A program made the position numbers and the translations under genes. A DNA stretch of 64,000 bases from Balanoglossus misakiensis (Eukaryota; Animalia; Hemichordata), in contig CM082577.2 of NCBI GenBank assembly GCA_040954595.2, positions 15,445,903-15,509,902 of the forward strand, read 5' to 3'. The notes below the pieces were generated by a model. That model saw nothing but the letters and a program-made list of their open reading frames with translations. It was not told the DNA's origin and ran no database searches. Below, piece after piece: positions 1 through 64,000 of this stretch. Positions within the stretch are counted from its first letter, which is position 1, and each line of letters begins with the position of its first letter.

Positions 1-83
1 TGCCATTGGAGAGCTCCATTGACTGGTCATTCATACTGTTTTCATTCATTCATTGCGGCATCAATATATTTTATCTATTCTAG

Positions 84-234
84 CCAAAGAGCTTGGCACC
101 TGTTGAAATGAACTCATCTGCTGTGGGCCAGTTTATTGGTGGCAGTTGAGCTGAGGAGAGCACCTTCCTTCCCGGCACGCCACCAAGTAAAGTTCCACGC
201 CGCCCACCACAGATGCCAGCATTCATTCATGCGA
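84..234 (+). ncRNA. Representative 151-nt non-coding exon-like hairpin segment, present in every array unit
   Basis: Preceded by tattttatctattctAG and followed by GTGAGT. TGA stops occur in all three + frames. Fold-back pairing: 115-128 with 202-215, 132-143 with 179-191, 150-158 with 168-176. Transcription is inferred, not shown. Confidence 0.5.
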
Positions 235-815
235 GTGAGTGTAATTGCAAATTTGCCTATTCTAGATTCTTACGTGCCATTGGAGAGCTCCATTGACTGG
301 TCATTCATACTGTTTTCATTCATTCATTGCGGCATCAATATATTTTATCTATTCTAGCCAAAGAGCTTGGCACCTGTTGAAATGAACTCATCTGCTGTGG
401 GCCAGTTTATTGGTGGCAGTTGAGCTGAGGAGAGCACCTTCCTTCCCGGCACGCCACCAAGTAAAGTTCCACGCCGCCCACCACAGATGCCAGCATTCAT
501 TCATGCGAGTGAGTGTAATTGCAAATTTGCCTATTCTAGAATCTTACGTGCCATTGGAGAGCTCCATTGACTGGTCATTCATACTGTTTTCATTCATTCA
601 TTGCGGCATCAATATATTTTATCTATTCTAGCCAAAGAGCTTGGCACCTGTTGAAATGAACTCATCTGCTGTGGGCCAGTTTATTGGTGGCAGTTGAGCT
701 GAGGAGAGCACCTTCCTTCCCGGCACGCCACCAAGTAAAGTTCCACGCCGCCCACCACAGATGCCAGCATTCATTCATGCGAGTGAGTGTAATTGCAAAT
801 TTGCCTATTCTAGAT

Positions 816-992
816 CTGTAATGGAAATGGAGAAAGTACCTTATATTTTCTGTAAAATAGACATTTAATTGGCAAGCCGTCCTGCATCAATTATTAATTG
901 TGTACATGCACTAAAGCGCCCTCACTGCTGGGTGTGTTGTATGGTCTTTAACCCTGTTTCAAATTAGAGTACTTTCTGCAATTTCAAGACAG
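816..992. mobile_element. Representative 177-bp MITE-like insert present in every 452-bp unit
   Basis: Left end ctgtaatggaaatggagaaagtac vs reverse complement of right end ctgtcttgaaattgcagaaagtac (19/24 identical). Flanked by AT on both sides (tagAT|ctgt...acag|ATctta). Absent from the short units. Confidence 0.75.
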
Positions 993-3900
993 ATCTTACG
1001 TGCCATTGGAGAGCTCCATTGACTGGTCATTCATACTGTTTTCATTCATTCATTGCGGCATCAATATATTTTATCTATTCTAGCCAAAGAGCTTGGCACC
1101 TGTTGAAATGAACTCATCTGCTGTGGGCCAGTTTATTGGTGGCAGTTGAGCTGAGGAGAGCACCTTCCTTCCCGGCACGCCACCAAGTAAAGTTCCACGC
1201 CGCCCACCACAGATGCCAGCATTCATTCATGCGAGTGAGTGTAATTGCAAATTTGCCTATTCTAGATCTGTAATGGAAATGGAGAAAGTACCTTATATTT
1301 TCTGTAAAATAGACATTTAATTGGCAAGCCGTCCTGCATCAATTATTAATTGTGTACATGCACTAAAGCGCCCTCACTGCTGGGTGTGTTGTATGGTCTT
1401 TAACCCTGTTTCAAATTAGAGTACTTTCTGCAATTTCAAGACAGATCTTACGTGCCATTGGAGAGCTCCATTGACTGGTCATTCATACTGTTTTCATTCA
1501 TTCATTGCGGCATCAATATATTTTATCTATTCTAGCCAAAGAGCTTGGCACCTGTTGAAATGAACTCATCTGCTGTGGGCCAGTTTATTGGTGGCAGTTG
1601 AGCTGAGGAGAGCACCTTCCTTCCCGGCACGCCACCAAGTAAAGTTCCACGCCGCCCACCACAGATGCCAGCATTCATTCATGCGAGTGAGTGTAATTGC
1701 AAATTTGCCTATTCTAGATCTGTAATGGAAATGGAGAAAGTACCTTATATTTTCTGTAAAATAGACATTTAATTGGCAAGCCGTCCTGCATCAATTATTA
1801 ATTGTGTACATGCACTAAAGCGCCCTCACTGCTGGGTGTGTTGTATGGTCTTTAACCCTGTTTCAAATTAGAGTACTTTCTGCAATTTCAAGACAGATCT
1901 TACGTGCCATTGGAGAGCTCCATTGACTGGTCATTCATACTGTTTTCATTCATTCATTGCGGCATCAATATATTTTATCTATTCTAGCCAAAGAGCTTGG
2001 CACCTGTTGAAATGAACTCATCTGCTGTGGGCCAGTTTATTGGTGGCAGTTGAGCTGAGGAGAGCACCTTCCTTCCCGGCACGCCACCAAGTAAAGTTCC
2101 ACGCCGCCCACCACAGATGCCAGCATTCATTCATGCGAGTGAGTGTAATTGCAAATTTGCCTATTCTAGATCTGTAATGGAAATGGAGAAAGTACCTTAT
2201 ATTTTCTGTAAAATAGACATTTAATTGGCAAGCCGTCCTGCATCAATTATGAATTGTGTACATGCACTAAAGCGCCCTCACTGCTGGGTGTGTTGTATGG
2301 TCTTTAACCCTGTTTCAAATTAGAGTACTTTCTGCAATTTCAAGACAGATCTTACGTGCCATTGGAGAGCTCCATTGACTGGTCATTCATACTGTTTTCA
2401 TTCATTCATTGCGGCATCAATATATTTTATCTATTCTAGCCAAAGAGCTTGGCACCTGTTGAAATGAACTCATCTGCTGTGGGCCAGTTTATTGGTGGCA
2501 GTTGAGCTGAGAAGAGCACCTTCCTTCCCGGCACGCCACCAAGTAAAGTTCCACGCCGCCCACCACAGATGCCAGCATTCATTCATGCGAGTGAGTGTAA
2601 TTGCAAATTTGCCTATTCTAGATCTGTAATGGAAATGGAGAAAGTACCTTATATTTTCTGTAAAATAGACATTTAATTGGCAAGCCGTCCTGCATCAATT
2701 ATGAATTGTGTACATGCACTAAAGCGCCCTCACTGCTGGGTGTGTTGTATGGTCTTTAACCCTGTTTCAAATTAGAGTACTTTCTGCAATTTCAAGACAG
2801 ATCTTACGTGCCATTGGAGAGCTCCATTGACTGGTCATTCATACTGTTTTCATTCATTCATTGCGGCATCAATATATTTTATCTATTCTAGCCAAAGAGC
2901 TTGGCACCTGTTGAAATGAACTCATCTGCTGTGGGCCAGTTTATTGGTGGCAGTTGAGCTGAGCAGAGCACCTTCCTTCCCGGCACGCCACCAAGTAAAG
3001 TTCCACGCCGCCCACCACAGATGCCAGCATTCATTCATGCGAGTGAGTGTAATTGCAAATTTGCCTATTCTAGATCTGTAATGGAAATGGAGAAAGTACC
3101 TTATATTTTCTGTAAAATAGACATTTAATTGGCAAGCCGTCCTGCATCAATTATGAATTGTGTACATGCACTAAAGCGCCCTCACTGCTGGGTGTGTTGT
3201 ATGGTCTTTAACCCTGTTTCAAATTAGAGTACTTTCTGCAATTTCAAGACAGATCTTACGTGCCATTGGAGAGCTCCATTGACTGGTCATTCATACTGTT
3301 TTCATTCATTCATTGCGGCATCAATATATTTTATCTATTCTAGCCAAAGAGCTTGGCACCTGTTGAAATGAACTCATCTGCTGTGGGCCAGTTTATTGGT
3401 GGCAGTTGAGCTGAGAAGAGCACCTTCCTTCCCGGCACGCCACCAAGTAAAGTTCCACGCCGCCCACCACAGATGCCAGCATTCATTCATGCGAGTGAGT
3501 GTAATTGCAAATTTGCCTATTCTAGATCTGTAATGGAAATGGAGAAAGTACCTTATATTTTCTGTAAAATAGACATTTAATTGGCAAGCCGTCCTGCATC
3601 AATTATGAATTGTGTACATGCACTAAAGCGCCCTCACTGCTGGGTGTGTTGTATGGTCTTTAACCCTGTTTCAAATTAGAGTACTTTCTGCAATTTCAAG
3701 ACAGATCTTACGTGCCATTGGAGAGCTCCATTGACTGGTCATTCATACTGTTTTCATTCATTCATTGCGGCATCAATATATTTTATCTATTCTAGCCAAA
3801 GAGCTTGGCACCTGTTGAAATGAACTCATCTGCTGTGGGCCAGTTTATTGGTGGCAGTTGAGCTGAGGAGAGCACCTTCCTTCCCGGCACGCCACCAAGT

Positions 3901-4237
3901 AAAGTTCCACGCCGCCCACCACAGATGCCAGCATTCATTCATGCGAGTGAGTGTAATTGCAAATTTGCCTATTCTAGATCTGTAATGGAAATGGAGAAAG
4001 TACCTTATATTTTCTGTAAAATAGACATTTAATTGGCAAGCCGTCCTGCATCAATTATTAATTGTGTACATGCACTAAAGCGCCCTCACTGCTGGGTGTG
4101 TTGTATGGTCTTTAACCCTGTTTCAAATTAGAGTACTTTCTGCAATTTCAAGACAGATCTTACGTGCCATTGGAGAGCTCCATTGACTGGTCATTCATAC
4201 TGTTTTCATTCATTCATTGCGGCATCAATATATTTTA

Positions 4238-4661
4238 CAGCCGAAATTATGAAAGGTCGCCGATTCAATATGTGATCTAGACGTCCTGTGTGCACTGAAC
4301 ACACGATGTGTTTATCTAACACAAACAACAGAACCTCTCATAAAAGAGATGCGGTATCATTAGACTAATTACAGATGGTAGTCTGGAAACACGCTCCCCC
4401 TCAGAGAGAGTTGTTTACTTGGGTACGATGTCAAAGTTTAATCTCAAAGTGTATACGCTTTATGTTGAGAGTGTACCCAAGTAAACAACTCTCTCTGAGG
4501 GGGAGCGTGTTTCCAGACTACCATCTGTAATTAGTCTAATGATACCGCATCTCTTTTATGAGAGGTTCTGTTGTTTGTGTTAGATAAACACATCGTGTGT
4601 TCAGTGCACACAGGACGTCTAGATCACATATTGAATCGGCGACCTTTCATAATTTCGGCTG
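4238..4661. mobile_element. 424-bp MITE with 189-bp TIRs and TA target-site duplication (Tc1/mariner-type signature)
   Basis: 4238-4426 is the reverse complement of 4473-4661 around a 46-bp spacer. Termini are CAG...CTG. The empty site tatttTAtctattc is visible in all other units, and TA is duplicated at 4236-4237 and 4662-4663. Confidence 0.95.
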
Positions 4662-4776
4662 TATCTATTCTAGCCAAAGAGCTTGGCACCTGTTGAAATG
4701 AACTCATCTGCTGTGGGCCAGTTTATTGGTGGCAGTTGAGCTGAGGAGAGCACCTTCCTTCCCGGCACGCCACCAA

Positions 4777-6582
4777 GTACAGTTCCACGTGCATTCCTGG
4801 CCCTGGTTTTATTTATGTTTACAGACAATATTGCATTTTTGTACAAGTATTTTAATCAACTATAAATTTTGAATGTGTCATTTACCTGAACCGGTCATGT
4901 TGACCAGAATGATACATTTCTGCCTTCACTCACCCTATAAATATGTGATTGAGACATAGGTCATTTGCATAAGCTAACATACCAGAAAGTAAGCATATCT
5001 GTTGTTTTCCCTGTGTCACTGCCATCAAAGTAAAAATTAGACGTTGTGTAGAGCAAACTCCAATTTTTTGTTCTCAATAAACATGGATGAATTACATAGA
5101 ATGTGTTTGTTGTTTACAGTCTTTAAATGACACATTAGATTATGCACTTTACAAAACGTTTCTGAGAAACAAGTGACTAACTAGTTTCTTTCCACTGTGG
5201 CCAACGTGGTTCACTGTTTGTGTCAGAATCTCTCTGTTTTGCAAGGATTTTGAAATCATAGTGGTGACATGCATAGTGAAAATCAGCTACTTTCAAATGT
5301 CCGTCATGTTCATGCTGTAATTGAATTTTCAAAGCTGGGCTGGCGTGTTTTTTCTTATTTACATAAGTATCACACTTTATACATGTATCTTCATGGGGTT
5401 TTTTGAGTCCCGTATTTAGGTCCTCTCTCACAATTTTACGAAATATCGTATAACTGACAGTTGTTCTTCCCAGAAGAGATTGGTTGGTTATGAACTCTCG
5501 GTGTAACTGCGATATACTGTGGGCCGGCGCCAGGTACGGTTTAAATCGAGGATTCCTGCAGTAGTGAGATTCTACAATTCTGTGCCTGCGTACGTGTTCA
5601 GTGATATCAGTCAGCAAATTTGGATTGAGTTTCCGACGATGCCCTTTGTGTCGGCCCCTTGCATCTGGCATCAGACCAGTAAAGTTCCATGTGCATTCCT
5701 GGCCCTGGTTTTATTTATGTTTACAGACAATATTGCATTTTTGTACAAGTATTTTAATCAACTATAAATTTTGAATGTGTCATTTACCTGAACCGGTCAT
5801 GTTGACCAGAATGATACATTTCTGCCTTCACTCACCCTATAAATATGTGATTGAGACATAGGTCATTTGCATAAGCTAACATACCAGAAAGTAAGCATAT
5901 CTGATGTTTTCCCTGTGTCACTGCCATCAAAGTAAAAATTAGACGTTGTGTAGAGCAAACTCCAATTTTTTGTTCTCAATAAACATGGATGAATTACATA
6001 GAATGTGTTTGTTGTTTACAGTCTTTAAATGACACATTAGATTATGCACTTTACAAAACGTTTCTGAGAAACAAGTGACTAACTAGTTTCTTTCCACTGT
6101 GGCCAACGTGGTTCACTGTTTGTGTCAGAATCTCTCTGTTTTGCAAGGATTTTGAAATCATAGTGGTGACATGCATAGTGAAAATCAGCTACTTTCAAAT
6201 GTCCGTCATGTTCATGCTGTAATTGAATTTTCAAAGCTGGGCTGGCGTGTTTTTTCTTATTTACATAAGTATCACACTTTATACATGTATCTTCATGGGG
6301 TTTTCTGAGTCCCGTATTTAGGTCCTCTCTCACAATTTTACGAAATATCGTATAACTGACAGTTGTTCTTCCCAGAAGAGATTGGTTGGTTATGAACTCT
6401 CGGTGTAACTGCGATATACTGTGGTCCGGCGCCAGGTACGGTTTAAATCGAGGATTCCTGCAGTAGTGAGATTCTACAATTCTGTGCCTGCGTACGTGTT
6501 CAGTGATATCAGTCAGCAAATTTGGATTGAGTTTCCGACGATGCCCTTTGTGTCGGCCCCTTGCATCTGGCATCAGACCAGT
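4777..6582. repeat. 902-bp tandem duplication of the 3' half and 3' flank of the minus-strand gene
   Basis: 4777-5680 matches 5679-6582 with a few substitutions. The two ORF stops at 5177 and 6079 are 902 bp apart. Confidence 0.95.
5177..5680 (-). pseudogene. 5'-truncated duplicate of the N-terminal transposase-half gene (164 aa from an internal Met)
   Basis: Identical to the last 164 aa of 6079-7035 except PDH>PAH and LRK>LKK. It has no own promoter or N-terminus. Confidence 0.8.
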
Positions 6583-7035
6583 TGAACAGTGCATCATTTT
6601 GCTTAGAACGGTTCTAGTCCGCCTCTCACTAATGCCAAATAATTTCAGGAATGCATTTTTGCAGACAGTAACCGTTTCACCGCCTTCATTCACCAGGTGA
6701 TAACGAACCGATTTCTTGTGTGACTTCATCTGCATATCCATCAGTTTGTAGAGCATCAAGTTCTGTTCATTATACACGCGACCATCAAAATATTTTCTCG
6801 TGGTGCCTAAAACATGCGTACTCCCAAGCTTCCGCAGACAATTCCCTTGAACGCAGGCGCATTCCAAGGAAAGACTGTCAATATCTGGAAAAGGGCGATT
6901 TTTCCTTGGTTTTTGTCTCGGACACGTCTTTTTAGAATTCCTACGTGGCTTGTTGGCTCGAGCTGACAGTTCGGTTCTGCGTTGCTGCCACACAGGAATG
7001 GGTTCCCACGCATAAGCAACTCCCCGGCAGGCCAT
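6079..7035 (-). CDS. Sola1-like transposase N-terminal (Cys/His-rich DNA-binding) half, ~318 aa, no catalytic domain
   Basis: Motifs CxCxxxxC, VCKxAFLxLFGISxxR, DxRGxH, ESHYxR...YL, VSYxxFxKI, PxxDTCxxCD and HxxxA, which normally lie upstream of the DDD core in one polypeptide. ATG at 7035 (accATGG). Minus-strand AATAAA near 5710-5715. Confidence 0.8.
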   Translation of the reverse strand: MACRGVAYAWEPIPVWQQRRTELSARANKPRRNSKKTCPRQKPRKNRPFPDIDSLSLECACVQGNCLRKLGSTHVLGTTRKYFDGRVYNEQNLMLYKLMDMQMKSHKKSVRYHLVNEGGETVTVCKNAFLKLFGISERRTRTVLSKMMHCSTGLMPDARGRHKGHRRKLNPNLLTDITEHVRRHRIVESHYCRNPRFKPYLAPDHSISQLHREFITNQSLLGRTTVSYTIFRKIVREDLNTGLRKPHEDTCIKCDTYVNKKKHASPALKIQLQHEHDGHLKVADFHYACHHYDFKILAKQRDSDTNSEPRWPQWKETS

Positions 7036-7082
7036 GGTCACAGCTGAAGTATTTGTTCAAGTACTGACTGACTAAACGCGGC

Positions 7083-8216
7083 ATGGAACAAACGAACGAA
7101 CGACTTCACGTTCGGAAAAAAAATCGTTGCGAGCTGTTGGGTGCATGCCTCTATAGTTGTCGGCAACCGTTCTTTTTTATTGCTAAACAATGCTGTCAGA
7201 GCATGGAAGGTGTGGTGGAAAACGAACAGAGGTTTTGTACGACCAACGATTGGATGGTGCTACATATGGACTTCCACAAGTCATTGCCGGTTCCTAAACT
7301 CAGCTCTGAAGACTTTTACTTTAAATCGAAATTGCAAATGAAGCTCCTTGGAATTTACAACGGGACAACGGAAAAGATGCATTGTTATGTATGGACAGAG
7401 CTCGATAGCAGAAAGTCTCCCGATGAAGTTATTACCTGTCTAAATCACTTTTTTTATAACTCGGGTGTGACCAGCAGACATGCAGTTATTTACAGCGACA
7501 ACTGCCGTGCCGAATTCAAGTGTGGGAAGTTAATGTTTTACTATGACTATCTGTTACGAAAGGGCGTGTTTCGACGAATTGACTATAAAACTCTTGTGGC
7601 TGGACACACGTACTCCACCTGTGACCGAGTTTTTGCGTCCATTGAAAGGCATGCAAGTCGTTTCCAGAGTATAGAGACACCTCACGATTGGACATCTGTG
7701 ATTCGAGGATCTTCTCTGAATGGGAACATTGGAGTTACGGAGATGACTCACAGAGACTTTTTCAATTATTCTGATTTCCTGAAAAATGAGTACGTTGTGC
7801 GTTATGCAGATACAAACAATGTAACTTTTTACTACCAAGCCATGCACTATTTTAATTTTGGAGAAGGAGAAAGGCTTGATACCGACGGCAACCTCAGAAC
7901 ATTTAGTCATGCAGATAAAGTTTGGGTGAGAACATCTCTAGATCCAAGCGAGACCCCGATTGTAGTCGACTTTAGAAAGAAGAAGCAGAACCGGCGTTTA
8001 CAAGATTGTACGCTGAACAAACTTTATCAGGAACGTCGACCACTGGCGAGCAAAGTTTGGCGGGATCTTCAGAGTTTAGCCAAAAATTACCTGTCTCCGG
8101 AGGCAATAGAATTTTATAGGAATCTACCGCTTCAGGAGAGTAGTGGCACCTCTGCAGACCCGTACGCCTTTCATGATGATGACGACGACGATGATGATGA
8201 TATGGGCGGTGGTTGA
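7083..8216 (+). CDS. Sola1-like DDD transposase catalytic half, 377 aa (alternative start at 7203), acidic C-terminal tail
   Basis: MDFHKSLPVP (D63), FYFKSKL, CYVWTE...EVITCL, YSDNC (D139), GHTYSTCDRVFASIE (D181), P..W..VI, K..DL..L...L...A.EFY. AATAAA overlaps the stop at 8216-8221. Confidence 0.85.
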   Translation: MEQTNERLHVRKKNRCELLGACLYSCRQPFFFIAKQCCQSMEGVVENEQRFCTTNDWMVLHMDFHKSLPVPKLSSEDFYFKSKLQMKLLGIYNGTTEKMHCYVWTELDSRKSPDEVITCLNHFFYNSGVTSRHAVIYSDNCRAEFKCGKLMFYYDYLLRKGVFRRIDYKTLVAGHTYSTCDRVFASIERHASRFQSIETPHDWTSVIRGSSLNGNIGVTEMTHRDFFNYSDFLKNEYVVRYADTNNVTFYYQAMHYFNFGEGERLDTDGNLRTFSHADKVWVRTSLDPSETPIVVDFRKKKQNRRLQDCTLNKLYQERRPLASKVWRDLQSLAKNYLSPEAIEFYRNLPLQESSGTSADPYAFHDDDDDDDDDMGGG

Positions 8217-8376
8217 ATAAACTGTCCTTTTCATGACGACAGTGATTTTGGATATTTGATGTGCGTGCACAGTTTATATGTAATATTTTCACACGAACGA
8301 GTTTTGACTGAATTTGATTAAAGAATGTACTCGATAATTAACAAATGTGCTGAATCGTGGTTATTATGTTGTTAAT

Positions 8377-8417
8377 TTTTGTTTGTTTGTTTGTTTGTTT
8401 GTTTGTTTGTTTGTTTG
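8377..8417. repeat. (GTTT)n microsatellite
   Basis: About 10 tandem tttg/gttt units; repeated in cassette copy 2 near 24203-24243. Confidence 0.9.
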
Positions 8418-8550
8418 TAAACAATTTCCGTTCATTCAACTGGCTACAAAGTTGGATTTTTGTACTGGGAAGCGATAAACTCGCACATCAAAACCGGGGA
8501 GACTCGATCATTTTTCCCTGCAGGTAGCCTGAAAAGCACCCGGGCAGAGA

Positions 8551-8624
8551 TTACGTCATATATGGTCCACTTTAATACGAAATTATGCAAATGTGACATT
8601 TCACGGAAACGGCGTATATAAAAG
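8551..8624 (+). promoter_or_regulatory. Putative Pol II promoter of the wH-SET gene
   Basis: CRE-like TTACGTCA 8551-8558, octamer ATGCAAAT 8585-8592 and TATATAAAAG 8615-8624, about 90 bp upstream of aacATGG at 8716. Confidence 0.55.
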
Positions 8625-8715
8625 CGACCCTGGGCTATTGTTCGGAATGCGTCATCGACGAGAGAGTGACTGATAATTCTTCTACCTCGAGTCAACCATT
8701 CTGTATATACTGAAC

Positions 8716-10056
8716 ATGGCTAGCTGGCGCAGGAAGAGACAAGGCAATGTGCGGTCTGTAATCAACGAACGGCACCGCTCAGTTCAGTGTCCCTTTCTTC
8801 AAAAGTGGATCGGTGAGCAATTGGTATTTTCAGGTCGTTCAGAGGATGAAGTCCAGTCCAGTACTGTATTTGAGAGCTACAAATGTTGGGTTGAAAACTA
8901 TTCGTCGGCGGACAATCAAGTAATGATTATGGTTACTAAAGCTCGATTTTTCAAGGTGAGAATGATCGCATTTTTCTTTCCCCCCCCCCCCTCCCTCCCT
9001 CCCTCCCTCCCCCAAGGGACTCGTTTTCTGTCTCTTTTAAACCTGTAACTTAACGAAAAGGAAGTTTTTCACATATCTCTTCGTTGACACTATAGCAATT
9101 TGGAGCGCGGATGCTTCAAGAGAAGAGCGTTACCAAATCAAAGTCGGCCGGGGTTAATATTTATAGAGGTGTTCGTCTGAAAGCTGGTTCGCGAAGAATC
9201 TCAACGGGGAAACCTGAGCACAGTGTACTTCAGACCAGGGCAAGGGCATTTCTTGATGACGCCAGCGTGACCGTTCCGATCGAGGTAAGAATGGTGTTTT
9301 GTTTGGACTAGGACAATAGAACGTTGCAATGAGTGTGTCAATGGGTGTCCAAGTGCAAACGTGGTCTGCTTCTGTCCACAAATGCCATTAATTTTTGGCA
9401 GGATTTATAAAATTGTCAATGAAGAATACAAAAATGAAAAACAACAGTTAATAGCAAACTGGTAGGATTGCAAGGGCTTGTAAAACGGTACACACTGTAC
9501 CAGGAAGTTTGCAACACTAATGAAGAATGTATATGATATATTTAGGTGAGAACTGTTCGCGATCGCCGGGACGCAGGACGGTGCGCGTTTTCGACGAGGG
9601 ATATTCAAGCCTGGGACGTCGTCTGCGAATACCGGGGCACGGTTATTAGCGTTGAAGAAGCTAGTCGGCGTGATGAGCTTTACAGGGCAGAGGGGAAACG
9701 ACCACGCATGTTCCATCTCTACATTGGAAAGAGACACGTTGTGTGAGTGTATCACTTAGTCGAATATATGGTCATATATTGCAAAGCATCTGTCGAAATA
9801 GAAAACGTAATATTGTCTATATTTTCCTCATTAACGCAGCATTGACGGATACGATGTCCCAGCCGGTGAAGAAAATTTAGCAGGCCTAATAAATCACAGT
9901 CAGCAGAACGCCAACTTGGTACCGGTTCGGATCGGAGAGCGCCTGGTTTTCTTTGCAACCAGGAATCTTTGTCAGGGAGTAGAGCTTTTGTATGATTACG
10001 GTGACGGGGGTGAAGAGGATTTCTTCAGTGGTTCTCAAACTTTTCCTGAAAATTAA
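8716..10056 (+). CDS. Spliced 280-aa protein: winged-helix-like domain plus PR-Set7/SETD8-like SET domain. Exons 8716-8955, 9096-9284, 9546-9742, 9840-10056
   Basis: Three GT-AG introns (AAG|gtgaga..tatag, GAG|gtaaga..tttag, GT|gtgagt..cgcag) give an open 843-nt frame. SET motifs: GRCAFSTRDI..WDVVCEYRG, IDG, GLINHS..NANL, ELLYDYG. N-terminus W..E......V.S..VFESYKCW....RFFK......IYRGVRLK resembles D5-primase C-terminal/RFX winged helix. Confidence 0.85.
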
Positions 10057-10962
10057 GGCATTAACACATCAACGCTTCGGGGTGTCGTAACGGCGGCGCG
10101 GCGGGGGGGGGGGGGGGGACGTGAAAATGTTTGTATCAGGAACAAAATTCCCGTGCAAATCACCTTGATCCGGGTGGGTGGACTATTCGCGACAAATGTT
10201 GAAATCATACAAAGCATTTTACTTAATTAACCCATTTTTTTCATTTATTTGTTTACAGTTTACAACGTCATAGAGAAGTTGAACTAGAGACTGGATCAGC
10301 GTGGGTGACACCATAGTACACCAATGTTTTCTTCAGTTTGATTCAATTGTAATTTAAAACTGAGATTGCCTAACGCTTTCCCAGATTTTTTTAACCACTG
10401 AGAAACTGTGGGTTTTTTTCTGGGTTTTGGTGCGAGGTGATCTCAGTCAGTGGTGTTAATTTAATTAATCATTTTCTTTTCCTATTTACGTCGACTGAAA
10501 TGTATTTTGATAGGTGATAGTCATACCATAAAAAAAATCTTACGGCGCGACTGCCAAAATGTACATTTATTTGTCCGTTCCAAGTTATTTTGTGTATGTG
10601 TGATGGGTGCCGGTGACTGTGCAGGGTTGATTTCCCTAGAGCGACTGTTATATTCGTTTTCCAACGATGATGAATTTACATGTTATTTGCTTGGCATTTT
10701 GACGCAGAGACACTTCTGAAAACACAAACCTATTAATTATGCCACGGGTGTAAATTGATCACATTAAAAGAGGCTTTAGACGTTTGCCGCGAGCTCCTGG
10801 TGGGCAGAATCTTGTCAGCCCAAATTTGACTATAAGTACATAGCCAATGATGTGACGCTCTCCCACATCCTTCGCCGCGCCTTTTCGCTGATTTACAGCA
10901 TCTTGCGTAAACACTGTCATTTGATCTTGCTTGGCAGAAGTCAACTTGCTCTATACTACATT

Positions 10963-11328
10963 ATGGCGGCCAAGCTCAACTGCATATCAGATAATGCCAA
11001 GGAGCGTTTGAGAGGCATCCTCGCCAGAAGGAGTCGCGTTTCCGGTGACTGTGTGCTCTGGACGGGTGCAGCTTGTCGAAACGGCTATGGCTCTATTACG
11101 TTCAGAGATGAGAACACTCTAACCGCCTATGTCCATCACATTGCACTCCTAATTAACGGAGTGCAATTGGTGGGCAGGCGGTTAGAGTGTTCTCATCTTT
11201 GCAACGAAAAGCTATGCATCCGCCCAGAGCACATTGTCCAGGAAACGCGACTCCTAAACATTTCACGAAAGACGTGCTTTAAATCCCCAAAAGGGGAGTG
11301 TCACCACGATCCCAGGTGCCTAAGGTGA
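10963..11328 (+). CDS. His-Cys-box / His-Me finger endonuclease (I-PpoI-like zinc-binding loop), 121 aa
   Basis: CVLWTG....GYG...YVHH, SHLCNEKLCIRPEHIVQE....N.SRKTC.....C.H.P.C. First ATG (attATGG) at 10963 within the listed 10852-11328 ORF. Confidence 0.85.
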   Translation: MAAKLNCISDNAKERLRGILARRSRVSGDCVLWTGAACRNGYGSITFRDENTLTAYVHHIALLINGVQLVGRRLECSHLCNEKLCIRPEHIVQETRLLNISRKTCFKSPKGECHHDPRCLR

Positions 11329-11580
11329 GTAATCCTCTTCTCATTTGATATGTATTGTGTGACCCTGCAGTTGAAACGCTTTCATCAATAATTTGCGGCG
11401 CGTGGGTAATCTCGGTGTTATTGACAATGCAGCCGGCCCAAACATTTTTAAATTAACACTGTTTCTGACTGTATTAACGAAATGTCCAATTTGCAAGTAG
11501 CCTATAGACAACCCTTTTGAATGAGTTTTGTCTCGTTGAGATTTTATACATAAGGAACAATCTAGATTTATTTTAGAAGA

Positions 11581-11994
11581 CACTGTTCTTTTAAAACAGC
11601 TAGCATAATACAGCTAAATTTCGGAATTTCCGGACAATTTTCGGAATTCCTTTTAAATTTGAGAAATTTTTCATCAGATATAAGTGTTACTATTTATTGG
11701 ACATGTTTTTATCATTGTTTACTTTTTAAGGTCATTCTCACCCCCCCCCCCCCAAAAAAAGCCGCTTTAGGCTTCATGTTCAGTAAAAAATCTGGAAAGT
11801 TCAGCTGAATTTTACACTGATCACACATTTTTGGGAAGGTCTGGCGCAAAATAAAGGATGACAAATGTAAATCTAATGTCACATTTGTAAACCTCTAAGT
11901 ATTGTACACTCATTCTATTAAGTATATGCAAATAGTACGGATAATTTTTTCGGAATGTGGAATTCCGAAATTAGTTCGGAACGTGTTAGCAGTG
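11581..11994. mobile_element. Degenerate TIR element with CACTG...CAGTG ends and AAGA flanking direct repeat
   Basis: aaga|CACTG at 11581 and CAGTG|aaga at 11994. Subterminal ttccggacaattttcggaattcc (~11628-11650) pairs with ggaattccgaaattagttcggaa (~11959-11981). Confidence 0.45.
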
Positions 11995-12236
11995 AAGAGA
12001 TCACCACTGAGGGTTGGAAGGCCTTGCCAGAAATTAACGCGTAAAGTACGCCCTCACAGGCCATGTAAACAAGGTCAAATAAGGCCGTCTGGCAAACGAA
12101 TGATTAATTCAACGCGCCATTTGAGCCGAGCTGAGTTGGTCTGAGTTGCGTATCACACAGACTTAGGCTGAATGTCAGTGGAGTAACCAGTCCGTTTTAG
12201 ATTTACCAATGATGTGAATTTAATTTCTTCACCCAG

Positions 12237-12640
12237 AAAAACAGAACACAACTTGTCTGCAACATGATGCTGGAGGTGACACATGACAGAGAAGTGGATC
12301 CGCGTTGTCAACACAGATGCCAGCATTCAAAAGGGGAGTGCCACCTGCTAAAATCAACTCATCTGCTGTTGGCCCATTTTACCTGTGGCAACTGTTCAGA
12401 GGAGACAACGTTTATTCCGTGCAAGCCAACACGCAATGTTGGGGTCTACCTGTCAACACAGATGCAAGCATTCATGTGAGTGAGTATCAGGACTGACCTT
12501 GTATTTGCTGAATAATTCATAATGCCTATTTTAGAATTCTTAGAGGCATTTGGAGTTCATTGCCTGGTCAACCAAACTACACCCCTTAACAGCTGAAACA
12601 AAATGCGTATTGTGTTCATTCATTCATTGCATCAATATAT
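12237..12640 (+). repeat. Diverged copy of the array unit (exon-like 12237-12479 plus intron-like remainder)
   Basis: Shares aactcatctgctgt, acagatgc.agcattcat, gagtgagt, tgcctatt.tagaattctta, cattg.ctggtca and ttcattcattcattgc.atcaatatat with the array unit, in the same order. Confidence 0.9.
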
Positions 12641-12947
12641 ATAGGCAACATGAGTATCAAGTAGCACTATTTGTTTACGATTGTATTCATGAAAACTTCC
12701 CACTAACAATTCCACAGTTAATATTGAACACATTTATCCAACAAGGTCAAAAGAAAAAGGGAATCTTCTGGTTCCAAAATACGCCACAAATGTGGGTCAA
12801 CATACAGTGAAATATTATGGTGCTCAAATATGCAACATATCAAATCTGTCTCATCAAAGTCATGCTTTAAAAAAGAATTGAAAAGGTATTATTTATCCAT
12901 TTGACTGCTGTATTTTCAGAAGGAAAACAAACTGAATTTGGTTTTTC

Positions 12948-15900
12948 AAGTACCTTATATTTTCTGTAAAATAGACATTTAATTGGCAAGCCGTCCTGCA
13001 TCAATTATTAATTGTGTACATGCACTAAAGCGCCCTCACTGCTGGGTGTGTTGTATGGTCTTTAACCCTGTTTCAAATTAGAGTACTTTCTGCAATTTCA
13101 AGACAGATCTTACGTGCCATTGGAGAGCTCCATTGACTGGTCATTCATACTGTTTTCATTCATTCATTGCGGCATCAATATATTTTATCTATTCTAGCCA
13201 AAGAGCTTGGCACCTGTTGAAATGAACTCATCTGCTGTGGGCCAGTTTATTGGTGGCAGTTGAGCTGAGGAGAGCACCTTCCTTCCCGGCACGCCACCAA
13301 GTAAAGTTCCACGCCGCCCACCACAGATGCCAGCATTCATTCATGCGAGTGAGTGTAATTGCAAATTTGCCTATTCTAGATCTGTAATGGAAATGGAGAA
13401 AGTACCTTATATTTTCTGTAAAATAGACATTTAATTGGCAAGCCGTCCTGCATCAATTATTAATTGTGTACATGCACTAAAGCGCCCTCACTGCTGGGTG
13501 TGTTGTATGGTCTTTAACCCTGTTTCAAATTAGAGTACTTTCTGCAATTTCAAGACAGATCTTACGTGCCATTGGAGAGCTCCATTGACTGGTCATTCAT
13601 ACTGTTTTCATTCATTCATTGCGGCATCAATATATTTTATCTATTCTAGCCAAAGAGCTTGGCACCTGTTGAAATGAACTCATCTGCTGTGGGCCAGTTT
13701 ATTGGTGGCAGTTGAGCTGAGGAGAGCACCTTCCTTCCCGGCACGCCACCAAGTAAAGTTCCACGCCGCCCACCACAGATGCCAGCATTCATTCATGCGA
13801 GTGAGTGTAATTGCAAATTTGCCTATTCTAGATCTGTAATGGAAATGGAGAAAGTACCTTATATTTTCTGTAAAATAGACATTTAATTGGCAAGCCGTCC
13901 TGCATCAATTATTAATTGTGTACATGCACTAAAGCGCCCTCACTGCTGGGTGTGTTGTATGGTCTTTAACCCTGTTTCAAATTAGAGTACTTTCTGCAAT
14001 TTCAAGACAGATCTTACGTGCCATTGGAGAGCTCCATTGACTGGTCATTCATACTGTTTTCATTCATTCATTGCGGCATCAATATATTTTATCTATTCTA
14101 GCCAAAGAGCTTGGCACCTGTTGAAATGAACTCATCTGCTGTGGGCCAGTTTATTGGTGGCAGTTGAGCTGAGGAGAGCACCTTCCTTCCCGGCACGCCA
14201 CCAAGTAAAGTTCCACGCCGCCCACCACAGATGCCAGCATTCATTCATGCGAGTGAGTGTAATTGCAAATTTGCCTATTCTAGATCTGTAATGGAAATGG
14301 AGAAAGTACCTTATATTTTCTGTAAAATAGACATTTAATTGGCAAGCCGTCCTGCATCAATTATTAATTGTGTACATGCACTAAAGCGCCCTCACTGCTG
14401 GGTGTGTTGTATGGTCTTTAACCCTGTTTCAAATTAGAGTACTTTCTGCAATTTCAAGACAGATCTTACGTGCCATTGGAGAGCTCCATTGACTGGTCAT
14501 TCATACTGTTTTCATTCATTCATTGCGGCATCAATATATTTTATCTATTCTAGCCAAAGAGCTTGGCACCTGTTGAAATGAACTCATCTGCTGTGGGCCA
14601 GTTTATTGGTGGCAGTTGAGCTGAGGAGAGCACCTTCCTTCCCGGCACGCCACCAAGTAAAGTTCCACGCCGCCCACCACAGATGCCAGCATTCATTCAT
14701 GCGAGTGAGTGTAATTGCAAATTTGCCTATTCTAGATTCTTACGTGCCATTGGAGAGCTCCATTGACTGGTCATTCATACTGTTTTCATTCATTCATTGC
14801 GGCATCAATATATTTTATCTATTCTAGCCAAAGAGCTTGGCACCTGTTGAAATGAACTCATCTGCTGTGGGCCAGTTTATTGGTGGCAGTTGAGCTGAGC
14901 AGAGCACCTTCCTTCCCGGCACGCCACCAAGTAAAGTTCCACGCCGCCCACCACAGATGCCAGCATTCATTCATGCGAGTGAGTGTAATTGCAAATTTGC
15001 CTATTCTAGAATCTTACGTGCCATTGGAGAGCTCCATTGACTGGTCATTCATACTGTTTTCATTCATTCATTGCGGCATCAATATATTTTATCTATTCTA
15101 GCCAAAGAGCTTGGCACCTGTTGAAATGAACTCATCTGCTGTGGGCCAGTTTATTGGTGGCAGTTGAGCTGAGGAGAGCACCTTCCTTCCCGGCACGCCA
15201 CCAAGTAAAGTTCCACGCCGCCCACCACAGATGCCAGCATTCATTCATGCGAGTGAGTGTAATTGCAAATTTGCCTATTCTAGATCTGTAATGGAAATGG
15301 AGAAAGTACCTTATATTTTCTGTAAAATAGACATTTAATTGGCAAGCCGTCCTGCATCAATTATTAATTGTGTACATGCACTAAAGCGCCCTCACTGCTG
15401 GGTGTGTTGTATGGTCTTTAACCCTGTTTCAAATTAGAGTACTTTCTGCAATTTCAAGACAGATCTTACGTGCCATTGGAGAGCTCCATTGACTGGTCAT
15501 TCATACTGTTTTCATTCATTCATTGCGGCATCAATATATTTTATCTATTCTAGCCAAAGAGCTTGGCACCTGTTGAAATGAACTCATCTGCTGTGGGCCA
15601 GTTTATTGGTGGCAGTTGAGCTGAGGAGAGCACCTTCCTTCCCGGCACGCCACCAAGTAAAGTTCCACGCCGCCCACCACAGATGCCAGCATTCATTCAT
15701 GCGAGTGAGTGTAATTGCAAATTTGCCTATTCTAGATCTGTAATGGAAATGGAGAAAGTACCTTATATTTTCTGTAAAATAGACATTTAATTGGCAAGCC
15801 GTCCTGCATCAATTATTAATTGTGTACATGCACTAAAGCGCCCTCACTGCTGGGTGTGTTGTATGGTCTTTAACCCTGTTTCAAATTAGAGTACTTTCTG

Positions 15901-18900
15901 CAATTTCAAGACAGATCTTACGTGCCATTGGAGAGCTCCATTGACTGGTCATTCATACTGTTTTCATTCATTCATTGCGGCATCAATATATTTTATCTAT
16001 TCTAGCCAAAGAGCTTGGCACCTGTTGAAATGAACTCATCTGCTGTGGGCCAGTTTATTGGTGGCAGTTGAGCTGAGGAGAGCACCTTCCTTCCCGGCAC
16101 GCCACCAAGTAAAGTTCCACGCCGCCCACCACAGATGCCAGCATTCATTCATGCGAGTGAGTGTAATTGCAAATTTGCCTATTCTAGATCTGTAATGGAA
16201 ATGGAGAAAGTACCTTATATTTTCTGTAAAATAGACATTTAATTGGCAAGCCGTCCTGCATCAATTATTAATTGTGTACATGCACTAAAGCGCCCTCACT
16301 GCTGGGTGTGTTGTATGGTCTTTAACCCTGTTTCAAATTAGAGTACTTTCTGCAATTTCAAGACAGATCTTACGTGCCATTGGAGAGCTCCATTGACTGG
16401 TCATTCATACTGTTTTCATTCATTCATTGCGGCATCAATATATTTTATCTATTCTAGCCAAAGAGCTTGGCACCTGTTGAAATGAACTCATCTGCTGTGG
16501 GCCAGTTTATTGGTGGCAGTTGAGCTGAGGAGAGCACCTTCCTTCCCGGCACGCCACCAAGTAAAGTTCCACGCCGCCCACCACAGATGCCAGCATTCAT
16601 TCATGCGAGTGAGTGTAATTGCAAATTTGCCTATTCTAGATCTGTAATGGAAATGGAGAAAGTACCTTATATTTTCTGTAAAATAGACATTTAATTGGCA
16701 AGCCGTCCTGCATCAATTATTAATTGTGTACATGCACTAAAGCGCCCTCACTGCTGGGTGTGTTGTATGGTCTTTAACCCTGTTTCAAATTAGAGTACTT
16801 TCTGCAATTTCAAGACAGATCTTACGTGCCATTGGAGAGCTCCATTGACTGGTCATTCATACTGTTTTCATTCATTCATTGCGGCATCAATATATTTTAT
16901 CTATTCTAGCCAAAGAGCTTGGCACCTGTTGAAATGAACTCATCTGCTGTGGGCCAGTTTATTGGTGGCAGTTGAGCTGAGGAGAGCACCTTCCTTCCCG
17001 GCACGCCACCAAGTAAAGTTCCACGCCGCCCACCACAGATGCCAGCATTCATTCATGCGAGTGAGTGTAATTGCAAATTTGCCTATTCTAGATCTGTAAT
17101 GGAAATGGAGAAAGTACCTTATATTTTCTGTAAAATAGACATTTAATTGGCAAGCCGTCCTGCATCAATTATTAATTGTGTACATGCACTAAAGCGCCCT
17201 CACTGCTGGGTGTGTTGTATGGTCTTTAACCCTGTTTCAAATTAGAGTACTTTCTGCAATTTCAAGACAGATCTTACGTGCCATTGGAGAGCTCCATTGA
17301 CTGGTCATTCATACTGTTTTCATTCATTCATTGCGGCATCAATATATTTTATCTATTCTAGCCAAAGAGCTTGGCACCTGTTGAAATGAACTCATCTGCT
17401 GTGGGCCAGTTTATTGGTGGCAGTTGAGCTGAGGAGAGCACCTTCCTTCCCGGCACGCCACCAAGTAAAGTTCCACGCCGCCCACCACAGATGCCAGCAT
17501 TCATTCATGCGAGTGAGTGTAATTGCAAATTTGCCTATTCTAGATCTGTAATGGAAATGGAGAAAGTACCTTATATTTTCTGTAAAATAGACATTTAATT
17601 GGCAAGCCGTCCTGCATCAATTATTAATTGTGTACATGCACTAAAGCGCCCTCACTGCTGGGTGTGTTGTATGGTCTTTAACCCTGTTTCAAATTAGAGT
17701 ACTTTCTGCAATTTCAAGACAGATCTTACGTGCCATTGGAGAGCTCCATTGACTGGTCATTCATACTGTTTTCATTCATTCATTGCGGCATCAATATATT
17801 TTATCTATTCTAGCCAAAGAGCTTGGCACCTGTTGAAATGAACTCATCTGCTGTGGGCCAGTTTATTGGTGGCAGTTGAGCTGAGGAGAGCACCTTCCTT
17901 CCCGGCACGCCACCAAGTAAAGTTCCACGCCGCCCACCACAGATGCCAGCATTCATTCATGCGAGTGAGTGTAATTGCAAATTTGCCTATTCTAGATCTG
18001 TAATGGAAATGGAGAAAGTACCTTATATTTTCTGTAAAATAGACATTTAATTGGCAAGCCGTCCTGCATCAATTATGAATTGTGTACATGCACTAAAGCG
18101 CCCTCACTGCTGGGTGTGTTGTATGGTCTTTAACCCTGTTTCAAATTAGAGTACTTTCTGCAATTTCAAGACAGATCTTACGTGCCATTGGAGAGCTCCA
18201 TTGACTGGTCATTCATACTGTTTTCATTCATTCATTGCGGCATCAATATATTTTATCTATTCTAGCCAAAGAGCTTGGCACCTGTTGAAATGAACTCATC
18301 TGCTGTGGGCCAGTTTATTGGTGGCAGTTGAGCTGAGAAGAGCACCTTCCTTCCCGGCACGCCACCAAGTAAAGTTCCACGCCGCCCACCACAGATGCCA
18401 GCATTCATTCATGCGAGTGAGTGTAATTGCAAATTTGCCTATTCTAGATCTGTAATGGAAATGGAGAAAGTACCTTATATTTTCTGTAAAATAGACATTT
18501 AATTGGCAAGCCGTCCTGCATCAATTATGAATTGTGTACATGCACTAAAGCGCCCTCACTGCTGGGTGTGTTGTATGGTCTTTAACCCTGTTTCAAATTA
18601 GAGTACTTTCTGCAATTTCAAGACAGATCTTACGTGCCATTGGAGAGCTCCATTGACTGGTCATTCATACTGTTTTCATTCATTCATTGCGGCATCAATA
18701 TATTTTATCTATTCTAGCCAAAGAGCTTGGCACCTGTTGAAATGAACTCATCTGCTGTGGGCCAGTTTATTGGTGGCAGTTGAGCTGAGCAGAGCACCTT
18801 CCTTCCCGGCACGCCACCAAGTAAAGTTCCACGCCGCCCACCACAGATGCCAGCATTCATTCATGCGAGTGAGTGTAATTGCAAATTTGCCTATTCTAGA

Positions 18901-20615
18901 TCTGTAATGGAAATGGAGAAAGTACCTTATATTTTCTGTAAAATAGACATTTAATTGGCAAGCCGTCCTGCATCAATTATGAATTGTGTACATGCACTAA
19001 AGCGCCCTCACTGCTGGGTGTGTTGTATGGTCTTTAACCCTGTTTCAAATTAGAGTACTTTCTGCAATTTCAAGACAGATCTTACGTGCCATTGGAGAGC
19101 TCCATTGACTGGTCATTCATACTGTTTTCATTCATTCATTGCGGCATCAATATATTTTATCTATTCTAGCCAAAGAGCTTGGCACCTGTTGAAATGAACT
19201 CATCTGCTGTGGGCCAGTTTATTGGTGGCAGTTGAGCTGAGAAGAGCACCTTCCTTCCCGGCACGCCACCAAGTAAAGTTCCACGCCGCCCACCACAGAT
19301 GCCAGCATTCATTCATGCGAGTGAGTGTAATTGCAAATTTGCCTATTCTAGATCTGTAATGGAAATGGAGAAAGTACCTTATATTTTCTGTAAAATAGAC
19401 ATTTAATTGGCAAGCCGTCCTGCATCAATTATGAATTGTGTACATGCACTAAAGCGCCCTCACTGCTGGGTGTGTTGTATGGTCTTTAACCCTGTTTCAA
19501 ATTAGAGTACTTTCTGCAATTTCAAGACAGATCTTACGTGCCATTGGAGAGCTCCATTGACTGGTCATTCATACTGTTTTCATTCATTCATTGCGGCATC
19601 AATATATTTTATCTATTCTAGCCAAAGAGCTTGGCACCTGTTGAAATGAACTCATCTGCTGTGGGCCAGTTTATTGGTGGCAGTTGAGCTGAGGAGAGCA
19701 CCTTCCTTCCCGGCACGCCACCAAGTAAAGTTCCACGCCGCCCACCACAGATGCCAGCATTCATTCATGCGAGTGAGTGTAATTGCAAATTTGCCTATTC
19801 TAGATCTGTAATGGAAATGGAGAAAGTACCTTATATTTTCTGTAAAATAGACATTTAATTGGCAAGCCGTCCTGCATCAATTATTAATTGTGTACATGCA
19901 CTAAAGCGCCCTCACTGCTGGGTGTGTTGTATGGTCTTTAACCCTGTTTCAAATTAGAGTACTTTCTGCAATTTCAAGACAGATCTTACGTGCCATTGGA
20001 GAGCTCCATTGACTGGTCATTCATACTGTTTTCATTCATTCATTGCGGCATCAATATATTTTACAGCCGAAATTATGAAAGGTCGCCGATTCAATATGTG
20101 ATCTAGACGTCCTGTGTGCACTGAACACACGATGTGTTTATCTAACACAAACAACAGAACCTCTCATAAAAGAGATGCGGTATCATTAGACTAATTACAG
20201 ATGGTAGTCTGGAAACACGCTCCCCCTCAGAGAGAGTTGTTTACTTGGGTACGATGTCAAAGTTTAATCTCAAAGTGTATACGCTTTATGTTGAGAGTGT
20301 ACCCAAGTAAACAACTCTCTCTGAGGGGGAGCGTGTTTCCAGACTACCATCTGTAATTAGTCTAATGATACCGCATCTCTTTTATGAGAGGTTCTGTTGT
20401 TTGTGTTAGATAAACACATCGTGTGTTCAGTGCACACAGGACGTCTAGATCACATATTGAATCGGCGACCTTTCATAATTTCGGCTGTATCTATTCTAGC
20501 CAAAGAGCTTGGCACCTGTTGAAATGAACTCATCTGCTGTGGGCCAGTTTATTGGTGGCAGTTGAGCTGAGGAGAGCACCTTCCTTCCCGGCACGCCACC
20601 AAGTACAGTTCCACG
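12948..20615 (+). repeat. Tandem array segment 2
   Basis: Begins inside the 177-bp insert (aagtaccttat...). Mostly 452-bp units, with two 274-bp units near 14470-15020 and the MITE at 20064-20487. Confidence 0.98.
20064..20487. mobile_element. 424-bp TA-flanked MITE, copy 2
   Basis: Same sequence and same insertion site as 4238-4661, offset 15826. Confidence 0.95.
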
Positions 20616-21002
20616 TGCATTCCTGGCCCTGGTTTTATTTATGTTTACAGACAATATTGCATTTTTGTACAAGTATTTTAATCAACTATAAATTTTGAAT
20701 GTGTCATTTACCTGAACCGGTCATGTTGACCAGAATGATACATTTCTGCCTTCACTCACCCTATAAATATGTGATTGAGACATAGGTCATTTGCATAAGC
20801 TAACATACCAGAAAGTAAGCATATCTGTTGTTTTCCCTGTGTCACTGCCATCAAAGTAAAAATTAGACGTTGTGTAGAGCAAACTCCAATTTTTTGTTCT
20901 CAATAAACATGGATGAATTACATAGAATGTGTTTGTTGTTTACAGTCTTTAAATGACACATTAGATTATGCACTTTACAAAACGTTTCTGAGAAACAAGT
21001 GA

Positions 21003-21506
21003 CTAACTAGTTTCTTTCCACTGTGGCCAACGTGGTTCACTGTTTGTGTCAGAATCTCTCTGTTTTGCAAGGATTTTGAAATCATAGTGGTGACATGCAT
21101 AGTGAAAATCAGCTACTTTCAAATGTCCGTCATGTTCATGCTGTAATTGAATTTTCAAAGCTGGGCTGGCGTGTTTTTTCTTATTTACATAAGTATCACA
21201 CTTTATACATGTATCTTCATGGGGTTTTTTGAGTCCCGTATTTAGGTCCTCTCTCACAATTTTACGAAATATCGTATAACTGACAGTTGTTCTTCCCAGA
21301 AGAGATTGGTTGGTTATGAACTCTCGGTGTAACTGCGATATACTGTGGGCCGGCGCCAGGTACGGTTTAAATCGAGGATTCCTGCAGTAGTGAGATTCTA
21401 CAATTCTGTGCCTGCGTACGTGTTCAGTGATATCAGTCAGCAAATTTGGATTGAGTTTCCGACGATGCCCTTTGTGTCGGCCCCTTGCATCTGGCATCAG
21501 ACCAGT
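21003..21506 (-). pseudogene. Truncated duplicate of the N-terminal transposase-half gene, copy 2
   Basis: Same as 5177-5680. Confidence 0.8.
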
Positions 21507-21904
21507 AAAGTTCCATGTGCATTCCTGGCCCTGGTTTTATTTATGTTTACAGACAATATTGCATTTTTGTACAAGTATTTTAATCAACTATAAATTTTGA
21601 ATGTGTCATTTACCTGAACCGGTCATGTTGACCAGAATGATACATTTCTGCCTTCACTCACCCTATAAATATGTGATTGAGACATAGGTCATTTGCATAA
21701 GCTAACATACCAGAAAGTAAGCATATCTGATGTTTTCCCTGTGTCACTGCCATCAAAGTAAAAATTAGACGTTGTGTAGAGCAAACTCCAATTTTTTGTT
21801 CTCAATAAACATGGATGAATTACATAGAATGTGTTTGTTGTTTACAGTCTTTAAATGACACATTAGATTATGCACTTTACAAAACGTTTCTGAGAAACAA
21901 GTGA

Positions 21905-22861
21905 CTAACTAGTTTCTTTCCACTGTGGCCAACGTGGTTCACTGTTTGTGTCAGAATCTCTCTGTTTTGCAAGGATTTTGAAATCATAGTGGTGACATGC
22001 ATAGTGAAAATCAGCTACTTTCAAATGTCCGTCATGTTCATGCTGTAATTGAATTTTCAAAGCTGGGCTGGCGTGTTTTTTCTTATTTACATAAGTATCA
22101 CACTTTATACATGTATCTTCATGGGGTTTTCTGAGTCCCGTATTTAGGTCCTCTCTCACAATTTTACGAAATATCGTATAACTGACAGTTGTTCTTCCCA
22201 GAAGAGATTGGTTGGTTATGAACTCTCGGTGTAACTGCGATATACTGTGGTCCGGCGCCAGGTACGGTTTAAATCGAGGATTCCTGCAGTAGTGAGATTC
22301 TACAATTCTGTGCCTGCGTACGTGTTCAGTGATATCAGTCAGCAAATTTGGATTGAGTTTCCGACGATGCCCTTTGTGTCGGCCCCTTGCATCTGGCATC
22401 AGACCAGTTGAACAGTGCATCATTTTGCTTAGAACGGTTCTAGTCCGCCTCTCACTAATGCCAAATAATTTCAGGAATGCATTTTTGCAGACAGTAACCG
22501 TTTCACCGCCTTCATTCACCAGGTGATAACGAACCGATTTCTTGTGTGACTTCATCTGCATATCCATCAGTTTGTAGAGCATCAAGTTCTGTTCATTATA
22601 CACGCGACCATCAAAATATTTTCTCGTGGTGCCTAAAACATGCGTACTCCCAAGCTTCCGCAGACAATTCCCTTGAACGCAGGCGCATTCCAAGGAAAGA
22701 CTGTCAATATCTGGAAAAGGGCGATTTTTCCTTGGTTTTTGTCTCGGACACGTCTTTTTAGAATTCCTACGTGGCTTGTTGGCTCGAGCTGACAGTTCGG
22801 TTCTGCGTTGCTGCCACACAGGAATGGGTTCCCACGCATAAGCAACTCCCCGGCAGGCCAT
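21905..22861 (-). CDS. Sola1-like transposase N-terminal half, copy 2
   Basis: Identical translation to 6079-7035. Confidence 0.8.
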   Translation of the reverse strand: MACRGVAYAWEPIPVWQQRRTELSARANKPRRNSKKTCPRQKPRKNRPFPDIDSLSLECACVQGNCLRKLGSTHVLGTTRKYFDGRVYNEQNLMLYKLMDMQMKSHKKSVRYHLVNEGGETVTVCKNAFLKLFGISERRTRTVLSKMMHCSTGLMPDARGRHKGHRRKLNPNLLTDITEHVRRHRIVESHYCRNPRFKPYLAPDHSISQLHREFITNQSLLGRTTVSYTIFRKIVREDLNTGLRKPHEDTCIKCDTYVNKKKHASPALKIQLQHEHDGHLKVADFHYACHHYDFKILAKQRDSDTNSEPRWPQWKETS

Positions 22862-22908
22862 GGTCACAGCTGAAGTATTTGTTCAAGTACTGACTGACTA
22901 AACGCGGC

Positions 22909-24042
22909 ATGGAACAAACGAACGAACGACTTCACGTTCGGAAAAAAAATCGTTGCGAGCTGTTGGGTGCATGCCTCTATAGTTGTCGGCAACCGTTCTT
23001 TTTTATTGCTAAACAATGCTGTCAGAGCATGGAAGGTGTGGTGGAAAACGAACAGAGGTTTTGTACGACCAACGATTGGATGGTGCTACATATGGACTTC
23101 CACAAGTCATTGCCGGTTCCTAAACTCAGCTCTGAAGACTTTTACTTTAAATCGAAATTGCAAATGAAGCTCCTTGGAATTTACAACGGGACAACGGAAA
23201 AGATGCATTGTTATGTATGGACAGAGCTCGATAGCAGAAAGTCTCCCGATGAAGTTATTACCTGTCTAAATCACTTTTTTTATAACTCGGGTGTGACCAG
23301 CAGACATGCAGTTATTTACAGCGACAACTGCCGTGCCGAATTCAAGTGTGGGAAGTTAATGTTTTACTATGACTATCTGTTACGAAAGGGCGTGTTTCGA
23401 CGAATTGACTATAAAACTCTTGTGGCTGGACACACGTACTCCACCTGTGACCGAGTTTTTGCGTCCATTGAAAGGCATGCAAGTCGTTTCCAGAGTATAG
23501 AGACACCTCACGATTGGACATCTGTGATTCGAGGATCTTCTCTGAATGGGAACATTGGAGTTACGGAGATGACTCACAGAGACTTTTTCAATTATTCTGA
23601 TTTCCTGAAAAATGAGTACGTTGTGCGTTATGCAGATACAAACAATGTAACTTTTTACTACCAAGCCATGCACTATTTTAATTTTGGAGAAGGAGAAAGG
23701 CTTGATACCGACGGCAACCTCAGAACATTTAGTCATGCAGATAAAGTTTGGGTGAGAACATCTCTAGATCCAAGCGAGACCCCGATTGTAGTCGACTTTA
23801 GAAAGAAGAAGCAGAACCGGCGTTTACAAGATTGTACGCTGAACAAACTTTATCAGGAACGTCGACCACTGGCGAGCAAAGTTTGGCGGGATCTTCAGAG
23901 TTTAGCCAAAAATTACCTGTCTCCGGAGGCAATAGAATTTTATAGGAATCTACCGCTTCAGGAGAGTAGTGGCACCTCTGCAGACCCGTACGCCTTTCAT
24001 GATGATGACGACGACGATGATGATGATATGGGCGGTGGTTGA
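22909..24042 (+). CDS. Sola1-like DDD transposase catalytic half, copy 2
   Basis: Identical translation to 7083-8216. Confidence 0.85.
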   Translation: MEQTNERLHVRKKNRCELLGACLYSCRQPFFFIAKQCCQSMEGVVENEQRFCTTNDWMVLHMDFHKSLPVPKLSSEDFYFKSKLQMKLLGIYNGTTEKMHCYVWTELDSRKSPDEVITCLNHFFYNSGVTSRHAVIYSDNCRAEFKCGKLMFYYDYLLRKGVFRRIDYKTLVAGHTYSTCDRVFASIERHASRFQSIETPHDWTSVIRGSSLNGNIGVTEMTHRDFFNYSDFLKNEYVVRYADTNNVTFYYQAMHYFNFGEGERLDTDGNLRTFSHADKVWVRTSLDPSETPIVVDFRKKKQNRRLQDCTLNKLYQERRPLASKVWRDLQSLAKNYLSPEAIEFYRNLPLQESSGTSADPYAFHDDDDDDDDDMGGG

Positions 24043-24541
24043 ATAAACTGTCCTTTTCATGACGACAGTGATTTTGGATATTTGATGTGCGTGCACAGTT
24101 TATATGTAATATTTTCACACGAACGAGTTTTGACTGAATTTGATTAAAGAATGTACTCGATAATTAACAAATGTGCTGAATCGTGGTTATTATGTTGTTA
24201 ATTTTTGTTTGTTTGTTTGTTTGTTTGTTTGTTTGTTTGTTTGTAAACAATTTCCGTTCATTCAACTGGCTACAAAGTTGGATTTTTGTACTGGGAAGCG
24301 ATAAACTCGCACATCAAAACCGGGGAGACTCGATCATTTTTCCCTGCAGGTAGCCTGAAAAGCACCCGGGCAGAGATTACGTCATATATGGTCCACTTTA
24401 ATACGAAATTATGCAAATGTGACATTTCACGGAAACGGCGTATATAAAAGCGACCCTGGGCTATTGTTCGGAATGCGTCATCGACGAGAGAGTGACTGAT
24501 AATTCTTCTACCTCGAGTCAACCATTCTGTATATACTGAAC

Positions 24542-25882
24542 ATGGCTAGCTGGCGCAGGAAGAGACAAGGCAATGTGCGGTCTGTAATCAACGAACGGCA
24601 CCGCTCAGTTCAGTGTCCCTTTCTTCAAAAGTGGATCGGTGAGCAATTGGTATTTTCAGGTCGTTCAGAGGATGAAGTCCAGTCCAGTACTGTATTTGAG
24701 AGCTACAAATGTTGGGTTGAAAACTATTCGTCGGCGGACAATCAAGTAATGATTATGGTTACTAAAGCTCGATTTTTCAAGGTGAGAATGATCGCATTTT
24801 TCTTTCCCCCCCCCCCCTCCCTCCCTCCCTCCCTCCCCCAAGGGACTCGTTTTCTGTCTCTTTTAAACCTGTAACTTAACGAAAAGGAAGTTTTTCACAT
24901 ATCTCTTCGTTGACACTATAGCAATTTGGAGCGCGGATGCTTCAAGAGAAGAGCGTTACCAAATCAAAGTCGGCCGGGGTTAATATTTATAGAGGTGTTC
25001 GTCTGAAAGCTGGTTCGCGAAGAATCTCAACGGGGAAACCTGAGCACAGTGTACTTCAGACCAGGGCAAGGGCATTTCTTGATGACGCCAGCGTGACCGT
25101 TCCGATCGAGGTAAGAATGGTGTTTTGTTTGGACTAGGACAATAGAACGTTGCAATGAGTGTGTCAATGGGTGTCCAAGTGCAAACGTGGTCTGCTTCTG
25201 TCCACAAATGCCATTAATTTTTGGCAGGATTTATAAAATTGTCAATGAAGAATACAAAAATGAAAAACAACAGTTAATAGCAAACTGGTAGGATTGCAAG
25301 GGCTTGTAAAACGGTACACACTGTACCAGGAAGTTTGCAACACTAATGAAGAATGTATATGATATATTTAGGTGAGAACTGTTCGCGATCGCCGGGACGC
25401 AGGACGGTGCGCGTTTTCGACGAGGGATATTCAAGCCTGGGACGTCGTCTGCGAATACCGGGGCACGGTTATTAGCGTTGAAGAAGCTAGTCGGCGTGAT
25501 GAGCTTTACAGGGCAGAGGGGAAACGACCACGCATGTTCCATCTCTACATTGGAAAGAGACACGTTGTGTGAGTGTATCACTTAGTCGAATATATGGTCA
25601 TATATTGCAAAGCATCTGTCGAAATAGAAAACGTAATATTGTCTATATTTTCCTCATTAACGCAGCATTGACGGATACGATGTCCCAGCCGGTGAAGAAA
25701 ATTTAGCAGGCCTAATAAATCACAGTCAGCAGAACGCCAACTTGGTACCGGTTCGGATCGGAGAGCGCCTGGTTTTCTTTGCAACCAGGAATCTTTGTCA
25801 GGGAGTAGAGCTTTTGTATGATTACGGTGACGGGGGTGAAGAGGATTTCTTCAGTGGTTCTCAAACTTTTCCTGAAAATTAA
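24542..25882 (+). CDS. Winged-helix plus SET protein, copy 2. Exons 24542-24781, 24922-25110, 25372-25568, 25666-25882
   Basis: Same exon structure as 8716-10056. Confidence 0.85.
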
Positions 25883-26788
25883 GGCATTAACACATCAACG
25901 CTTCGGGGTGTCGTAACGGCGGCGCGGCGGGGGGGGGGGGGGGGACGTGAAAATGTTTGTATCAGGAACAAAATTCCCGTGCAAATCACCTTGATCCGGG
26001 TGGGTGGACTATTCGCGACAAATGTTGAAATCATACAAAGCATTTTACTTAATTAACCCATTTTTTTCATTTATTTGTTTACAGTTTACAACGTCATAGA
26101 GAAGTTGAACTAGAGACTGGATCAGCGTGGGTGACACCATAGTACACCAATGTTTTCTTCAGTTTGATTCAATTGTAATTTAAAACTGAGATTGCCTAAC
26201 GCTTTCCCAGATTTTTTTAACCACTGAGAAACTGTGGGTTTTTTTCTGGGTTTTGGTGCGAGGTGATCTCAGTCAGTGGTGTTAATTTAATTAATCATTT
26301 TCTTTTCCTATTTACGTCGACTGAAATGTATTTTGATAGGTGATAGTCATACCATAAAAAAAATCTTACGGCGCGACTGCCAAAATGTACATTTATTTGT
26401 CCGTTCCAAGTTATTTTGTGTATGTGTGATGGGTGCCGGTGACTGTGCAGGGTTGATTTCCCTAGAGCGACTGTTATATTCGTTTTCCAACGATGATGAA
26501 TTTACATGTTATTTGCTTGGCATTTTGACGCAGAGACACTTCTGAAAACACAAACCTATTAATTATGCCACGGGTGTAAATTGATCACATTAAAAGAGGC
26601 TTTAGACGTTTGCCGCGAGCTCCTGGTGGGCAGAATCTTGTCAGCCCAAATTTGACTATAAGTACATAGCCAATGATGTGACGCTCTCCCACATCCTTCG
26701 CCGCGCCTTTTCGCTGATTTACAGCATCTTGCGTAAACACTGTCATTTGATCTTGCTTGGCAGAAGTCAACTTGCTCTATACTACATT

Positions 26789-27154
26789 ATGGCGGCCAAG
26801 CTCAACTGCATATCAGATAATGCCAAGGAGCGTTTGAGAGGCATCCTCGCCAGAAGGAGTCGCGTTTCCGGTGACTGTGTGCTCTGGACGGGTGCAGCTT
26901 GTCGAAACGGCTATGGCTCTATTACGTTCAGAGATGAGAACACTCTAACCGCCTATGTCCATCACATTGCACTCCTAATTAACGGAGTGCAATTGGTGGG
27001 CAGGCGGTTAGAGTGTTCTCATCTTTGCAACGAAAAGCTATGCATCCGCCCAGAGCACATTGTCCAGGAAACGCGACTCCTAAACATTTCACGAAAGACG
27101 TGCTTTAAATCCCCAAAAGGGGAGTGTCACCACGATCCCAGGTGCCTAAGGTGA
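26789..27154 (+). CDS. His-Cys-box endonuclease, copy 2
   Basis: Identical to 10963-11328. Confidence 0.85.
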   Translation: MAAKLNCISDNAKERLRGILARRSRVSGDCVLWTGAACRNGYGSITFRDENTLTAYVHHIALLINGVQLVGRRLECSHLCNEKLCIRPEHIVQETRLLNISRKTCFKSPKGECHHDPRCLR

Positions 27155-27406
27155 GTAATCCTCTTCTCATTTGATATGTATTGTGTGACCCTGCAGTTGA
27201 AACGCTTTCATCAATAATTTGCGGCGCGTGGGTAATCTCGGTGTTATTGACAATGCAGCCGGCCCAAACATTTTTAAATTAACACTGTTTCTGACTGTAT
27301 TAACGAAATGTCCAATTTGCAAGTAGCCTATAGACAACCCTTTTGAATGAGTTTTGTCTCGTTGAGATTTTATACATAAGGAACAATCTAGATTTATTTT
27401 AGAAGA

Positions 27407-27820
27407 CACTGTTCTTTTAAAACAGCTAGCATAATACAGCTAAATTTCGGAATTTCCGGACAATTTTCGGAATTCCTTTTAAATTTGAGAAATTTTTCAT
27501 CAGATATAAGTGTTACTATTTATTGGACATGTTTTTATCATTGTTTACTTTTTAAGGTCATTCTCACCCCCCCCCCCCCAAAAAAAGCCGCTTTAGGCTT
27601 CATGTTCAGTAAAAAATCTGGAAAGTTCAGCTGAATTTTACACTGATCACACATTTTTGGGAAGGTCTGGCGCAAAATAAAGGATGACAAATGTAAATCT
27701 AATGTCACATTTGTAAACCTCTAAGTATTGTACACTCATTCTATTAAGTATATGCAAATAGTACGGATAATTTTTTCGGAATGTGGAATTCCGAAATTAG
27801 TTCGGAACGTGTTAGCAGTG
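27407..27820. mobile_element. Degenerate CACTG...CAGTG element, copy 2
   Basis: Same as 11581-11994. Confidence 0.45.
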
Positions 27821-28062
27821 AAGAGATCACCACTGAGGGTTGGAAGGCCTTGCCAGAAATTAACGCGTAAAGTACGCCCTCACAGGCCATGTAAACAAGG
27901 TCAAATAAGGCCGTCTGGCAAACGAATGATTAATTCAACGCGCCATTTGAGCCGAGCTGAGTTGGTCTGAGTTGCGTATCACACAGACTTAGGCTGAATG
28001 TCAGTGGAGTAACCAGTCCGTTTTAGATTTACCAATGATGTGAATTTAATTTCTTCACCCAG

Positions 28063-28466
28063 AAAAACAGAACACAACTTGTCTGCAACATGATGCTGGA
28101 GGTGACACATGACAGAGAAGTGGATCCGCGTTGTCAACACAGATGCCAGCATTCAAAAGGGGAGTGCCACCTGCTAAAATCAACTCATCTGCTGTTGGCC
28201 CATTTTACCTGTGGCAACTGTTCAGAGGAGACAACGTTTATTCCGTGCAAGCCAACACGCAATGTTGGGGTCTACCTGTCAACACAGATGCAAGCATTCA
28301 TGTGAGTGAGTATCAGGACTGACCTTGTATTTGCTGAATAATTCATAATGCCTATTTTAGAATTCTTAGAGGCATTTGGAGTTCATTGCCTGGTCAACCA
28401 AACTACACCCCTTAACAGCTGAAACAAAATGCGTATTGTGTTCATTCATTCATTGCATCAATATAT
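28063..28466 (+). repeat. Diverged array unit, copy 2
   Basis: Same as 12237-12640. Confidence 0.9.
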
Positions 28467-28773
28467 ATAGGCAACATGAGTATCAAGTAGCACTATTTGT
28501 TTACGATTGTATTCATGAAAACTTCCCACTAACAATTCCACAGTTAATATTGAACACATTTATCCAACAAGGTCAAAAGAAAAAGGGAATCTTCTGGTTC
28601 CAAAATACGCCACAAATGTGGGTCAACATACAGTGAAATATTATGGTGCTCAAATATGCAACATATCAAATCTGTCTCATCAAAGTCATGCTTTAAAAAA
28701 GAATTGAAAAGGTATTATTTATCCATTTGACTGCTGTATTTTCAGAAGGAAAACAAACTGAATTTGGTTTTTC

Positions 28774-31700
28774 AAGTACCTTATATTTTCTGTAAAATAG
28801 ACATTTAATTGGCAAGCCGTCCTGCATCAATTATTAATTGTGTACATGCACTAAAGCGCCCTCACTGCTGGGTGTGTTGTATGGTCTTTAACCCTGTTTC
28901 AAATTAGAGTACTTTCTGCAATTTCAAGACAGATCTTACGTGCCATTGGAGAGCTCCATTGACTGGTCATTCATACTGTTTTCATTCATTCATTGCGGCA
29001 TCAATATATTTTATCTATTCTAGCCAAAGAGCTTGGCACCTGTTGAAATGAACTCATCTGCTGTGGGCCAGTTTATTGGTGGCAGTTGAGCTGAGGAGAG
29101 CACCTTCCTTCCCGGCACGCCACCAAGTAAAGTTCCACGCCGCCCACCACAGATGCCAGCATTCATTCATGCGAGTGAGTGTAATTGCAAATTTGCCTAT
29201 TCTAGATCTGTAATGGAAATGGAGAAAGTACCTTATATTTTCTGTAAAATAGACATTTAATTGGCAAGCCGTCCTGCATCAATTATTAATTGTGTACATG
29301 CACTAAAGCGCCCTCACTGCTGGGTGTGTTGTATGGTCTTTAACCCTGTTTCAAATTAGAGTACTTTCTGCAATTTCAAGACAGATCTTACGTGCCATTG
29401 GAGAGCTCCATTGACTGGTCATTCATACTGTTTTCATTCATTCATTGCGGCATCAATATATTTTATCTATTCTAGCCAAAGAGCTTGGCACCTGTTGAAA
29501 TGAACTCATCTGCTGTGGGCCAGTTTATTGGTGGCAGTTGAGCTGAGGAGAGCACCTTCCTTCCCGGCACGCCACCAAGTAAAGTTCCACGCCGCCCACC
29601 ACAGATGCCAGCATTCATTCATGCGAGTGAGTGTAATTGCAAATTTGCCTATTCTAGATCTGTAATGGAAATGGAGAAAGTACCTTATATTTTCTGTAAA
29701 ATAGACATTTAATTGGCAAGCCGTCCTGCATCAATTATTAATTGTGTACATGCACTAAAGCGCCCTCACTGCTGGGTGTGTTGTATGGTCTTTAACCCTG
29801 TTTCAAATTAGAGTACTTTCTGCAATTTCAAGACAGATCTTACGTGCCATTGGAGAGCTCCATTGACTGGTCATTCATACTGTTTTCATTCATTCATTGC
29901 GGCATCAATATATTTTATCTATTCTAGCCAAAGAGCTTGGCACCTGTTGAAATGAACTCATCTGCTGTGGGCCAGTTTATTGGTGGCAGTTGAGCTGAGG
30001 AGAGCACCTTCCTTCCCGGCACGCCACCAAGTAAAGTTCCACGCCGCCCACCACAGATGCCAGCATTCATTCATGCGAGTGAGTGTAATTGCAAATTTGC
30101 CTATTCTAGATCTGTAATGGAAATGGAGAAAGTACCTTATATTTTCTGTAAAATAGACATTTAATTGGCAAGCCGTCCTGCATCAATTATTAATTGTGTA
30201 CATGCACTAAAGCGCCCTCACTGCTGGGTGTGTTGTATGGTCTTTAACCCTGTTTCAAATTAGAGTACTTTCTGCAATTTCAAGACAGATCTTACGTGCC
30301 ATTGGAGAGCTCCATTGACTGGTCATTCATACTGTTTTCATTCATTCATTGCGGCATCAATATATTTTATCTATTCTAGCCAAAGAGCTTGGCACCTGTT
30401 GAAATGAACTCATCTGCTGTGGGCCAGTTTATTGGTGGCAGTTGAGCTGAGGAGAGCACCTTCTTTCCCGGCACGCCACCAAGTAAAGTTCCACGCCGCC
30501 CACCACAGATGCCAGCATTCATTCATGCGAGTGAGTGTAATTGCAAATTTGCCTATTCTAGATCTGTAATGGAAATGGAGAAAGTACCTTATATTTTCTG
30601 TAAAATAGACATTTAATTGGCAAGCCGTCCTGCATCAATTATTAATTGTGTACATGCACTAAAGCGCCCTCACTGCTGGGTGTGTTGTATGGTCTTTAAC
30701 CCTGTTTCAAATTAGAGTACTTTCTGCAATTTCAAGACAGATCTTACGTGCCATTGGAGAGCTCCATTGACTGGTCATTCATACTGTTTTCATTCATTCA
30801 TTGCGGCATCAATATATTTTATCTATTCTAGCCAAAGAGCTTGGCACCTGTTGAAATGAACTCATCTGCTGTGGGCCAGTTTATTGGTGGCAGTTGAGCT
30901 GAGGAGAGCACCTTCCTTCCCGGCACGCCACCAAGTAAAGTTCCACGCCGCCCACCACAGATGCCAGCATTCATTCATGCGAGTGAGTGTAATTGCAAAT
31001 TTGCCTATTCTAGATCTGTAATGGAAATGGAGAAAGTACCTTATATTTTCTGTAAAATAGACATTTAATTGGCAAGCCGTCCTGCATCAATTATTAATTG
31101 TGTACATGCACTAAAGCGCCCTCACTGCTGGGTGTGTTGTATGGTCTTTAACCCTGTTTCAAATTAGAGTACTTTCTGCAATTTCAAGACAGATCTTACG
31201 TGCCATTGGAGAGCTCCATTGACTGGTCATTCATACTGTTTTCATTCATTCATTGCGGCATCAATATATTTTATCTATTCTAGCCAAAGAGCTTGGCACC
31301 TGTTGAAATGAACTCATCTGCTGTGGGCCAGTTTATTGGTGGCAGTTGAGCTGAGGAGAGCACCTTCCTTCCCGGCACGCCACCAAGTAAAGTTCCACGC
31401 CGCCCACCACAGATGCCAGCATTCATTCATGCGAGTGAGTGTAATTGCAAATTTGCCTATTCTAGAATTCTTACGTGCCATTGGAGAGCTCCATTGACTG
31501 GTCATTCATACTGTTTTCATTCATTCATTGCGGCATCAATATATTTTATCTATTCTAGCCAAAGAGCTTGGCACCTGTTGAAATGAACTCATCTGCTGTG
31601 GGCCAGTTTATTGGTGGCAGTTGAGCTGAGGAGAGCACCTTCCTTCCCGGCACGCCACCAAGTAAAGTTCCACGCCGCCCACCACAGATGCCAGCATTCA

Positions 31701-34700
31701 TTCATGCGAGTGAGTGTAATTGCAAATTTGCCTATTCTAGATCTGTAATGGAAATGGAGAAAGTACCTTATATTTTCTGTAAAATAGACATTTAATTGGC
31801 AAGCCGTCCTGCATCAATTATTAATTGTGTACATGCACTAAAGCGCCCTCACTGCTGGGTGTGTTGTATGGTCTTTAACCCTGTTTCAAATTAGAGTACT
31901 TTCTGCAATTTCAAGACAGATCTTACGTGCCATTGGAGAGCTCCATTGACTGGTCATTCATACTGTTTTCATTCATTCATTGCGGCATCAATATATTTTA
32001 TCTATTCTAGCCAAAGAGCTTGGCACCTGTTGAAATGAACTCATCTGCTGTGGGCCAGTTTATTGGTGGCAGTTGAGCTGAGGAGAGCACCTTCTTTCCC
32101 GGCACGCCACCAAGTAAAGTTCCACGCCGCCCACCACAGATGCCAGCATTCATTCATGCGAGTGAGTGTAATTGCAAATTTGCCTATTCTAGAATCTTAC
32201 GTGCCATTGGAGAGCTCCATTGACTGGTCATTCATACTGTTTTCATTCATTCATTGCGGCATCAATATATTTTATCTATTCTAGCCAAAGAGCTTGGCAC
32301 CTGTTGAAATGAACTCATCTGCTGTGGGCCAGTTTATTGGTGGCAGTTGAGCTGAGGAGAGCACCTTCTTTCCCGGCACGCCACCAAGTAAAGTTCCACG
32401 CCGCCCACCACAGATGCCAGCATTCATTCATGCGAGTGAGTGTAATTGCAAATTTGCCTATTTACGTGCCATTGGAGAGCTCCATTGACTGGTCATTCAT
32501 ACTGTTTTCATTCATTCATTGCGGCATCAATATATTTTATCTATTCTAGCCAAAGAGCTTGGCACCTGTTGAAATGAACTCATCTGCTGTGGGCCAGTTT
32601 ATTGGTGGCAGTTGAGCTGAGGAGAGCACCTTCCTTCCCGGCACGCCACCAAGTAAAGTTCCACGCCGCCCACCACAGATGCCAGCATTCATTCATGCGA
32701 GTGAGTGTAATTGCAAATTTGCCTATTCTAGATCTGTAATGGAAATGGAGAAAGTACCTTATATTTTCTGTAAAATAGACATTTAATTGGCAAGCCGTCC
32801 TGCATCAATTATTAATTGTGTACATGCACTAAAGCGCCCTCACTGCTGGGTGTGTTGTATGGTCTTTAACCCTGTTTCAAATTAGAGTACTTTCTGCAAT
32901 TTCAAGACAGATCTTACGTGCCATTGGAGAGCTCCATTGACTGGTCATTCATACTGTTTTCATTCATTCATTGCGGCATCAATATATTTTATCTATTCTA
33001 GCCAAAGAGCTTGGCACCTGTTGAAATGAACTCATCTGCTGTGGGCCAGTTTATTGGTGGCAGTTGAGCTGAGGAGAGCACCTTCTTTCCCGGCACGCCA
33101 CCAAGTAAAGTTCCACGCCGCCCACCACAGATGCCAGCATTCATTCATGCGAGTGAGTGTAATTGCAAATTTGCCTATTCTAGAATCTTACGTGCCATTG
33201 GAGAGCTCCATTGACTGGTCATTCATACTGTTTTCATTTATTCATTGCGGCATCAATATATTTTATCTATTCTAGCCAAAGAGCTTGGCACCTGTTGAAA
33301 TGAACTCATCTGCTGTGGGCCAGTTTATTGGTGGCAGTTGAGCTGAGGAGAGCACCTTCTTTCCCGGCACGCCACCAAGTAAAGTTCCACGCCGCCCACC
33401 ACAGATGCCAGCATTCATTCATGCGAGTGAGTGTAATTGCAAATTTGCCTATTCTAGAATCTTACGTGCCATTGGAGAGCTCCATTGACTGGTCATTCAT
33501 ACTGTTTTCATTCATTCATTGCAGCATCAATATATTTTATCTATTCTAGCCAAAGAGCTTGGCACCTGTTGAAATGAACTCATCTGCTGTGGGCCAGTTT
33601 ATTGGTGGCAGTTGAGCTGAGGAGAGCACCTTCCTTCCCGGCACGCCACCAAGTAAAGTTCCACGCCGCCCACCACAGATGCCAGCATTCATTCATGCGA
33701 GTGAGTGTAATTGCAAATTTGCCTATTCTAGAATCTTACGTGCCATTGGAGAGCTCCATTGACTGGTCATTCATACTGTTTTCATTCATTCATTGCGGCA
33801 TCAATATATTTTATCTATTCTAGCCAAAGAGCTTGGCACCTGTTGAAATGAACTCATCTGCTGTGGGCCAGTTTATTGGTGGCAGTTGAGCTGAGGAGAG
33901 CACCTTCCTTCCCGGCACGCCACCAAGTAAAGTTCCACGCCGCCCACCACAGATGCCAGCATTCATTCATGCGAGTGAGTGTAATTGCAAATTTGCCTAT
34001 TCTAGAATCTTACGTGCCATTGGAGAGCTCCATTGACTGGTCATTCATACTGTTTTCATTCATTCATTGCGGCATCAATATATTTTATCTATTCTAGCCG
34101 AAGAGCTTGGCACCTGTTGAAATGAACTCATCTGCTGTGGGCCAGTTTATTGGTGGCAGTTGAGCTGAGGAGAGCACCTTCCTTCCCGGCACGCCACCAA
34201 GTAAAGTTCCACGCCGCCCACCACAGATGCCAGCATTCATTCATGCGAGTGAGTGTAATTGCAAATTTGCCTATTCTAGATCTGTAATGGAAATGGAGAA
34301 AGTACCTTATATTTTCTGTAAAATAGACATTTAATTGGCAAGCCGTCCTGCATCAATTATTAATTGTGTACATGCACTAAAGCGCCCTCACTGCTGGGTG
34401 TGTTGTATGGTCTTTAACCCTGTTTCAAATTAGAGTACTTTCTGCAATTTCAAGACAGATCTTACGTGCCATTGGAGAGCTCCATTGACTGGTCATTCAT
34501 ACTGTTTTCATTCATTCATTGCGGCATCAATATATTTTATCTATTCTAGCCAAAGAGCTTGGCACCTGTTGAAATGAACTCATCTGCTGTGGGCCAGTTT
34601 ATTGGTGGCAGTTGAGCTGAGGAGAGCACCTTCCTTCCCGGCACGCCACCAAGTAAAGTTCCACGCCGCCCACCACAGATGCCAGCATTCATTCATGCGA

Positions 34701-37700
34701 GTGAGTGTAATTGCAAATTTGCCTATTCTAGATTCTTACGTGCCATTGGAGAGCTCCATTGACTGGTCATTCATACTGTTTTCATTCATTCATTGCGGCA
34801 TCAATATATTTTATCTATTCTAGCCAAAGAGCTTGGCACCTGTTGAAATGAACTCATCTGCTGTGGGCCAGTTTATTGGTGGCAGTTGAGCTGAGGAGAG
34901 CACCTTCCTTCCCGGCACGCCACCAAGTAAAGTTCCACGCCGCCCACCACAGATGCCAGCATTCATTCATGCGAGTGAGTGTAATTGCAAATTTGCCTAT
35001 TCTAGAATCTTACGTGCCATTGGAGAGCTCCATTGACTGGTCATTCATACTGTTTTCATTCATTCATTGCGGCATCAATATATTTTATCTATTCTAGCCA
35101 AAGAGCTTGGCACCTGTTGAAATGAACTCATCTGCTGTGGGCCAGTTTATTGGTGGCAGTTGAGCTGAGGAGAGCACCTTCCTTCCCGGCACGCCACCAA
35201 GTAAAGTTCCACGCCGCCCACCACAGATGCCAGCATTCATTCATGCGAGTGAGTGTAATTGCAAATTTGCCTATTCTAGATCTGTAATGGAAATGGAGAA
35301 AGTACCTTATATTTTCTGTAAAATAGACATTTAATTGGCAAGCCGTCCTGCATCAATTATTAATTGTGTACATGCACTAAAGCGCCCTCACTGCTGGGTG
35401 TGTTGTATGGTCTTTAACCCTGTTTCAAATTAGAGTACTTTCTGCAATTTCAAGACAGATCTTACGTGCCATTGGAGAGCTCCATTGACTGGTCATTCAT
35501 ACTGTTTTCATTCATTCATTGCGGCATCAATATATTTTATCTATTCTAGCCAAAGAGCTTGGCACCTGTTGAAATGAACTCATCTGCTGTGGGCCAGTTT
35601 ATTGGTGGCAGTTGAGCTGAGGAGAGCACCTTCCTTCCCGGCACGCCACCAAGTAAAGTTCCACGCCGCCCACCACAGATGCCAGCATTCATTCATGCGA
35701 GTGAGTGTAATTGCAAATTTGCCTATTCTAGATCTGTAATGGAAATGGAGAAAGTACCTTATATTTTCTGTAAAATAGACATTTAATTGGCAAGCCGTCC
35801 TGCATCAATTATTAATTGTGTACATGCACTAAAGCGCCCTCACTGCTGGGTGTGTTGTATGGTCTTTAACCCTGTTTCAAATTAGAGTACTTTCTGCAAT
35901 TTCAAGACAGATCTTACGTGCCATTGGAGAGCTCCATTGACTGGTCATTCATACTGTTTTCATTCATTCATTGCGGCATCAATATATTTTATCTATTCTA
36001 GCCAAAGAGCTTGGCACCTGTTGAAATGAACTCATCTGCTGTGGGCCAGTTTATTGGTGGCAGTTGAGCTGAGGAGAGCACCTTCCTTCCCGGCACGCCA
36101 CCAAGTAAAGTTCCACGCCGCCCACCACAGATGCCAGCATTCATTCATGCGAGTGAGTGTAATTGCAAATTTGCCTATTCTAGATCTGTAATGGAAATGG
36201 AGAAAGTACCTTATATTTTCTGTAAAATAGACATTTAATTGGCAAGCCGTCCTGCATCAATTATTAATTGTGTACATGCACTAAAGCGCCCTCACTGCTG
36301 GGTGTGTTGTATGGTCTTTAACCCTGTTTCAAATTAGAGTACTTTCTGCAATTTCAAGACAGATCTTACGTGCCATTGGAGAGCTCCATTGACTGGTCAT
36401 TCATACTGTTTTCATTCATTCATTGCGGCATCAATATATTTTATCTATTCTAGCCAAAGAGCTTGGCACCTGTTGAAATGAACTCATCTGCTGTGGGCCA
36501 GTTTATTGGTGGCAGTTGAGCTGAGGAGAGCACCTTCCTTCCCGGCACGCCACCAAGTAAAGTTCCACGCCGCCCACCACAGATGCCAGCATTCATTCAT
36601 GCGAGTGAGTGTAATTGCAAATTTGCCTATTCTAGATCTGTAATGGAAATGGAGAAAGTACCTTATATTTTCTGTAAAATAGACATTTAATTGGCAAGCC
36701 GTCCTGCATCAATTATTAATTGTGTACATGCACTAAAGCGCCCTCACTGCTGGGTGTGTTGTATGGTCTTTAACCCTGTTTCAAATTAGAGTACTTTCTG
36801 CAATTTCAAGACAGATCTTACGTGCCATTGGAGAGCTCCATTGACTGGTCATTCATACTGTTTTCATTCATTCATTGCGGCATCAATATATTTTATCTAT
36901 TCTAGCCAAAGAGCTTGGCACCTGTTGAAATGAACTCATCTGCTGTGGGCCAGTTTATTGGTGGCAGTTGAGCTGAGGAGAGCACCTTCCTTCCCGGCAC
37001 GCCACCAAGTAAAGTTCCACGCCGCCCACCACAGATGCCAGCATTCATTCATGCGAGTGAGTGTAATTGCAAATTTGCCTATTCTAGATCTGTAATGGAA
37101 ATGGAGAAAGTACCTTATATTTTCTGTAAAATAGACATTTAATTGGCAAGCCGTCCTGCATCAATTATTAATTGTGTACATGCACTAAAGCGCCCTCACT
37201 GCTGGGTGTGTTGTATGGTCTTTAACCCTGTTTCAAATTAGAGTACTTTCTGCAATTTCAAGACAGATCTTACGTGCCATTGGAGAGCTCCATTGACTGG
37301 TCATTCATACTGTTTTCATTCATTCATTGCGGCATCAATATATTTTATCTATTCTAGCCAAAGAGCTTGGCACCTGTTGAAATGAACTCATCTGCTGTGG
37401 GCCAGTTTATTGGTGGCAGTTGAGCTGAGGAGAGCACCTTCCTTCCCGGCACGCCACCAAGTAAAGTTCCACGCCGCCCACCACAGATGCCAGCATTCAT
37501 TCATGCGAGTGAGTGTAATTGCAAATTTGCCTATTCTAGATCTGTAATGGAAATGGAGAAAGTACCTTATATTTTCTGTAAAATAGACATTTAATTGGCA
37601 AGCCGTCCTGCATCAATTATTAATTGTGTACATGCACTAAAGCGCCCTCACTGCTGGGTGTGTTGTATGGTCTTTAACCCTGTTTCAAATTAGAGTACTT

Positions 37701-40700
37701 TCTGCAATTTCAAGACAGATCTTACGTGCCATTGGAGAGCTCCATTGACTGGTCATTCATACTGTTTTCATTCATTCATTGCGGCATCAATATATTTTAT
37801 CTATTCTAGCCAAAGAGCTTGGCACCTGTTGAAATGAACTCATCTGCTGTGGGCCAGTTTATTGGTGGCAGTTGAGCTGAGGAGAGCACCTTCTTTCCCG
37901 GCACGCCACCAAGTAAAGTTCCACGCCGCCCACCACAGATGCCAGCATTCATTCATGCGAGTGAGTGTAATTGCAAATTTGCCTATTTACGTGCCATTGG
38001 AGAGCTCCATTGACTGGTCATTCATACTGTTTTCATTCATTCATTGCGGCATCAATATATTTTATCTATTCTAGCCAAAGAGCTTGGCACCTGTTGAAAT
38101 GAACTCATCTGCTGTGGGCCAGTTTATTGGTGGCAGTTGAGCTGAGGAGAGCACCTTCCTTCCCGGCACGCCACCAAGTAAAGTTCCACGCCGCCCACCA
38201 CAGATGCCAGCATTCATTCATGCGAGTGAGTGTAATTGCAAATTTGCCTATTCTAGATCTGTAATGGAAATGGAGAAAGTACCTTATATTTTCTGTAAAA
38301 TAGACATTTAATTGGCAAGCCGTCCTGCATCAATTATTAATTGTGTACATGCACTAAAGCGCCCTCACTGCTGGGTGTGTTGTATGGTCTTTAACCCTGT
38401 TTCAAATTAGAGTACTTTCTGCAATTTCAAGACAGATCTTACGTGCCATTGGAGAGCTCCATTGACTGGTCATTCATACTGTTTTCATTCATTCATTGCG
38501 GCATCAATATATTTTATCTATTCTAGCCAAAGAGCTTGGCACCTGTTGAAATGAACTCATCTGCTGTGGGCCAGTTTATTGGTGGCAGTTGAGCTGAGGA
38601 GAGCACCTTCCTTCCCGGCACGCCACCAAGTAAAGTTCCACGCCGCCCACCACAGATGCCAGCATTCATTCATGCGAGTGAGTGTAATTGCAAATTTGCC
38701 TATTCTAGAATTCTTACGTGCCATTGGAGAGCTCCATTGACTGGTCATTCATACTGTTTTCATTCATTCATTGCGGCATCAATATATTTTATCTATTCTA
38801 GCCAAAGAGCTTGGCACCTGTTGAAATGAACTCATCTGCTGTGGGCCAGTTTATTGGTGGCAGTTGAGCTGAGGAGAGCACCTTCCTTCCCGGCACGCCA
38901 CCAAGTAAAGTTCCACGCCGCCCACCACAGATGCCAGCATTCATTCATGCGAGTGAGTGTAATTGCAAATTTGCCTATTCTAGATCTGTAATGGAAATGG
39001 AGAAAGTACCTTATATTTTCTGTAAAATAGACATTTAATTGGCAAGCCGTCCTGCATCAATTATTAATTGTGTACATGCACTAAAGCGCCCTCACTGCTG
39101 GGTGTGTTGTATGGTCTTTAACCCTGTTTCAAATTAGAGTACTTTCTGCAATTTCAAGACAGATCTTACGTGCCATTGGAGAGCTCCATTGACTGGTCAT
39201 TCATACTGTTTTCATTCATTCATTGCGGCATCAATATATTTTATCTATTCTAGCCAAAGAGCTTGGCACCTGTTGAAATGAACTCATCTGCTGTGGGCCA
39301 GTTTATTGGTGGCAGTTGAGCTGAGGAGAGCACCTTCTTTCCCGGCACGCCACCAAGTAAAGTTCCACGCCGCCCACCACAGATGCCAGCATTCATTCAT
39401 GCGAGTGAGTGTAATTGCAAATTTGCCTATTCTAGAATCTTACGTGCCATTGGAGAGCTCCATTGACTGGTCATTCATACTGTTTTCATTCATTCATTGC
39501 GGCATCAATATATTTTATCTATTCTAGCCAAAGAGCTTGGCACCTGTTGAAATGAACTCATCTGCTGTGGGCCAGTTTATTGGTGGCAGTTGAGCTGAGG
39601 AGAGCACCTTCTTTCCCGGCACGCCACCAAGTAAAGTTCCACGCCGCCCACCACAGATGCCAGCATTCATTCATGCGAGTGAGTGTAATTGCAAATTTGC
39701 CTATTTACGTGCCATTGGAGAGCTCCATTGACTGGTCATTCATACTGTTTTCATTCATTCATTGCGGCATCAATATATTTTATCTATTCTAGCCAAAGAG
39801 CTTGGCACCTGTTGAAATGAACTCATCTGCTGTGGGCCAGTTTATTGGTGGCAGTTGAGCTGAGGAGAGCACCTTCCTTCCCGGCACGCCACCAAGTAAA
39901 GTTCCACGCCGCCCACCACAGATGCCAGCATTCATTCATGCGAGTGAGTGTAATTGCAAATTTGCCTATTCTAGATCTGTAATGGAAATGGAGAAAGTAC
40001 CTTATATTTTCTGTAAAATAGACATTTAATTGGCAAGCCGTCCTGCATCAATTATTAATTGTGTACATGCACTAAAGCGCCCTCACTGCTGGGTGTGTTG
40101 TATGGTCTTTAACCCTGTTTCAAATTAGAGTACTTTCTGCAATTTCAAGACAGATCTTACGTGCCATTGGAGAGCTCCATTGACTGGTCATTCATACTGT
40201 TTTCATTCATTCATTGCGGCATCAATATATTTTATCTATTCTAGCCAAAGAGCTTGGCACCTGTTGAAATGAACTCATCTGCTGTGGGCCAGTTTATTGG
40301 TGGCAGTTGAGCTGAGGAGAGCACCTTCTTTCCCGGCACGCCACCAAGTAAAGTTCCACGCCGCCCACCACAGATGCCAGCATTCATTCATGCGAGTGAG
40401 TGTAATTGCAAATTTGCCTATTCTAGAATCTTACGTGCCATTGGAGAGCTCCATTGACTGGTCATTCATACTGTTTTCATTCATTCATTGCGGCATCAAT
40501 ATATTTTATCTATTCTAGCCAAAGAGCTTGGCACCTGTTGAAATGAACTCATCTGCTGTGGGCCAGTTTATTGGTGGCAGTTGAGCTGAGGAGAGCACCT
40601 TCTTTCCCGGCACGCCACCAAGTAAAGTTCCACGCCGCCCACCACAGATGCCAGCATTCATTCATGCGAGTGAGTGTAATTGCAAATTTGCCTATTCTAG

Positions 40701-43700
40701 AATCTTACGTGCCATTGGAGAGCTCCATTGACTGGTCATTCATACTGTTTTCATTCATTCATTGCGGCATCAATATATTTTATCTATTCTAGCCAAAGAG
40801 CTTGGCACCTGTTGAAATGAACTCATCTGCTGTGGGCCAGTTTATTGGTGGCAGTTGAGCTGAGGAGAGCACCTTCCTTCCCGGCACGCCACCAAGTAAA
40901 GTTCCACGCCGCCCACCACAGATGCCAGCATTCATTCATGCGAGTGAGTGTAATTGCAAATTTGCCTATTCTAGAATCTTACGTGCCATTGGAGAGCTCC
41001 ATTGACTGGTCATTCATACTGTTTTCATTCATTCATTGCGGCATCAATATATTTTATCTATTCTAGCCAAAGAGCTTGGCACCTGTTGAAATGAACTCAT
41101 CTGCTGTGGGCCAGTTTATTGGTGGCAGTTGAGCTGAGGAGAGCACCTTCCTTCCCGGCACGCCACCAAGTAAAGTTCCACGCCGCCCACCACAGATGCC
41201 AGCATTCATTCATGCGAGTGAGTGTAATTGCAAATTTGCCTATTCTAGAATCTTACGTGCCATTGGAGAGCTCCATTGACTGGTCATTCATACTGTTTTC
41301 ATTCATTCATTGCGGCATCAATATATTTTATCTATTCTAGCCGAAGAGCTTGGCACCTGTTGAAATGAACTCATCTGCTGTGGGCCAGTTTATTGGTGGC
41401 AGTTGAGCTGAGGAGAGCACCTTCCTTCCCGGCACGCCACCAAGTAAAGTTCCACGCCGCCCACCACAGATGCCAGCATTCATTCATGCGAGTGAGTGTA
41501 ATTGCAAATTTGCCTATTCTAGATCTGTAATGGAAATGGAGAAAGTACCTTATATTTTCTGTAAAATAGACATTTAATTGGCAAGCCGTCCTGCATCAAT
41601 TATTAATTGTGTACATGCACTAAAGCGCCCTCACTGCTGGGTGTGTTGTATGGTCTTTAACCCTGTTTCAAATTAGAGTACTTTCTGCAATTTCAAGACA
41701 GATCTTACGTGCCATTGGAGAGCTCCATTGACTGGTCATTCATACTGTTTTCATTCATTCATTGCGGCATCAATATATTTTATCTATTCTAGCCAAAGAG
41801 CTTGGCACCTGTTGAAATGAACTCATCTGCTGTGGGCCAGTTTATTGGTGGCAGTTGAGCTGAGGAGAGCACCTTCCTTCCCGGCACGCCACCAAGTAAA
41901 GTTCCACGCCGCCCACCACAGATGCCAGCATTCATTCATGCGAGTGAGTGTAATTGCAAATTTGCCTATTCTAGATTCTTACGTGCCATTGGAGAGCTCC
42001 ATTGACTGGTCATTCATACTGTTTTCATTCATTCATTGCGGCATCAATATATTTTATCTATTCTAGCCAAAGAGCTTGGCACCTGTTGAAATGAACTCAT
42101 CTGCTGTGGGCCAGTTTATTGGTGGCAGTTGAGCTGAGGAGAGCACCTTCCTTCCCGGCACGCCACCAAGTAAAGTTCCACGCCGCCCACCACAGATGCC
42201 AGCATTCATTCATGCGAGTGAGTGTAATTGCAAATTTGCCTATTCTAGAATCTTACGTGCCATTGGAGAGCTCCATTGACTGGTCATTCATACTGTTTTC
42301 ATTCATTCATTGCGGCATCAATATATTTTATCTATTCTAGCCAAAGAGCTTGGCACCTGTTGAAATGAACTCATCTGCTGTGGGCCAGTTTATTGGTGGC
42401 AGTTGAGCTGAGGAGAGCACCTTCCTTCCCGGCACGCCACCAAGTAAAGTTCCACGCCGCCCACCACAGATGCCAGCATTCATTCATGCGAGTGAGTGTA
42501 ATTGCAAATTTGCCTATTCTAGATCTGTAATGGAAATGGAGAAAGTACCTTATATTTTCTGTAAAATAGACATTTAATTGGCAAGCCGTCCTGCATCAAT
42601 TATTAATTGTGTACATGCACTAAAGCGCCCTCACTGCTGGGTGTGTTGTATGGTCTTTAACCCTGTTTCAAATTAGAGTACTTTCTGCAATTTCAAGACA
42701 GATCTTACGTGCCATTGGAGAGCTCCATTGACTGGTCATTCATACTGTTTTCATTCATTCATTGCGGCATCAATATATTTTATCTATTCTAGCCAAAGAG
42801 CTTGGCACCTGTTGAAATGAACTCATCTGCTGTGGGCCAGTTTATTGGTGGCAGTTGAGCTGAGGAGAGCACCTTCCTTCCCGGCACGCCACCAAGTAAA
42901 GTTCCACGCCGCCCACCACAGATGCCAGCATTCATTCATGCGAGTGAGTGTAATTGCAAATTTGCCTATTCTAGATTCTTACGTGCCATTGGAGAGCTCC
43001 ATTGACTGGTCATTCATACTGTTTTCATTCATTCATTGCGGCATCAATATATTTTATCTATTCTAGCCAAAGAGCTTGGCACCTGTTGAAATGAACTCAT
43101 CTGCTGTGGGCCAGTTTATTGGTGGCAGTTGAGCTGAGCAGAGCACCTTCCTTCCCGGCACGCCACCAAGTAAAGTTCCACGCCGCCCACCACAGATGCC
43201 AGCATTCATTCATGCGAGTGAGTGTAATTGCAAATTTGCCTATTCTAGAATCTTACGTGCCATTGGAGAGCTCCATTGACTGGTCATTCATACTGTTTTC
43301 ATTCATTCATTGCGGCATCAATATATTTTATCTATTCTAGCCAAAGAGCTTGGCACCTGTTGAAATGAACTCATCTGCTGTGGGCCAGTTTATTGGTGGC
43401 AGTTGAGCTGAGGAGAGCACCTTCCTTCCCGGCACGCCACCAAGTAAAGTTCCACGCCGCCCACCACAGATGCCAGCATTCATTCATGCGAGTGAGTGTA
43501 ATTGCAAATTTGCCTATTCTAGATCTGTAATGGAAATGGAGAAAGTACCTTATATTTTCTGTAAAATAGACATTTAATTGGCAAGCCGTCCTGCATCAAT
43601 TATTAATTGTGTACATGCACTAAAGCGCCCTCACTGCTGGGTGTGTTGTATGGTCTTTAACCCTGTTTCAAATTAGAGTACTTTCTGCAATTTCAAGACA

Positions 43701-46700
43701 GATCTTACGTGCCATTGGAGAGCTCCATTGACTGGTCATTCATACTGTTTTCATTCATTCATTGCGGCATCAATATATTTTATCTATTCTAGCCAAAGAG
43801 CTTGGCACCTGTTGAAATGAACTCATCTGCTGTGGGCCAGTTTATTGGTGGCAGTTGAGCTGAGGAGAGCACCTTCCTTCCCGGCACGCCACCAAGTAAA
43901 GTTCCACGCCGCCCACCACAGATGCCAGCATTCATTCATGCGAGTGAGTGTAATTGCAAATTTGCCTATTCTAGATCTGTAATGGAAATGGAGAAAGTAC
44001 CTTATATTTTCTGTAAAATAGACATTTAATTGGCAAGCCGTCCTGCATCAATTATTAATTGTGTACATGCACTAAAGCGCCCTCACTGCTGGGTGTGTTG
44101 TATGGTCTTTAACCCTGTTTCAAATTAGAGTACTTTCTGCAATTTCAAGACAGATCTTACGTGCCATTGGAGAGCTCCATTGACTGGTCATTCATACTGT
44201 TTTCATTCATTCATTGCGGCATCAATATATTTTATCTATTCTAGCCAAAGAGCTTGGCACCTGTTGAAATGAACTCATCTGCTGTGGGCCAGTTTATTGG
44301 TGGCAGTTGAGCTGAGGAGAGCACCTTCCTTCCCGGCACGCCACCAAGTAAAGTTCCACGCCGCCCACCACAGATGCCAGCATTCATTCATGCGAGTGAG
44401 TGTAATTGCAAATTTGCCTATTCTAGATCTGTAATGGAAATGGAGAAAGTACCTTATATTTTCTGTAAAATAGACATTTAATTGGCAAGCCGTCCTGCAT
44501 CAATTATTAATTGTGTACATGCACTAAAGCGCCCTCACTGCTGGGTGTGTTGTATGGTCTTTAACCCTGTTTCAAATTAGAGTACTTTCTGCAATTTCAA
44601 GACAGATCTTACGTGCCATTGGAGAGCTCCATTGACTGGTCATTCATACTGTTTTCATTCATTCATTGCGGCATCAATATATTTTATCTATTCTAGCCAA
44701 AGAGCTTGGCACCTGTTGAAATGAACTCATCTGCTGTGGGCCAGTTTATTGGTGGCAGTTGAGCTGAGGAGAGCACCTTCCTTCCCGGCACGCCACCAAG
44801 TAAAGTTCCACGCCGCCCACCACAGATGCCAGCATTCATTCATGCGAGTGAGTGTAATTGCAAATTTGCCTATTCTAGATCTGTAATGGAAATGGAGAAA
44901 GTACCTTATATTTTCTGTAAAATAGACATTTAATTGGCAAGCCGTCCTGCATCAATTATTAATTGTGTACATGCACTAAAGCGCCCTCACTGCTGGGTGT
45001 GTTGTATGGTCTTTAACCCTGTTTCAAATTAGAGTACTTTCTGCAATTTCAAGACAGATCTTACGTGCCATTGGAGAGCTCCATTGACTGGTCATTCATA
45101 CTGTTTTCATTCATTCATTGCGGCATCAATATATTTTATCTATTCTAGCCAAAGAGCTTGGCACCTGTTGAAATGAACTCATCTGCTGTGGGCCAGTTTA
45201 TTGGTGGCAGTTGAGCTGAGGAGAGCACCTTCCTTCCCGGCACGCCACCAAGTAAAGTTCCACGCCGCCCACCACAGATGCCAGCATTCATTCATGCGAG
45301 TGAGTGTAATTGCAAATTTGCCTATTCTAGATCTGTAATGGAAATGGAGAAAGTACCTTATATTTTCTGTAAAATAGACATTTAATTGGCAAGCCGTCCT
45401 GCATCAATTATTAATTGTGTACATGCACTAAAGCGCCCTCACTGCTGGGTGTGTTGTATGGTCTTTAACCCTGTTTCAAATTAGAGTACTTTCTGCAATT
45501 TCAAGACAGATCTTACGTGCCATTGGAGAGCTCCATTGACTGGTCATTCATACTGTTTTCATTCATTCATTGCGGCATCAATATATTTTATCTATTCTAG
45601 CCAAAGAGCTTGGCACCTGTTGAAATGAACTCATCTGCTGTGGGCCAGTTTATTGGTGGCAGTTGAGCTGAGGAGAGCACCTTCCTTCCCGGCACGCCAC
45701 CAAGTAAAGTTCCACGCCGCCCACCACAGATGCCAGCATTCATTCATGCGAGTGAGTGTAATTGCAAATTTGCCTATTCTAGATCTGTAATGGAAATGGA
45801 GAAAGTACCTTATATTTTCTGTAAAATAGACATTTAATTGGCAAGCCGTCCTGCATCAATTATTAATTGTGTACATGCACTAAAGCGCCCTCACTGCTGG
45901 GTGTGTTGTATGGTCTTTAACCCTGTTTCAAATTAGAGTACTTTCTGCAATTTCAAGACAGATCTTACGTGCCATTGGAGAGCTCCATTGACTGGTCATT
46001 CATACTGTTTTCATTCATTCATTGCGGCATCAATATATTTTATCTATTCTAGCCAAAGAGCTTGGCACCTGTTGAAATGAACTCATCTGCTGTGGGCCAG
46101 TTTATTGGTGGCAGTTGAGCTGAGGAGAGCACCTTCTTTCCCGGCACGCCACCAAGTAAAGTTCCACGCCGCCCACCACAGATGCCAGCATTCATTCATG
46201 CGAGTGAGTGTAATTGCAAATTTGCCTATTTACGTGCCATTGGAGAGCTCCATTGACTGGTCATTCATACTGTTTTCATTCATTCATTGCGGCATCAATA
46301 TATTTTATCTATTCTAGCCAAAGAGCTTGGCACCTGTTGAAATGAACTCATCTGCTGTGGGCCAGTTTATTGGTGGCAGTTGAGCTGAGGAGAGCACCTT
46401 CCTTCCCGGCACGCCACCAAGTAAAGTTCCACGCCGCCCACCACAGATGCCAGCATTCATTCATGCGAGTGAGTGTAATTGCAAATTTGCCTATTCTAGA
46501 TCTGTAATGGAAATGGAGAAAGTACCTTATATTTTCTGTAAAATAGACATTTAATTGGCAAGCCGTCCTGCATCAATTATTAATTGTGTACATGCACTAA
46601 AGCGCCCTCACTGCTGGGTGTGTTGTATGGTCTTTAACCCTGTTTCAAATTAGAGTACTTTCTGCAATTTCAAGACAGATCTTACGTGCCATTGGAGAGC

Positions 46701-49700
46701 TCCATTGACTGGTCATTCATACTGTTTTCATTCATTCATTGCGGCATCAATATATTTTATCTATTCTAGCCAAAGAGCTTGGCACCTGTTGAAATGAACT
46801 CATCTGCTGTGGGCCAGTTTATTGGTGGCAGTTGAGCTGAGGAGAGCACCTTCCTTCCCGGCACGCCACCAAGTAAAGTTCCACGCCGCCCACCACAGAT
46901 GCCAGCATTCATTCATGCGAGTGAGTGTAATTGCAAATTTGCCTATTCTAGAATTCTTACGTGCCATTGGAGAGCTCCATTGACTGGTCATTCATACTGT
47001 TTTCATTCATTCATTGCGGCATCAATATATTTTATCTATTCTAGCCAAAGAGCTTGGCACCTGTTGAAATGAACTCATCTGCTGTGGGCCAGTTTATTGG
47101 TGGCAGTTGAGCTGAGGAGAGCACCTTCCTTCCCGGCACGCCACCAAGTAAAGTTCCACGCCGCCCACCACAGATGCCAGCATTCATTCATGCGAGTGAG
47201 TGTAATTGCAAATTTGCCTATTCTAGATCTGTAATGGAAATGGAGAAAGTACCTTATATTTTCTGTAAAATAGACATTTAATTGGCAAGCCGTCCTGCAT
47301 CAATTATTAATTGTGTACATGCACTAAAGCGCCCTCACTGCTGGGTGTGTTGTATGGTCTTTAACCCTGTTTCAAATTAGAGTACTTTCTGCAATTTCAA
47401 GACAGATCTTACGTGCCATTGGAGAGCTCCATTGACTGGTCATTCATACTGTTTTCATTCATTCATTGCGGCATCAATATATTTTATCTATTCTAGCCAA
47501 AGAGCTTGGCACCTGTTGAAATGAACTCATCTGCTGTGGGCCAGTTTATTGGTGGCAGTTGAGCTGAGGAGAGCACCTTCTTTCCCGGCACGCCACCAAG
47601 TAAAGTTCCACGCCGCCCACCACAGATGCCAGCATTCATTCATGCGAGTGAGTGTAATTGCAAATTTGCCTATTCTAGAATCTTACGTGCCATTGGAGAG
47701 CTCCATTGACTGGTCATTCATACTGTTTTCATTCATTCATTGCGGCATCAATATATTTTATCTATTCTAGCCAAAGAGCTTGGCACCTGTTGAAATGAAC
47801 TCATCTGCTGTGGGCCAGTTTATTGGTGGCAGTTGAGCTGAGGAGAGCACCTTCTTTCCCGGCACGCCACCAAGTAAAGTTCCACGCCGCCCACCACAGA
47901 TGCCAGCATTCATTCATGCGAGTGAGTGTAATTGCAAATTTGCCTATTTACGTGCCATTGGAGAGCTCCATTGACTGGTCATTCATACTGTTTTCATTCA
48001 TTCATTGCGGCATCAATATATTTTATCTATTCTAGCCAAAGAGCTTGGCACCTGTTGAAATGAACTCATCTGCTGTGGGCCAGTTTATTGGTGGCAGTTG
48101 AGCTGAGGAGAGCACCTTCCTTCCCGGCACGCCACCAAGTAAAGTTCCACGCCGCCCACCACAGATGCCAGCATTCATTCATGCGAGTGAGTGTAATTGC
48201 AAATTTGCCTATTCTAGATCTGTAATGGAAATGGAGAAAGTACCTTATATTTTCTGTAAAATAGACATTTAATTGGCAAGCCGTCCTGCATCAATTATTA
48301 ATTGTGTACATGCACTAAAGCGCCCTCACTGCTGGGTGTGTTGTATGGTCTTTAACCCTGTTTCAAATTAGAGTACTTTCTGCAATTTCAAGACAGATCT
48401 TACGTGCCATTGGAGAGCTCCATTGACTGGTCATTCATACTGTTTTCATTCATTCATTGCGGCATCAATATATTTTATCTATTCTAGCCAAAGAGCTTGG
48501 CACCTGTTGAAATGAACTCATCTGCTGTGGGCCAGTTTATTGGTGGCAGTTGAGCTGAGGAGAGCACCTTCTTTCCCGGCACGCCACCAAGTAAAGTTCC
48601 ACGCCGCCCACCACAGATGCCAGCATTCATTCATGCGAGTGAGTGTAATTGCAAATTTGCCTATTCTAGAATCTTACGTGCCATTGGAGAGCTCCATTGA
48701 CTGGTCATTCATACTGTTTTCATTCATTCATTGCGGCATCAATATATTTTATCTATTCTAGCCAAAGAGCTTGGCACCTGTTGAAATGAACTCATCTGCT
48801 GTGGGCCAGTTTATTGGTGGCAGTTGAGCTGAGGAGAGCACCTTCTTTCCCGGCACGCCACCAAGTAAAGTTCCACGCCGCCCACCACAGATGCCAGCAT
48901 TCATTCATGCGAGTGAGTGTAATTGCAAATTTGCCTATTCTAGAATCTTACGTGCCATTGGAGAGCTCCATTGACTGGTCATTCATACTGTTTTCATTCA
49001 TTCATTGCGGCATCAATATATTTTATCTATTCTAGCCAAAGAGCTTGGCACCTGTTGAAATGAACTCATCTGCTGTGGGCCAGTTTATTGGTGGCAGTTG
49101 AGCTGAGGAGAGCACCTTCCTTCCCGGCACGCCACCAAGTAAAGTTCCACGCCGCCCACCACAGATGCCAGCATTCATTCATGCGAGTGAGTGTAATTGC
49201 AAATTTGCCTATTCTAGAATCTTACGTGCCATTGGAGAGCTCCATTGACTGGTCATTCATACTGTTTTCATTCATTCATTGCGGCATCAATATATTTTAT
49301 CTATTCTAGCCAAAGAGCTTGGCACCTGTTGAAATGAACTCATCTGCTGTGGGCCAGTTTATTGGTGGCAGTTGAGCTGAGGAGAGCACCTTCCTTCCCG
49401 GCACGCCACCAAGTAAAGTTCCACGCCGCCCACCACAGATGCCAGCATTCATTCATGCGAGTGAGTGTAATTGCAAATTTGCCTATTCTAGAATCTTACG
49501 TGCCATTGGAGAGCTCCATTGACTGGTCATTCATACTGTTTTCATTCATTCATTGCGGCATCAATATATTTTATCTATTCTAGCCGAAGAGCTTGGCACC
49601 TGTTGAAATGAACTCATCTGCTGTGGGCCAGTTTATTGGTGGCAGTTGAGCTGAGGAGAGCACCTTCCTTCCCGGCACGCCACCAAGTAAAGTTCCACGC

Positions 49701-52700
49701 CGCCCACCACAGATGCCAGCATTCATTCATGCGAGTGAGTGTAATTGCAAATTTGCCTATTCTAGATCTGTAATGGAAATGGAGAAAGTACCTTATATTT
49801 TCTGTAAAATAGACATTTAATTGGCAAGCCGTCCTGCATCAATTATTAATTGTGTACATGCACTAAAGCGCCCTCACTGCTGGGTGTGTTGTATGGTCTT
49901 TAACCCTGTTTCAAATTAGAGTACTTTCTGCAATTTCAAGACAGATCTTACGTGCCATTGGAGAGCTCCATTGACTGGTCATTCATACTGTTTTCATTCA
50001 TTCATTGCGGCATCAATATATTTTATCTATTCTAGCCAAAGAGCTTGGCACCTGTTGAAATGAACTCATCTGCTGTGGGCCAGTTTATTGGTGGCAGTTG
50101 AGCTGAGGAGAGCACCTTCTTTCCCGGCACGCCACCAAGTAAAGTTCCACGCCGCCCACCACAGATGCCAGCATTCATTCATGCGAGTGAGTGTAATTGC
50201 AAATTTGCCTATTCTAGAATCTTACGTGCCATTGGAGAGCTCCATTGACTGGTCATTCATACTGTTTTCATTCATTCATTGCGGCATCAATATATTTTAT
50301 CTATTCTAGCCAAAGAGCTTGGCACCTGTTGAAATGAACTCATCTGCTGTGGGCCAGTTTATTGGTGGCAGTTGAGCTGAGGAGAGCACCTTCTTTCCCG
50401 GCACGCCACCAAGTAAAGTTCCACGCCGCCCACCACAGATGCCAGCATTCATTCATGCGAGTGAGTGTAATTGCAAATTTGCCTATTTACGTGCCATTGG
50501 AGAGCTCCATTGACTGGTCATTCATACTGTTTTCATTCATTCATTGCGGCATCAATATATTTTATCTATTCTAGCCAAAGAGCTTGGCACCTGTTGAAAT
50601 GAACTCATCTGCTGTGGGCCAGTTTATTGGTGGCAGTTGAGCTGAGGAGAGCACCTTCCTTCCCGGCACGCCACCAAGTAAAGTTCCACGCCGCCCACCA
50701 CAGATGCCAGCATTCATTCATGCGAGTGAGTGTAATTGCAAATTTGCCTATTCTAGAATCTTACGTGCCATTGGAGAGCTCCATTGACTGGTCATTCATA
50801 CTGTTTTCATTCATTCATTGCGGCATCAATATATTTTATCTATTCTAGCCGAAGAGCTTGGCACCTGTTGAAATGAACTCATCTGCTGTGGGCCAGTTTA
50901 TTGGTGGCAGTTGAGCTGAGGAGAGCACCTTCCTTCCCGGCACGCCACCAAGTAAAGTTCCACGCCGCCCACCACAGATGCCAGCATTCATTCATGCGAG
51001 TGAGTGTAATTGCAAATTTGCCTATTCTAGATCTGTAATGGAAATGGAGAAAGTACCTTATATTTTCTGTAAAATAGACATTTAATTGGCAAGCCGTCCT
51101 GCATCAATTATTAATTGTGTACATGCACTAAAGCGCCCTCACTGCTGGGTGTGTTGTATGGTCTTTAACCCTGTTTCAAATTAGAGTACTTTCTGCAATT
51201 TCAAGACAGATCTTACGTGCCATTGGAGAGCTCCATTGACTGGTCATTCATACTGTTTTCATTCATTCATTGCGGCATCAATATATTTTATCTATTCTAG
51301 CCAAAGAGCTTGGCACCTGTTGAAATGAACTCATCTGCTGTGGGCCAGTTTATTGGTGGCAGTTGAGCTGAGGAGAGCACCTTCCTTCCCGGCACGCCAC
51401 CAAGTAAAGTTCCACGCCGCCCACCACAGATGCCAGCATTCATTCATGCGAGTGAGTGTAATTGCAAATTTGCCTATTCTAGATCTGTAATGGAAATGGA
51501 GAAAGTACCTTATATTTTCTGTAAAATAGACATTTAATTGGCAAGCCGTCCTGCATCAATTATTAATTGTGTACATGCACTAAAGCGCCCTCACTGCTGG
51601 GTGTGTTGTATGGTCTTTAACCCTGTTTCAAATTAGAGTACTTTCTGCAATTTCAAGACAGATCTTACGTGCCATTGGAGAGCTCCATTGACTGGTCATT
51701 CATACTGTTTTCATTCATTCATTGCGGCATCAATATATTTTATCTATTCTAGCCAAAGAGCTTGGCACCTGTTGAAATGAACTCATCTGCTGTGGGCCAG
51801 TTTATTGGTGGCAGTTGAGCTGAGGAGAGCACCTTCTTTCCCGGCACGCCACCAAGTAAAGTTCCACGCCGCCCACCACAGATGCCAGCATTCATTCATG
51901 CGAGTGAGTGTAATTGCAAATTTGCCTATTCTAGATCTGTAATGGAAATGGAGAAAGTACCTTATATTTTCTGTAAAATAGACATTTAATTGGCAAGCCG
52001 TCCTGCATCAATTATTAATTGTGTACATGCACTAAAGCGCCCTCACTGCTGGGTGTGTTGTATGGTCTTTAACCCTGTTTCAAATTAGAGTACTTTCTGC
52101 AATTTCAAGACAGATCTTACGTGCCATTGGAGAGCTCCATTGACTGGTCATTCATACTGTTTTCATTCATTCATTGCGGCATCAATATATTTTATCTATT
52201 CTAGCCAAAGAGCTTGGCACCTGTTGAAATGAACTCATCTGCTGTGGGCCAGTTTATTGGTGGCAGTTGAGCTGAGGAGAGCACCTTCCTTCCCGGCACG
52301 CCACCAAGTAAAGTTCCACGCCGCCCACCACAGATGCCAGCATTCATTCATGCGAGTGAGTGTAATTGCAAATTTGCCTATTCTAGATCTGTAATGGAAA
52401 TGGAGAAAGTACCTTATATTTTCTGTAAAATAGACATTTAATTGGCAAGCCGTCCTGCATCAATTATTAATTGTGTACATGCACTAAAGCGCCCTCACTG
52501 CTGGGTGTGTTGTATGGTCTTTAACCCTGTTTCAAATTAGAGTACTTTCTGCAATTTCAAGACAGATCTTACGTGCCATTGGAGAGCTCCATTGACTGGT
52601 CATTCATACTGTTTTCATTCATTCATTGCGGCATCAATATATTTTATCTATTCTAGCCAAAGAGCTTGGCACCTGTTGAAATGAACTCATCTGCTGTGGG

Positions 52701-55700
52701 CCAGTTTATTGGTGGCAGTTGAGCTGAGGAGAGCACCTTCCTTCCCGGCACGCCACCAAGTAAAGTTCCACGCCGCCCACCACAGATGCCAGCATTCATT
52801 CATGCGAGTGAGTGTAATTGCAAATTTGCCTATTCTAGAATTCTTACGTGCCATTGGAGAGCTCCATTGACTGGTCATTCATACTGTTTTCATTCATTCA
52901 TTGCGGCATCAATATATTTTATCTATTCTAGCCAAAGAGCTTGGCACCTGTTGAAATGAACTCATCTGCTGTGGGCCAGTTTATTGGTGGCAGTTGAGCT
53001 GAGGAGAGCACCTTCCTTCCCGGCACGCCACCAAGTAAAGTTCCACGCCGCCCACCACAGATGCCAGCATTCATTCATGCGAGTGAGTGTAATTGCAAAT
53101 TTGCCTATTCTAGATCTGTAATGGAAATGGAGAAAGTACCTTATATTTTCTGTAAAATAGACATTTAATTGGCAAGCCGTCCTGCATCAATTATTAATTG
53201 TGTACATGCACTAAAGCGCCCTCACTGCTGGGTGTGTTGTATGGTCTTTAACCCTGTTTCAAATTAGAGTACTTTCTGCAATTTCAAGACAGATCTTACG
53301 TGCCATTGGAGAGCTCCATTGACTGGTCATTCATACTGTTTTCATTCATTCATTGCGGCATCAATATATTTTATCTATTCTAGCCAAAGAGCTTGGCACC
53401 TGTTGAAATGAACTCATCTGCTGTGGGCCAGTTTATTGGTGGCAGTTGAGCTGAGGAGAGCACCTTCTTTCCCGGCACGCCACCAAGTAAAGTTCCACGC
53501 CGCCCACCACAGATGCCAGCATTCATTCATGCGAGTGAGTGTAATTGCAAATTTGCCTATTCTAGAATCTTACGTGCCATTGGAGAGCTCCATTGACTGG
53601 TCATTCATACTGTTTTCATTCATTCATTGCGGCATCAATATATTTTATCTATTCTAGCCAAAGAGCTTGGCACCTGTTGAAATGAACTCATCTGCTGTGG
53701 GCCAGTTTATTGGTGGCAGTTGAGCTGAGGAGAGCACCTTCTTTCCCGGCACGCCACCAAGTAAAGTTCCACGCCGCCCACCACAGATGCCAGCATTCAT
53801 TCATGCGAGTGAGTGTAATTGCAAATTTGCCTATTTACGTGCCATTGGAGAGCTCCATTGACTGGTCATTCATACTGTTTTCATTCATTCATTGCGGCAT
53901 CAATATATTTTATCTATTCTAGCCAAAGAGCTTGGCACCTGTTGAAATGAACTCATCTGCTGTGGGCCAGTTTATTGGTGGCAGTTGAGCTGAGGAGAGC
54001 ACCTTCCTTCCCGGCACGCCACCAAGTAAAGTTCCACGCCGCCCACCACAGATGCCAGCATTCATTCATGCGAGTGAGTGTAATTGCAAATTTGCCTATT
54101 CTAGATCTGTAATGGAAATGGAGAAAGTACCTTATATTTTCTGTAAAATAGACATTTAATTGGCAAGCCGTCCTGCATCAATTATTAATTGTGTACATGC
54201 ACTAAAGCGCCCTCACTGCTGGGTGTGTTGTATGGTCTTTAACCCTGTTTCAAATTAGAGTACTTTCTGCAATTTCAAGACAGATCTTACGTGCCATTGG
54301 AGAGCTCCATTGACTGGTCATTCATACTGTTTTCATTCATTCATTGCGGCATCAATATATTTTATCTATTCTAGCCAAAGAGCTTGGCACCTGTTGAAAT
54401 GAACTCATCTGCTGTGGGCCAGTTTATTGGTGGCAGTTGAGCTGAGGAGAGCACCTTCTTTCCCGGCACGCCACCAAGTAAAGTTCCACGCCGCCCACCA
54501 CAGATGCCAGCATTCATTCATGCGAGTGAGTGTAATTGCAAATTTGCCTATTCTAGAATCTTACGTGCCATTGGAGAGCTCCATTGACTGGTCATTCATA
54601 CTGTTTTCATTTATTCATTGCGGCATCAATATATTTTATCTATTCTAGCCAAAGAGCTTGGCACCTGTTGAAATGAACTCATCTGCTGTGGGCCAGTTTA
54701 TTGGTGGCAGTTGAGCTGAGGAGAGCACCTTCTTTCCCGGCACGCCACCAAGTAAAGTTCCACGCCGCCCACCACAGATGCCAGCATTCATTCATGCGAG
54801 TGAGTGTAATTGCAAATTTGCCTATTCTAGAATCTTACGTGCCATTGGAGAGCTCCATTGACTGGTCATTCATACTGTTTTCATTCATTCATTGCAGCAT
54901 CAATATATTTTATCTATTCTAGCCAAAGAGCTTGGCACCTGTTGAAATGAACTCATCTGCTGTGGGCCAGTTTATTGGTGGCAGTTGAGCTGAGGAGAGC
55001 ACCTTCCTTCCCGGCACGCCACCAAGTAAAGTTCCACGCCGCCCACCACAGATGCCAGCATTCATTCATGCGAGTGAGTGTAATTGCAAATTTGCCTATT
55101 CTAGAATCTTACGTGCCATTGGAGAGCTCCATTGACTGGTCATTCATACTGTTTTCATTCATTCATTGCGGCATCAATATATTTTATCTATTCTAGCCAA
55201 AGAGCTTGGCACCTGTTGAAATGAACTCATCTGCTGTGGGCCAGTTTATTGGTGGCAGTTGAGCTGAGGAGAGCACCTTCCTTCCCGGCACGCCACCAAG
55301 TAAAGTTCCACGCCGCCCACCACAGATGCCAGCATTCATTCATGCGAGTGAGTGTAATTGCAAATTTGCCTATTCTAGAATCTTACGTGCCATTGGAGAG
55401 CTCCATTGACTGGTCATTCATACTGTTTTCATTCATTCATTGCGGCATCAATATATTTTATCTATTCTAGCCGAAGAGCTTGGCACCTGTTGAAATGAAC
55501 TCATCTGCTGTGGGCCAGTTTATTGGTGGCAGTTGAGCTGAGGAGAGCACCTTCCTTCCCGGCACGCCACCAAGTAAAGTTCCACGCCGCCCACCACAGA
55601 TGCCAGCATTCATTCATGCGAGTGAGTGTAATTGCAAATTTGCCTATTCTAGATCTGTAATGGAAATGGAGAAAGTACCTTATATTTTCTGTAAAATAGA

Positions 55701-58700
55701 CATTTAATTGGCAAGCCGTCCTGCATCAATTATTAATTGTGTACATGCACTAAAGCGCCCTCACTGCTGGGTGTGTTGTATGGTCTTTAACCCTGTTTCA
55801 AATTAGAGTACTTTCTGCAATTTCAAGACAGATCTTACGTGCCATTGGAGAGCTCCATTGACTGGTCATTCATACTGTTTTCATTCATTCATTGCGGCAT
55901 CAATATATTTTATCTATTCTAGCCAAAGAGCTTGGCACCTGTTGAAATGAACTCATCTGCTGTGGGCCAGTTTATTGGTGGCAGTTGAGCTGAGGAGAGC
56001 ACCTTCCTTCCCGGCACGCCACCAAGTAAAGTTCCACGCCGCCCACCACAGATGCCAGCATTCATTCATGCGAGTGAGTGTAATTGCAAATTTGCCTATT
56101 CTAGATTCTTACGTGCCATTGGAGAGCTCCATTGACTGGTCATTCATACTGTTTTCATTCATTCATTGCGGCATCAATATATTTTATCTATTCTAGCCAA
56201 AGAGCTTGGCACCTGTTGAAATGAACTCATCTGCTGTGGGCCAGTTTATTGGTGGCAGTTGAGCTGAGGAGAGCACCTTCCTTCCCGGCACGCCACCAAG
56301 TAAAGTTCCACGCCGCCCACCACAGATGCCAGCATTCATTCATGCGAGTGAGTGTAATTGCAAATTTGCCTATTCTAGAATCTTACGTGCCATTGGAGAG
56401 CTCCATTGACTGGTCATTCATACTGTTTTCATTCATTCATTGCGGCATCAATATATTTTATCTATTCTAGCCAAAGAGCTTGGCACCTGTTGAAATGAAC
56501 TCATCTGCTGTGGGCCAGTTTATTGGTGGCAGTTGAGCTGAGGAGAGCACCTTCCTTCCCGGCACGCCACCAAGTAAAGTTCCACGCCGCCCACCACAGA
56601 TGCCAGCATTCATTCATGCGAGTGAGTGTAATTGCAAATTTGCCTATTCTAGATCTGTAATGGAAATGGAGAAAGTACCTTATATTTTCTGTAAAATAGA
56701 CATTTAATTGGCAAGCCGTCCTGCATCAATTATTAATTGTGTACATGCACTAAAGCGCCCTCACTGCTGGGTGTGTTGTATGGTCTTTAACCCTGTTTCA
56801 AATTAGAGTACTTTCTGCAATTTCAAGACAGATCTTACGTGCCATTGGAGAGCTCCATTGACTGGTCATTCATACTGTTTTCATTCATTCATTGCGGCAT
56901 CAATATATTTTATCTATTCTAGCCAAAGAGCTTGGCACCTGTTGAAATGAACTCATCTGCTGTGGGCCAGTTTATTGGTGGCAGTTGAGCTGAGGAGAGC
57001 ACCTTCCTTCCCGGCACGCCACCAAGTAAAGTTCCACGCCGCCCACCACAGATGCCAGCATTCATTCATGCGAGTGAGTGTAATTGCAAATTTGCCTATT
57101 CTAGATCTGTAATGGAAATGGAGAAAGTACCTTATATTTTCTGTAAAATAGACATTTAATTGGCAAGCCGTCCTGCATCAATTATTAATTGTGTACATGC
57201 ACTAAAGCGCCCTCACTGCTGGGTGTGTTGTATGGTCTTTAACCCTGTTTCAAATTAGAGTACTTTCTGCAATTTCAAGACAGATCTTACGTGCCATTGG
57301 AGAGCTCCATTGACTGGTCATTCATACTGTTTTCATTCATTCATTGCGGCATCAATATATTTTATCTATTCTAGCCAAAGAGCTTGGCACCTGTTGAAAT
57401 GAACTCATCTGCTGTGGGCCAGTTTATTGGTGGCAGTTGAGCTGAGGAGAGCACCTTCCTTCCCGGCACGCCACCAAGTAAAGTTCCACGCCGCCCACCA
57501 CAGATGCCAGCATTCATTCATGCGAGTGAGTGTAATTGCAAATTTGCCTATTCTAGATCTGTAATGGAAATGGAGAAAGTACCTTATATTTTCTGTAAAA
57601 TAGACATTTAATTGGCAAGCCGTCCTGCATCAATTATTAATTGTGTACATGCACTAAAGCGCCCTCACTGCTGGGTGTGTTGTATGGTCTTTAACCCTGT
57701 TTCAAATTAGAGTACTTTCTGCAATTTCAAGACAGATCTTACGTGCCATTGGAGAGCTCCATTGACTGGTCATTCATACTGTTTTCATTCATTCATTGCG
57801 GCATCAATATATTTTATCTATTCTAGCCAAAGAGCTTGGCACCTGTTGAAATGAACTCATCTGCTGTGGGCCAGTTTATTGGTGGCAGTTGAGCTGAGGA
57901 GAGCACCTTCCTTCCCGGCACGCCACCAAGTAAAGTTCCACGCCGCCCACCACAGATGCCAGCATTCATTCATGCGAGTGAGTGTAATTGCAAATTTGCC
58001 TATTCTAGATCTGTAATGGAAATGGAGAAAGTACCTTATATTTTCTGTAAAATAGACATTTAATTGGCAAGCCGTCCTGCATCAATTATTAATTGTGTAC
58101 ATGCACTAAAGCGCCCTCACTGCTGGGTGTGTTGTATGGTCTTTAACCCTGTTTCAAATTAGAGTACTTTCTGCAATTTCAAGACAGATCTTACGTGCCA
58201 TTGGAGAGCTCCATTGACTGGTCATTCATACTGTTTTCATTCATTCATTGCGGCATCAATATATTTTATCTATTCTAGCCAAAGAGCTTGGCACCTGTTG
58301 AAATGAACTCATCTGCTGTGGGCCAGTTTATTGGTGGCAGTTGAGCTGAGGAGAGCACCTTCCTTCCCGGCACGCCACCAAGTAAAGTTCCACGCCGCCC
58401 ACCACAGATGCCAGCATTCATTCATGCGAGTGAGTGTAATTGCAAATTTGCCTATTCTAGATCTGTAATGGAAATGGAGAAAGTACCTTATATTTTCTGT
58501 AAAATAGACATTTAATTGGCAAGCCGTCCTGCATCAATTATTAATTGTGTACATGCACTAAAGCGCCCTCACTGCTGGGTGTGTTGTATGGTCTTTAACC
58601 CTGTTTCAAATTAGAGTACTTTCTGCAATTTCAAGACAGATCTTACGTGCCATTGGAGAGCTCCATTGACTGGTCATTCATACTGTTTTCATTCATTCAT

Positions 58701-61700
58701 TGCGGCATCAATATATTTTATCTATTCTAGCCAAAGAGCTTGGCACCTGTTGAAATGAACTCATCTGCTGTGGGCCAGTTTATTGGTGGCAGTTGAGCTG
58801 AGGAGAGCACCTTCCTTCCCGGCACGCCACCAAGTAAAGTTCCACGCCGCCCACCACAGATGCCAGCATTCATTCATGCGAGTGAGTGTAATTGCAAATT
58901 TGCCTATTCTAGATCTGTAATGGAAATGGAGAAAGTACCTTATATTTTCTGTAAAATAGACATTTAATTGGCAAGCCGTCCTGCATCAATTATTAATTGT
59001 GTACATGCACTAAAGCGCCCTCACTGCTGGGTGTGTTGTATGGTCTTTAACCCTGTTTCAAATTAGAGTACTTTCTGCAATTTCAAGACAGATCTTACGT
59101 GCCATTGGAGAGCTCCATTGACTGGTCATTCATACTGTTTTCATTCATTCATTGCGGCATCAATATATTTTATCTATTCTAGCCAAAGAGCTTGGCACCT
59201 GTTGAAATGAACTCATCTGCTGTGGGCCAGTTTATTGGTGGCAGTTGAGCTGAGGAGAGCACCTTCTTTCCCGGCACGCCACCAAGTAAAGTTCCACGCC
59301 GCCCACCACAGATGCCAGCATTCATTCATGCGAGTGAGTGTAATTGCAAATTTGCCTATTTACGTGCCATTGGAGAGCTCCATTGACTGGTCATTCATAC
59401 TGTTTTCATTCATTCATTGCGGCATCAATATATTTTATCTATTCTAGCCAAAGAGCTTGGCACCTGTTGAAATGAACTCATCTGCTGTGGGCCAGTTTAT
59501 TGGTGGCAGTTGAGCTGAGGAGAGCACCTTCCTTCCCGGCACGCCACCAAGTAAAGTTCCACGCCGCCCACCACAGATGCCAGCATTCATTCATGCGAGT
59601 GAGTGTAATTGCAAATTTGCCTATTCTAGATCTGTAATGGAAATGGAGAAAGTACCTTATATTTTCTGTAAAATAGACATTTAATTGGCAAGCCGTCCTG
59701 CATCAATTATTAATTGTGTACATGCACTAAAGCGCCCTCACTGCTGGGTGTGTTGTATGGTCTTTAACCCTGTTTCAAATTAGAGTACTTTCTGCAATTT
59801 CAAGACAGATCTTACGTGCCATTGGAGAGCTCCATTGACTGGTCATTCATACTGTTTTCATTCATTCATTGCGGCATCAATATATTTTATCTATTCTAGC
59901 CAAAGAGCTTGGCACCTGTTGAAATGAACTCATCTGCTGTGGGCCAGTTTATTGGTGGCAGTTGAGCTGAGGAGAGCACCTTCCTTCCCGGCACGCCACC
60001 AAGTAAAGTTCCACGCCGCCCACCACAGATGCCAGCATTCATTCATGCGAGTGAGTGTAATTGCAAATTTGCCTATTCTAGAATTCTTACGTGCCATTGG
60101 AGAGCTCCATTGACTGGTCATTCATACTGTTTTCATTCATTCATTGCGGCATCAATATATTTTATCTATTCTAGCCAAAGAGCTTGGCACCTGTTGAAAT
60201 GAACTCATCTGCTGTGGGCCAGTTTATTGGTGGCAGTTGAGCTGAGGAGAGCACCTTCCTTCCCGGCACGCCACCAAGTAAAGTTCCACGCCGCCCACCA
60301 CAGATGCCAGCATTCATTCATGCGAGTGAGTGTAATTGCAAATTTGCCTATTCTAGATCTGTAATGGAAATGGAGAAAGTACCTTATATTTTCTGTAAAA
60401 TAGACATTTAATTGGCAAGCCGTCCTGCATCAATTATTAATTGTGTACATGCACTAAAGCGCCCTCACTGCTGGGTGTGTTGTATGGTCTTTAACCCTGT
60501 TTCAAATTAGAGTACTTTCTGCAATTTCAAGACAGATCTTACGTGCCATTGGAGAGCTCCATTGACTGGTCATTCATACTGTTTTCATTCATTCATTGCG
60601 GCATCAATATATTTTATCTATTCTAGCCAAAGAGCTTGGCACCTGTTGAAATGAACTCATCTGCTGTGGGCCAGTTTATTGGTGGCAGTTGAGCTGAGGA
60701 GAGCACCTTCTTTCCCGGCACGCCACCAAGTAAAGTTCCACGCCGCCCACCACAGATGCCAGCATTCATTCATGCGAGTGAGTGTAATTGCAAATTTGCC
60801 TATTCTAGAATCTTACGTGCCATTGGAGAGCTCCATTGACTGGTCATTCATACTGTTTTCATTCATTCATTGCGGCATCAATATATTTTATCTATTCTAG
60901 CCAAAGAGCTTGGCACCTGTTGAAATGAACTCATCTGCTGTGGGCCAGTTTATTGGTGGCAGTTGAGCTGAGGAGAGCACCTTCTTTCCCGGCACGCCAC
61001 CAAGTAAAGTTCCACGCCGCCCACCACAGATGCCAGCATTCATTCATGCGAGTGAGTGTAATTGCAAATTTGCCTATTTACGTGCCATTGGAGAGCTCCA
61101 TTGACTGGTCATTCATACTGTTTTCATTCATTCATTGCGGCATCAATATATTTTATCTATTCTAGCCAAAGAGCTTGGCACCTGTTGAAATGAACTCATC
61201 TGCTGTGGGCCAGTTTATTGGTGGCAGTTGAGCTGAGGAGAGCACCTTCCTTCCCGGCACGCCACCAAGTAAAGTTCCACGCCGCCCACCACAGATGCCA
61301 GCATTCATTCATGCGAGTGAGTGTAATTGCAAATTTGCCTATTCTAGATCTGTAATGGAAATGGAGAAAGTACCTTATATTTTCTGTAAAATAGACATTT
61401 AATTGGCAAGCCGTCCTGCATCAATTATTAATTGTGTACATGCACTAAAGCGCCCTCACTGCTGGGTGTGTTGTATGGTCTTTAACCCTGTTTCAAATTA
61501 GAGTACTTTCTGCAATTTCAAGACAGATCTTACGTGCCATTGGAGAGCTCCATTGACTGGTCATTCATACTGTTTTCATTCATTCATTGCGGCATCAATA
61601 TATTTTATCTATTCTAGCCAAAGAGCTTGGCACCTGTTGAAATGAACTCATCTGCTGTGGGCCAGTTTATTGGTGGCAGTTGAGCTGAGGAGAGCACCTT

Positions 61701-64000
61701 CTTTCCCGGCACGCCACCAAGTAAAGTTCCACGCCGCCCACCACAGATGCCAGCATTCATTCATGCGAGTGAGTGTAATTGCAAATTTGCCTATTCTAGA
61801 ATCTTACGTGCCATTGGAGAGCTCCATTGACTGGTCATTCATACTGTTTTCATTCATTCATTGCGGCATCAATATATTTTATCTATTCTAGCCAAAGAGC
61901 TTGGCACCTGTTGAAATGAACTCATCTGCTGTGGGCCAGTTTATTGGTGGCAGTTGAGCTGAGGAGAGCACCTTCTTTCCCGGCACGCCACCAAGTAAAG
62001 TTCCACGCCGCCCACCACAGATGCCAGCATTCATTCATGCGAGTGAGTGTAATTGCAAATTTGCCTATTCTAGAATCTTACGTGCCATTGGAGAGCTCCA
62101 TTGACTGGTCATTCATACTGTTTTCATTCATTCATTGCGGCATCAATATATTTTATCTATTCTAGCCAAAGAGCTTGGCACCTGTTGAAATGAACTCATC
62201 TGCTGTGGGCCAGTTTATTGGTGGCAGTTGAGCTGAGGAGAGCACCTTCCTTCCCGGCACGCCACCAAGTAAAGTTCCACGCCGCCCACCACAGATGCCA
62301 GCATTCATTCATGCGAGTGAGTGTAATTGCAAATTTGCCTATTCTAGAATCTTACGTGCCATTGGAGAGCTCCATTGACTGGTCATTCATACTGTTTTCA
62401 TTCATTCATTGCGGCATCAATATATTTTATCTATTCTAGCCAAAGAGCTTGGCACCTGTTGAAATGAACTCATCTGCTGTGGGCCAGTTTATTGGTGGCA
62501 GTTGAGCTGAGGAGAGCACCTTCCTTCCCGGCACGCCACCAAGTAAAGTTCCACGCCGCCCACCACAGATGCCAGCATTCATTCATGCGAGTGAGTGTAA
62601 TTGCAAATTTGCCTATTCTAGAATCTTACGTGCCATTGGAGAGCTCCATTGACTGGTCATTCATACTGTTTTCATTCATTCATTGCGGCATCAATATATT
62701 TTATCTATTCTAGCCGAAGAGCTTGGCACCTGTTGAAATGAACTCATCTGCTGTGGGCCAGTTTATTGGTGGCAGTTGAGCTGAGGAGAGCACCTTCCTT
62801 CCCGGCACGCCACCAAGTAAAGTTCCACGCCGCCCACCACAGATGCCAGCATTCATTCATGCGAGTGAGTGTAATTGCAAATTTGCCTATTCTAGATCTG
62901 TAATGGAAATGGAGAAAGTACCTTATATTTTCTGTAAAATAGACATTTAATTGGCAAGCCGTCCTGCATCAATTATTAATTGTGTACATGCACTAAAGCG
63001 CCCTCACTGCTGGGTGTGTTGTATGGTCTTTAACCCTGTTTCAAATTAGAGTACTTTCTGCAATTTCAAGACAGATCTTACGTGCCATTGGAGAGCTCCA
63101 TTGACTGGTCATTCATACTGTTTTCATTCATTCATTGCGGCATCAATATATTTTATCTATTCTAGCCAAAGAGCTTGGCACCTGTTGAAATGAACTCATC
63201 TGCTGTGGGCCAGTTTATTGGTGGCAGTTGAGCTGAGGAGAGCACCTTCCTTCCCGGCACGCCACCAAGTAAAGTTCCACGCCGCCCACCACAGATGCCA
63301 GCATTCATTCATGCGAGTGAGTGTAATTGCAAATTTGCCTATTCTAGATTCTTACGTGCCATTGGAGAGCTCCATTGACTGGTCATTCATACTGTTTTCA
63401 TTCATTCATTGCGGCATCAATATATTTTATCTATTCTAGCCAAAGAGCTTGGCACCTGTTGAAATGAACTCATCTGCTGTGGGCCAGTTTATTGGTGGCA
63501 GTTGAGCTGAGGAGAGCACCTTCCTTCCCGGCACGCCACCAAGTAAAGTTCCACGCCGCCCACCACAGATGCCAGCATTCATTCATGCGAGTGAGTGTAA
63601 TTGCAAATTTGCCTATTCTAGAATCTTACGTGCCATTGGAGAGCTCCATTGACTGGTCATTCATACTGTTTTCATTCATTCATTGCGGCATCAATATATT
63701 TTATCTATTCTAGCCAAAGAGCTTGGCACCTGTTGAAATGAACTCATCTGCTGTGGGCCAGTTTATTGGTGGCAGTTGAGCTGAGGAGAGCACCTTCCTT
63801 CCCGGCACGCCACCAAGTAAAGTTCCACGCCGCCCACCACAGATGCCAGCATTCATTCATGCGAGTGAGTGTAATTGCAAATTTGCCTATTCTAGATCTG
63901 TAATGGAAATGGAGAAAGTACCTTATATTTTCTGTAAAATAGACATTTAATTGGCAAGCCGTCCTGCATCAATTATTAATTGTGTACATGCACTAAAGCG
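28774..64000 (+). repeat. Tandem array segment 3 with higher-order repeats of 452, 274, 275 and 265-bp units
   Basis: The 275-bp (gaattc) unit recurs at intervals of 7243, 8243, 5887 and 7243 bp. Rare SNPs at ~33239 and ~33523 recur 21373 bp later. Confidence 0.98.

Follow-up and report, generated by a model that had tools for sequence, protein, structure and literature searches.

The locus described here is read, with a probability that we put at about 0.45, as a KolobokP-like selfish element that was amplified head to tail by nuclease-induced unequal exchange and that carries a self-limiting nuclease mRNA. It lies in a 64-kb window of the Balanoglossus misakiensis genome, by which is meant the whole stretch of DNA that was analysed, and a single sample supplied the whole of the DNA evidence. 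The reading is built on direct observations, namely the gene content of a compact cassette, the identity of its tandem copies, an inverted repeat that is compatible with an intact active site, decayed repeat units fused to the cassette, and families of paralogs.

Results

Organization of the locus

ORF, Pfam and splice-site analysis place four intact coding units within 6079–11328, and the initial annotation of four intact genes in about 5.3 kb is thereby borne out, with all reading frames intact. The cassette is present in two identical copies 15,826 bp apart with array on both sides of each: the segment 541–14637 recurs identically at +15,826, the second copy occupies 20616–28773, and array extends from there to the end of the window. 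Upstream, a satellite array of 452- and 274-bp units (1–4789, plus strand) ends in an exon-like core that is truncated at base 116 by the start of the cassette. The unit/cassette junction at 5678–5700 (plus strand) reads GTAAAGTTCCAYG then TGCATTCC; together with the 3′ part of the gene for the N-terminal transposase half it is included in a 902-bp internal duplication, in which 4776–5677 repeats 5678–6579 in tandem with 5 differences in 902 bp. One upstream unit carries a passenger, a palindromic MITE-like insertion of 424 bp (4238–4661) with TA on each flank, and a probable dispersed MITE-like insert with 23-nt inverted arms lies at 11617–11988, at both ends of which many contigs diverge.

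Decayed repeat units (12040–12640, plus strand) adjoin the nuclease gene and consist of an intron-like part (66% identity), a short remnant and an exon core at 12336–12478 (72%) with its own donor. Inverted-repeat and alignment comparisons across the 64-kb window found neither terminal inverted repeats (TIRs) nor a target duplication at cassette or unit ends, a negative that holds for the window, beyond which the multimer may have its real termini. A candidate target duplication at 12300 was rejected because unit-like sequence continues further to the left.

A probable split transposase

Two ORFs on opposite strands encode head-to-head halves of a likely transposase, both with strong start contexts and AATAAA signals. 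The N-terminal half (318 aa; 6079–7035, minus strand) starts at ATG 7035 (ACCATGG) and is followed by a minus-strand AATAAA at 5710–5715, and the catalytic half (337 aa; 7203–8216, plus strand) starts at ATG 7203 (AGCATGG), downstream of a 3′ splice-site-like tract, with AATAAA at 8216. A 4-nt deletion variant at 7142 leaves the frame from ATG 7203 unaffected. Two points count against the main reading: one inversion would leave exactly such head-to-head halves, and among the paralog differences listed none falls in the transposase ORFs. Trans-splicing of the halves was considered and dropped, as inspection by eye gave no phase-compatible donor past the last homologous helix.

The only Pfam match above threshold in the catalytic half is to DUF7869 (E 1.1e-14), which we take to be a Sola-like transposase. 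D23, D99 and D141 form a candidate DDD triad that would fit Sola motifs, and together with the N-terminal Cys/His motifs it may resemble Sola1 proteins. The label Sola1 is plausible. The single-sequence structure model of the catalytic half is of low confidence (pLDDT 34) and its fold search uninformative; both single-sequence folds are of low confidence (pLDDT 34 and 52), and the PDB fold search returned no match at E ≤ 0.001. Word-based protein searches gave no relative of the catalytic half among 637 candidates and none of the N-terminal half among 573 candidates in longer proteins, both weak negatives.

The SET gene

Between the transposase and the nuclease lies a plus-strand SET-domain gene (280 aa; 8716–10056) with a TATA box at 8615, whose four predicted exons (8716–8955, 9096–9284, 9546–9742 and 9840–10056) join in frame through GT–AG sites; one paralog contig has exons 3 and 4 joined in frame. 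Exons 3 and 4 match the SET domain in Pfam (E 1.7e-4 and 1.6e-7). The closest protein to exon 4 is an unnamed SET protein followed by KMT5A (E 8e-4), and that to exon 3 is KMT2C with KMT5A after it. The label PR-Set7 is plausible. By eye, the N-terminal ~110 aa resemble a winged helix; exons 1–2 gave no supporting Pfam or PHROG match, and the reading is unconfirmed because the predicted folds are of low confidence and the PDB search returned no match.

The nuclease and its inverted repeat

The fourth gene (10963–11328, plus strand) encodes a His-Cys box, I-PpoI-like nuclease of 121 aa (Pfam His-Me nuclease, E 6.7e-13). In alignment it carries every residue named as conserved in the nucleases of KolobokP transposons (PMC9587614): S77-H78, H90, E94 and N99 are present, as are eight zinc ligands (C30, C80, C85, H90, C105, C113, H115 and C119). 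Alignment to I-PpoI itself (E 0.002) matches the SHLC motif, the catalytic His and Asn and both zinc sites. A named relative of this nuclease is from Branchiostoma belcheri (33% identity). A word-based protein search over 4 candidates found no relative, a weak negative, and scans of viral contigs with the four proteins found none; a metagenome scan yielded 4 distant HNH loci, taken as folding controls only. An Rfam search found no group I intron.

Within this coding sequence lies the strongest feature of the locus, a 227-nt inverted repeat (11029–11255, plus strand) with arms at 11029–11149 and 11158–11255, an 8-nt loop and the region of the GYG motif looped out. The initial annotation had overlooked it, along with the upstream array, the tandem copy of the cassette and the internal duplication. 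Both arms preserve the residues for catalysis and zinc binding, and 93 of the 97 aligned columns pair (87 Watson–Crick and 6 G–U). The predicted folding energy is −154.5 kcal/mol, against −69.2±4.1 in 60 shuffles (z −21) and −65.2±6.0 in 200 synonymous recodings, of which the lowest reached −81.5; Watson–Crick columns numbered at most 62 in 2000 synonymous recodings, against the native 87 of 97. Where one side of a column is degenerate, 59 of 63 are paired. The distant HNH genes were all unfolded (4 of 4; z −1.2 to +0.8). In a protein-only test for a hidden hairpin the query scored 17.8, against values as high as 17.3 in 25 shuffles and of 11.3–24.7 in 20 relatives, so that the test had no power. 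Obligate A-to-I recoding of His59 to Arg was rejected: of the 20 relatives 16 have Arg at this position, yet others carry His, Gln, Ile or Lys, so recoding is not required.

There is a slim chance that the gene acts mainly as a trans-acting source of small RNAs that silence paralogous nucleases, as a suppressor in a genetic conflict, with the protein frame secondary or vestigial. Several paralog families at about 90% identity occur in the sample, the stem contains an uninterrupted helix of 26 bp, and the apical stem matches the microRNA precursor family mir-301 in Rfam, a match that at E 4.4 is far below the family threshold and at chance level. The complete set of active-site and zinc residues argues against this role.

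The satellite array

The downstream array (12948–20615, plus strand) repeats a 151-nt non-coding core between AG and GTGAGT, with spacers that produce periods of 452, 274, 265 and 275 bp. Nearly every copy (124 of 126) retains both boundaries intact, in keeping with the splice-site-bounded units described initially, and the diverged unit said to precede the array is recovered at 71% over 151 nt (E 2e-14). The further claim that the array is homologous to the cassette interior stands for the decayed units at the right edge (about 12040–12640) and fails for the nuclease coding sequence (z 0.8 and 0.5 against the unit); the 151-nt core has no homology to any cassette gene. Whole-region alignment gave no backing (z 0.2) to an 18-nt stretch that the 3′ end of the nuclease shares with the diverged unit (E 0.2), and this match was set aside.

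The initial annotation had described structured units and had seen in the array a possible source of RNAs for targeting, chromatin marking or cleavage. Neither the structure nor a role as supplier of structured or guide RNAs is supported. The exon core is as stable as its shuffles (z −0.96), the best of 184 short array windows reaches z −2.5, the three Rfam matches at E ≤ 5 all fall outside the array, and intron conservation between unit families equals exon conservation. Unlike a microRNA or other structured-RNA cluster, the array does not carry a stable, conserved hairpin in each unit, and folding predictions place the structured RNA in the nuclease gene rather than in the array. That hairpin RNAs from the array direct the cassette proteins in cutting DNA or marking chromatin is very improbable. 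The splice-like boundaries are retained, as such a model would have it, and in a consensus fold computed from two sequences both unit types have a closed outer stem, CAUCUG/CAGAUG, but 1 of its 28 predicted pairs is changed on both sides. The units are also devoid of a variable spacer (6 exon types among 126, with single-base differences), comparison of hairpin and exon core gave no match of at least 9 nt, the array shows no complementarity to the cassette genes, and His-Cys box nucleases recognise DNA through the protein (PMC9587614).

Paralogs in the sample

Diverged paralogs of the cassette and related arrays occur in the same sample. In three contig rows from paralogs the SET 3′ end is joined to 10496, upstream of the nuclease; the unit type of the 72% core also builds tandem arrays of its own elsewhere; and in one contig a diverged unit type meets the cassette at the identical junction base, at a joint without GATC. 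The earlier view of a linked selfish module tied to its repeat family is sustained by the decayed units fused to the cassette, by the junction shared with a diverged copy and by the SET–nuclease linkage in paralogs. Two joints in run X2, from 10760 and 11822 to 12297, were dropped because they are located at GATC and are likely ligation products. Run X3, of unknown library type, gave one SET-paralog contig and none on the nuclease, and is uninformative on expression.

The shared junction base would also fit a target-specific parasite, in which the unit is a host multicopy gene for a spliced non-coding RNA, the cassette inserts at one fixed base in a Dada- or homing-like manner and the nuclease cuts empty units. 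The acceptor AG is retained in 3 further unit variants and the donor in the 72% unit, and the nuclease is of I-PpoI type. Against these points, the right flank does not restart at exon base 117, showing instead decayed intron-like unit sequence from near 12040, no target duplication was found, and the unit has no Rfam identity; we give this scheme a small chance.

The listed changes in nuclease paralogs (6 substitutions and 1 insertion) are all silent, single-residue or in frame. Their effect on the stem is mixed: 11105 G>A retains its pair (G–U to A–U), whereas pairing is disrupted or weakened by 11236 G>A, by 11255 T>A and by an insertion of 3 nt at 11164, barring compensation beyond the stretches covered. 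Judging from a loose contig end, 5 nt at the SHLC codons seem to be missing in one paralog type. The hairpin may be family-specific, since paralog contigs of run X1 include several on the right arm and none on 10940–11107; this coverage and the changes together hint that the stem may be perfected only in the family of the cassette itself.

Discussion

A putative KolobokP-like element and its possible brake

If the locus is a KolobokP-like selfish element, the repeat units or sequence close to them would be where its His-Cys nuclease cuts, an activity and target suggested by analogy to the KolobokP model, itself putative. Such cuts would drive unequal exchange and so multiply cassette and array. 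A point against the reading is that the one semi-palindrome observed in the unit is no more than chance would give (1.4 expected). The inverted repeat is predicted to fold the nuclease mRNA into a stem of ~95 bp, which would likely hold a DNA-cutting enzyme at a low level as a built-in brake, either by blocking translation or by having the duplex processed or edited. The transposase halves may be translated separately and then reassemble, and the SET protein may mark the element's own chromatin. The array would be an amplified by-product, likely a substrate for cutting and recombination and possibly transcribed and spliced, rather than a source of guide RNAs.

The same arrangement could have been assembled by accident, from an inversion-broken Sola-like transposon and separately derived SET and nuclease genes that were passively co-amplified by satellite turnover. 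On this view a quasi-palindrome that arose by chance would have grown into the hairpin through template-switch correction, with protein constraint as the sole limit and no RNA role. Such a history is compatible with the head-to-head geometry of the halves, with a cassette without TIRs, with the satellite's own higher-order turnover and with a stem not clearly kept in paralog fragments; the codons of the family-conserved Trp33 (TGG) and Pro88 (CCA) are complementary as they stand and might have been the seed of a palindrome, and as DNA hairpins the two strands have similar energies (−89 and −83). It accords less well with four intact frames with good starts and in-frame splice sites, or with the recurrence of the SET–nuclease linkage and the unit junction in diverged copies. 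The sense strand of the hairpin also has G–U over A–C at 6:1, an excess that is not significant (p 0.06). On balance, accidental assembly is unlikely, if a serious contender.

Comparison with known systems

KolobokP elements, reported from the genus Branchiostoma, combine a DDD/E transposase with a small I-PpoI-like His-Cys box nuclease (conserved H98/H110/N119, S97, E114 and eight zinc ligands), form head-to-tail multimers, and have long terminal direct repeats with their own 11–18 bp TIRs, a TTAA target site duplication (TSD) and ~450-bp repeats beside the coding part (PMC9587614). The cassette is alike in the corresponding nuclease residues (H78, H90, N99, S77, E94 and the eight ligands), in its tandem multimers and in ~450-bp repeats beside the coding part. 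It differs in a DUF7869-type transposase carried by two head-to-head genes, the contrast with the Kolobok type being judged from Pfam, in the extra SET gene, and in repeats that are long satellite arrays without TIRs or a TTAA duplication; the word 'hairpin' has 0 occurrences in the main text of that report (PMC9587614).

Sola elements are described in an excerpt of PMC10741241 as having a DDD transposase, a 4-bp TSD and TIRs, whereas here the transposase is split over opposite strands instead of forming a single ORF, stands in a three-protein cargo arrangement, and neither TIR nor 4-bp TSD was found. HarbingerS and MuDR elements with SET genes are reported from oomycetes in an excerpt of PMC12730594; they too are DNA transposons with their own SET methyltransferase, but belong to other transposase superfamilies, and that excerpt mentions no nuclease for them. 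The cassette nuclease gene differs from I-PpoI in being free-standing rather than in a group I intron, and in its self-complementary coding sequence. Hairpin RNAs of Drosophila suppress selfish drivers and are non-coding duplicates. Like the cassette hairpin, they form a long, imperfect inverted repeat with a relationship to genes of a family that may do harm; the two arms in the cassette, by contrast, encode separate halves of a single intact enzyme domain.

Implications

It is possible, if doubtful, that the locus represents a novel class of selfish elements in animals, devoid of terminal repeats, with a two-piece DDD transposase, a DNA-binding histone methyltransferase, a homing-type nuclease with a catalytic coding sequence that co-evolved as its own silencing or editing-activated dsRNA, and a multimeric spread that builds satellite. 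Were this so, one sequence would be both an enzyme gene and its own switch. To encode the two halves of a conserved active-site domain while pairing with itself puts an unusual double constraint on the 227-nt stretch, and a self-pairing coding sequence, if selected, would be a compact natural means of carrying a toxic nuclease. Two ideas could be put to a direct test at this locus: the putative generation of multimers and satellites by transposon-borne His-Cys nucleases that induce unequal exchange, and the possible capacity of a DDD transposase to function as two separately encoded halves.

The gene set of the cassette, together with its hairpin-coded nuclease, is real and unusual, and the structured portion is the nuclease coding sequence rather than the satellite array.

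Organization of the satellite array

The window is a satellite broken at two places by one and the same 8.2-kb cassette, a module comprising two putative transposase halves, a SET gene and a His-Cys box nuclease. Positions 541–14637 recur at +15,826 with zero differences, and the cassette and about 16 units therefore form a higher-order repeat with array on both sides. The 151-nt exon-like core of each unit carries stops in all three frames and lies between AG and GTGAGT, boundaries that are whole in 124 of 126 unit copies, the remaining two being interrupted by the cassette; unit periods are 452 bp (n = 66), 274 bp (41), 265 bp (9) and 275 bp (5). The downstream array (31194–64000) has higher-order repeats of mixed 452-, 274-, 265- and 275-bp units with periods of about 6–8 kb. 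Sequence 5678–6579 has a second copy by duplication at 4776–5677, and a near-perfect 424-bp palindrome (4238–4661 and 20064–20487), inserted at a TA in one array unit with TA flanks and ends CAG...CTG, resembles a MITE of the Tc1/mariner type and accounts for a below-threshold match to Rfam MIR7486.

Each 452-bp unit has the site of a TTAA-centred semi-palindrome (as at 13453–13467; 63 present, 8 copies altered, none in 274-bp units), a candidate nuclease site, though its frequency is at chance level. CATT repeats (UCAU clusters), common to both unit families, lie at the exon end and ahead of the acceptor (e.g. 13328–13345 and 13152–13170), and from the type of motif we take them to be possible splicing-factor or DNA-binding sites.

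The initial annotation described an array of hairpin RNAs, which folding does not bear out: the core folds at −45.6 versus −41.8 ± 3.9 for shuffles (z −0.96), the lowest z among 184 short windows is −2.5, and none of the three Rfam matches at E ≤ 5 is in the array. In a two-sequence consensus fold an outer stem is possible, with a double change at 1 of 28 pairs. A comparison of the two unit families shows the core (72%) to be no better conserved than the intron blocks (86% over aligned bases, with gaps). Set beside these folds and the possible stem, a guide array is a most improbable reading of the repeats. The splice-like acceptor is retained by three further unit variants, which are themselves arrayed in tandem in this sample (joints 12640 to 12342/12328), so that transcription and splicing of the array are plausible. 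The proposed homology of the array to the cassette interior holds for decayed units at 12040–12640 but not for the cassette genes. In one contig from run X2, a unit of a diverged type meets the cassette at the same base as in the window; insertion at a specific site of a host non-coding gene, which such a shared junction would fit, is unlikely.

A self-complementary nuclease gene

Self-comparison matched 11029–11255 to its own reverse complement, and this inverted repeat folds at −154.5 kcal/mol in the sense strand (z −21) and −140.8 in the minus strand (z −13). Among 200-nt windows across the cassette the strongest (−91) overlaps the repeat, and windows clear of it never fall below −56. That the hairpin acts mainly as a small-RNA suppressor seems highly unlikely. 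The arms align over 97 columns (87 Watson–Crick, 6 G-U, 1 A-C and 3 other), while 2000 random synonymous recodings in the same register give 46.8 ± 4.1 pairs and a maximum of 62, and thus the pairing is not forced by the protein sequence. The two arms are not protein-level duplicates of each other: the left codes C30-x-x-W33-x-G35, GYG and H58, and the right SHLC, C85, H90 and E94. Conserved motifs in one arm lie opposite variable sequence in the other, SHLC pairing with DENTLTA and HHIAL with the linker. The stem loops out 17 nt directly ahead of and within GYG. Comparable folding, sought in four distant HNH genes, was absent in all four.

The 121-aa nuclease matches zf-His_Me_endon (Pfam E 6.7e-13) and I-PpoI, and contains all residues named as conserved in PMC9587614. 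A profile-free search returned 7697 proteins at E ≤ 0.001, of which the best 150 were listed; 20 single-stretch matches from among these (26–38% identity) were aligned. Names were scarce among 20 that were looked up (one Branchiostoma belcheri protein and one nematode His-Cys box protein), and one cluster has members that UniRef calls 'zinc-binding loop of homing endonuclease'. At 11138, in the stem beside a bulged C, hypothetical A-to-I editing would turn His59 into Arg, seen in 16 of 20 relatives. A donor-like GTGAGT at 11327 overlaps the stop codon, where one paralog has other sequence; splicing from it into the array would leave many junctions downstream in the mRNA, making it a substrate for decay.

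Companion genes and paralogs

The initial annotation is confirmed in part and its interpretation supported in part. Its four coding units held up, with SET exons joining in frame. The SET gene has four exons, their limits read by eye; the encoded 280 aa include NHS and YDY motifs. GT-AG introns point to a eukaryote, probably an animal, as the source. Between or within genes there are also three C/G homopolymer tracts (8969–8998, 10100–10130 and 11721–11753), whose flanks are similar and inversely oriented.

The putative catalytic transposase half is a plus-strand 337-aa ORF (ATG 7203; DUF7869, Pfam E 1.1e-14), and the N-terminal half a minus-strand 318-aa ORF (ATG 7035) with no Pfam match; the start codons are 167 nt apart, both in strong contexts, and AATAAA follows both ORFs. 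In a protein atlas the 318-aa ORF has 30 neighbours, all unnamed clusters (the three listed are eukaryotic, 206–262 aa, score 0.95–0.96), and the nearest named cluster, a 573-aa group at 0.85 with DUF7869 in 11% of members, is a lead only. From their motifs we presume that the ORFs together represent a single Sola1-like DDD transposase, the 318-aa ORF its N-terminal and the 337-aa ORF its C-terminal part, with the break in the linker ahead of the first catalytic strand. Some contigs have a 4-nt deletion at 7142, which would shift the frame from an earlier ATG (7083) and not that from 7203. A pyrimidine tract, branch-like motif and AG (7171–7199) lie immediately 5' of the catalytic-half start codon.

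Contigs from X1 and X2, two runs of one sample, span every one of the 30 bins of 5700–12940, and among them are diverged copies of SET exon 4, of the nuclease 3' half and of the decayed units. Summed X1 depth, which is not a copy number, is about 690–810 for the main family versus 20–157 for minor nuclease paralogs, and suggests many copies of the main family. In three contig rows the SET 3' end is connected to 10496, a position upstream of the nuclease, and one contig from a further run (X3) contains a SET paralog whose exon 3 runs on into exon 4 in frame. The listed nuclease paralog differences (R48K, V92I, L98Q, one silent, K107R, D116E and a one-codon insertion) have mixed effects on the stem, one retaining a pair and three breaking or loosening pairs unless compensated out of view; no X1 paralog contigs cover 10940–11107. 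An accidental assembly, its palindrome perfected by mutation, is somewhat unlikely, though it would fit these mixed changes and a head-to-head transposase geometry that one inversion would also produce.

A possible selfish element

A literature search, its scope leaving aside Repbase Reports and most subscription journals, found no description of these genes in combination or of a nuclease whose coding sequence is self-complementary, and no papers on DUF7869. The cassette differs from KolobokP, transposons with a transposase and an I-PpoI-like nuclease, in its transposase type as judged by Pfam, and from Sola in its split transposase, and shows within the window no TIR/TSD of either. Unequal crossover and multimers brought about by the nuclease have been proposed for KolobokP, an idea that its authors call untested (PMC9587614). 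Our tentative preference, at a probability of roughly 45%, is for a single KolobokP-like selfish element, in which the nuclease would likewise induce unequal crossover to give multimers, and the sense-strand hairpin may restrain the amount of nuclease produced.

Follow-up and report, generated by a model that had tools for sequence, protein, structure and literature searches.

A DUF7869 transposase divided between two head-to-head genes in Balanoglossus misakiensis: a likely old split

Eukaryotic cut-and-paste transposases are single chains in most cases. Sola1 elements have terminal inverted repeats and a 4-bp AWWT target-site duplication. These DNA transposons were reportedly described by Bao et al. 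in 2009. One autonomous Sola1 transposon has a single ORF of 630 aa, according to PMC3845634. Two-gene transposases have precedents. In PIF/Harbinger, as described in PMC9179366, a DNA-binding protein and a DDE catalytic protein are encoded on separate ORFs, interact, and are both needed. For Spm/CACTA, a 2026 preprint (bioRxiv 10.64898/2026.08.24.746577) traces TnpA and TnpD to fission of an ancestral transposase, giving DNA-binding and catalytic products that are sometimes separate genes; the word "Sola" is absent from its main text. In the literature searched we found neither such a precedent for Sola1 nor any description of a Sola1 or DUF7869 transposase in split form, and the names DUF7869, PF25273, and "Sola transposase" are absent from it, while a Repbase entry could already record such a layout.

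The window analyzed here is a 64,000-nucleotide stretch of the genome of Balanoglossus misakiensis. A preliminary description had claimed two open, head-to-head ORFs, and both are present and open: ORF A (6079 to 7035, minus strand, 318 aa) corresponds to the N-terminal half of a DUF7869/Sola1-type transposase and is the predicted DNA-binding chain, and ORF B (7203 to 8216, plus strand, 337 aa) corresponds to the catalytic half, with a match to Pfam DUF7869 (E = 1.3e-14) and an acidic tail. The analysis itself yields DUF7869 only, which we tentatively take to be Sola1 by its motifs. Both ORFs are intronless. In 300 base shuffles of positions 5690 to 8700, the longest ORF was 161 aa, and 318 aa was never reached (0/300). 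ORF A is basic (pI 10) and contains the Cys/His motifs CxC..C, DxRG, ESHYxR, and DxCxxC..H, followed by a lineage-specific Trp/Pro tail. It ends soon after the PxxDTCxxCD...HxxxA motif (DTCIKC at residue 249, HLKVA at 279, C-terminal end at 318), and ORF B begins just before the first catalytic Asp, residue 23 counted from ATG 7203, both as originally described.

The spacing between the start codons had been given as either 47 or 167 bp. All three ATGs (7035, 7083, and 7203) have a purine at -3 and a G at +4, and the plus frame encodes 377 aa when read from the upstream ATG (7083 to 8216) versus 337 aa from ATG 7203. Since homologues back ATG 7203 and none backs the in-frame ATG 7083, ORF B probably starts at 7203; the 167-bp gap is favored on this comparison, and the 47-bp promoter is not upheld. 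The resulting spacer (7036 to 7202), a putative shared promoter, contains no TATA and, in an alignment with four relatives, no motif in common with them. Each ORF had also been credited with its own stop and AATAAA signal. Both stops are in place, and the AATAAA of ORF B overlaps the stop at 8216; that of ORF A (TTTATT at 5710) is weak evidence, since it lies 364 nt beyond the stop in AT-rich DNA.

The claim that A and B are consecutive parts of a single type of transposase was borne out. The two ORFs match consecutive, non-overlapping halves of DUF7869 (Sola1-type) transposases of 600 to 700 aa, a size that fits the 630-aa Sola1 ORF given in PMC3845634. A B part lies directly behind the A part in 76 of the 150 hits to ORF A, and in pairwise comparison with one 651-aa fused protein, residues 134 to 289 match A (E = 4e-23) and the sequence from residue 338 matches B (E = 2e-26). 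DUF7869 was matched by 33/34 fused rows. The window's ORFs have the motif series and DDD triad of fused DUF7869 proteins, but divided between opposite strands instead of joined in one ORF of ~630 aa. Between DxCxxC and the first Asp, 70/76 fused proteins have 44 to 69 aa (median, 59), and all 10 stand-alone A proteins checked stop 53 to 72 aa past DxCxxC, the value for the window's ORF A being 70. The triad of ORF B (D23, D99, and D141) is invariant in 40/40 aligned proteins.

Assignment of ORF A as the DNA-binding chain is a prediction from its position and charge; it has no Pfam and no PDB match, and its single-sequence structure model (pLDDT 33) is unusable. The ORF B model, of low confidence (pLDDT 43), has an RNase H-type topology, with weak fold matches to PIWI, integrase, and RuvC (Z 5 to 6.6; all Z < 8). 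PDB sequence searches found no solved-structure relative of this transposase family. A DNA-binding domain was not detected in ORF B, which starts within ~20 residues of the first Asp, so that locating the element ends would require a partner. Two separate ORFs, one with an inferred DNA-binding role, are also the arrangement of PIF/Harbinger; there, however, the partner is a Myb/SANT-like protein (PMC9179366), whereas here the N-terminal half of the transposase itself takes that place, alongside a catalytic chain from a different family. Neither A nor B has a Myb/SANT-like or DDE_Tnp_4-type Pfam match. The Spm/CACTA case concerns a different superfamily in flowering plants and proceeds via alternative splicing, in contrast to the intronless opposite-strand ORFs of marine animals considered here.

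The preliminary description had argued against a recent accidental inversion, and the relatives agree with it. The closest relatives of A and of B are not single ORFs but are split too, at 30 to 51% identity. The six best hits to ORF A are stand-alone proteins of 306 to 347 aa, 33 to 40% identical to A and 27 to 46% identical among themselves, with the same end point and, in most, a Trp/Pro tail. The DDD triad is retained in B-only ORFs, whose starts precede the first Asp by 11 to 26 residues. In the A tree, 15 A-only rows fall on one side of a branch versus 29 fused rows (100/99), and in the B tree, 7 B-only rows likewise share one branch (SH-aLRT 100), although this tree carries a warning of long branches meeting. 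The tree rows are our selection, omitting 61/74 hits without a B part and 47/76 fused hits. Stand-alone A proteins thus branch deeply and end at a fixed point, stand-alone B proteins branch deeply and start at one, and the split is therefore not a recent accident. Named hosts of split relatives are Saccoglossus kowalevskii (B-only), Oculina patagonica (A-only), and Actinostola (partial A); both halves were not found in any one of these hosts. Contigs of equal recorded length, 2,400 bp, carry the nearest A (P0008) and the nearest B (P0001) and may or may not be a single contig. A word-index search with the A alignment returned only 2 proteins, and one with the ORF A sequence returned nothing. 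The occurrence of separate halves in an acorn worm and a coral suggests that the split is likely old and that the halves likely cooperate as a two-part enzyme.

What is conserved is the split; the head-to-head order is not. The divergent layout, sought elsewhere, was seen in one of three informative foreign loci: in L004, a broken copy, a B that is 35% identical is preceded upstream by an A-like sequence (HMM iE 1e-24) on the other strand. The remaining two lack a partner upstream, which means that the order is not fixed: A is absent from 4.3 kb upstream of B in L001, and B is absent from 3.9 kb upstream of A in L005; the genome behind the latter likewise gave no B match but is too incomplete to be informative. 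Copies with stop codons and frameshifts occur among the relatives (L001, L003, and L004), and one cluster holds several part-broken copies. The selection signal within the family is thin and mixed: L002 and L004 differ by 6 synonymous versus 5 non-synonymous changes over 135 codons, and L001 and L003 differ by 0 versus 3 over 55 codons, both small samples.

The A/B pair is present twice in the window. The second copy (21905 to 24042, with A at 21905 to 22861, minus strand, and B at 23029 to 24042, plus strand) is identical and arose by segmental duplication (offset, 15,826); a 14.1-kb stretch that includes the pair is duplicated exactly inside a satellite array of 452-bp units. In addition, a 902-bp unit comprising the 3' half of A and downstream DNA is present in tandem (4776 to 5680, minus strand, and 5678 to 6582; 5 mismatches); the duplicate at 4776 to 5680 lacks the start of A, and a short shared motif joins it to the satellite. 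These copies were likely multiplied by array recombination, not transposition. The block replaces ~90 bp of a satellite unit without duplication, its junctions falling within that unit (unit motifs at positions 191 and 296). Unlike Sola1, the block yielded no terminal inverted repeats and no AWWT or other target-site duplication, with k-mer, mismatch, and BLAST searches giving chance-level matches only, so that mobility of the A/B element stays putative; since the left edge is a junction with satellite, the true ends may be lost.

A further difference from Sola1 is the presence of SET and nuclease genes in the neighborhood. A predicted four-exon gene on the plus strand (8716 to 10056; exons 8716 to 8955, 9096 to 9284, 9546 to 9742, and 9840 to 10056) encodes a 280-aa product with a Pox_D5-like winged helix and a SET domain, its exon 1 being similar to Pox_D5 clusters (score 0.97, with the family on 27% of members). 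In L001 a related winged-helix/SET gene is divergent from B; the window's gene likely travels as cargo in the element that holds A/B. A His-Me finger nuclease gene (10963 to 11328, plus strand, 121 aa; zf-His_Me_endon, E = 2e-13), part of whose coding sequence (11029 to 11255) is a near-perfect hairpin of 227 nt, may also be cargo. A nuclease gene of this kind, here a putative member of the A/B element, is found in KolobokP, which differs in having a Kolobok-type single transposase rather than a split DUF7869 enzyme, and long direct repeats at its termini that have inverted ends of their own (PMC9587614); its main text does not mention a SET gene or a hairpin. The 452-bp satellite unit led us to consider KolobokP-type direct repeats, which were rejected given that the block replaces part of a unit without duplication.

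We regard as the most probable explanation, with somewhat better than even confidence, that A and B are the halves of a DUF7869 DDD transposase, likely of old split and likely forming a two-chain enzyme of a multi-gene DNA element. An ancestral single ORF would have broken in the linker that runs from the final helix of the N-terminal region to the opening strand of the RNase H core, after which A would have acquired its own tail and B its own start. By analogy with the Myb-like protein of PIF/Harbinger, A would attach to the ends of the element and bring in B to carry out DNA cutting and joining; both would be expressed together from the 167-bp spacer, and the winged-helix/SET cargo would modify chromatin at the element. 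A bolder proposal, which we hold only tentatively, is an undescribed multi-gene animal transposon lineage, old enough to include both cnidarians and deuterostomes, with an obligate two-chain fission transposase, a short divergent promoter, a self-encoded histone methyltransferase targeted to DNA (the D5-like winged helix with SET), and a nuclease of the homing type silenced by a hairpin in its own coding sequence.

The split could be old and A nevertheless serve chiefly to switch on the element's transcription in a sequence-specific manner or to counter its silencing, with no need to join the transpososome. The precedent would be the Spm TnpA regulators, which arose, according to the preprint (bioRxiv 10.64898/2026.08.24.746577), when the DNA-binding domain of an ancestral transposase was partitioned off, in some cases into separate genes. 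Such a role, which we judge unlikely, would suit an A that can sit apart from B (L001 and L005) and an element that appears to carry a chromatin-modifying SET gene; it does less well with a B that lacks a detectable means of finding the ends and with halves that tile the fused protein with neither gap nor overlap, and activator and subunit roles of A are compatible with each other. We attach an equally small probability to the pair lying outside any cut-and-paste transposon, either as domesticated host genes or as cargo of a larger virus-like or otherwise mobilized element. The missing element ends, the Pox_D5-like exon, perhaps the His-Me nuclease, and ORFs kept intact over long conservation would all agree with this, but broken multi-copy relatives, the intact triad, and changing gene order fit mobile DNA. 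As for a virus, no relative was found in viral contigs in 6/6 scans, which reach close relatives only, and the block showed no ORF for a capsid, polymerase, or helicase.

Two further accounts would leave an ordinary transposase behind the divided gene. Exons from opposite strands are trans-spliced in Drosophila mod(mdg4), and the halves are exactly consecutive, so the A and B pre-mRNAs might be trans-spliced or otherwise joined into one conventional chain. We think this very improbable: no GT(A/G)AG donor occurs over the final 90 bases of A's coding sequence or the 240 bases after them, and a splice would discard the A-only tail before the stop and the B-only start Met, which stands at a fixed distance. 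Least probable of all is a recent accidental inversion of an ordinary Sola1-type ORF, the dead copy being amplified with the satellite. One inversion of the 5' half would give this geometry, and the block does sit in a duplicated satellite array; yet the closest relatives of both halves are split, the same order recurs in L004, and none of the 10 joints listed for the contigs of four runs changes strand, the best runs possibly being the window's own sample (runs X3 and X4, share 0.07, gave short-piece matches only and hence no layout information). As a recent event inversion is refuted; at the origin of the lineage it is possible.

Under the favored two-chain reading, a naturally split transposase shows where the enzyme divides into DNA-recognition and catalytic parts. 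It opens the parts to separate tests, in a family where searches gave no solved relative and Pfam has no entry for the N-terminal half. The pair would be an animal case of transposase fission, independent of plant Spm, and a possible chassis for retargeting the catalytic chain. If the SET gene is indeed cargo, the element may control its own chromatin state.

The preliminary description had reported two head-to-head ORFs encoding the halves of one transposase, and both were found: ORF A (6079-7035, minus strand, 318 aa), which codes for the N-terminal half of a DUF7869 (Sola1-type) transposase, and ORF B (7083-8216, plus strand, 377 aa, or 337 aa if the ATG at 7203 is the start), which codes for the catalytic half. 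Their lengths are beyond chance, since the longest ORF in 300 shuffles was 161 aa, versus 318 aa for A. The A protein is Cys- and His-rich (pI 10), carries the motifs DTCIKC at 249 and HLKVA at 279, and matched no Pfam family. B contains the HMDFHK motif, whose Asp is residue 23 counted from the ATG at 7203, and matches DUF7869 in Pfam (E = 1.3e-14); no DNA-binding domain was detected in it. B residues D23, D99, and D141 are the same in all 40 of 40 aligned proteins. The predicted fold of B, from a weak model (pLDDT 43), shows an RNase H-type topology; it was matched to PIWI, integrase, and RuvC with Z scores of 5 to 6.6, all below the level that the tool calls clear. The AATAAA of B overlaps the B stop codon, and that of A lies 364 nt past the A stop.

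Querying 1.84 billion representatives with A gave 2,597 matches with E values up to 0.001. A B-like region lies directly behind the A-like region in 76 of the 150 matches listed, bearing out the proposal that A and B are parts of one transposase type. In these fused proteins, the first catalytic Asp follows DxCxxC by 44 to 69 residues (median, 59; measurable in 70 of the 76), and in a single 651-aa protein, residues 134-289 match A while those from 338 onward match B. DUF7869 was found in 33 of 34 fused proteins scanned. The motifs of A/B and of the fused DUF7869 proteins are presumably those of Sola1.

The split of the transposase into A and B is very probably old. The fission point is fixed, the triad is intact, and stand-alone halves (A-only and B-only) lie on separate branches. 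The best six matches to A (306-347 aa, 33-40% identical to A and 27-46% among themselves) span its full length and stop at the same position; all six end in a (Y/F)D..I/L..K motif, followed in five, as in A, by a short Trp/Pro tail. In 10/10 full-length A-only proteins, the stop lies 53-72 residues past DxCxxC, the point at which the catalytic core begins in fused proteins. The B search returned three matches (795 candidates), each 306-313 aa; in these, a cluster mate, and two locus ORFs, the start precedes the first Asp by 11-26 residues, and by exactly 16 in three of them. The later NCBI model of the Saccoglossus B gene is 38 residues longer. Because B relatives start at this distance, we favor the ATG at 7203 and a 167-bp spacer, the wider of the two gaps originally proposed, over the 47-bp gap implied by the ATG at 7083, whose 40 extra residues are supported by no homologue.

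In a tree, 15 A-only rows fall on one side of a branch, with 29 fused rows opposite (bootstrap 100, SH-aLRT 99); 7 B-only rows are set against the same 29 (SH-aLRT 100, in a quick search with a long-branch warning). The rows were hand-picked: the A-only set comprised 13 of the 74 no-B matches, with an A-type N terminus (4 of the 13 partial), plus one from an A-alignment search, and the fused rows were 29 of the 76, picked by coverage. The 61 other no-B matches, left out of the trees, have scattered ends and look like fragments. Named hosts are Saccoglossus kowalevskii (B-only), Oculina patagonica (A-only), and Actinostola (partial A).

Five foreign loci carrying relatives of A or B (L001 to L005) were obtained, of which L002 and L003 have <300 bp upstream and are thus uninformative on order; the divergent layout sought in relatives was found in one of the three informative loci. 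L004 is a broken copy arranged head to head as in the window: nt 547-176 on the minus strand are A-like (iE 1e-24; 26% identity to the window), and they lie upstream of a B-like gene (35% identity) whose start is at 870. In the other two, the partner half does not lie upstream. In L001, the start of B is at 4325, the 4.3 kb before it contains no A, and a multi-exon SET gene instead diverges from B; in L005, no B lies in the 3.9 kb upstream of A. The L005 record is titled as a Microscillaceae bacterium bin, but the DNA is likely of animal origin and binned there by mistake, since its A-type protein groups with the Oculina (coral) protein. The nearest A is recorded on a contig of 2,400 bp, and so is the nearest B (perhaps the same contig); this length barely fits both. 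The A/B spacer has no TATA box and no motif in common with relatives. Contig breaks and a depth rise occur at 7120-7150, and this part of the spacer seems common to other repeated DNA in Balanoglossus misakiensis.

The window is a 452-bp satellite array of high homogeneity, in which 274-bp variants and long higher-order duplications occur. A and B lie in an 8.2-kb nonsatellite block (4790-12947) that takes the place of ~90 bp of one satellite unit. At its start, the 3' half of A is tandemly duplicated (902 bp). The block has two identical copies, 15,826 bp apart, which belong to an exact duplication of positions 541-14637. Neither a terminal inverted repeat nor a target duplication was found. 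A 424-bp MITE inserted in the satellite (4238-4661 and 20064-20487) has inverted arms of 199 nt and a duplicated TA. The right block edge, at 12300-12950, holds a relative of the satellite unit that has diverged (about 70%), and contigs carry related tandem forms of ~330 bp.

A four-exon gene is predicted 3' of B (8716-10056), in which a Pox_D5-like winged helix is joined to SET: exon 1 is similar to the winged helix of Pox_D5 (Atlas score, 0.97; 27% of the members of the cluster carry the family), and the last two exons match SET with the NHS and YDY motifs kept. The SET gene beside B in L001 (1566-3692, minus strand) is related to it (E = 6e-4 and 3e-5 for the exon matches). B is also followed by an ORF for a His-Me finger nuclease (121 aa; E = 2e-13); the ORF core (11029-11255, and again 26855-27081) is a near-perfect 227-nt hairpin (single fold, -154 kcal/mol), with z scores of -17 against 200 dinucleotide shuffles and -16 against 300 synonymous-codon shuffles, none equally stable. 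Nothing remarkable was seen in four control stretches taken from A and B. Both arms are protein coding, inside the Pfam match, and one guess is that the hairpin helps silence a toxic nuclease. Several diverged contigs lie on 9787-10001 (last SET exon) and 11255-11310 (nuclease ORF); this suggests that B. misakiensis has paralogues of the SET and nuclease genes at other sites.

We lean toward the reading that A and B form a two-chain transposase, in which A would bind the element ends and recruit B, the two would jointly carry out cut-and-paste transposition, and the short spacer would coexpress them. Relatives include broken and multiple copies, which fits a mobile element. Substitutions within the family (6 synonymous and 5 nonsynonymous in 135 codons; 0 and 3 in 55 codons) are too few to decide. 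It is unlikely that A is mainly regulatory, and equally unlikely that the pair is domesticated or in a virus-like setting. Joining of A and B by trans-splicing is highly improbable, as no donor lies near the end of A. A recent inversion that made the pair is, if anything, more improbable still; no strand-changing joint occurs among the 10 joints listed for contigs of two sequencing runs, possibly from the window's own sample, and these contigs cover A and B nearly without differing letters, although no single piece spans the entire stretch.

In the portion of the source consulted, an autonomous Sola1 combines a single 630-aa ORF with inverted ends and AWWT targets (PMC3845634), whereas A and B are two ORFs; assignment to canonical Sola1 was rejected because the single-ORF feature is absent. 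From the excerpts consulted, PIF/Harbinger uses two interacting proteins, the partner being Myb-like (PMC9179366; PMC2836001), and in KolobokP a DDD/E transposase is accompanied by a His-Me nuclease (PMC9587614). The consulted sections of PMC5751038, PMC3985635, 10.1101/2021.09.26.461848, and 10.1101/2021.11.30.470311 contain nothing on a split Sola, and a literature search, covering sources other than Repbase and the original Sola paper, found no published report of a split Sola1/DUF7869 transposase. The closest precedent in kind, as far as the consulted part of a 2026 preprint goes, is plant Spm TnpA, which that preprint traces to the partition of a transposase, in some cases as separate genes (10.64898/2026.08.24.746577). 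The A/B split, for which we found no published counterpart in the Sola1/DUF7869 family, is real and likely old.
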